Positions 1 to 26,172 of a stretch of DNA of 26,172 bases are shown here, one piece after another (positions within the stretch are counted from its first letter, which is position 1; every line of letters begins with the position of its first letter). Position numbers and translations under genes: made by a program. Source of the DNA: Candidatus Aenigmatarchaeota archaeon (GTDB taxonomy: Archaea > Aenigmatarchaeota > Aenigmatarchaeia > CG10238-14 > SCSR01); the NCBI GenBank assembly GCA_039000165.1, contig JAWBTW010000010.1:1-26172 (forward strand). The letters run 5' to 3'. The notes below the pieces were generated by a model. That model saw only the letters and a list, made by a program, of their open reading frames with translations, had not been told where the DNA came from and made no database searches.

Positions 1-1
1 C

Positions 2-115
2 CTTCAAAAAGAGGAAGGAAAAACAGTAGTAATTGTTACTCATGAACCAACAATTGCAAGATATGCTGAAAAAATTATTTATCTTAGTGATGGTAGAATA
101 ATAAGAGGAGGATAA
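2..115 (+). CDS. ABC transporter ATP-binding protein (LolD/MacB-type), 3' fragment
   Basis: Frame 2 reads [37 protein letters not shown], containing the H-loop (VIVTHE) and the LxDG end typical of LolD-like ATPases; upstream of a MacB permease. Confidence 0.9.
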
Positions 116-118
116 AAG

Positions 119-1360
119 ATGAAAAAAATTTTTGCGTTAATCTTAATTTTTATCTTTACTTTTCCAGTTTATCTTACAAAAGCTTTAGTTTCAGAACCAA
201 TAATTCAAGCAAGCGTTTCCGTTTTTCCTTCTTATATAGCTCCAGGAAACGAAGGTTATGTTCAGCTTGTTTTAAAAAATTCAGGAAGTGGTGTAGCTAG
301 TGGAATTAAAATTTCACAAGTTTCTTTTGACAAAGCTATAATTCCTTCAGGAAGTTGGGCAGGCGAGCTTAATCCTTTAGGAATTGGTGATTCAGCAGTT
401 TATTTCTTCAAGTTTAGAGTTTCTGAAAATGCATCGCCTGGCTTGTATACTATAACTTTCTACATCGATTACAACACAGATTCTACGACAAAAACAATAA
501 AACAAATTGCTATAGTAAACGTTCAGTCTACTTCTACCATAGAAATTGCTTCTATCGAGCCTTCTACTTTAAAAGCAGGAGAAAAAATTGAGATGAAATT
601 CATTTTAGTAAACAAAGGAAACAACTCGATAAATAACATAATCTTTACTTGGAGCAGTCAAGGAAATGTTATTTTACCCTTAGGTTCGGGAAACAGAATT
701 TTTATCCCAAGGATAGAAGGAAATTCAAACTACGAAATTAAAACAGAGGTTTCTGTAAGTCCAAGTGTTACACCAGGGATTTATCCTTTAAACATTCTGT
801 TCCAATACACAGATAAAACAGGAGTGAATCAAACAGTAAGTTTAGTAGCAGGAATTGAAGTATGCGGTGAAACAGATTTTGACGTTAGTATAGAAGAATT
901 CACTTCAACTTCTTTAACTTTAGCTGTAGCAAATACAGGAGCCTATACTGCTTATTCAGTTATAGTTAGAGTTCCTCCACAAGAAGGCTTAAGAGTAACA
1001 GGAAGCTCTACAAGCATGCTAGGCAATTTAAATGCAGGTGACTACACACTTGCAACTTTTCAAGTTTCTCTTCCAAATTTTACTGCTAATTTTAGTAGAA
1101 ATTTTACAAGGAATATAACTCAACCAAAAGTTTTGGTTGAAATTTCTTACACAGATGCTTTAGGTATAAGAAGGTCTGTTGAAAAAGAAGTAGAAATAAG
1201 TTTTTTTGGAGTTACTGGGACTGCAAGAGTTTTACTTCCAAGAACTCAGCAAGGAATTTTAACTCCTGGAATTATTTATATTGTAGTTGGTGTAGTAGGA
1301 ATAGTTTTGGTTGTAGCCATAGTTAGGTTGAGAAAAAGGATACAAAGGAAGAGGGAATGA
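119..1360 (+). CDS. COG1361-type S-layer domain protein, membrane anchored, ABC exporter associated
   Basis: N-terminal signal peptide, three Ig-like beta repeats (LKNSG / LVNKG / VANTG; PGxY), C-terminal TM helix with basic tail; lies in the ABC operon. Confidence 0.8.
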   Translation: MKKIFALILIFIFTFPVYLTKALVSEPIIQASVSVFPSYIAPGNEGYVQLVLKNSGSGVASGIKISQVSFDKAIIPSGSWAGELNPLGIGDSAVYFFKFRVSENASPGLYTITFYIDYNTDSTTKTIKQIAIVNVQSTSTIEIASIEPSTLKAGEKIEMKFILVNKGNNSINNIIFTWSSQGNVILPLGSGNRIFIPRIEGNSNYEIKTEVSVSPSVTPGIYPLNILFQYTDKTGVNQTVSLVAGIEVCGETDFDVSIEEFTSTSLTLAVANTGAYTAYSVIVRVPPQEGLRVTGSSTSMLGNLNAGDYTLATFQVSLPNFTANFSRNFTRNITQPKVLVEISYTDALGIRRSVEKEVEISFFGVTGTARVLLPRTQQGILTPGIIYIVVGVVGIVLVVAIVRLRKRIQRKRE

Positions 1361-2625
1361 AACTTAGCGATATAATAAAACTTTCGATAAGTAATCTTTC
1401 TCAAAGAGGGTTGAGAAGCTGGTTAACTGTTTTGGGAATAGTTATAGGTGTTGCTGCAGTTATTGCTATTCTTTCAATTGGAGCAGGAATGCAACAAACT
1501 GTATCTTCTCAACTAAGTGGTTTAGGTGCTGACATAATCACAATTTCTCCTGGTTTTGCAAGAGCTTTTACTGTTGCTTTTCAGAGAGTTGGGCAACAAC
1601 CAATAATAGAAAGAGCTCAAGTTTCAACATACTTTACAGAAAAAGATGTACAAGCAATAAAATCAGTAGAAGGAATAGTTGCTGTAAATAAAGTGATTTA
1701 TGGAAGAGCTAACGTTACTTACTTAGCTCAAAGTGCTTCCATTTCAGTTTATGGTGTTGAACCTTTAGCTTGGAAGGAAATATTGCCTGTTGAAATTGAG
1801 GAAGGAAGGTATTTAATGCCTGGAGATAGCGATGCTATAGTTGTTGGTAATAGAGTGGCAAACCAAATGTTCAAAAAACCCTTAGGAATAAACACTCAAC
1901 TAACAATAAACGGAAAGCCTTTTAAAATAGTTGGAATTCTTAAAGAATCAGGAGGAATAGCAGGAATAATAGGAATAGACAACTTAATCTTTATGCCACT
2001 AAGTTCAGCAAGAACAGTTTTAGGTTTTGAGGCAAACAAATATTCTTCACTTCAAGTTAAAGTTAGCGACCCTGCTTTGGTTGATTATGCTGTTAGTGAA
2101 ATAGAAGAAAAACTAATGCTTTCTCGGCATGTGACAGAAGAAACAAAAGATTTTACCATTACTTCAACAAAAACAATACAGGAAACGGTTTTAAACGTAA
2201 TGAATACAATAAACTTGTTTCTTGCAGGGATAGCAGGAGTTTCTTTGTTGGTTGGAGCAATAGGAATAGCCAATACAATGTTCATGAGTGTTGTGGAAAG
2301 AACAAGACAAATTGGAACTTTAAAAGCTATAGGAGCAACTAACTTTGAAGTTATGGAAATATTCTTGTTTGAATCTGCTTTTATTGGTTTGTTAGGTGGT
2401 TTGATAGGAATTTTTCTAGGCTTTATAGCTTCTGGATTAATTTCTGAGTTGGGAATAAGGTTTTTAGCAGTAGGAGCGCGTGCTCAAGCAAGCTTAACAG
2501 TAATAACTCCTGAGCTAATTTTATTTGGTTTAGCTTTTTCAACTTTTATAGGAATCTTAGCTGGAATTCTGCCTGCAAGAAGAGCAGCTCACTTACAACC
2601 TGTAGAAGCTTTAAGGTACGAATGA
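1357..2625 (+). CDS. ABC transporter permease, MacB/FtsX family
   Basis: RSWLTVLGIVIGVAAV, GIANTMFMSVVERTRQIGTLKAIGA and PARRAAHLQPVEALRYE motifs; ATGA overlap with the upstream gene. Confidence 0.95.
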   Translation: MKLSDIIKLSISNLSQRGLRSWLTVLGIVIGVAAVIAILSIGAGMQQTVSSQLSGLGADIITISPGFARAFTVAFQRVGQQPIIERAQVSTYFTEKDVQAIKSVEGIVAVNKVIYGRANVTYLAQSASISVYGVEPLAWKEILPVEIEEGRYLMPGDSDAIVVGNRVANQMFKKPLGINTQLTINGKPFKIVGILKESGGIAGIIGIDNLIFMPLSSARTVLGFEANKYSSLQVKVSDPALVDYAVSEIEEKLMLSRHVTEETKDFTITSTKTIQETVLNVMNTINLFLAGIAGVSLLVGAIGIANTMFMSVVERTRQIGTLKAIGATNFEVMEIFLFESAFIGLLGGLIGIFLGFIASGLISELGIRFLAVGARAQASLTVITPELILFGLAFSTFIGILAGILPARRAAHLQPVEALRYE

Positions 2626-2636
2626 TTAGCAAGAGA

Positions 2637-2710
2637 TGGGTCCGGAGGGATTTGAACCCTCGACCAACGGGTTAAAAGCCCGCTGCTCTACCATGCTGAG
2701 CTACGGACCC
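2637..2710 (-). tRNA. tRNA-Lys(UUU)
   Basis: Reverse complement folds as a cloverleaf: GGGTCCG/CGGACCC acceptor stem, GCGGG-CTTTTAA-CCCGT anticodon arm, TTCAAAT T-loop; no intron, no CCA. Confidence 0.96.
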
Positions 2711-2734
2711 ATATTAAAAATTTTTAATCAGAAA

Positions 2735-2920
2735 TTATTTTTTTCTTTCCCTTCTTAAGTTATGAGTTTGCCAAGCATATTTTCTTATTTTTGAGCTTTT
2801 TCCATAGCCGCAAGCAGCACAAACTTTTGTTTTAACATTATAGCTATGCCTCCCACATCTTCTACATCTTACATGAACTATTTTTCTTCTTTTACCCATG
2901 GAGGGGGTTCCTTTTACCAT
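2735..2920 (-). CDS. rpl37e: 50S ribosomal protein L37e
   Basis: [11 protein letters not shown]...CRRCGRHSY...CAACGYG zinc finger; true start is the ATG at 2920, not the 3088 start of the ORF track. Confidence 0.96.
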
Positions 2921-2981
2921 AAAAATCACTAGGCAACTCTTATTATTTATATGGACTTTTCTTAATTTTAATATAGAAAGA

Positions 2982-5288
2982 ATGAGAATAAGAGTATTTA
3001 AATTTGTTTTTCCACTTATAATACTTTTTCTTGCAATTTCGATAGCAAAAGCTCTCGAGTATTCTTCCGCTTCTGTAAATTCTACCATAGCAGGGAAACC
3101 AGCAGAATTTAAAGTTAAATGGTACGATCCTTCAGGTTTATCTGGCTATATTTTTTCTTTAGACAATTGTCAAGGTAGCTTTGTTAATGATAGTTTTGTT
3201 GTTCTTTCCCAAACAAAAACCTTTAACGTTTCTAGTTTAAGTGTAATTTTTGGTAATAACTTAACCTCAGACTTAAGTGCTTTAAACACTCTAGGCGAAG
3301 GTTTAACTTATGACGTAGAAGAAAGCGAAACAAGTAAAGAAGAAAGACAAGAAATTTTAAAGGGGCCTTCTTATTACCTTATCACTTTAAACCCATGGAC
3401 AAACCCTGAAAACGCTTTTTCTTCAGACAATTTATACGCTTACACTTCACAAAGTGGTAGTTTTCAGGATTATGGCTATAACCTTTCAATTCCTCAAGAC
3501 GCAAAAATTATTTCTGTTTTTATTGGTTTCGAGGCTTATGCTTCTGGTAATGAAAGGTTAGAAATTAGTATTTCTTATGACGGTGGAAATACTTATTTAG
3601 GATATACCTTTGATTTACCTTCACAAGACCAGAACCAAACTGTATGGGTAAATTTCACTAACGCTACAGATTGGACTCCAGAAAAACTAAACGATACAAA
3701 TTTCAGAGTAAGGATAAGAAGTGTAAAAGTAGGTGCTATGCAACCAATCTATGTTGACTATCTTCCTATAAATATAACTTACTCTCTTCCACCAAAGTAT
3801 CAGCTAGAAGTTTGGCATGACTCTTTACCAATAAGCTATGAAGGAATTTTAACTTCTATTTCCATAATTTTAAACTTTACTTCCACAGAAACAAAATACT
3901 ATGATTTTGAGGCTTATAATTGGGTTTCAAGTTCATGGGTTAAAGAAGGTTGTGATTCTGGTTTAGTGTTTGCAAATTCGTCAACGATTTGGTATTGTAA
4001 TTTTTCTTCTAATGCTATGAACTTTATTTCTCCTTCAGGTGGAATAAGAGTAAGGTTAAAATCTGAAGAAAGTGAGGAAAAAGCTGTTTTAAAAGAAGAT
4101 TATCTTAAATTCTCTATTATTTTTGCTCCTACAGAATCTTGGAGCACTACCACAAAAACCTTAAGCTCTACAGTAGGTTGTAAAGTTAGATGGTTAGTTT
4201 ATGCGAACAATACTTTAAATGAATGGAGTGAAACCGAAATTTTCGAGTTTTTAACGGCTCAGGAAGCTTTTTGTGGAAATAACGTATGTGATTCAGGAGA
4301 AACTTGTTCTAATTGTTTGCAAGATTGTCCTTGTCCAGGCTCACCAGGATGTTGTGGAAATTCTTGCGGTTGTGAAGAAGGACAAGTTTGTGAGAATAAT
4401 GTTTGTGTAGCTTCAGCTCCTCAACCTCCTCCAACAGCTTTACCACCTTCAATTCCTGTATGCAACCCAAAAACTGATTTGAATTGTTGCATTCAAACCT
4501 ATCCTCAAGGATGTTGCGATTGCCCAAGTTTTGGTTACGTTAACTGTAGCATTTTACCCTTTAATCAAACTTTTGAGGATTGTAAAGAGTTGTGTATGAA
4601 TTTATGCCCAGGAGGATGTTCTGTTTTCTCTAATTCTTCTTCATGTTTAAACGCTGGTTGTTACTGGTGCGACGGAATTTGCCAGCAATTTGCTTGTGTA
4701 AGAGATTGTTCTGTTTTTCTTAGTCCCTCCTTATGTTTAAACGCTGGGTGTGAATGGTGTGATTCAAAATGCAAAGAGCTTTGCTTGCTTAACTGGAGTT
4801 TCGTCCTTCCTTTGAGGATAGAAACTTTTGTTGATTATGAAGTTGAAGTAACAATAAAAATCAAAAACGAAGGAGAAAAAAGTTTTAACAACGTAAAAAT
4901 TCAATTAGTAAATATCTCACCTGATTTTGAGTACAAAATCTTACCAGAGTTTTACCCAAAAATTTTACCAGGAGAAACAAAAAGTTTTGTTTTAAACATC
5001 AAACCTAAAAAAGTTGGAAGTTATATAATAATTATAAATGTAAGCTCAGATGAGGCTTTTCACTTAGCTTACGTTGGTCTATCTTCTCAACAAGCTCCAG
5101 CTAAAAAGGAGCTTATAACTATGACTGCTTTGCTTTGGTTAGCAGTTGCTGTAATAATTGTTTTTGTCATAGTTTCTTATAAGTTGTACGTTAGAGAAAA
5201 AATTAAAGTTGAAGAAAAGATTCCAATCAAAAAAGTCGAAAAAGTGAAGAAAGTTAAAAAAATTAAGAAAAAATACAAGAAAAGATAG
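2982..5288 (+). CDS. Large secreted, membrane-anchored surface protein with Cys-rich region and C-terminal Ig/CARDB-like domain
   Basis: Signal peptide from MRIRVFKF (ATG 2982; the 2898 start would overlap rpl37e), many N-x-S/T sequons, Cys-rich segment, Pro-rich linker, KNEGE..ILPGE Ig-like motif, TM helix and Lys-rich tail. Confidence 0.8.
4617..4772 (+). repeat. Two-copy intragenic Cys repeat, 90-bp period
   Basis: [22 protein letters not shown] (4617-4682) and [22 protein letters not shown] (4707-4772); DNA similarity visible (tgttctgtttt...atgtttaaacgctgg). Confidence 0.85.
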
Positions 5289-5290
5289 TT

Positions 5291-5515
5291 TTAAACTTGT
5301 ACAGGAGAAGCATAAACTATTGTATCCCCTCTAACTAATATTGTGCCAAGTTTAATCTTGTTATCGTTTCTCTGAATCTCTGCTTCTTCCAACCAAAGGT
5401 TTAAATGTAAATCTAGAGCTTTCAATATTCCTGTAATTTCCTCACCATTTTTCAACTTAACGAAAACTTTCTTTCCTTTTGCTTTATCTAAAGCATCTAT
5501 CGGTCTTTCTGCCAT
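5291..5515 (-). CDS. lsm: Sm-like (Lsm/SmAP) RNA-binding protein
   Basis: RPIDAL, Sm1 (GILKALDLHLNLWL) and Sm2 (ILVRGDTIV) motifs, 74 aa. Confidence 0.95.
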   Translation of the reverse strand: MAERPIDALDKAKGKKVFVKLKNGEEITGILKALDLHLNLWLEEAEIQRNDNKIKLGTILVRGDTIVYASPVQV

Positions 5516-5575
5516 TTCTTTTCACTATTTAATTCAATAAGAAAATATATAAACATTAATTATATTAAAGTTATT

Positions 5576-7078
5576 GTGAAAAAACTTAAAATTACTCAAT
5601 CCATTTGTCCAGAAAATCCTTTTGAGAAGTTATCTGCAGAGCTTTTCGTCGATGATTTTAACAGAGTGATGATAAGAAAAAATTGTTTAAATCATGGAAG
5701 TTTTGAGGATGTTTATTGGTCAGATTTTGCTCAGTTTGAAAGAGCTGAAAGGTTTAGAGATTTGGGAGATGGTGTAGCTTTACCAAGGAAAATTGAGAAA
5801 GGTTGTCCTTATGATTGTGGTTTGTGCGAGAATCATAGATCAAGAACAACTTTACTGATAATTGATGTTACTAATAGATGCAACTTAACTTGTCCTGTAT
5901 GTTTTGCTTATGCTGGAGCAAAGGGTTATGTTTACGAACCGAGCAAAGAACAAATAGAAAAAATTTTGGAATATGCGCAAGAAGTAAACTATCCAGTAAA
6001 GGTTAGAGCACTTCAGTTTAGCGGAGGCGAACCAACAGTAAGGGAAGATTTACCTGAGTTAATAAAATTAGCAAAACAAAAAGGTTATAAGCATGTTGAA
6101 GTCAACACTAATGGAATTGTGATAGCAAAGAAAGGAGCAGCATACATAAAAGAACTTAAAAAAGCTGGCATGAGCACTTTTTACTTGCAATTTGACGGTT
6201 TAAAACCTGAAATATACGAGAAAACAAGAGGTCTCAACTTGCTTCCCATAAAACAAAAAGTTATAGAAAGTGCAAGGGAAGCAGGTTTAGATAGTATAGT
6301 TTTAGTTATGACTTTAGTGGGTGGAGTAAATGAAGATCAACTTGGAGAAATTATAAGATATGGAGCAAAGAATTCTGACGTTGTGAGATGTATAAACGTT
6401 CAACCTGTTAGCATTACAGGTAGAATAGAAAAAAGTGAAAGAGAAAGAATGAGGATAACTCTTTCTGATTTCACTAGGCTATGCGAAGAGCAAACTTATG
6501 GACAAGTTAAGAGGGAAGATTTCTATCCTGTGCCTACAATAAACATCCTTGGAAAAATTTTGAACTATTATTTAAAGGGAGGAGAAAGGTATTATCCAGA
6601 GTTTACTGCTCATCCTCATTGTGGCTTAGCAACTTTTGTTTTCACAAAAGGAGAAAAGGTAATTCCCATAACCCATTACATAGATATAGACAAGCTTTAT
6701 TCTGAATTAAAAGAAAACCTTGAAAAAATAGAGAGAACAGAAGAAATTCCAAGTAAACTTAAACTCTTCTATACTTTTCTTAAAAACGCGAAAATAAAAT
6801 TCTTGTCAAAATTACCAAAGCTTTATCCTTTGTTAAGAAGTGGAAGCTATGAAGCTTCTGGGAAATTTATGAGAAGCTTGCTAATGATAGGAGGAATGCA
6901 CTTCATGGATCCTTACAACTTTGATTTAGAAAGAGTTCAAAGCTGTTGTATTCATTATGGTGTGCCTGATAAAAAGGAAAAAGCTAGATTAGTACCTTTT
7001 TGCACTATGAATTCTATTCACAGAGAGGCTATAGAGAAAGAGTTTTCAATACCTTTAGAGAAATATAAAACAATATAA
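5576..7078 (+). CDS. tes: Radical SAM enzyme of the tetraether synthase (Tes / GDGT-MAS, MJ0619) family
   Basis: CPYDCGLCENH auxiliary-cluster motif, CNLTCPVC radical SAM motif, SGGEPT, NTNG, YLQFDG, HPHCG, MHFMDPYNFD..RV..CCIHY and PFC. Confidence 0.88.
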   Translation: MKKLKITQSICPENPFEKLSAELFVDDFNRVMIRKNCLNHGSFEDVYWSDFAQFERAERFRDLGDGVALPRKIEKGCPYDCGLCENHRSRTTLLIIDVTNRCNLTCPVCFAYAGAKGYVYEPSKEQIEKILEYAQEVNYPVKVRALQFSGGEPTVREDLPELIKLAKQKGYKHVEVNTNGIVIAKKGAAYIKELKKAGMSTFYLQFDGLKPEIYEKTRGLNLLPIKQKVIESAREAGLDSIVLVMTLVGGVNEDQLGEIIRYGAKNSDVVRCINVQPVSITGRIEKSERERMRITLSDFTRLCEEQTYGQVKREDFYPVPTINILGKILNYYLKGGERYYPEFTAHPHCGLATFVFTKGEKVIPITHYIDIDKLYSELKENLEKIERTEEIPSKLKLFYTFLKNAKIKFLSKLPKLYPLLRSGSYEASGKFMRSLLMIGGMHFMDPYNFDLERVQSCCIHYGVPDKKEKARLVPFCTMNSIHREAIEKEFSIPLEKYKTI

Positions 7079-7110
7079 GTTTATTTGACAAAAGGATTTA
7101 AGTGGTATTT

Positions 7111-7497
7111 ATGGCACTTTGGCATGGAGAAAGAGGAAGAAAACCTACAGGAGGGCTAATTAAAGTAGCTAGAAAAAAGAAGAAGTATGAGCTTGGAAGC
7201 TTACCTACTTTTACAAAAGTAGGAAAAGAAAAAAGGAAAAAAGAAAGAGTGAGGGGAGGGGGAATAAAAATAAGAGCTTTTTCTGTAGAATTTGCTAATG
7301 TTTTTGACCCTAAAACAAAAACTGCGAAAAAGGTTAAGATTTTAGACGTTCTGGAAAATAAGGCAAACCCGCACTTTGTAAGAAGAGGTATAATCACTAA
7401 GGGTTGTATAATTAAAACTGAAATAGGAAAAGCAAAAGTTACTTCTCGGCCAAGTCAAGATGGAATAGTTAATGCTATACTGCTGGAAGAAGGATAA
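7111..7497 (+). CDS. rps8e: 30S ribosomal protein S8e
   Basis: RKPTGG, KKYELG, RVRGG, RRGIITKG and VTSRPSQDGIVNA motifs; ATG 7111 preferred as start. Confidence 0.97.
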   Translation: MALWHGERGRKPTGGLIKVARKKKKYELGSLPTFTKVGKEKRKKERVRGGGIKIRAFSVEFANVFDPKTKTAKKVKILDVLENKANPHFVRRGIITKGCIIKTEIGKAKVTSRPSQDGIVNAILLEEG

Positions 7498-7528
7498 TTA
7501 TTTATTTGTTTGAAATTTAATCTTAATT

Positions 7529-8107
7529 ATGCCTTTTGGTCTTATTGAAAGATTAAGGAGGAAAGATAGTTCGGAAGAGTTTTCTAAGATTGAGAAAACT
7601 GAATATAAGTCAATACTTAATAATTTGTTAAATGAATTATATACTACAGTAAAAAATTGGAAAAAAGAAATAAGTGAAAGGGGCTACATTCCTTCTCAAC
7701 AAGAAAAAATATACTTGCAAGATTTAATGACAACTACCCGTAAAGCTTCTCGAGTTGCTTTTAATCTAGGCGATCAAAAACTTCAAGATTTGCTATTAAG
7801 CCTTTATGTGAATCTTAAAAAATTACCTTCTGCTAAGCATGTTGAGACTGTAAAAGAGATAGAAAAAGCTGTTGAAAAAATAATGGAACATTACAGGAAA
7901 AAACATAAAATAGAAGAAGAAAAACTAAAGAGCGAGATTCCGGGAATTTTTGTAGTTTTACTCATTTCTTTTCTTTTGTTCTTATTTGTTTCTTACGGAA
8001 GTTTTTCCTCAGGATATTTTGTTAAACCTTCTGATTTAATCTCAATTTCTTTGGTTTTTTCTTTTCTTCTTGCTTTTTCCGTGATTTTACTCTTAAGAAA
8101 TTTATGA
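7529..8107 (+). CDS. Hypothetical protein with helical soluble domain and two C-terminal TM helices
   Basis: 192-aa ORF filling the gap; hydrophobic C-terminal hairpin; no recognised motif. Confidence 0.7.
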   Translation: MPFGLIERLRRKDSSEEFSKIEKTEYKSILNNLLNELYTTVKNWKKEISERGYIPSQQEKIYLQDLMTTTRKASRVAFNLGDQKLQDLLLSLYVNLKKLPSAKHVETVKEIEKAVEKIMEHYRKKHKIEEEKLKSEIPGIFVVLLISFLLFLFVSYGSFSSGYFVKPSDLISISLVFSFLLAFSVILLLRNL

Positions 8108-8118
8108 ATTTTTTTAGA

Positions 8119-8134
8119 TGTTAGACGTCTAACA
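8119..8134. promoter_or_regulatory. Perfect 16-bp palindrome TGTTAGACGTCTAACA, copy 1, upstream of tatD
   Basis: Exact self-complementary 16-mer in an intergenic gap; identical copy at 20496-20511; regulatory role inferred. Confidence 0.6.
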
Positions 8135-8170
8135 AAAGAAATAAATTACCTCTTCTCTATTTTTATTTAA

Positions 8171-8920
8171 ATGATTGATGTTCATTGCCATCTTGAACAA
8201 GAAGATTTCTCGCAAGATAGAGATAAAGTTATAGAAGAGTGTAAAAAAGAGTTGAAAGCAATAATAACTTGTTGTGCCCATCCAAAAGATTTTGACTTAA
8301 CCTTAAGTTTAGTTGAAAAATACAAAGGTTTTGTTTTTGCTTGTGTAGGGATTCATCCTGAGTACATAAAAGAAATTTCTGAAGAAGAAAAAAATAATTT
8401 TATTGAAAAGATTAAAGCAAATAAAGATAAAATTGTTGGTATCGGAGAAACAGGCCTAGATTTTTTCTGGATTAAAGAAGAAAATTTCCAAGAAAAACAA
8501 AAAGCTCTTTTTGTTGAGTTAATAAATCTTGCAAAAGAATTAAACTTGCCTTTAATAATTCATTCAAGAGAGGCTTATGAAGAAGCAGTAAAAATTCTTG
8601 AGAAAGAAGATGCAAAAAAAGTTTTACTCCATATGTTCGGTGAAAATCATTTGGCTAAAAGAATAGTTGAGAATGGATGGTTTGTTTCTATGAATACTAT
8701 TGTTCTTAAAAGCAAGAAACATAAGAAAGTTGTTAGAGATGTACCTTTAGAAAGAATAATGCTCGAAACAGATTCACCATGGCTTGGTTTTGGAAAAAGA
8801 AACACTCCTTTGAGCGTGAAAATCGTTGCAGAAAAAATAGCAGAAATTAAGAAAGCTAGTCTTGAAGAAGTGAAGAAAATAACTACAGAAAATTCGATAA
8901 AATTTTTCAATTTGTTTTAA
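8171..8920 (+). CDS. tatD: TatD family deoxyribonuclease
   Basis: DVHCH, GIHP, IGETGLD, IHSR and ETDSPW motifs. Confidence 0.95.
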   Translation: MIDVHCHLEQEDFSQDRDKVIEECKKELKAIITCCAHPKDFDLTLSLVEKYKGFVFACVGIHPEYIKEISEEEKNNFIEKIKANKDKIVGIGETGLDFFWIKEENFQEKQKALFVELINLAKELNLPLIIHSREAYEEAVKILEKEDAKKVLLHMFGENHLAKRIVENGWFVSMNTIVLKSKKHKKVVRDVPLERIMLETDSPWLGFGKRNTPLSVKIVAEKIAEIKKASLEEVKKITTENSIKFFNLF

Positions 8921-9528
8921 GCGATTAAAAAATTTTCTATTCCAACAATAGTTAAAGTTTTTGGCACAAAAGTAAAACCTTTCAAATCTTTATACCTTCC
9001 GTACCATTCTATTGCTGCATTGTAAACTTCAACACTTCTTTCAGAAATTTGATTAATGTATGGCCTAAGAGAGCCTAAACTTTCTTCAAACTTTTCACAA
9101 AATTTTCTGTAAGGAAAACTGTTTTTGTAAGCATATTCTTTCAAATTGCTTTTCATAGTATCAAAATTATGAATATAAAACACAACTCTTCTTCCATTAA
9201 TTCGCTTATAATTTAAAATTCCCAAATCTTTTAAGTCCTCTATTCCTTTTGGCCCTTTACCTGCTCCGCATATATCATATATTTCCTTAACTCCATAGAC
9301 ATTATAAACTATAGGAATTAACTCTCTTGCAGAAAAAGTTAATCTAAACTTTTGGTTTAGAAGAAATTCTCTTAGTTTATAACCACAAGTGTAACCTACT
9401 ATTACCTCTTCTTTACTCTGAGCAAAAAAAGGATTACCAGGTTTAAACAAGTGGTAAATTCTTATTCCTTCTCCTGGAAAATTCCTTTTTAAATCATTGT
9501 TTATCTTTCTCTCGCTAAGGAACTCCAC
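8917..9528 (-). CDS. Hypothetical protein, possible winged-helix segment
   Basis: 203-aa ORF with 4-nt convergent stop overlap with tatD; the segment IEDLKDLGILNYKRINGRRVVFYI resembles a wHTH recognition helix plus wing. Confidence 0.6.
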   Translation of the reverse strand: MEFLSERKINNDLKRNFPGEGIRIYHLFKPGNPFFAQSKEEVIVGYTCGYKLREFLLNQKFRLTFSARELIPIVYNVYGVKEIYDICGAGKGPKGIEDLKDLGILNYKRINGRRVVFYIHNFDTMKSNLKEYAYKNSFPYRKFCEKFEESLGSLRPYINQISERSVEVYNAAIEWYGRYKDLKGFTFVPKTLTIVGIENFLIA

Positions 9529-9581
9529 ATTTAAGGTTAATCAGGTAATCTTTATAAATTTTTAACCTAAACTTTAAACCT

Positions 9582-10841
9582 ATGAGAGAAAAACCTACTG
9601 TAATAGCTCCTGTAAAAGGAAAAGGTACTAGGCTTTATCCGCTTACTTTAGAAGACTCTAAATCTCTTATAGGAATAGCCAACCAACCTACTTTAGAAAG
9701 GATATTCGAAAACCTAGCTTTCTACGGTTGTAGAAACTTTTGGATAATAGGCGAATATGAACTTTACTTCTACTTCAGAAGAGGTGAAAGCTTTTCAAAA
9801 AGGCTTGACTTAAAGCCAGAAGCTACGTTTAACTATTCTACCGAAGAAGATTTTGGAAATGCGGACGGAACAAGAAGACTTTTAGAAAAGGAAGATATAG
9901 AAGGAAACGTCCTCATAATAGGTGGGGACAATTTAACTGACATAAATGTCGAGCAAATGCTCAAGTTTCATGAAACTAACGATTCAGATTTTACTGTGGC
10001 ACTTGTTGAAGTTAAAGATGTTACAAAGTATGGAATAGCTAGGTTGGAAGATAACAGAATTGTTGAATTTGTAGAAAAACCTAAGCAAGAAGAAGCACCT
10101 TCTAACCTTGGAAGCATGTTTTGTTACTTAGGGAAAGCCAAAGTTCTTAGAGAATTTTTAAAAAAGAATAAAGAGCTTACAGATTTCGGTTCCCAAGTGA
10201 TACCAAAAATGGTTAAAGAATGTAGAGTTTATGGATACATTCACAAAGGCTATTGGAACGATATAGGGAACCCAGAAACTTTACTTCAAGCTTCTCTTGA
10301 CGTTTTAAATGGAAAAGTTGGCAAAATTGGAGAAAAAATTCATTATTCGAGCAAAAATAAAATTGGAAAAAACGTAGAAATGGAAAACGTGCTTATAGGC
10401 GCAAACGTAAGAATTGGGAATAACGTTAAACTGAAGAACGTTTGTATAGAGGACAATTGTGTGATAGAAGATGGAGCTGAGATAGAAAATTCTGTGCTCT
10501 ATTTTGCTTCAAGAGTCGGTGAAAAAACTAGAGTGAGAAAATCCATAATTGGAAGGTTTGCTTATACAGGAAAAAGAAGTGAAGTAGGAGGTTATAATAT
10601 AGATAAGGTTTCAGTGGTAGGGAATAACGTAAAGATGGGAGACGAATGGATAATATGGGAGGGAGAGCTTTTAGCGAGCTATTCCCCTAGGAATATGAGA
10701 AAAATAAAAAGTGCAACTTTAAACAATCAAGATTTGTACAAAATTGTTAATGTAGATAATGAGATTATTTTTTTTGTCAATAGAAAAACTCTCTATGAAG
10801 ATTATAAAGGAGTGCCTCCACCTGTTTTCAAAAGAGTTTAG
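9582..10841 (+). CDS. NDP-sugar pyrophosphorylase (GlgC/Mpg1-like) with left-handed beta-helix
   Basis: GKGTRLYPLT, GD, FVEKP, DFGSQVIP and YWNDIG motifs followed by hexapeptide repeats. Confidence 0.88.
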   Translation: MREKPTVIAPVKGKGTRLYPLTLEDSKSLIGIANQPTLERIFENLAFYGCRNFWIIGEYELYFYFRRGESFSKRLDLKPEATFNYSTEEDFGNADGTRRLLEKEDIEGNVLIIGGDNLTDINVEQMLKFHETNDSDFTVALVEVKDVTKYGIARLEDNRIVEFVEKPKQEEAPSNLGSMFCYLGKAKVLREFLKKNKELTDFGSQVIPKMVKECRVYGYIHKGYWNDIGNPETLLQASLDVLNGKVGKIGEKIHYSSKNKIGKNVEMENVLIGANVRIGNNVKLKNVCIEDNCVIEDGAEIENSVLYFASRVGEKTRVRKSIIGRFAYTGKRSEVGGYNIDKVSVVGNNVKMGDEWIIWEGELLASYSPRNMRKIKSATLNNQDLYKIVNVDNEIIFFVNRKTLYEDYKGVPPPVFKRV

Positions 10842-12049
10842 CCAAGCTTATACCTTAAAAAAGCTCCTATTCCACCTAATTCTTTAAATTGCGCGCCTTC
10901 GTTGCTTTCTGTCGAGATAAACTCAACTTTGCTTCCAAGACTCTTTGCTTTCTCGCTTAAAGTTTCTACCAGTTCTTCCACACTTTCAACGCTCATAATT
11001 TGTTTACATTTTTCACAATATTGACTTTCAGCTTTATTCTTCGGTAAATCTTTTTCTTGTGTTAAGTTACATTTGTTGCACTTGAGCTTGACATGAACGA
11101 AGTCAAAACCTTCTGAGATTAACAAAGTTTCAACTGCCCCAATTTCCAAAGCTTTTAAAGTTTCTTTAAAGCCGTAAGTGACGTTTCCTCCTTTTTGTAA
11201 CTCAGAAAAAAACTTCTCCATTATTTCTTTTTCTTTCATGATAGAAGCCTTTTCAAGCAGGTCTTCTGACCTGTTGACAAGTTCTCTTAGACCATACTCC
11301 CCTGTATAGCTCGTATCCTTTATCCCCAAAATTTTTTTCCTGACTTCATGATGCAAATAATTCCCCTGAGCAAAAGCTTCTTTTGTTGGTCCTGGACCAC
11401 CGATTAAAACCCCCTTTAACTCAGGTTCTTGTAAGAAAAGATTTGAAGCGATTTCTCCAACCTTGGTGAAAAATTCGTTCAAAGCATCTTCCCTTATTCT
11501 ATCATAACGTCTTTGCGACATTCCTCCTTTCACGCTCTTTGATGGTACAGTAGATTCTAACTTTTTTACTTCTTCTACGGCTTTACCTTTAAGCAAACCT
11601 ATGCTAGCTTCGCTAGCATCTAAAACTATTAAACCATATACCTCTCTTTCTCTTAACATTTCTTTTAATGGGTTAAGAATGAAGTTTTGATCGCAGCGAT
11701 AAATTTTTGTTGATAGCTTTTCGGGTGGTTCTAAACTCCAAATTCTTATATCAGAAATTCCGGGATCAGGAGAAACATTTCCACAAAAAACTACTAAACC
11801 ATTTTCAGGGGTTGTTCTAAACATTCTCAAGTGCTGGATTATTTTTTCCAACGCACCCATTACATTTTTTCTTACGGTTTTGTCCTTAACGTTTTGCGCT
11901 AAGCTATACTCTTCCCTCAGCATGTTAATAACTTCTTGCAAGTTTGAGCCTGATGGGATGTAAACACTAACTAACTCTGTATGTCTCCCCCTTATGTTTT
12001 CCAACTCTTTTATAATCTTCTTTAGTTTAAGCAGTTTTTCCTCTTCCAT
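10838..12049 (-). CDS. prf1: Peptide chain release factor aRF1 with variant motifs
   Basis: GRHTELVSVYIP, YRCDQNF, GGPGPTK, Zn minidomain (CNKC..CEKC) and LGGIGAFLRY; start is ATG 12049 or GTG 12058. Confidence 0.93.
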   Translation of the reverse strand: MEEEKLLKLKKIIKELENIRGRHTELVSVYIPSGSNLQEVINMLREEYSLAQNVKDKTVRKNVMGALEKIIQHLRMFRTTPENGLVVFCGNVSPDPGISDIRIWSLEPPEKLSTKIYRCDQNFILNPLKEMLREREVYGLIVLDASEASIGLLKGKAVEEVKKLESTVPSKSVKGGMSQRRYDRIREDALNEFFTKVGEIASNLFLQEPELKGVLIGGPGPTKEAFAQGNYLHHEVRKKILGIKDTSYTGEYGLRELVNRSEDLLEKASIMKEKEIMEKFFSELQKGGNVTYGFKETLKALEIGAVETLLISEGFDFVHVKLKCNKCNLTQEKDLPKNKAESQYCEKCKQIMSVESVEELVETLSEKAKSLGSKVEFISTESNEGAQFKELGGIGAFLRYKLG

Positions 12050-12063
12050 TCTAACCACAGAAG

Positions 12064-14385
12064 TTATAGTATGTTGTGCATAGCTTTTAAATCTTTCTCG
12101 AAAATCCTTAGTTCTTCTGGTATCCCTACTTTTATTGCTTCTTTTAATGAAACTCTTTTTTTCTTTTTTTCCTCCCAGACACTTGAATTAAACTCTACCA
12201 ACCTTTTAGTTAGTTTTGTTAATTCTTTTTTCCATTTTGGTTTCGGAAAAGTTTCTAGATGGATGCTTTTTTTAGAATAAAGTTCTCTCCAAATATAGTC
12301 TGTGATAAAAGGTGAGATAGGCGCGAGAAGAAGGAGGATTGTTTTTAAACAAGTATGTAAAGTAAACCATGCTGCCTCTTTCTCTTCTTTAGTAAATCCT
12401 TTTCCGTAAGCTCTTGGTTTAACCATTTCAATATAATGCGAAGCAAATAAGTTCCAAACAAATTCTCTTATTTTGTTCGAGGGTATGAAAAAGTTAAAGT
12501 CTTGATATCCTTTTAAGCATTCCTCTATCAGGTTACTTAACTCCGCTAAAATCCATTCGTCAGTTTTGGTTAATTTTGCTTTTTTTGGTTCTGGAAAAGA
12601 AGAGATGAACCTTGCAACGTTCCAAAACTTTGTCAAGAATTTTGAGTTAGCGAATATTCTTTGCTCAGAACACCTAAAATCATAGCCTAGGCTTGCTTCT
12701 TGAGCCCCCCAGAACCTAAAAGCATCGCTTCCATATTTTTCAAGAATAGGTAGAGGATCAATAACATTTCCTTTACTTTTGCTCATTTTTTCTCCCTTTT
12801 CATCAACTCCATATCCAGAAATCCAAACATGTTCGAAAGGTAATTTTTTAGTTATCTGATAACATCTTAGCAAAGTATAAAATAACCATGTCCTAACTAT
12901 ATCCTTCCCTTGTGGTCTTATGGCATTAGGATAGGTTTTTCTGAAAAAGTTTTTGTCCTCTAAGAACTTTGAAATGAACAAGGGAGAAATGCTAGAATCA
13001 AACCAAGTATCAAAAGTTCTTTCTTCACCGACGAACTCTTCCCCTTTACAGAAAGAGCATCTTGAAAAAGGTGGTTTTTCTCTCCATGGCTTGTAGTATT
13101 TTCCGGCCTTTGGAATGTTAGGCTTACCACATTTCTTACAATACCAAATTGGAATTTCAGTTCCATAAAACCTTCTCCTTGAAATAGGCCAATCTGTGGT
13201 TATGGAGTTGATCCAGTTGAGCAGTATCATCTTATGCTCTTTGGGATGAAACTTTATTTTTTCTATTCCTTTTTTCAATTCTTCCAAGAAAGGAATTTGC
13301 TTGAGATAGTATTCCTTCATAGGAATTATTTCTATAGGGGTTTTACTTCTATCGCACAGAGGAGTTCTGTGCCATATGTCTTCTATCTTTTTCACTAGTC
13401 CCATTTTTTGTAAATCTTCTATTATTCTTTTTCTTGCTTCTTCAATTTTTAGGCCAGCATATTTTCCTGCATTTTCTGTCATTTCGCCGTTTTCATTTAT
13501 GGCTATTATTTCCTTGAGCTTGAATTCCCTAAAAATTCTTACATCGCTTTGGTCTCCATAACTACAAACCATAGCGGCTCCTGTTCCAAAGTCGGGCTTC
13601 GCTTCTTTGCAAGGAATTATCGGAACTTCTTTTTCATAGATTGGAGTTATAGCATGCTTACCTTGTAAACTTTTATATCTTTCGTCTTCAGGATGGACTA
13701 TTATTGCCTGACAAGAACAAAGAAGTTCAGGTCTTGTCGTGGCAATAGTCAAATCTTTTCCTGTTTCTTTTACTTTAAAGTTTATATAAACAAGCTTGGT
13801 GGGCAGTTCTTCATACTCTATTTCAGCATCAGCTATAGTTGTTTTGCAATCTATGCAATAATTATTTGGCCTTGTGGCTTCATAGATTAAACCCTTGTTC
13901 CAGAGCCAGATGAAAGTTGTTTGGGTAAGTTTTCTGTATTCTTCGCTATCGGTGCGATAATAATTCTCAAAATCTCCGCTAATTCCAACCATTTTCATGA
14001 TTTTTATGAAAACTTTTTCAACATCATCTAAAGAATGTTTACACAACTCTATGAATTTTTCTCTTTCAACCTCATGCAATCTTATGTTGTATTTTTTTTC
14101 TGTGTAAAGTTCGACTGGTATACCATTCCTGTCAATCCCTATAGGAAAATAAACTTCAAAACCAAACATTCTTGCGGTTCTTGCTATCATATCTATCTGA
14201 GAATAATGAACAACAGCACCAATATGCCAAGGTAAGCCTGAAGGGTAAGGTGGAGGAGTGTCTATGGTAAAAATTTTTCCCTTTGTCTTTGTGCTTAAAG
14301 AAAAAATTTTTTCTTTTAACCATTCTTGCGAGATTTTTTCTTCTAGCTTTATGTCCCATCTTTTCTCTTTAAGTCTTGGCTCCAT
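12064..14385 (-). CDS. valS: Valine--tRNA ligase, archaeal type
   Basis: IDTPPPY, HIGA (HIGH variant), ATTRPEL editing motif, WPISRRR and KMSKSKGN; start ATG 14385 or GTG 14394. Confidence 0.96.
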   Translation of the reverse strand: MEPRLKEKRWDIKLEEKISQEWLKEKIFSLSTKTKGKIFTIDTPPPYPSGLPWHIGAVVHYSQIDMIARTARMFGFEVYFPIGIDRNGIPVELYTEKKYNIRLHEVEREKFIELCKHSLDDVEKVFIKIMKMVGISGDFENYYRTDSEEYRKLTQTTFIWLWNKGLIYEATRPNNYCIDCKTTIADAEIEYEELPTKLVYINFKVKETGKDLTIATTRPELLCSCQAIIVHPEDERYKSLQGKHAITPIYEKEVPIIPCKEAKPDFGTGAAMVCSYGDQSDVRIFREFKLKEIIAINENGEMTENAGKYAGLKIEEARKRIIEDLQKMGLVKKIEDIWHRTPLCDRSKTPIEIIPMKEYYLKQIPFLEELKKGIEKIKFHPKEHKMILLNWINSITTDWPISRRRFYGTEIPIWYCKKCGKPNIPKAGKYYKPWREKPPFSRCSFCKGEEFVGEERTFDTWFDSSISPLFISKFLEDKNFFRKTYPNAIRPQGKDIVRTWLFYTLLRCYQITKKLPFEHVWISGYGVDEKGEKMSKSKGNVIDPLPILEKYGSDAFRFWGAQEASLGYDFRCSEQRIFANSKFLTKFWNVARFISSFPEPKKAKLTKTDEWILAELSNLIEECLKGYQDFNFFIPSNKIREFVWNLFASHYIEMVKPRAYGKGFTKEEKEAAWFTLHTCLKTILLLLAPISPFITDYIWRELYSKKSIHLETFPKPKWKKELTKLTKRLVEFNSSVWEEKKKKRVSLKEAIKVGIPEELRIFEKDLKAMHNIL

Positions 14386-14431
14386 TTTGCCCACTTCGTG
14401 ATAAATAAATTTTTTTCTTAAATAATTAAAT

Positions 14432-15142
14432 CTATACGAACCTTGAAATTCCTGGTTTTAAATCTTTTTCTGTATCGATTATTACTATGTCTTTGTTCAA
14501 GGGAAAGGCAACGTTATATACTGGTACTTTATCAATCCAGGCTTGCTTTGTTCCTCTGTGCGAATGACCATGAATCACTAAATTTGGTTTTCTTTCGATC
14601 AAGACCTTTTCATACTTTTGTGAGCCTAAGTTTGGATAAAAATTAGGGTTTTCTCCTTGTAAAGTCTTGTAAGTAGGAGAATAATGAATAAGGAGAATTT
14701 TAAAATCAGCAAAAATTCTTTGCAAATAGCGATCCACAAAGTTGATTCTTTCCTCGTAGATTTTCTCGATGTTTGGAACGTTTTTTTTCTGCCAGGTAGT
14801 TGGTATATCCAAGCTTCCCGTAGTACCAACAATTCCAACAGAAATATCTTTTACAGTTATTATTACACTTTCATCATCAAGAAACTTTATTTCCTTATAA
14901 CTTGACTTAATTTTTTCTCTTAAATCTTGGTATTCATTATTTCCAAAACAGGCAACTATAGGGCAAGCGATTTTACCAAAAAGGACATTATTCACTTTTT
15001 CGTATTCTCTCAAATCACCTCTTTCTATCATATCTCCCGCTATCAGAAAAAGGTCAGGCTTTACTCTTAAATTGTCAACTGCTCTAACAAAATCTTCATA
15101 ATAATGCGGGCTATGGATATCTGCAGTAGCTGCTATTATCAT
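14432..15142 (-). CDS. Calcineurin-like metallophosphoesterase
   Basis: DIH, AGD, GNNE, HY and HGHSH motifs. Confidence 0.9.
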   Translation of the reverse strand: MIIAATADIHSPHYYEDFVRAVDNLRVKPDLFLIAGDMIERGDLREYEKVNNVLFGKIACPIVACFGNNEYQDLREKIKSSYKEIKFLDDESVIITVKDISVGIVGTTGSLDIPTTWQKKNVPNIEKIYEERINFVDRYLQRIFADFKILLIHYSPTYKTLQGENPNFYPNLGSQKYEKVLIERKPNLVIHGHSHRGTKQAWIDKVPVYNVAFPLNKDIVIIDTEKDLKPGISRFV

Positions 15143-15250
15143 AATTTTCTTTTAAAAATTGGGAAAAGGAAAACTTATTTTTATCTTTTAAATGTCACTA
15201 CCGATAAGTATTTAAATTTAACCTTCTATAAAGTGAGTAAAGGTGATGCT

Positions 15251-15598
15251 GTGATATTCCAGAAAGAGGAAGACTGGAAGAACTTTTTGAACGATGAAGC
15301 AAAAGAAATCTTAGCTAAGCTGTTGGATTCAACGAGGAAGCATAGGGCTGCATACTTGCAAGCAGAAGATGTAAAAGTTGCTCAGTTGTGGTGTGCTCTA
15401 GTAGAGCTTCAGAAACAATTTTCTCAATTGACAGAAACTATCAAGAGAATAGAAGAACCTTTCAAAGCAATAGTAGCCATAGGCGAAGCAGAAAAAAGAA
15501 AAACAATAGAAAGATTAGTGACAGAAATAATTAAACCAGAAGAAGAAGCAGAAAAGGAAGCAACTCAAAAGTTGGTAGACAGCCTGATGAAATTCTAA
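15251..15598 (+). CDS. Hypothetical coiled-coil protein
   Basis: GTG start at 15251 preceded by an AGGTGA SD-like site; helical, charged sequence (AEDVKVAQLWCALVEL). Confidence 0.7.
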   Translation: MIFQKEEDWKNFLNDEAKEILAKLLDSTRKHRAAYLQAEDVKVAQLWCALVELQKQFSQLTETIKRIEEPFKAIVAIGEAEKRKTIERLVTEIIKPEEEAEKEATQKLVDSLMKF

Positions 15599-15828
15599 AA
15601 CACAACCTCAACCTCAACTTTTCCTATTCCTTTAACTTTTTTAGCTTTTTGTTTAATCTCTTCTGTTAAATAGTTTATCATGGGACAAAAAGGTGTAGTA
15701 GGCTTAAACTTAATTTTAACGTTCTTCCCTTTTACTTCTATTCCTTTTATCATCCCCATACTAACTACATCTATACCTGTTTCTGGATCTATCGCTTTTC
15801 TTAGTGCTTCTAAAACTTTTTCTTTCAT
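15595..15828 (-). CDS. Metal-sulfur cluster assembly factor (DUF59/SufT family)
   Basis: AIDPETGIDVVSMGMI and PTTPFCP motifs. Confidence 0.9.
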   Translation of the reverse strand: MKEKVLEALRKAIDPETGIDVVSMGMIKGIEVKGKNVKIKFKPTTPFCPMINYLTEEIKQKAKKVKGIGKVEVEVVF

Positions 15829-15860
15829 TCTTTTTTATTTTAGGCTTTCTATTTTTAAAT

Positions 15861-16334
15861 ATGAGAAGAAACTTGATTTTACAAGTGCTTCTTATAATTT
15901 TCATAACTTTTACGATAAGGGAAACAGTTTATTACTTTTACCTCGGAGGAAAGCTTGACGTTTACTTTATTTTAAATTCCTTGTTCTTTCTCATAGGAGT
16001 TTATGCAGGTTACATTTCTTTAATGCTCTTTAACCAGCTCAAAAAAGAACAGGAGATTTCTATGCTTAGTATTTTCCTTTCTTTTAAGGAGTTTAAAGAT
16101 GAAATTAGGTTTTTGTATCTCTTTTCTCTTATAGCCGCAACGAGTTTTTTTGCCTATTCAATTTCTTACGGGGCTCAAATTTTTATCGAAACACTTAAAC
16201 ATCTTGAATGGCTTACGAACACACTTTTTTTAATCTCTCTTACTTCTTTTTTAATCTTCATAATTTCCTTTATCTTTCTTGTTAGAAAATGGGAAAAGAG
16301 GTTCGAAAAATATGGAGGTTTGGGAAGTTATTAA
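15861..16334 (+). CDS. Hypothetical polytopic membrane protein
   Basis: About 4 hydrophobic segments; ATG 15861 avoids overlap with the DUF59 gene. Confidence 0.7.
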   Translation: MRRNLILQVLLIIFITFTIRETVYYFYLGGKLDVYFILNSLFFLIGVYAGYISLMLFNQLKKEQEISMLSIFLSFKEFKDEIRFLYLFSLIAATSFFAYSISYGAQIFIETLKHLEWLTNTLFLISLTSFLIFIISFIFLVRKWEKRFEKYGGLGSY

Positions 16335-16656
16335 CTTCGTAGTCTATTTTTTTGTTGCAATTCTTTTTTCTTTAGTTACAACCTATGCTAGAAAATTCTT
16401 GAAAAATCTAGAAGAAAACGAAAAGCTTGCAGCTTCTCTAATTTTTCTTAATCCAAAAGTGCCAAAATGTTTCGGCATTTTAAGCATAATTCTTTTTGCT
16501 TTTTCGATAGCTTTTTTACTTTCGCCTTTTTATGAGTTTTACTTTCGCTCAAGCCTTTTTGTAATAATCATTTCGACTTATCTTTTACTTTTTGCTTTCG
16601 TTTACTTTTTTAAAACTCTTTGTGAGACAACAAAAAGTGAAGAATATGGAGGTTAG
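16312..16656 (+). CDS. Hypothetical membrane protein, about 3 TM
   Basis: MEVWEV start overlapping the upstream gene end; three hydrophobic helices. Confidence 0.7.
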   Translation: MEVWEVINFVVYFFVAILFSLVTTYARKFLKNLEENEKLAASLIFLNPKVPKCFGILSIILFAFSIAFLLSPFYEFYFRSSLFVIIISTYLLLFAFVYFFKTLCETTKSEEYGG

Positions 16657-17017
16657 AACCGAACTAGAAAAGGTATTAAAAGAAATGAAGAAAATAGAAG
16701 GAGTAAGAGGAAGCTTAATAGCTAACAAAGAGGGATTGCTCGTGGCTTCCTACCTTCCTGCTGAGCTTGACGCTAGACTCTTAGCTGCTTTGGCTGCAAC
16801 TTTAGTGAAAGTTTCAAACATGACAACTGAAAGATTGGGAATGGGTACTTTTACTCATACTGTGGTTAAAGCCTCTCAAGGTTATTATGTTTGCTTCCCG
16901 ATTGATACTGAAATGATTTTAGCATGCTTACTAGAAAAGGATGTTAATCTTGGTTTAGTTTTGGTTAGAATGGAAGAGAGTATAAAAGAAATAGGAAAAG
17001 TTTTAAGAAGTTTTTAG
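16646..17017 (+). CDS. Roadblock/LC7 domain protein
   Basis: GVRGSLIANKEGLLVAS, LAALAA and NLGLV motifs typical of roadblock/MglB-like folds. Confidence 0.9.
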   Translation: MEVRTELEKVLKEMKKIEGVRGSLIANKEGLLVASYLPAELDARLLAALAATLVKVSNMTTERLGMGTFTHTVVKASQGYYVCFPIDTEMILACLLEKDVNLGLVLVRMEESIKEIGKVLRSF

Positions 17018-17089
17018 TGGACTGGCCGGGATTTGAACCCGGAACTTCCGCCTTGCGAAGGCGGCGATCTACCGTTGATCTACCAGCCC
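17018..17089 (-). tRNA. tRNA-Ala(CGC)
   Basis: GGGCTGG/CCAGTCC acceptor stem with G3:U70, CCGCC-TTCGCAA-GGCGG anticodon arm, TTCAAAT T-loop. Confidence 0.96.
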
Positions 17090-17131
17090 TTGATAAAATG
17101 AATTTTATTTTTGATTTAAATAATTTAATTT

Positions 17132-17902
17132 ATGGAAAGGCTTCTTTTTGATGCGATAAGTTTTGCGAAAAGAGCAGGGCTTTTGCTCTTGAAAGATTTT
17201 AGAAAAGTTAAAGAATACTCAAAAAGAGGCCATAGCAAAGCAATAAAAACTATTTATGATAAAGCTTCTGAAAATTTGATAAAAAAGCTTATTTCAGCAA
17301 AGTATCCTGAGCATAGCATTTTGTCAGAAGAAACAGGTTATGTTGAAAAGGATTCTAAGTATTTGTGGGTTGTTGATCCTCTAGATGGAACAGGAAATTT
17401 TGTTAACGGTAATCCTTTGTTTTCTGTTTCCATAGCCTTTTTAGAAAATAACAAACTGAAATACGGAGCAATATACTTTCCAGTTTCTAACGAAACCTTT
17501 TTCGCAGAAAGAGGAAAAGGAGCTTTTCTAAACGGAAAAAGAATTTTTGTCTCAAAAATAGATAAGCTAGAAAAAAGCTATTTTGTAACTTGTGAAGGCG
17601 TAGAAAAAAGTAAGAAAAGAAAGGCAAAGCTTTACTCTACAATAATATCAAAAGCAGTTGATATAAGGAAGCTTGGTTCAGGAAGCTTAGAGTGTGCTTG
17701 GGTTGCTTCAGGAAGGGCAGAGGCTTACTTAACTTTTAAAGTTCCACCTTGGGATGTTGCTGCAGGAGTTTTATTAGTAGAAGAGGCAGGAGGAAGAGTT
17801 ACTGATTTTAAAGGAAGGGAATGGAGTTTAAGGCAATGTGATTTTTTGGCTTCAAATTCTTTGGTTCATGAAAAAGTTTTAAAATTGTTAAAAGGCATTT
17901 AA
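17132..17902 (+). CDS. suhB: Inositol monophosphatase family protein
   Basis: SEE, WVVDPLDGTGNF and WDVAAG..LVEEAGG motifs. Confidence 0.93.
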   Translation: MERLLFDAISFAKRAGLLLLKDFRKVKEYSKRGHSKAIKTIYDKASENLIKKLISAKYPEHSILSEETGYVEKDSKYLWVVDPLDGTGNFVNGNPLFSVSIAFLENNKLKYGAIYFPVSNETFFAERGKGAFLNGKRIFVSKIDKLEKSYFVTCEGVEKSKKRKAKLYSTIISKAVDIRKLGSGSLECAWVASGRAEAYLTFKVPPWDVAAGVLLVEEAGGRVTDFKGREWSLRQCDFLASNSLVHEKVLKLLKGI

Positions 17903-18328
17903 CATTTTTTTAAATTCTTTTATTTGCTCTTTTGCTACAGGTTGAAGCTTAACTTTTATTTTATTCAAATTAAACCATTTAATATCACAAACATCACTTC
18001 CTGCTTTTAATTTGCCCCCAACAATCTTTGTTTTAAAACAAAAAACCAAGTGATGATGATTATCATGAAACTCTTGAGTTAAGTGAAAAAGTTCTAAAGG
18101 TTTTATTTTAAGACTAGTTTCTTCTTTAGTTTCTCTTATTAAAGCTTCTTCCAAGGTTTCTCCTGCTTTTACCTTTCCTGTAGGAAGACCCCAAAATCCT
18201 GGAAAAGCTTTTTTTGATCTCTTTCTCTTGACTAATAAAATTTTTCTATCTTTTTCAATCAAAGCACTAACAACTGCTGAAATCTTTCTTGGAGTTTTAA
18301 TGTTTCTTTTAACTGTACAAATTTTCAT
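17888..18328 (-). CDS. NUDIX hydrolase
   Basis: Nudix box GKVKAGETLEEALIRETKEETSL. Confidence 0.9.
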   Translation of the reverse strand: MKICTVKRNIKTPRKISAVVSALIEKDRKILLVKRKRSKKAFPGFWGLPTGKVKAGETLEEALIRETKEETSLKIKPLELFHLTQEFHDNHHHLVFCFKTKIVGGKLKAGSDVCDIKWFNLNKIKVKLQPVAKEQIKEFKKMLNAF

Positions 18329-18346
18329 AAGATTTTATTGTTTTTA

Positions 18347-19465
18347 TTAAAACTTATTATTTGGTACAAGACTTTTCAGTCTTTTTAAAGCCTCTACTTT
18401 TTCTTTTTTCTCTATTTCAGCTTGCTTTAGAATTTCATCTAAAAATCTTATTGATTCGTCCATAGCTTTTCTTTCTATTGGCTTAGGAACACCATCCTTG
18501 CCACCGTAAGCATAAGAGTATTTTACTGGGTCTTTCCAGCTTGGCTCTGAGCCATAAATTATTTCAGAAACTAAGGCTAAACCTCTTACAGTAGAAGGGC
18601 CTATACCTTTTATCCCTAAGAGCTCTTCGTAATTTTTTGGCTGAAACTCATAAGCTTCTTTCAAAGCATCCCAGTTAACATTTCTCGGCATCTTTAAAAC
18701 ATGAACAAAAAACTCTTTTCTTTTAAAAGGTAGAAATTGAGTTAAACTTTTTTGATAAATTGGCTTTATTGATAAGAAGTCATTTCTAATTTTTTGTGGT
18801 CCTTCTTTTACTAAATCGACTGAAATTTTTCTTGCTTCTTCGCTTTGCTTAGCTGTCATATCTAAAACATTTTCTTTTCTTATATCGCAGCAAATTGCAG
18901 AATGAGGCTCTTCAACAAAACTTTTAACGTTTTCAGAAATCCAATGGTACCTGCGAGCAGTTTTATCTTGAATATTCATTCCCTGTTGAACAACAACCCA
19001 AGATTTTTCTGTAAAGAAAAATGTGTGATGGTATAAAGGATACTCGCATTGGATAGCAGTGTTATCTACTTTTGCGCTCATTCTACTTGCGTATTTTAAT
19101 TCTTCAATTTTTTTTGATGAAAAAGAAAGAATTTCGCTAATTTTTTCTATTTCTTCTGGAGTTTTTCTTGAAAACTTTCCTTTTCCACCTGCTATTCCCA
19201 AGCCAAATTTTTCTGGTCGAATAACAGATTTAAGAATAGCGCATACAGTAGTAGTAACTCCTGAAGAATGCCAATCGTGCCCTATAACACAACCAAAAGC
19301 TTGAAACCAGAAAGGGTTTGAAACTCTCCTTAGCAATTCCTCCTTTCCATATTCTTCTATGATTAGAGTAGCAATTTGTTCTCCTAATTTTTTCATCCTT
19401 ACCAAAAGCCAGAAAGGTACATGCCCGTAATGTAAAGGAAGTTCTGCAATCCCGGTTTTTTTCAT
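18347..19465 (-). CDS. DUF763 domain protein
   Basis: AELPLHYG, WHSSGVTT, AKVDNTAIQ, VVQQGMN, ARRYHW, HhH-like GIGP and GGKDGVP motifs; ATG 19465. Confidence 0.88.
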   Translation of the reverse strand: MKKTGIAELPLHYGHVPFWLLVRMKKLGEQIATLIIEEYGKEELLRRVSNPFWFQAFGCVIGHDWHSSGVTTTVCAILKSVIRPEKFGLGIAGGKGKFSRKTPEEIEKISEILSFSSKKIEELKYASRMSAKVDNTAIQCEYPLYHHTFFFTEKSWVVVQQGMNIQDKTARRYHWISENVKSFVEEPHSAICCDIRKENVLDMTAKQSEEARKISVDLVKEGPQKIRNDFLSIKPIYQKSLTQFLPFKRKEFFVHVLKMPRNVNWDALKEAYEFQPKNYEELLGIKGIGPSTVRGLALVSEIIYGSEPSWKDPVKYSYAYGGKDGVPKPIERKAMDESIRFLDEILKQAEIEKKEKVEALKRLKSLVPNNKF

Positions 19466-19588
19466 GAGTTTCACTTGGCCTATCAAAATTTATTTTAAAA
19501 TAAAGTTAATTAGATTTTTGGAAGTAAATTTCCACTGATTCCGATTCATTAAAAATAAAAGTTATTAGGTTAATTAAATTTTATAGCT

Positions 19589-19663
19589 GGACAGGTGGCG
19601 CAGCCTGGTTAGCGCAATCGGCTGATAACCGATAGGTCGAGGGTTCAAATCCCTCCCTGTCCA
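19589..19663 (+). tRNA. tRNA-Ile(GAU)
   Basis: GGACAGG/CCTGTCC acceptor stem, ATCGG-CTGATAA-CCGAT anticodon arm, TTCAAAT T-loop. Confidence 0.96.
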
Positions 19664-19787
19664 TTGAATTTCAAGCATTTTATTGTCTTATCTTTTTATT
19701 GTGAAAAAGTAAAGATTTTAAATTCTTTGTTTACTCACAAACATTTAGGATTAAAGCTTAAAAATAGCAATTTACAAGTTTGATTTG

Positions 19788-20405
19788 ATGAAAGGTTTGT
19801 TCATAGTATTTGAAGGAATTACCGGCTCTGGAAAAAAAACTCACATAAAGCTTTTAGCAGAAAAACTGAAAGAAAAGGGTAAAGAAGTTACTGTAATTTC
19901 ATTTCCAAATTATGAAAGTGAGATAGCAAGATTTACGAAGAGAGCTGATTTGGACGCTTATACACAATCTTTACTTTTTGCTGCTGATAGAAGCCTTCAT
20001 CAAGAGAGAATAAAAGGTTTGCTTGAAAAAGGAAACATAATACTCTGCGACAGATATTGTTACAGTAACTTTGCTTATCAGGCAGCAAAGGGTTTGTCCT
20101 TAGATTGGCTTAAGGAAATAGAAAAGCATAACATTAAACCTGATATCGTTTTTTTGATTGATGTGCCTGTTGAAATCAGCATGAATAGGGTTAAACAACT
20201 AAGCATAGAAGATTTCACCAAAAAAGAAATACTAGAGAGGTTGGAAAGAGAAAAGGACTTCTTGGAAAAAATAAGGGAGGTTTATTTGAATTTGGCTGTA
20301 ACTGATAAAGAAACTAAATGGTTTGTTATTAATGGTTCAGAGGATATTTCTGTGAATCATGAAAAGATTTGGAAAAAGGTAAAGGAAGAGCTTAAAATTG
20401 AGTAG
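19788..20405 (+). CDS. tmk: Thymidylate kinase family protein with variant P-loop
   Basis: FIVFEG..GSGK, LLFAADR, DRYCYSNFAYQ and KPDIVFLID motifs. Confidence 0.85.
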   Translation: MKGLFIVFEGITGSGKKTHIKLLAEKLKEKGKEVTVISFPNYESEIARFTKRADLDAYTQSLLFAADRSLHQERIKGLLEKGNIILCDRYCYSNFAYQAAKGLSLDWLKEIEKHNIKPDIVFLIDVPVEISMNRVKQLSIEDFTKKEILERLEREKDFLEKIREVYLNLAVTDKETKWFVINGSEDISVNHEKIWKKVKEELKIE

Positions 20406-20440
20406 AATTTTAAAATATCTAAATTAGATTATTGCTTTTT

Positions 20441-20511
20441 TGTTAGATACTAACATTAAAAAAACTTAATTGTCTGGTAGGGTTAATGTTTGTTTTGTTA
20501 GACGTCTAACA
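20441..20511. promoter_or_regulatory. Palindrome pair upstream of tRNA-Glu: TGTTAG-ATA-CTAACA (20441-20455) and TGTTAG-ACGT-CTAACA (20496-20511)
   Basis: Same half-sites as the palindrome at 8119-8134; a TATA-like TTTTAAAA follows at 20535-20542. Confidence 0.6.
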
Positions 20512-20560
20512 TAAAAAAATTTAAGAATTAAAACTTTTAAAAGAAATTTATCTTTAGAAT

Positions 20561-20635
20561 GCCCCCTTCGTCTAGTCCGGCTAAGGATACGAGCCTTTCG
20601 AGCTCGGGACACGGGTTCAAATCCCGTAGGGGGCA
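20561..20635 (+). tRNA. tRNA-Glu(UUC), probable integration target
   Basis: GCCCCCT/AGGGGGC acceptor stem, CGAGC-CTTTCGA-GCTCG anticodon arm, TTCAAAT T-loop; integrase gene follows immediately. Confidence 0.96.
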
Positions 20636-20667
20636 TTACGGCACAACCACAAATCCCTAACCTATAA

Positions 20668-21966
20668 GTGAATGAGGGGAAAAGTGGTTGTGTGAAAGAG
20701 GAAGTTTATAGGTTTGATAGAAGAATTGAAAGTTCATTAAAGCACATAGAAAACTCAGATATTCTCGAAGAGAACAAGCAAAAGATTTTCGACTTTTACC
20801 ACGAATGCATAGTAAGAGGTTATAGTAAAGCTAGAATTTTAAAATACCTTTCAACTCTTTTATCTCTTGCTAAACTTTTGGGTAAACCTTTTGTTGATGC
20901 TAGGAAAGAGGACATTATAGAAGTTATTGCCAAAATAGAACAAAGTAACTATTCAGATTGGACTAAGCACGACTTTAAATCCATTTTAAAGGTATTTTTC
21001 AAATGGTTAAGAAAAACAGAAGATTATCCAGAAGAAGTTAGATGGATAAAGGTTACCTCTAAGTCAAGAGTAAAACTTCCAGAGGAACTTCTAACGGTGG
21101 AAGAAGTCCTTAAAATGGTAAATGTTGCGGAGCATATAAGGGATAAAGCCTTTGTTCTCACGCTATATGAATCTGGATGCAGAATAGGAGAATTGTTAAC
21201 TCTTCAAATAAAACATGTACATTTTGACAAATTTGGAGCTACGCTTATAGTAAACGGAAAGACTGGCCAAAGAAGGGTAAGAGTAATCTTATCAACCCCA
21301 AAACTCAACCAATGGATAGAGAACCATCCGTTAAAAGATAATCCAAACGCACCACTTTGGATCACTCTAGGAAAGAACAAAAGAGTTTGGCGTTATAGTA
21401 CAGCCAAAGACCTTATCAAAAAATTAGCAGAAAAAGCTGGAATCAAAAAGAGAGTTTATCCACACTTGTTTAGACACTCAAGAGCTACATACCTTGCAAA
21501 TTACCTCACTGAAGCTCAAATGAAACAGTATTTTGGATGGGTTCAAGGGAGCGAGATGGCAAGCATTTACGTGCATTTGAGTGGAAGAGATCTCGATAAA
21601 GCTTTACTGAGACTTAATGGGTTAGAGGAAGGAAGAGAACAGAAAGAAGAGGAATTAAAACCATTAATATGCCCGAGATGTAAAAATAACAATTCACCAG
21701 ACGCAAAGTTCTGTTCATTTTGTGGGATGTGCTTGGACGCTAAAACAAGCATAGAAATAGAGGAATTAAGGAACAGAGTTGATCAATTATTAACAGAACT
21801 TATTAAAAACCCAGAAGTGCTTGAAGTGTTAGTGAGAGGACTCGAGAGAGTGAATTCTGGAAGTAACTTATCGTTTAGCAACCAAATAATAAACAATGGT
21901 AGCGATAAAAGGGATAAGGGAATACAGAAAGGGAAAGATGGAAGTTCTCTTAAAGATAATAGATGA
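20668..21966 (+). CDS. Tyrosine recombinase/integrase with C-terminal zinc ribbon
   Basis: Catalytic residues R (ESGCRIGE), K (GKTG), HxxR (HLFR), W (FGW) and Y (IYVHL); CPRC..CSFC ribbon; start may be the in-frame GTG at 20692. Confidence 0.95.
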   Translation: MNEGKSGCVKEEVYRFDRRIESSLKHIENSDILEENKQKIFDFYHECIVRGYSKARILKYLSTLLSLAKLLGKPFVDARKEDIIEVIAKIEQSNYSDWTKHDFKSILKVFFKWLRKTEDYPEEVRWIKVTSKSRVKLPEELLTVEEVLKMVNVAEHIRDKAFVLTLYESGCRIGELLTLQIKHVHFDKFGATLIVNGKTGQRRVRVILSTPKLNQWIENHPLKDNPNAPLWITLGKNKRVWRYSTAKDLIKKLAEKAGIKKRVYPHLFRHSRATYLANYLTEAQMKQYFGWVQGSEMASIYVHLSGRDLDKALLRLNGLEEGREQKEEELKPLICPRCKNNNSPDAKFCSFCGMCLDAKTSIEIEELRNRVDQLLTELIKNPEVLEVLVRGLERVNSGSNLSFSNQIINNGSDKRDKGIQKGKDGSSLKDNR

Positions 21967-22132
21967 TCTTTCAAAAGATTACGGAGAAAACATTCCAGAA
22001 ACGCTTGTGATAGATTTAGCTAGAAAGAATGATGTTGAAAACCCGGAAGAAAAGCTTAGGTTTCTTGCCAAACATTTTGTTATAATTTACACTTCACTAA
22101 CGACTTTCAAGAAAACTTTTCCAAGCGTTTAA
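21896..22132 (+). CDS. Small winged-helix-like protein resembling the C-terminal wH domain of archaeal MCM
   Basis: Pattern LLKIIDDLSKDYGENIPETLVIDLARKNDVENPEEKLRFL...IIY matched by eye; overlaps the integrase 3' end. Confidence 0.55.
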   Translation: MVAIKGIREYRKGKMEVLLKIIDDLSKDYGENIPETLVIDLARKNDVENPEEKLRFLAKHFVIIYTSLTTFKKTFPSV

Positions 22133-22235
22133 TAGACTTATACTTATCTCTTAATATCCTAAACCATTCGGGCATCTTTTCAAGGATTTCTTCGTCTAAA
22201 TCTTCCAACAAAATTCGCTTAATTTCCTTTTTCAT
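22107..22235 (-). CDS. Small hypothetical protein, 42 aa, absent from the ORF track
   Basis: MKKEIKRILLEDLDEEILEKMPEWFRILRDKYKSIKRLEKFS*; GAGGT SD upstream; start overlaps the end of the previous minus-strand gene. Confidence 0.55.
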   Translation of the reverse strand: MKKEIKRILLEDLDEEILEKMPEWFRILRDKYKSIKRLEKFS

Positions 22236-22449
22236 AATCGACCTCTTCCAACCTATAAAACCTAAATTTTATTCTGTTGCTTTCAAGAGTCTTTATTAAA
22301 CCTTTAAGGAGCGAAAGAGATTCGACAAAGAAACTTGCATAAATTTTCTTTTTGTAAAGCCAAACGTTAAGCCTTTTAACATAAACAAAAAGAAGTTCCG
22401 CTAACTTTTCTACGCTTATCCTTTCGCATTCAATTTTTACAAAAAGCAC
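22219..22449 (-). CDS. Small hypothetical protein, 76 aa
   Basis: GTG start at 22449 with a GAGGAGG SD inside the 3' end of the orc1-like gene. Confidence 0.65.
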   Translation of the reverse strand: MLFVKIECERISVEKLAELLFVYVKRLNVWLYKKKIYASFFVESLSLLKGLIKTLESNRIKFRFYRLEEVDYEKGN

Positions 22450-23392
22450 CTTTATCCTCCTCAATTATTTCGTAGATCCTTCCTCTTTTTTCTCCGATAG
22501 CTCTAACAAAACCTTTTAAACAAAGATTTTGCATGTAATTTCTAAAAGCTCTCTCGCTTTTTGGATATTTTGTGTTTTGCAAGTAGAAATCGTAAAGCCT
22601 ACTTGCGGGCAAACTTTTCCATTCTTGGAGTATTTTTAAGAGAACTTTTTCATCGAAACTGAGTTTTACAGGGCAATCCTCTATTTCTGGTAAGTCAGAC
22701 TCTTCTATGCTTTTCTTTCCTTTGCTTTGAGCGTTTAACGCAGAAATTTTTAAAGTATTTATTCCCAAAGTTATGTTCCCTTTCACTTTTTCCGCGATTC
22801 TTTTTAAAATAGCATCGTTAAAACTCCATTTCGCGAGAGATTTTTCCGCCCTATCCTTTAAAATTTCAAGGGTTTGCTCAGGGGAGTAAGCCTGGATCCT
22901 TATAATACTCATGTTTGACCTAATGTTCTCTGTTAGCAGCGCTAAATTTTCTTCATCGTCTGAAATAAGTATTAAGCAAATTCCCATGCTCAAAAGTTGA
23001 GTTATAAGCGAGTAATCTTTCATACATTCAAAGTTGTCTAGACAAACAACAAATTTTCTTTCTTTTGTTTGCTTCATTAATTCTTTGATAAGTTCGTAGT
23101 TGCTCCTGTAGAAAATAAATTCGCTTTTTGGAACGATTTCTTTTAAAATACTATAGGTGGTCTGGTAAATGGCACAATCGACATAGCAAGGTAAAACTTT
23201 CTTGAATTCGTCTGAATAAAGAACCTTTTTAACAAGGGTTGATTTACCTGAACCACATGGTCCAACAATTATTGTGCTTACAAAGTTTTGTAGATTTGAT
23301 TTTAATTGTGATATTTCTTTTTCTCTGAAAAGCAGTTTTTGTGGTAGGTGGTTTGTTGAAAGAAATTCTGCGTTGACTAGAATTCCATTCAT
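22430..23392 (-). CDS. Orc1/Cdc6-like AAA+ replication initiator, divergent
   Basis: LSTNHLPQKLLFREKEI, Walker A GPCGSGKS, YVDC, AYSPEQTLEILKDRA and C-terminal wH (SERAFRNYMQNLCLKGFV); ATG 23392. Confidence 0.88.
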   Translation of the reverse strand: MNGILVNAEFLSTNHLPQKLLFREKEISQLKSNLQNFVSTIIVGPCGSGKSTLVKKVLYSDEFKKVLPCYVDCAIYQTTYSILKEIVPKSEFIFYRSNYELIKELMKQTKERKFVVCLDNFECMKDYSLITQLLSMGICLILISDDEENLALLTENIRSNMSIIRIQAYSPEQTLEILKDRAEKSLAKWSFNDAILKRIAEKVKGNITLGINTLKISALNAQSKGKKSIEESDLPEIEDCPVKLSFDEKVLLKILQEWKSLPASRLYDFYLQNTKYPKSERAFRNYMQNLCLKGFVRAIGEKRGRIYEIIEEDKGAFCKN

Positions 23393-23453
23393 GCGTAGAA
23401 ATTTTTCTAAAAAAGTAAAATCTGTTACGAGTGCATGGTTTTCCGTTATTCCG

Positions 23454-23963
23454 TTACTCGAAAACATAAGCTTTAGTTTTAAGTTCAGATTCATAGAATC
23501 TAAGGATCTTTTGTTCTACTTCTCCCTTTAAATAAGGACCTAATTTTTTGTTACTATGATTGTGAAACAACACAACACAATAATCCCAGTCCCCACTCAG
23601 AACGTTTAACGCAGCTTTTACTAAGGCTATTTTGTACCTTGATCCGGCGTTCTTGTTTGCATGATCCAATTCGATAGCTAATTTCCACGGCTTTTCTATT
23701 CTAATATCTGGAAACTGACCATAAGAACCAAAGATTTGCCTAGGTCTTCTGAGTATTCCTTTTCCCTCAACAGACACGCATTCTTTCACATTAAGAGTAG
23801 GAAAATACTCCTGAAATAGTTCCTCTACAAGGGAACCAGCAAGTCTTCTAGAGGCAACATCCCATTTCAAATTTTCATCTCTCATTTTTTCCAAAACTTT
23901 GTTAAATAAATCTCTAGTTTTGATGTGATCAACAAGTTTATCTATGAACTCTTGAACCTCCAT
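23454..23963 (-). CDS. Hypothetical protein, possible PD-(D/E)xK restriction-endonuclease-like fold
   Basis: FPDIRIEKPWKLAIELD motif followed by a helix and a hydrophobic strand (YCVVLF). Confidence 0.5.
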   Translation of the reverse strand: MEVQEFIDKLVDHIKTRDLFNKVLEKMRDENLKWDVASRRLAGSLVEELFQEYFPTLNVKECVSVEGKGILRRPRQIFGSYGQFPDIRIEKPWKLAIELDHANKNAGSRYKIALVKAALNVLSGDWDYCVVLFHNHSNKKLGPYLKGEVEQKILRFYESELKTKAYVFE

Positions 23964-24060
23964 GAAAATAACTTGCAAGCTTAAGTATTTTGAATTAACG
24001 GTATTTTACGCATAAGTTAGCATCTTCTATTAGTTCTTGCACTTTTAACTTGGTGGTTTG

Positions 24061-24210
24061 GTGAGAGGTTTTTGTCCAAAATGCAAAGAGTATAGGAGCG
24101 ACAACGGACAAGATGCTTGGAAAATTGTATGGCATAATAACCTGGCAATTTGTGAGAGATGTGGTTCAGTAATCGATTTGTGGATAAATGAAGATGAAAA
24201 CGAGGACTAA
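24061..24210 (+). CDS. Small C4 zinc-finger protein, 49 aa, absent from the ORF track
   Basis: MRGFCPKCKEYRSDNGQDAWKIVWHNNLAICERCGSVIDLWINEDENED*; GGTGGT SD-like site before the TTG/GTG start. Confidence 0.75.
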   Translation: MRGFCPKCKEYRSDNGQDAWKIVWHNNLAICERCGSVIDLWINEDENED

Positions 24211-24297
24211 TAAATGAAAAAATTGCCAAGATTTTTACTTCTCTCACACGAAAGCTCAAGTTTTCGGAAGGGTACAACCTAAAGATTTGGTGAGAGA

Positions 24298-25968
24298 ATG
24301 AAAAATAACCATTTGAATGATTACCATAAGTGGTATAAACAGGCATATGAACAAAGGTATGGGAAAGGAAGTTGGGAAAGAGATAGAGGAATAAGCATAA
24401 AAAGAGGAGGAGAAACTCCTTCCGGTTTCTGCCTGTATGAACCTGACTTTAAAAGGTATTGGAATGAAGAGAAGGCTATTGGGGTAATAGAAAGAAATGG
24501 GAAATTTATCGGGATAGCATGTTTGGTTGCAAAGGAAGTTACGGATAAGGAAAGTTTTGTTAGAAAATTTGGCTTAAGTTTCGAGAAAGATGTCCAGTGG
24601 CATGCGATTTCTGGTCTGCTTGATCATTTGTCAAGAAGTCCTATGTTTAAAGCTGTTTTGATAACTTTAAGTGATGTTCCATTTAAACTTGAACCAGACG
24701 TACCTGATGATTTACAAGGTAGAATAAATTGGACCAGAAGGAATTATGAGTATCATAAGGAAAAAGCTGAAAATCTTAAAAGATTAGTGGAGAAAAGATC
24801 TGGAGATTTTGGCGGAGTTATTCCTACTTATTTGCCAAAGCAAATGAAGGAAGAACAAGATCATGCAAGATATTTCCTCGAGCAAGTTAAGAGTTTGGAA
24901 AGTCAGATGCAAGAACATTTAAAGCAATACTTTATAATTAAAGAAAACCTATTTGCGTCAGCTTTATTCTTTTACGTTTACACTAGCCCAAAAGAAAATT
25001 TTGAAGATGCGGTAAGGGAAATTGAGAATAGAAAATACAGCGCGAAAATGGAGATAGTAAAAACTTATTTTGTTAAGTGTAGCGATGTAAAAGATCCTTT
25101 AATTGTTTTTAATCCAGAATTTTTTCCTCAATTTGAGGAAGTGAAAAAGTACTATTGTCTAACTTTAGCCCAAGATTGCGCAGGTTTTTCTTCGGATAAA
25201 GACGTTGCAATAGCTTTGAAGTATATGTTTACTAGCGTGCTTGAATTGCCTAAGGAAGAAGAAATAGAAGAACAAATTCACGTCCCAAGCGAAGAGGTAA
25301 GCATTCCGAGAGAAAGAACAGCTTTTATCGGTTACGTTGTTGAGTCTGTAGTTAAAAGGAAAATTAAGAAGAGAAGAGTTTACTTTCCTCTCAATATCTT
25401 AACTTCCCATGCGATAATTTATGGGAAAACAAGAGTTGGAAAAAGCTTCCTTTCTTTAATTTTAATCAACGAAGCTTTAGCAAATGGTATCAGGGTAATA
25501 GTATTCGATCCTCACGGCACTTTAGCAAGTAGACTCAAACCTAATCCCTTATTGGAAATCAACTTTACAAAGGGTAAAGTTGACATTTCAAATAATTTAG
25601 AGAGAATTTATGAAGAGGCATCGAACTGGCCTGAAACTAACGAATTAAGGCTTTTAATTGTTTTAGACGAGACAAGACTTTTGAAAGCAAAAAATCTTGT
25701 TTATTGCGTAAACGAATTAGGAAAGCGTGGAGTTGGTTTCCTTTTAATAACTCAATACTCTACAAGCATTCCTCCTGAAATAAGGAATGTAGGAACTTAT
25801 TTCATAATGTCAGCTATGAGCGAAACAGAGATCCAAAGGTTTAAGGAAATAACGCTTCACCCTTCGAGCAAATTAATAACAAGAATGCCAAGGGCGGTAA
25901 GCTTTATTTTCAGTCCTTATTGGTATCCTGAACCTTTCTTCATTAGGCACGTAAAAATTAGTAATTAA
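24298..25968 (+). CDS. HerA/FtsK superfamily (DUF87-like) P-loop ATPase with unrecognised N-terminal domain
   Basis: HAIIYGKTRVGKS Walker A, VIVFDPHG, LLIVLDE Walker B and LLITQ motif; GGTGA SD upstream. Confidence 0.85.
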   Translation: MKNNHLNDYHKWYKQAYEQRYGKGSWERDRGISIKRGGETPSGFCLYEPDFKRYWNEEKAIGVIERNGKFIGIACLVAKEVTDKESFVRKFGLSFEKDVQWHAISGLLDHLSRSPMFKAVLITLSDVPFKLEPDVPDDLQGRINWTRRNYEYHKEKAENLKRLVEKRSGDFGGVIPTYLPKQMKEEQDHARYFLEQVKSLESQMQEHLKQYFIIKENLFASALFFYVYTSPKENFEDAVREIENRKYSAKMEIVKTYFVKCSDVKDPLIVFNPEFFPQFEEVKKYYCLTLAQDCAGFSSDKDVAIALKYMFTSVLELPKEEEIEEQIHVPSEEVSIPRERTAFIGYVVESVVKRKIKKRRVYFPLNILTSHAIIYGKTRVGKSFLSLILINEALANGIRVIVFDPHGTLASRLKPNPLLEINFTKGKVDISNNLERIYEEASNWPETNELRLLIVLDETRLLKAKNLVYCVNELGKRGVGFLLITQYSTSIPPEIRNVGTYFIMSAMSETEIQRFKEITLHPSSKLITRMPRAVSFIFSPYWYPEPFFIRHVKISN

Positions 25969-26172
25969 GAAGTTTCCTTAATACCGGGTCTTAAGATTAT
26001 AAGTTAAACCAGTTAAATTTTAAAAAAGGGGGAAACGCTTCAATTTTCATAATACGAACTATTTTATTTATTATCTTTAAAGGCAAAAATGGAATTTTCC
26101 CCGCTAGCAACATTCATCATATTTATGCATTAATACATAGTCTATGCCTTACAGAATTGAAATCTTCATAGG

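What the first reader, a model, noticed from the sequence alone, without database searches (positions are those of the whole stretch)
11513..11527. aRF1 lacks the near-universal GGQ: it reads GGMSQ
Seen: the minus strand reads GGA GGA ATG TCG CAA (SVKGGMSQRRY) at the position where aRF1/eRF1 have GGQS. ATG differs from the Gln codons at two or more positions, so a single-base error is unlikely. Known: the GGQ Gln positions the hydrolytic water and is the methylation target of HemK2/Mtq2-Trm112; Vms1/ANKZF1-like and some bacterial aRF1-like families use a displaced Gln. Inference: this otherwise full-length three-domain aRF1, sitting right behind valS, may be the main termination factor working with a Gln shifted by two residues, or a repurposed rescue factor.
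Basis: partly seen in the sequence, partly recalled or inferred. Interest (0 to 1): 0.8.

Follow-up and report, generated by a model that had tools for sequence, protein, structure and literature searches.

The report
Archaeal release factor without catalytic glutamine
The only translation-termination factor of this tiny hot-spring archaeon, and of its whole clade, has swapped the supposedly universal Gly-Gly-Gln catalytic motif for Gly-Gly-Met/Trp followed by Ser-Gln, and has also lost the enzyme that normally methylates that glutamine.

Summary
Window 10838-12058 (-) encodes a full three-domain aRF1 (TIGR03676, 501.9 bits against a cut-off of 234.7) that reads K-G-G-M-S-Q-R-R-Y where aRF1/eRF1 have GGQ.

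It is not an error. All 120 closest homologs read GG[M/W/F], dN/dS is 0.03-0.06, and contigs from three runs are identical there.

It is the only aRF1 in this 783-kb, 92%-complete Aenigmatarchaeota genome. The genome uses all three stop codons and has no bacterial-type release factor.

In a 61-genome sample of the phylum:
- 34 genomes carry GG[M/W/Y/F/A] and 25 carry GGQ.
- The non-Gln forms fall in one clade of the aRF1 tree.
- The Mtq2 methyltransferase is over its cut-off in 23 of 25 GGQ genomes. Among the 34 non-Gln genomes there is one marginal hit, which lacks NPPY.

The same pairing recurs independently in a second DPANN phylum (Iainarchaeota, by one record title). There, 0 of 5 GGWSQ genomes have Mtq2, against 15 of 18 GGQ genomes.

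Loss of the canonical Gln goes with a Gln two residues downstream (GGxSQ, the VLRF1-type motif). Independent pairs: about 6 the same way, 0 opposite. Nine of 76 non-Gln rows have no Gln at either position.

I found no paper describing this. I file it as a new variant of a known kind, of high interest.

The parts
10838..12058 (-). aRF1 gene (406 aa from GTG 12058; 403 aa from ATG 12049, as in database entry P0001); stop codon TAA
   Evidence: eRF1_1/2/3 domains; TIGR03676 at 501.9 bits. AF2 model, pLDDT 88.8; best fold matches are aRF1/eRF1.
11513..11527 (-). GGMSQ loop (G178-Q182). M180 replaces the catalytic Gln of GGQ. Q182 is the candidate displaced Gln.
   Evidence: Lineage-wide.
11498..11512 (-). 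RRYDR just after the loop. The Tyr (Arg-Tyr instead of Arg-Phe) is the only other near-fixed difference of the non-Gln clade.
   Evidence: Tyr in 50 of 55 non-Gln rows, against Phe in 21 of 24 and 14 of 19 GGQ rows.
11882..11893 (-). NVKD at the place of the NIKS stop-codon recognition motif
   Evidence: NVKD occurs in the window's genus and in G012, G031, G018 and G021. Most other relatives keep NIKS.
11681..11701 (-). YxCxxxF decoding motif (YRCDQNF), intact
   Evidence: Y120, C122 and F126 are invariant in alignment A1.
11006..11080 (-). CxxC...CxxC zinc-ribbon insert in domain 3
   Evidence: C327, C348 and C351 are conserved in A1.
12064..14394 (-). valS (valine--tRNA ligase), 5 nt upstream of aRF1 on the same strand; probably co-transcribed
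   Evidence: NF009687 at 941.7 bits; intergenic gap of 5 nt.

Best explanation
Shown: this is the organism's single, selectively maintained class-I release factor, and it must serve all three stop codons. In its clade, a large part of the Aenigmatarchaeota, the catalytic-loop Gln of GGQ was replaced by a bulky hydrophobic residue. Trp is the likely earlier state. The window's family has Met, and Tyr, Phe and Ala are offshoots. Both glycines, the following Ser and the Arg four residues on stayed invariant. The Gln-N5 methyltransferase Mtq2, which normally modifies that Gln, was not found in these genomes. Inferred: the two glycines still carry the loop into the peptidyl-transferase centre. The main-chain NH of residue 180 helps hold the hydrolytic water. 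The hydrophobic side chain fills the rRNA pocket that N5-methyl-Gln normally packs into, which would make methylation unnecessary. The Gln two residues downstream (GGxSQ, as in VLRF1-type hydrolases) takes over part of the side-chain role of the lost Gln.
For: Identity and sole copy. No bacterial release-factor domain. All three stops in use: TAA 360, TGA 188, TAG 143 of 691 ORFs. Selection: dN/dS 0.03-0.06 with dS above 1. G, G, S and R are invariant in 55 of 55 non-Gln rows. Lineage-wide: 0 of 120 closest homologs read GGQ. Of 270 homologs, 146 are non-Gln and 123 are GGQ. Of 61 phylum genomes, 34 are non-Gln, 25 are GGQ and 2 are unread. In the tree, the 55 non-Gln rows plus G082 form one clade, SH-aLRT 93. 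Mtq2 at 87 bits or more: 23 of 25 GGQ genomes against 1 of 34 non-Gln genomes. That one hit (G051) scores 85.7 bits as a protein and reads NGPT instead of NPPY. In the own genome the best Mtq2 score is 27 bits by HMM and 51 bits by tblastn, and the best PrmC score is 41 bits. Independent replicate in the phylum of G104: Mtq2 in 0 of 5 GGWSQ genomes against 15 of 18 GGQ genomes. Displaced Gln: the +2 residue is Gln in 132 of 144 non-Gln homologs against 22 of 122 GGQ homologs. Of 10 independent pairs, the +2 Gln goes the same way in about 6.3 and the opposite way in 0, median p 0.03. Two scattered cases show both changes relative to their sisters: P0179 GGWSQ against GGQSS, and P0201 GGWSQ against GGQSH. 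GGxSQ is the VLRF1 motif (PMC6514570). Packing role of the Gln, extra van der Waals contacts from methylation, and water held by the main-chain NH: PMC5799190, passages read.
Against: No biochemical evidence exists: release activity, ribosome binding and modification state are all untested. The +2 Gln is not invariant. Nine of 76 non-Gln rows lack it, and it was lost at least four or five times inside the clade (G063; G067 with G075; G018; G027; G031). Some of these are the sole aRF1 found in the genome (G027, G067, G075). The clade support is 93, not starred, from a quick search. G082, a GGQSA sequence with an intein, sits inside the clade. Two GGQ genomes of the phylum (G088, and G082 below the cut-off) and three in the second phylum lack an Mtq2 over the cut-off, so the link is not one-to-one. 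All genomes are incomplete MAGs. The kin are not independent: the Mtq2 association rests on about two evolutionary events.
Confidence: 0.65

Rival explanations
1. Gln-independent catalysis. The Gln side chain is simply dispensable in these ribosomes. The backbone NH and the two glycines do the chemistry, any bulky hydrophobic residue packs the pocket, and the +2 Gln is a historical passenger.
For: aRF1 with no Gln at either position (GGMSA, GGMSS, GGWSA) occurs in 6 of the 79 genomes read, and in 9 of 76 non-Gln rows. It is the only aRF1 found in G027, G067 and G075. Position 180 tolerates M, W, Y, F and A. PMC5799190 assigns the Gln a packing role and the water contact partly to the main-chain NH. 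[quoted passage not shown] Recalled, not read here: Shaw and Green 2007, on modest rate effects of Gln substitutions in RF1.
Against: The +2 Gln is kept in 49 of 55 clade rows. It was gained together with loss of the canonical Gln in independent lineages, with 0 pairs going the opposite way.
Confidence: 0.25
2. The factor no longer hydrolyses peptidyl-tRNA. It only decodes stops and recruits ABCE1 for ribosome splitting, and another hydrolase frees the peptide afterwards.
For: The canonical catalytic residue is absent. VLRF1-type proteins exist in some relatives (G018, G021, G031, G072, G093).
Against: The Gly-Gly, Ser and Arg of the loop are invariant under strong purifying selection, which would be unexpected for a dead loop. 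The own genome has no VLRF1-type or bacterial release-factor domain. Pelota, the natural non-hydrolytic paralog, has lost the whole loop (PMC2613156).
Confidence: 0.05
3. It is a dispensable or repurposed paralog, and a canonical GGQ aRF1 lies in the unassembled 8% of the genome.
For: The genome is 91.6% complete in 25 contigs.
Against: In the phylum sample I found one aRF1 per genome, in 60 of 61 genomes, and no non-Gln genome showed a second, GGQ copy. The protein scores as the equivalog.
Confidence: 0.03
4. Sequencing, assembly or annotation artefact.
For: None found.
Against:: hundreds of independent assemblies agree, the flanking codons vary synonymously, and the contigs are identical.
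Confidence: 0.01

Closest known systems
Canonical archaeal/eukaryotic class-I release factor aRF1/eRF1 (TIGR03676; PDB 4af1, 3agk, 5lzt)
   Same: Three domains, the YxCxxxF motif, a NIKS-type motif and a Gly-Gly loop before a long helix. Full-length alignment at 292 bits to 4af1. Fold TM 0.80 to eRF1 in 5lzt. The loop of 3agk reads GGQSQRRY, which differs from the window's GGMSQRRY only at the Gln.
   Different: Gln of GGQ is replaced by Met (Trp, Tyr, Phe or Ala in kin). NIKS reads NVKD. The modifying enzyme Mtq2 was not found.
VLRF1-type aeRF1-superfamily hydrolases (aVLRF-1, acVLRF-1; Vms1/ANKZF1 relatives), Burroughs and Aravind 2019, PMC6514570
   Same: The loop motif GGxSQ, that is, a Gln two residues after Gly-Gly-x with a small residue before it (passage read).
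   Different: According to that paper, these are rescue factors that act without stop-codon decoding. The window protein has the decoding N domain. It scores 139 bits on eRF1_2 against 38.5 on acVLRF1. True VLRF1-type proteins of relatives are about 250 aa.
Pelota/Dom34
   Same: A paralog with the same three-domain plan and no GGQ (PMC2613156).
   Different: Pelota lacks the whole loop as well as NIKS and YxCxxxF. The window protein scores 87.9 bits against Pelota's cut-off of 177.65.
Mtq2(HemK2)-Trm112 methylation of the GGQ Gln
   Same: The system whose substrate residue is missing here. It was shown to methylate aRF1 in Haloferax volcanii, and its orthologues are stated to be found in all archaea (PMC6144793, passages read).
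   Different: In this clade Mtq2 was not found, while Trm112 is kept.
Laboratory Gln substitutions in RF1/RF2/eRF1
   Same: The same residue is changed. Partial activity is reported (a reference title seen; Shaw and Green 2007 recalled, not read).
   Different: Those are engineered and mostly deleterious. Yeast Q182E could not be propagated (PMC12440015). Here the change is natural, fixed and clade-wide.

Membership tests
aRF1/eRF1 class-I release factor | Equivalog HMM over its curated cut-off, full length | tested here: met
   TIGR03676 at 501.9 bits against 234.7, profile positions 3-402 of 403.
aRF1/eRF1 class-I release factor | Three domains eRF1_1, eRF1_2, eRF1_3 and the corresponding fold | tested here: met
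   69.3, 139 and 103.9 bits; pLDDT 88.8; top hits are 4af1 and eRF1 chains; TM 0.80 to 5lzt.
aRF1/eRF1 class-I release factor | GGQ tripeptide at the tip of the middle domain | tested here: not met
   GGM at that place; Gln at +2. No GGQ anywhere in the protein.
aRF1/eRF1 class-I release factor | Stop-codon recognition motifs NIKS and YxCxxxF | tested here: inconclusive
   YRCDQNF is present, and NIKS reads NVKD. PMC2613156 says the S of NIKS is sometimes L, N or D.
aRF1/eRF1 class-I release factor | Stop-codon-dependent peptidyl-tRNA hydrolysis | not testable with these tools
   Indirect evidence only: it is the sole copy, all three stops are in use, and it is under purifying selection.
VLRF1-type (aVLRF-1/acVLRF-1) hydrolases | GGxSQ loop | tested here: met
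   GGMSQ. The motif is as given in PMC6514570.
VLRF1-type (aVLRF-1/acVLRF-1) hydrolases | The family HMM is the best match and the architecture lacks the decoding N domain | tested here: not met
   acVLRF1 at 38.5 bits against eRF1_2 at 139. The eRF1_1 domain is present. NF041024 scores 33.3 against a cut-off of 125.
Pelota/Dom34 | Equivalog HMM over its cut-off | tested here: not met
   87.9 bits against 177.65.

The most novel reading that the evidence does not exclude
These archaea are a natural experiment showing that the 'universal' catalytic Gln of class-I release factors is not required for life. Once Mtq2 is lost, a hydrophobic residue (Trp or Met) hard-wires the packing role of N5-methyl-Gln. 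Some members (GGMSA, GGMSS, GGWSA) terminate all translation with no Gln in the loop at all, so catalysis rests on the backbone and on rRNA. The switch has occurred repeatedly in DPANN archaea.
Probability: 0.35. Interest if true: 0.9.

Novelty: new variant of a known kind. Interest (0 to 1): 0.82.

Why it matters
GGQ is treated as invariant in every class-I release factor of all three domains, and Mtq2 as present in all archaea (PMC2613156, PMC6144793, PMC5799190; passages read). What the Gln side chain and its methylation actually do is still debated.

A whole clade, plus an independent second lineage, runs on GG[W/M]SQ without the methyltransferase. This gives ready-made natural variants for testing three roles: backbone catalysis, side-chain packing, and a displaced Gln.

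It also shows that the substrate residue and its modifying enzyme are lost together. Finally, annotation pipelines and motif-based screens that require GGQ would misjudge these proteins.

Tried and rejected
- **rRNA co-variation.** I aligned 23S rRNA from 23 of the 30 loci fetched (9 GGQ, 14 non-Gln). Seven were dropped for odd length or large inserts: G024, G096, G006, G034, G091, G069 and G086. Only 3 fixed differences appeared, none in a conserved block. The MAFFT alignment is rough. The three E. coli peptidyl-transferase motifs I recalled matched few or none of these archaeal sequences, so no numbered nucleotide was checked.
- **RNA evidence.** No RNA holder is listed among the 8 runs.
- **Other peptide-release routes in the own genome.** No bacterial RF-1 domain, no PrmC and no second eRF1_2 domain.
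- **Near-cut-off Mtq2 hits in non-Gln genomes.** The hits in G063 and G051 are HemK2-like paralogs that read NLPF, NGPT or NRPF instead of NPPY. I rejected them as Mtq2 on that motif. That NPPY is required is recalled, not tested.
- **GGQSQ as the direct ancestor of the clade.** The GGQSQ rows G064, G073 and G088 lie in the sister GGQ group, not next to the clade, so this is not shown for the main clade. It does fit the scattered cases P0148/P0186 and P0163/P0198.
- **Naming the scattered non-Gln proteins.** The listing of cluster members returned no organism names that place them.
- **A DNA-pattern scan of all genomes for non-Gln loops.** Not run, because my estimate of chance hits was in the hundreds to tens of thousands.
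- **Papers not held.** Shaw and Green 2007 and Seit-Nebi 2001 are not in the library.
- **Literature searches for a prior description.** Searches found none. Supplements were not searched.

Full report
**The observation**

The minus strand of window 11513-11527 reads GGA GGA ATG TCG CAA, inside K-G-G-M-S-Q-R-R-Y. It belongs to a 406-aa ORF at 10838-12058 (-), where the residues are G178 to Q182.

The protein has all three eRF1 domains: eRF1_1 at 69.3 bits, eRF1_2 at 139 and eRF1_3 at 103.9. It scores 501.9 bits on NCBI's aRF1 equivalog TIGR03676, whose cut-off is 234.7. It stays under the Pelota cut-off, at 87.9 against 177.65.

HMMER aligns GGMSQRRY without a gap to GGQSAQRF of PDB 4af1 and to GGQSQRRY of PDB 3agk. 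The Met therefore stands exactly where the Gln should be. The 3agk loop differs from the window's only at that residue.

An AlphaFold2 model built from a 66-sequence alignment has mean pLDDT 88.8. Residues 169-181 form a loop and a long helix follows from residue 182. Its best structural matches are aRF1 4af1 and eRF1 chains, with TM 0.80 to eRF1 in 5lzt.

The upstream neighbour, 5 nt away on the same strand, is valS (941.7 bits).

**Not an artefact**

- None of the 120 closest proteins in the 5.8-billion-protein index reads GGQ. They read GGM, GGF or GGW. Those that carry a name are called Candidatus Aenigmatarchaeota, with one Bathyarchaeota label.
- Within the genus, dN/dS against the window's gene is 0.03-0.06 with dS above 1. 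The Gly, Gly, Ser and Gln codons vary synonymously while ATG stays.
- Logan contigs of three runs from two studies (hot springs metagenome) are identical over 11300-11750. They may be the source of this DNA.

**The only release factor**

The genome is 783,037 bases in 25 contigs and 91.6% complete.

- It holds one aRF1 and one eRF1_2 domain.
- It has no bacterial RF-1 domain.
- Under the standard code, 691 ORFs of at least 120 aa cover 84% of the genome. They end in TAA 360 times, TGA 188 times and TAG 143 times. The factor must therefore serve all three stops.
- YxCxxxF is intact. NIKS reads NVKD in the window's genus and in four further genomes.

**How far it goes**

I read the loop in 270 homologs: the 120 above plus the 150 best representatives of 50%-identity clusters, taken from a search that found 575 hits below 1e-30.

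| Loop | Count |
|---|---|
| GGM | 124 |
| GGW | 14 |
| GGF | 5 |
| GGE | 2 |
| GGS | 1 |
| GGQ | 123 |
| unreadable | 1 |

In a 61-genome sample of the window's phylum, aRF1 proper was found in 60 genomes, once each. G085 gave only a Pelota-like hit and G102 gave only fragments.

The loop reads as follows:

| Group | Genomes | Composition |
|---|---|---|
| GG[M/W/Y/A] | 34 | all 15 of the window's family, all 7 of families f4/f5, and 12 of families f10, f14, f15, f20, f22 |
| GGQ | 25 | — |
| unread | 2 | G085, G102 |

GGF appears in one further relative outside this sample (G041).

I built an IQ-TREE tree of 98 rows under LG+C20, with the loop columns removed. It is rooted on three rows (P0267-P0269) that I took for eukaryote-type eRF1 from recall of their loop. 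In it, the 55 non-Gln rows and one GGQ row (G082) form one clade, SH-aLRT 93, from a quick search. Trp occupies the deeper branches, and Met marks the window's family.

**The methyltransferase**

Mtq2 (TIGR00537, cut-off 87 bits) was over the cut-off in all four archaeal control genomes. In the window's genome its best score is 27 bits.

Further checks on the own genome:
- tblastn with seven Mtq2 proteins of GGQ relatives gives at most 51 bits.
- The two best candidate ORFs are other methyltransferases.
- PrmC reaches 41 bits against a cut-off of 199.
- Trm112 is present, at 30.6 bits.

Across the 61 genomes, Mtq2 is over the cut-off in 26:

| aRF1 loop | Mtq2 over cut-off |
|---|---|
| GGQ | 23 of 25 |
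| unread | 2 of 2 |
| non-Gln | 1 of 34 |

The single non-Gln hit (G051) scores 85.7 bits when scored as a protein. It reads NGPT where the seven Mtq2 proteins of GGQ genomes that I read have NPPY. The 83-bit hit of G063 reads NLPF.

The two GGQ exceptions are G082, at 79 bits with NPPY present, and G088, at 32 bits.

**Independent replication**

A FastTree of 201 rows needs 10 changes between Gln and non-Gln. It places GG[W/F]SQ singletons (P0201, P0148, P0163, P0179, P0241) among GGQ sisters, with local supports of 67 to 100.

P0179 lies on a record titled Candidatus Iainarchaeum (L145). In the 31 genomes of that genome's phylum:
- five read KHTKGGWSQ, and none of the five has Mtq2;
- 18 read GGQ, and 15 of them have Mtq2. 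The three without are assemblies of 300-600 kb;
- eight gave no loop match.

The G104 genome has one aRF1 plus a Pelota-like gene.

So the pairing of 'canonical Gln gone, Mtq2 gone' arose at least twice.

**The Gln two residues on**

- Among the 270 homologs, the +2 residue is Gln in 132 of 144 non-Gln proteins where it could be read, against 22 of 122 GGQ proteins.
- On the 201-row tree, 10 independent pairs differ in the canonical Gln. The +2 Gln goes the same way in about 6.3 of them, the other way in 0, and does not differ in 3.7. The median p is 0.03.
- In two lineages both changes are seen against the nearest sisters: GGWSQ against GGQSS, and GGWSQ against GGQSH.
- GGxSQ is the motif that Burroughs and Aravind give for aVLRF-1 and acVLRF-1 (PMC6514570).

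This supports a compensating, displaced Gln.

Against it being essential:
- 9 of 76 non-Gln rows have Ala or Ser at +2.
- The +2 Gln was lost at least four or five times within the clade.
- In G027, G067 and G075 such a Gln-free factor is the only aRF1 found.

The only other near-fixed clade difference is Arg-Tyr in place of Arg-Phe, five residues after the substituted position.

**Mechanism: what is shown and what is inferred**

Shown:
- a sole, conserved factor;
- Gly-Gly, Ser and Arg invariant;
- the canonical Gln replaced by hydrophobic residues;
- Mtq2 not found;
- a +2 Gln correlated with the loss.

Inferred: the loop still enters the peptidyl-transferase centre.

Zeng and Jin (PMC5799190, passages read) describe a packing role for the Gln side chain. 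[quoted passage not shown] On that basis:
- a Trp or Met could supply the packing without methylation;
- the backbone NH could keep its role;
- Q182 could supply the carbonyl.

GGQ genomes without Mtq2 exist (G088, G111, G121), while I found no non-Gln genome with a bona fide Mtq2. This hints that Mtq2 loss comes first, but MAG incompleteness weakens the point.

A comparison of 23S rRNA between the two groups showed no fixed change in a conserved block. That check is rough.

**Novelty**

Seven full-text searches found no description of an aRF1 proper without GGQ, or of archaea lacking Mtq2. Supplements and subscription journals were not searched.

I file this as a new variant of a known kind. 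It is an aRF1 by every test except the motif that textbooks use to define its catalytic centre.

Noticed in passing
relatives: P0023, P0062, P0110, P0113, P0115; loci L091, L094-L100: An intein (300-570 aa; begins with Cys, ends in HN) sits exactly between GGx and the following Ser in 63 of 270 aRF1 homologs. It occurs in GGQ, GGM, GGW and GGF hosts alike. The window's own gene has none.
   Followed up: partly
L099 (G082:C16:86102-89813): This is the one GGQSA sequence inside the non-Gln clade, and it carries an intein. Its intein is closer to inteins of GGQ hosts (42-43% identity) than to those of GGW hosts (33-35%). Its flank reads RFERVREGM, like the GGQ lineages. Extein co-conversion during intein homing is possible, as is retention of the old state. 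This genome also keeps an NPPY Mtq2-like gene, at 79 bits.
   Followed up: partly
L006 1501-2160 (+) = G000:C4:30924-31583: The genome's Pelota homolog is only 219 aa: domain 1 joined directly to domain 3, with no central domain (121 bits, below the cut-off). Full-length Pelota was found in 0 of 15 genomes of the window's family, against 31 of 61 in the phylum sample.
   Followed up: partly
window 11882-11893 (-): NIKS reads NVKD in the window's genus and in G012, G031, G018 and G021. Family f4 reads NVKS, and f12 reads NVKN. All three stop codons are nevertheless in use.
   Followed up: partly
L139-L143 (G021, G018, G031, G093, G072): These are VLRF1-type proteins of about 233-326 aa (PF18859, 63-86 bits). 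Their loops also vary: GGSSA, GGYSQ, GGFSQ, GGQSA. The window's genome has none.
   Followed up: partly
L103 (G000:C8:296-3556) and L104-L132: The 23S rRNA genes of this phylum span 2.8 to 6.7 kb against a 2987-position model (the own gene is 3261 nt). This suggests frequent inserts or introns.
   Followed up: no
L133, L136, L137 (G063, G051, G082): A family of HemK2-like methyltransferases of about 230 aa scores 69-83 bits on TIGR00537. They read NLPF, NRPF or NIPF instead of NPPY. Their substrate is unknown.
   Followed up: no
P0263, P0237, P0208: These are single aRF1-like proteins that read GGESA, GGESQ and GGS|intein|SA. NCBI names P0263 as aRF-1 of a bacterial assembly, [Eubacterium] cellulosolvens.
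   Followed up: no

Follow-up and report, generated by a model that had tools for sequence, protein, structure and literature searches.

A probable plasmid-like integrated element at a tRNA-Glu gene of an Aenigmatarchaeota genome belongs to a conserved, apparently undescribed archaeal family

Elements of the pT26-2 family integrate at tRNA genes. As described by Badel et al. (2019, PMC6972569), this integrative family, restricted to two orders (Thermococcales and Methanococcales), joins a variable region to a conserved core module, which includes a HerA/VirB4/B204-like protein, and 9 of 12 conserved proteins have transmembrane helices. Cryptic integrated elements (CIEs), as defined for Thaumarchaeota in the account of Krupovic et al. 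(2019, PMC6563490), are multigene elements with a tyrosine integrase and without viral or conjugative signature genes. That account gives short att sites (median, 17 bp; down to 8 bp), accepts a close relative's empty site as proof of mobility, and notes that a Cdc6/Orc1 homologue, which is presumed to bring in the replisome of the host, is encoded by some CIEs, e.g., NitAQ6f-E1. In the survey of archaeal "dark matter islands" presented by Makarova et al. (2014, PMC4158269), HerA-like (arCOG00280), Orc/Cdc6 (arCOG00467), and integrase genes are among the commonest and are called virus or plasmid associated, and PD-(D/E)XK nucleases are connected with integrated elements that resemble plasmids. 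Finally, inovirus-like proviruses described from Aenigmarchaeota carry an integrase and a P-loop ATPase of morphogenesis (Roux et al. 2019, PMC6813254).

The locus studied here lies in the window, i.e., the whole analyzed stretch of 26,172 bp, which is the entire contig C10 of an assembly of 25 contigs and 783 kb (G000); the feature therefore extends past the edge of the assembly. We consider it likely that positions 20637 to 26172 are the left part of a plasmid-like "cryptic integrated element" that entered the host's tRNA-Glu(UUC) gene by recombination at its 3′ end (Table 1). Compared by the descriptions of known elements, it is a cryptic integrative plasmid-like element from a new family of a known kind. 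The multigene layout, the tyrosine integrase, and the lack of viral or conjugative signature genes are those of CIEs as described (PMC6563490), whose short att sites fit the ∼13-nt core found here. Unlike CIEs, for which that account gives no specific signature genes, the window family has a hallmark Zn finger and HerA-type ATPase along with f2, f3, and f5, and its hosts include DPANN and Bathyarchaeia, which sets it apart by description from the thaumarchaeal elements. With pT26-2 it shares integration, a conserved core plus a variable region, and a HerA-like protein (PMC6972569), whereas its conserved proteins have no transmembrane helices. The likeness to the dark matter islands is one of gene kind rather than arCOG membership, and that survey as described deals in statistical association and does not define a family of elements (PMC4158269). 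The inovirus-like proviruses share the phylum, an integrase, and a P-loop ATPase; by their description (PMC6813254), they seem to differ from the window element, which has an Orc1-like gene, no small coat-like membrane proteins, and an ATPase with no Zot/pI family among its Pfam matches at E values of up to 0.1.

Table 1. Features at the tRNA-Glu junction and in the adjoining element (window positions)
Feature	Position	Strand	Basis or remark
tRNA-Glu(UUC), intact	20560-20636	+	ARAGORN; probable integration target and left part of attL
Candidate crossover core CCCGTAGGGGGCA	20623-20635	+	T-stem 3′ strand, acceptor 3′ strand, discriminator
Conserved left end of element	20637-20693	+	TTACGG-CACAACCAC...GTGGTTGTG
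Tyrosine integrase, 432 aa	20668-21966	+	PF00589
78-aa ORF, overlaps integrase 3′ end	21896-22132	+	Weak MCM_WH_arc match
42-aa ORF	22107-22235	-	ORF list; 86% identical in L064
81-aa ORF	22219-22464	-	ORF list; homologues in 13 other loci
Divergent Orc1/Cdc6-like AAA+ protein, 354 aa	22430-23494	-	ORC1-type models
174-aa protein, predicted PD-(D/E)XK fold	23454-23978	-	Structure model
50-aa Zn-ribbon protein (CxxC...CxxC)	24058-24210	+	Sequence
Hallmark HerA/FtsK-superfamily ATPase, 556 aa	24298-25968	+	DUF87
Spacer between ATPase and f2, empty cargo spot	25969-26143	.	Comparison with other loci
f2 start, first 29 nt (MPYRIEIFI-), cut by contig end	26144-26172	+	blastn

The DNA past tRNA-Glu is an insertion relative to a genome of the same genus, G001, which matches window positions 16991 to 19665 at 97%. 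There, tmk is followed by tRNA-Glu, whose last 37 nt are identical, then by unrelated DNA and by 8.1 kb corresponding to G000:C1:1-8118 (96.5%), with the element absent; the G001 DNA past tRNA-Glu thus continues in G000 on a separate contig, C1. That the site is clean and empty despite 97% identity of the flanks marks the insertion as recent. G003 and G005 likewise lack the element behind tRNA-Glu. None of 60 relatives carries a close homologue of the Orc1-like or ATPase gene: their best ATPase match scored 31.8 bits versus 1,270 for self, and the Orc1-like query retrieved proteins only ∼30% identical, a level also shown by the host's own Orc1, which is encoded separately on contig C3 (279 bits, above the cut-off). 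A tyrosine recombinase on C6 (167 bits to PF00589) is taken to be the host XerA, given its size and the XerA-like counterparts in relatives. A second copy of the element in another genome, L064, is colinear with positions 20631 to 25940 (78.6% nucleotide identity), and the homology starts exactly at the tRNA end. L064 keeps all eight ORFs in the same order at 69 to 86% amino acid identity, so they are real genes rather than chance ORFs. These results uphold the proposal of an earlier note, made from the sequence alone, that an integrative element lies at the 3′ end of tRNA-Glu, with an empty site to be sought in relatives. Its gene order from tRNA-Glu to the ATPase was borne out by ARAGORN and the ORF list; its "76-aa ORF" is present on the minus strand, with a listed length of 81 aa. 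The probable DPANN host that it named agrees with the 783-kb genome and with closest public records labeled Aenigmatarchaeota.

The junction fits recombination within an attP-like site. In the attP-like region of locus L079, the last 13 nt of tRNA-Glu stand at the aligned junction position with no tRNA there, and an alignable three-repeat region occurs in 11 of the 18 other full-length integrase loci; in the window, the left arm of this region is replaced by the tRNA. A pair of 9-bp inverted repeats (GTGGTTGTG / CACAACCAC; I7) lies at 20642-20650 and 20684-20692. The same left end also follows tRNA-Leu(UAG) on G000 contig C1 and in G001, and among 11 loci of relatives that encode integrase homologues, 7 have a co-oriented tRNA directly upstream. 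ARAGORN found a tRNA adjoining the integrase gene in none of the 18 other integrase loci. The attP-like region is also intact on contigs of 0.4 to 2 Mb (L104; L066 and L092 with other repeats), which counts against this reading, being unexpected if it were the sole attachment site. As to the downstream direct repeat proposed in the earlier note, the 25 contigs of the assembly contain no second copy of as little as 9 nt from the 3′ end of tRNA-Glu, and the defining direct repeats of an integrated element were therefore not seen; the core occurs only once in G000, and 11 loci had no second copy of it within 10 kb. The note had also set the absence of attR, together with genes syntenic and fixed in relatives, against an element: attR is absent, but the genes are neither syntenic nor fixed.

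The missing attR is explained as an assembly gap, because the contig ends inside the element. It stops 29 nt into f2, a gene recognized by blastn matches to its beginning in L105, L117, L074, L120, L077, and L114 (family consensus, MPYRVDIYIG); the window thus carries only the left part of the element, and the remainder with attR is outside the assembly. The remainder of G000 lacks genes f2, f3, and f5, which leaves room for a truncated remnant, with an old insertion having shed its right part and ceased to move. We regard such a dead remnant as unlikely. It would account for the loss of attR and all downstream family genes from the assembly and would have a parallel in the related-element scar, called obvious, at tRNA-Leu(UAG) in G000 and G001, but all eight genes are intact, the contig ends within f2 rather than in host DNA, and the clean site in G001 speaks for recent insertion. 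Furthermore, other samples hold near-identical copies with different right-hand continuations, as in public runs X7 and X12, which diverge from 25943. These runs are contig graphs, so their figures are contig depths, not copy numbers: in X1, the host flank (61) stops at 20637, the element reaches 83 to 92, and a tail from 25848 falls to 15.9. No circular form was seen; contigs such as those of the runs do not reveal junction reads. None of 24 complete related contigs had terminal repeats.

Returning to the integrated plasmid-like element, its integrase would be the enzyme acting at the junction. It matches PF00589 at 73 bits (cut-off, 27.1) and has the motifs CRIGE (171), GKTG (197), HLFRH (266), and IYVH (300); XerA model NF040815 falls short of its cut-off (124 versus 220 bits). 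It had been proposed as a Zn-ribbon tyrosine integrase, and the ribbon at residues 335 to 353 is recognized below threshold (20.5 versus 25 bits). The L064 integrase is 69% identical. With intact catalytic motifs, the protein would recombine a short core within an attP-like site that immediately precedes its gene; this core would mimic the final ∼13 nt of a tRNA, in a site bearing the 9-bp inverted repeats, so that the tRNA would stay intact. Integration would part int from the promoter-like sequence preceding it in unrecombined copies. The gene, which encodes a C-terminal tail, is not split, in contrast to the SSV-type integrase genes of pT26-2 elements as described. The overlapping 78-aa ORF is conserved (78% identity in L064; found in six other loci), and its match to MCM_WH_arc is subthreshold (E value, 0.004), the sole support for the "wH microprotein" of the earlier note; it is possibly a winged-helix accessory or directionality factor.

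Among the minus-strand genes, the Orc1-like protein is a putative replication initiator. It matches NF001624 (E value, 3e-25) and TIGR02928 (5e-22), both below cut-offs, has Walker A GPCGSGKS at residue 78 and LDNFE instead of DE as Walker B, is 83% identical in L064, and branches as its own clade, apart from host Orc1. Most likely, it would start replication of an excised circle via host replication proteins. The supposed self-replication was based on this gene, which is present; no origin or ORB-like repeats were found. The 174-aa protein, which had been called nuclease-like, has no sequence-family match, but its high-confidence model (pLDDT, 92) supports a restriction endonuclease-like PD-(D/E)XK fold, with BamHI and BstYI at Z 7.3 (VIA-align) and almost all other rows being same-fold nucleases; E71, D91, E103, D105, K116, and K121 are invariant. 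It may act as an accessory that cuts DNA or resolves junctions. The 81-aa ORF has an intact 78-aa paralogue beside tRNA-Leu(UAG) on C1, and a 47-aa family related to the 42-aa ORF occurs in four loci.

The 50-aa Zn-ribbon protein (family f4, present in 25 loci; 86% identical in L064) always lies directly upstream of the ATPase. As had been proposed, the latter is of HerA/FtsK type (DUF87/HerA central domain, 36.5 bits; cut-off, 23.2), with ∼340 N-terminal residues of unassigned fold preceding an FtsK/HerA-type P-loop domain; it has 177 homologues, 65 to 98% identical among the matches listed. Its model is of low confidence (pLDDT, 59), and Foldseek matched it to VirB4, EccC, HerA, TcpA, FtsK, and B204 (E values, 4e-7 to 1e-4). 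Most likely, the two proteins form a DNA translocase, which could serve segregation, a replication helicase function, or cell-to-cell transfer of the element. Alternatively, the ATPase might be a packaging motor as in STIV (B204) and other double-jelly-roll viruses, the element being a temperate archaeal virus with unrecognizable capsid genes. Foldseek hits to the STIV and STIV2 B204 ATPases (E values, 2e-5 to 8e-5; TM-score to target, 0.64 to 0.66), a weak PHROG terminase large-subunit match (3e-4), the match of the Orc1-like protein to phrog_7998 (4e-16), and the virus association described for HerA-like and Orc/Cdc6 genes (PMC4158269) point that way, and f2, f3, f5, f7, and f10, to which family scans assigned no known function, could be structural. 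We nevertheless find a provirus unlikely, since 2.9 million IMG/VR contigs hold no relative of the ATPase or Orc1-like protein, Pfam and PHROGs yielded no capsid, portal, or tail families, the conserved families lack membrane segments, and the 556-aa ATPase with its large N-terminal part contrasts with the ∼200-aa B204. An integrative conjugative or mobilizable element, in which the ATPase moves DNA from cell to cell as a VirD4/TraG/TcpA-type coupling protein or Ced-like translocase, is slightly less probable still. It would suit the spread over several phyla, the VirB4 and TcpA structural hits, the NCBI name of close homologues ([quoted passage not shown]), and weak NCBIfam CedD and TraD matches (2e-7 to 1e-5), but these are far below cut-offs, matches are limited to the P-loop region (residues ∼327 to 414), TrwB_AAD_bind scores 16.5 bits (cut-off, 20.5), and no VirB4 partner, pilin, VirB6, or membrane protein is found among the conserved genes.

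The plasmid-like element represents a conserved family that occurs in several archaeal phyla; the gene combination, which the earlier note did not recognize, is not unique and defines a widespread set. We identified 83 related loci besides the window in MAGs and metagenomes (Aenigmatarchaeota, Bathyarchaeia, and others). Ten loci, two of which lie on 1.2- and 2.0-Mb contigs, come from GTDB genomes labeled Aenigmatarchaeota, Bathyarchaeota/Bathyarchaeia, Archaeoglobaceae, Nitrososphaeria, or Methanobacteriota, and 74 are metagenomic. The ATPase is present in 81 of the 83; it and the Zn-finger protein are common to the family (57 to 98% identity), which also shares one or two Orc1-like genes, f2, f3, f5, f7, f10, and a DNA methylase. 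Co-occurrence counts are 38 for Orc1-like and 21 for integrase genes (both including the window), 35 each for f2 and f3, 25 for the Zn protein, 24 each for f5 and methylase, and 22 for f7. A scan of the window and family loci for capsid or T4SS genes recognized none, nor were membrane genes recognized in the family. Set apart from known elements by their descriptions, the family is apparently undescribed.

Variable cargo between the ATPase and f2 in related loci consists of defense genes, such as type I R-M and SNF2/NOV_C, along with further genes; the abundant defense cargo of related loci also includes BREX (BrxL, PglZ) and AbiEii. This richness might suggest that the ATPase, the nuclease-fold protein, the Zn finger, and the Orc1-like protein as a STAND-like NTPase are themselves an antivirus system riding on an integrase. 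Weak PADLOC matches of the ATPase (mad8, 8e-10; HerA, 4e-4) and of f3 (SIR2 model, 1e-6), a SIR2/HerA complex among the Foldseek matches of the ATPase, and an NB-ARC score of the Orc1-like protein just above the cut-off (25.4 versus 23.5 bits) agree with such a defense island. We deem it improbable, as the whole length of the Orc1-like protein, lid and wH parts included, can be aligned with cellular Orc1 (∼30% identity), no PADLOC model matches convincingly, f3 lacks a Pfam SIR2 match, and the block moves as a unit with the integrase and the att-like end. In the plasmid-like element, the spot between ATPase and f2 would take up defense cargo across the family and is empty in the window copy; in run X5, 1,237 extra bases stand at 26023/26034.

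The element at tRNA-Glu(UUC) is a real and recent plasmid-like insertion, which represents a new family within a known kind and is only partly assembled. The window is the entire contig C10 (26,172 bp) of a 783-kb genome in 25 contigs (G000). The ORF list, with the tRNA located by ARAGORN, reproduced the gene order that the earlier note had read behind tRNA-Glu. Of its "wH microprotein", the 78-aa ORF is there, whereas the winged-helix label corresponds to a sub-threshold match (E 0.004). The GC content of the element is the same as that of its flanks.

Coordinates of the tRNA gene and element genes in the window
Feature	Position	Strand	Source
tRNA-Glu(UUC)	20560-20636	+	ARAGORN, complete
Integrase	20668-21966	+	ORF list
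78-aa ORF	21896-22132	+	ORF list
42-aa ORF	22107-22235	-	ORF list
81-aa ORF	22219-22464	-	ORF list
Orc1-like	22430-23494	-	ORF list
174-aa ORF	23454-23978	-	ORF list
50-aa Zn ORF	24058-24210	+	ORF list
556-aa ATPase	24298-25968	+	ORF list

The same-genus genome G001 matches window positions 16991-19665 at 97%, with tmk and tRNA-Glu; the last 37 nt of the tRNA gene are identical, and unrelated DNA then follows. About 1 kb beyond, G001 corresponds to G000:C1:1-8118 at 96.5%. This continuation of the empty site into C1 sequence sets the order in G000 as C10, gap, C1. The comparison with relatives that had been proposed thus yielded an empty site in G001, and two further same-genus genomes, G003 and G005, are likewise without the element. 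The first right-flank gene in G003 (MPFVY...) corresponds to a gene starting at about G000:C1:66. A lack of attR, along with genes fixed and syntenic across relatives, had been named as the signature of core chromosome; attR was indeed not found in the assembly, but the genes are not core in relatives. In 60 relatives, the ATPase query returned P-loop-region matches only (best, 31.8 bits versus 1270 for self). The Orc1-like query found proteins with 24-33% identity, mostly as one full-length match per genome, which is the same level as its match to the host's own Orc1 (31%, 83 bits). Host Orc1 is encoded at C3:36562-37590 (279 bits). The flank itself varies: G001 has extra DNA at window 19665-19750 and 20412-20487 (2677-3181 and 3843-4563 of its extracted locus, L062), encoding, before tmk on the tRNA-Ile side, a 79-aa winged-helix-like ORF and, between tmk and tRNA-Glu, a 202-aa membrane protein. 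Everything from tRNA-Ile to tRNA-Glu is variable in the genus. In G003 (C111; locus L149, reverse strand, ~1133-1390), a small ORF labeled Cas2-like by eye lies in variable DNA between tRNA-Glu and the conserved right-flank gene. The tRNA-Glu(UUC) genes of G005 (L046, ~1867-1962) and G003 (L044, reverse strand, ~147-243) contain an 18- to 19-nt insert in the T-loop, absent from those of G000 and G001, and ARAGORN misses these insert-bearing genes.

The window holds only the left part of the element, and the contig ends inside it. Its last 29 nt (26144-26172, MPYRIEIFI-) match by blastn the starts of f2, a gene family of related loci, in six loci. Families f2, f3, and f5 are otherwise absent from G000, where tblastn of 17 proteins from related loci gave one weak wHTH match, and the tail of C10 overlaps no other contig end. 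A search for attR with exact k-mers of 12-25 nt, blastn-short, and 9- to 13-nt motifs found no further copy, of 9 nt or longer, of the tRNA-Glu 3' end in the 25 contigs, other matches being confined to T-arms of other tRNAs. With the contig breaking off within the element, attR would have to be in DNA missing from the assembly. Contigs from Logan for four public hot-spring runs, which are kept in contig form, were aligned on the window and point to where the assembly breaks; their depths are per-contig values and not copy numbers. In run X1, the host flank is represented by one contig of depth 61 that ends at 20637, element contigs have depths of 83-92, and a tail from 25848 has 15.9 and runs ~196 nt past the window. 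Both X12 and X7, the latter with 20 differences over 3.4 kb, depart from the window sequence at 25943, and X5 has 1237 extra bases at 26023/26034. The assembly branches in two places, the tRNA end and the cargo slot (the spot between the ATPase gene and f2), which explains the contig end. One X7 contig leaves the window at 20651 and resembles, in reverse complement, the left arm of the attP-like region of a relative; it shares only ~12 nt with the window and was not counted as an attP junction of this element.

The sequence upstream of the integrase gene (int) suggests how the element entered the tRNA gene. In 11 of 18 other loci with a full-length integrase, this DNA consists of a promoter-like TTTAAA box, GTGGTTGTG, ~27 nt, CACAACCAC, ~33 nt, and GTGGTTGTG again. 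The window keeps the right two repeats (20642-20650 and 20684-20692), and everything left of TTACGG is replaced by the tRNA. At the aligned place, the related locus L079, which has no tRNA there, carries CCCGTAGGGGGCA, identical to the last 13 nt of tRNA-Glu. We read this site as attP-like, with a core mimicking the tRNA 3' end and the crossover inside those ~13 nt. The tRNA gene stays complete, and homology to L064, a second copy of the element, begins at 20631. At the right end, attR would be a copy of CCCGTAGGGGGCA preceded by GTGGTTGTG and followed by the DNA upstream of C1:1; in an excised circle, the right end of the element would join TTACGGCACAACCAC. Several points besides the missing attR count against the attP-like reading. 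The 18 other loci have no ARAGORN-predicted tRNA adjacent to int, and contigs of 0.4-2 Mb retain an intact attP-like region. Within 10 kb in 11 loci, the search for a second copy of the core gave nothing but 11- to 13-nt chance matches, which were also all that direct-repeat searches in L064, L066, and L067 returned. No circular contigs were found, and none of 24 whole related contigs had terminal repeats. The left end also follows tRNA-Leu(UAG) at G000:C1:16946-17299, with the end TTAC(C/G)GCACAACCAC. What remains there is an Orc1-like fragment (72% identical, one stop) and, still intact, a 78-aa ORF paralogous to the 81-aa one; G001 has only ~45 nt of that end (L148, ~6579-6625) and 2.8 kb of other genes. 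A related element has left an old scar here. Short palindromes, GTTAGATACTAAC and GTTAGACGTCTAAC, occur upstream of tRNA-Glu at window 20442-20454 and 20497-20510; dozens of short matches to the stretch around the second occur across genomes of the genus, the pattern that an intergenic repeat or promoter element spread genome-wide would give.

The integrase is a tyrosine recombinase (PF00589, 73 bits versus a cut-off of 27.1) that keeps the motifs CRIGE (171), GKTG (197), HLFRH (266), and IYVH (300), matched by eye to the catalytic R...K...HxxR...Y set; Zn-ribbon matches at residues 335-353 are sub-threshold. Identification as archaeal XerA, which acts in chromosome dimer resolution, was rejected: although XerA-like, the protein scores 124 bits with NF040815 against a cut-off of 220, and its patchy, multicopy family, often fragmented in relatives, does not fit the single-conserved-copy pattern of XerA. 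We read a second tyrosine recombinase, at C6:43349-43831 (167 bits to PF00589), as the host XerA. Relatives of the element integrase are 35-50% identical and reach several copies per genome in some relatives. A co-oriented tRNA lies directly upstream in 7 of 11 loci with integrase homologues in relatives, one of the seven tRNAs having been read by eye owing to a T-loop insert.

The Orc1-like protein matches ORC1-type models over its full length (E 5e-22 with TIGR02928 and 3e-25 with NF001624), with scores below the cut-offs (78 bits versus 181 and 89 bits versus 354). Walker A is present, Walker B reads LDNFE, the Cdc6_lid match is sub-threshold, and its clade is separate from host Orc1 in the tree. 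From these sequence features, we read it as a probable divergent member of the superfamily rather than an orthologue of the cellular initiator. In many family loci, another Orc1-like gene directly precedes the integrase gene; in the tree rooted on host Orc1, these upstream genes form clades apart from the "inner" ones. No ORB-like repeat set or other origin-like repeats were found in 20500-26172. The Orc1-like protein probably serves in replication of the element.

The ATPase carries the HerA central domain (DUF87, 36.5 bits versus a cut-off of 23.2) and, as its predicted structure also indicates, belongs to the FtsK/HerA superfamily of P-loop ATPases. The model is poor (pLDDT 59 overall, about 66-86 in most of residues 340-490), and Foldseek matched VirB4, EccC, HerA, TcpA, FtsK, and B204 alike in the C-terminal domain, which fixes the superfamily but not the role. 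A PDB profile search gave no matches, and the ESM Atlas offered nothing on this protein beyond DUF87/HerA/FtsK. It does not fit the type IV coupling protein (VirD4/TraG/TraD) of an integrative conjugative element: TrwB_AAD_bind scored 16.5 bits versus a cut-off of 20.5, TraD models scored 24-30 bits versus cut-offs of 366-648, matches to TraD, CedD, and terminase were weak, the conserved families have no membrane segments, and no T4SS genes occur in 83 related loci. An inovirus pI/Zot-type reading fared no better, with no Zot family among Pfam matches at E up to 0.1 and no hydrophobic segments in the conserved small proteins, contrary to inovirus coat proteins. The ATPase probably pumps DNA. 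For the 174-aa protein, which the earlier note had called nuclease-like, the model is confident (pLDDT 92). Nearly all 50 rows of its VIA-align result are proteins of the restriction-endonuclease fold, with Z up to 7.3 (BamHI, BstYI), in a range (under 8) where the tool cautions that a common arrangement can be the cause; Foldseek E-values were only 0.04-0.3. The protein has 10 homologues and no Pfam or PDB sequence match, and residues E71, D91, E103, D105, K116, and K121 are invariant across 11 sequences.

A collection of 5.8 billion proteins holds 177 ATPase homologues, with 65-98% identity among the 119 listed besides the query. NCBI names some of them T4SS conjugative DNA transfer proteins (MAGs labeled Aenigmatarchaeota, Nitrososphaerota, and Bathyarchaeota). 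GTDB genomes supplied 10 loci (Bathyarchaeota/Bathyarchaeia, 5; Aenigmatarchaeota, 2; Archaeoglobaceae, Nitrososphaeria, and Methanobacteriota, 1 each), two of them on contigs of 2.0 and 1.16 Mb, and metagenomes supplied 74 more. L064, from an Aenigmatarchaeota MAG, matches the element gene for gene, with all eight in unchanged order and 69-86% identical as proteins, and its DNA is 78.6% identical over window 20631-25940, i.e., from the tRNA end to the last ATPase codons. Clustering of 1313 ORFs from 84 loci plus the window placed the ATPase in 81 of the 83 loci other than the window. The Orc1-like protein followed (38 loci, including the window), then f2 (96 aa) and f3 (224 aa, Zn ribbon) with 35 each, the Zn-finger protein (25), f5 (120 aa) and an N6/N4 DNA methylase (24 each), f7 (22), the integrase (21, including the window), and the 81-aa ORF (14). 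The conserved families lack hydrophobic segments; Pfam, PHROGs, and PDB sequence searches assign no function to f2, f3, f5, f7, or f10, and PDB profile searches with f2 and f3 gave chance-level rows only. The scan for capsid or T4SS genes that had been suggested recognized no such family among the genes of the loci, and no relative of the Orc1-like protein or of the ATPase turned up in IMG/VR scans. G000 has a CRISPR array at C19:6445-8433 (29 repeats of 30 nt, 28 spacers); against the element, the 84 loci, and the rest of the genome, the best spacer matches reached 15-16 nt, or 19 nt with a single mismatch. The cargo varies, and most of it sits between the ATPase gene and f2; it includes type I R-M, SNF2/NOV_C, an AbiEii pair, MBL nuclease, SMC/OLD-like ATPase, and GGACT. 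In L064, BREX genes (BrxL, PglZ) stand directly behind f10/f18 (13855-19969), and L129 has in that place three unannotated ORFs (828, 825, and 851 aa) that resemble them in size and order. Along with the type I R-M, AbiEii, and SNF2/NOV_C genes of other loci, BREX suggests that the family carries defense systems.

Cryptic integrative plasmids at tRNA genes are a well-known kind of element; to our knowledge, mobile elements of DPANN archaea have barely been described. Full-text literature searches retrieved no description of this gene set. Krupovic et al. (2019; PMC6563490) define cryptic integrated elements, some of which have Cdc6/Orc1 and whose att sites are short. In archaeal dark-matter islands, according to Makarova et al. 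(2014; PMC4158269), genes for integrases and for HerA-like and Orc/Cdc6 proteins rank with the most frequent ones. According to the excerpt of PMC6972569, the pT26-2 family shares a HerA-like core protein but differs in that its proteins are mostly membrane proteins. Roux et al. (2019; PMC6813254), likewise in excerpt, report inovirus-like proviruses in Aenigmarchaeota, and the portion available of a paper on Asgard mobile elements mentions neither Orc1 nor HerA. The locus studied here provides a clean, recent insertion with its empty site in a sister genome, tied to a large family in at least Aenigmatarchaeota and Bathyarchaeia chromosomes. With its integrase, attP-like site, and Orc1-like initiator, this family is a candidate archaeal vector backbone, and its cargo slot is a defined hotspot where the spread of archaeal defense systems can be studied. 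A bolder proposal, which we consider improbable, is that the element is the first recognized DPANN copy of a cross-phylum archaeal integrative-replicon family whose hallmark would be the Zn-finger protein and a HerA-type pump conserved at 57-98%. Its attP sites would mimic the last ~13 nt of different tRNAs, and one fixed cargo slot (ATPase-f2) would move defense systems such as BREX, type I R-M, and AbiE among distant archaea, possibly including DPANN symbiont-host transfer, with the ATPase driving transfer or packaging in an apparatus not yet recognized. The very conserved ATPase merits a structure and an assay. HerA-type P-loop domains also occur in very long frames of G000, at C16:11079-11375 (2332 aa) and C15:2475-2624 (1168 aa), and several relatives have HerA-type frames of 3,000-13,000 aa.
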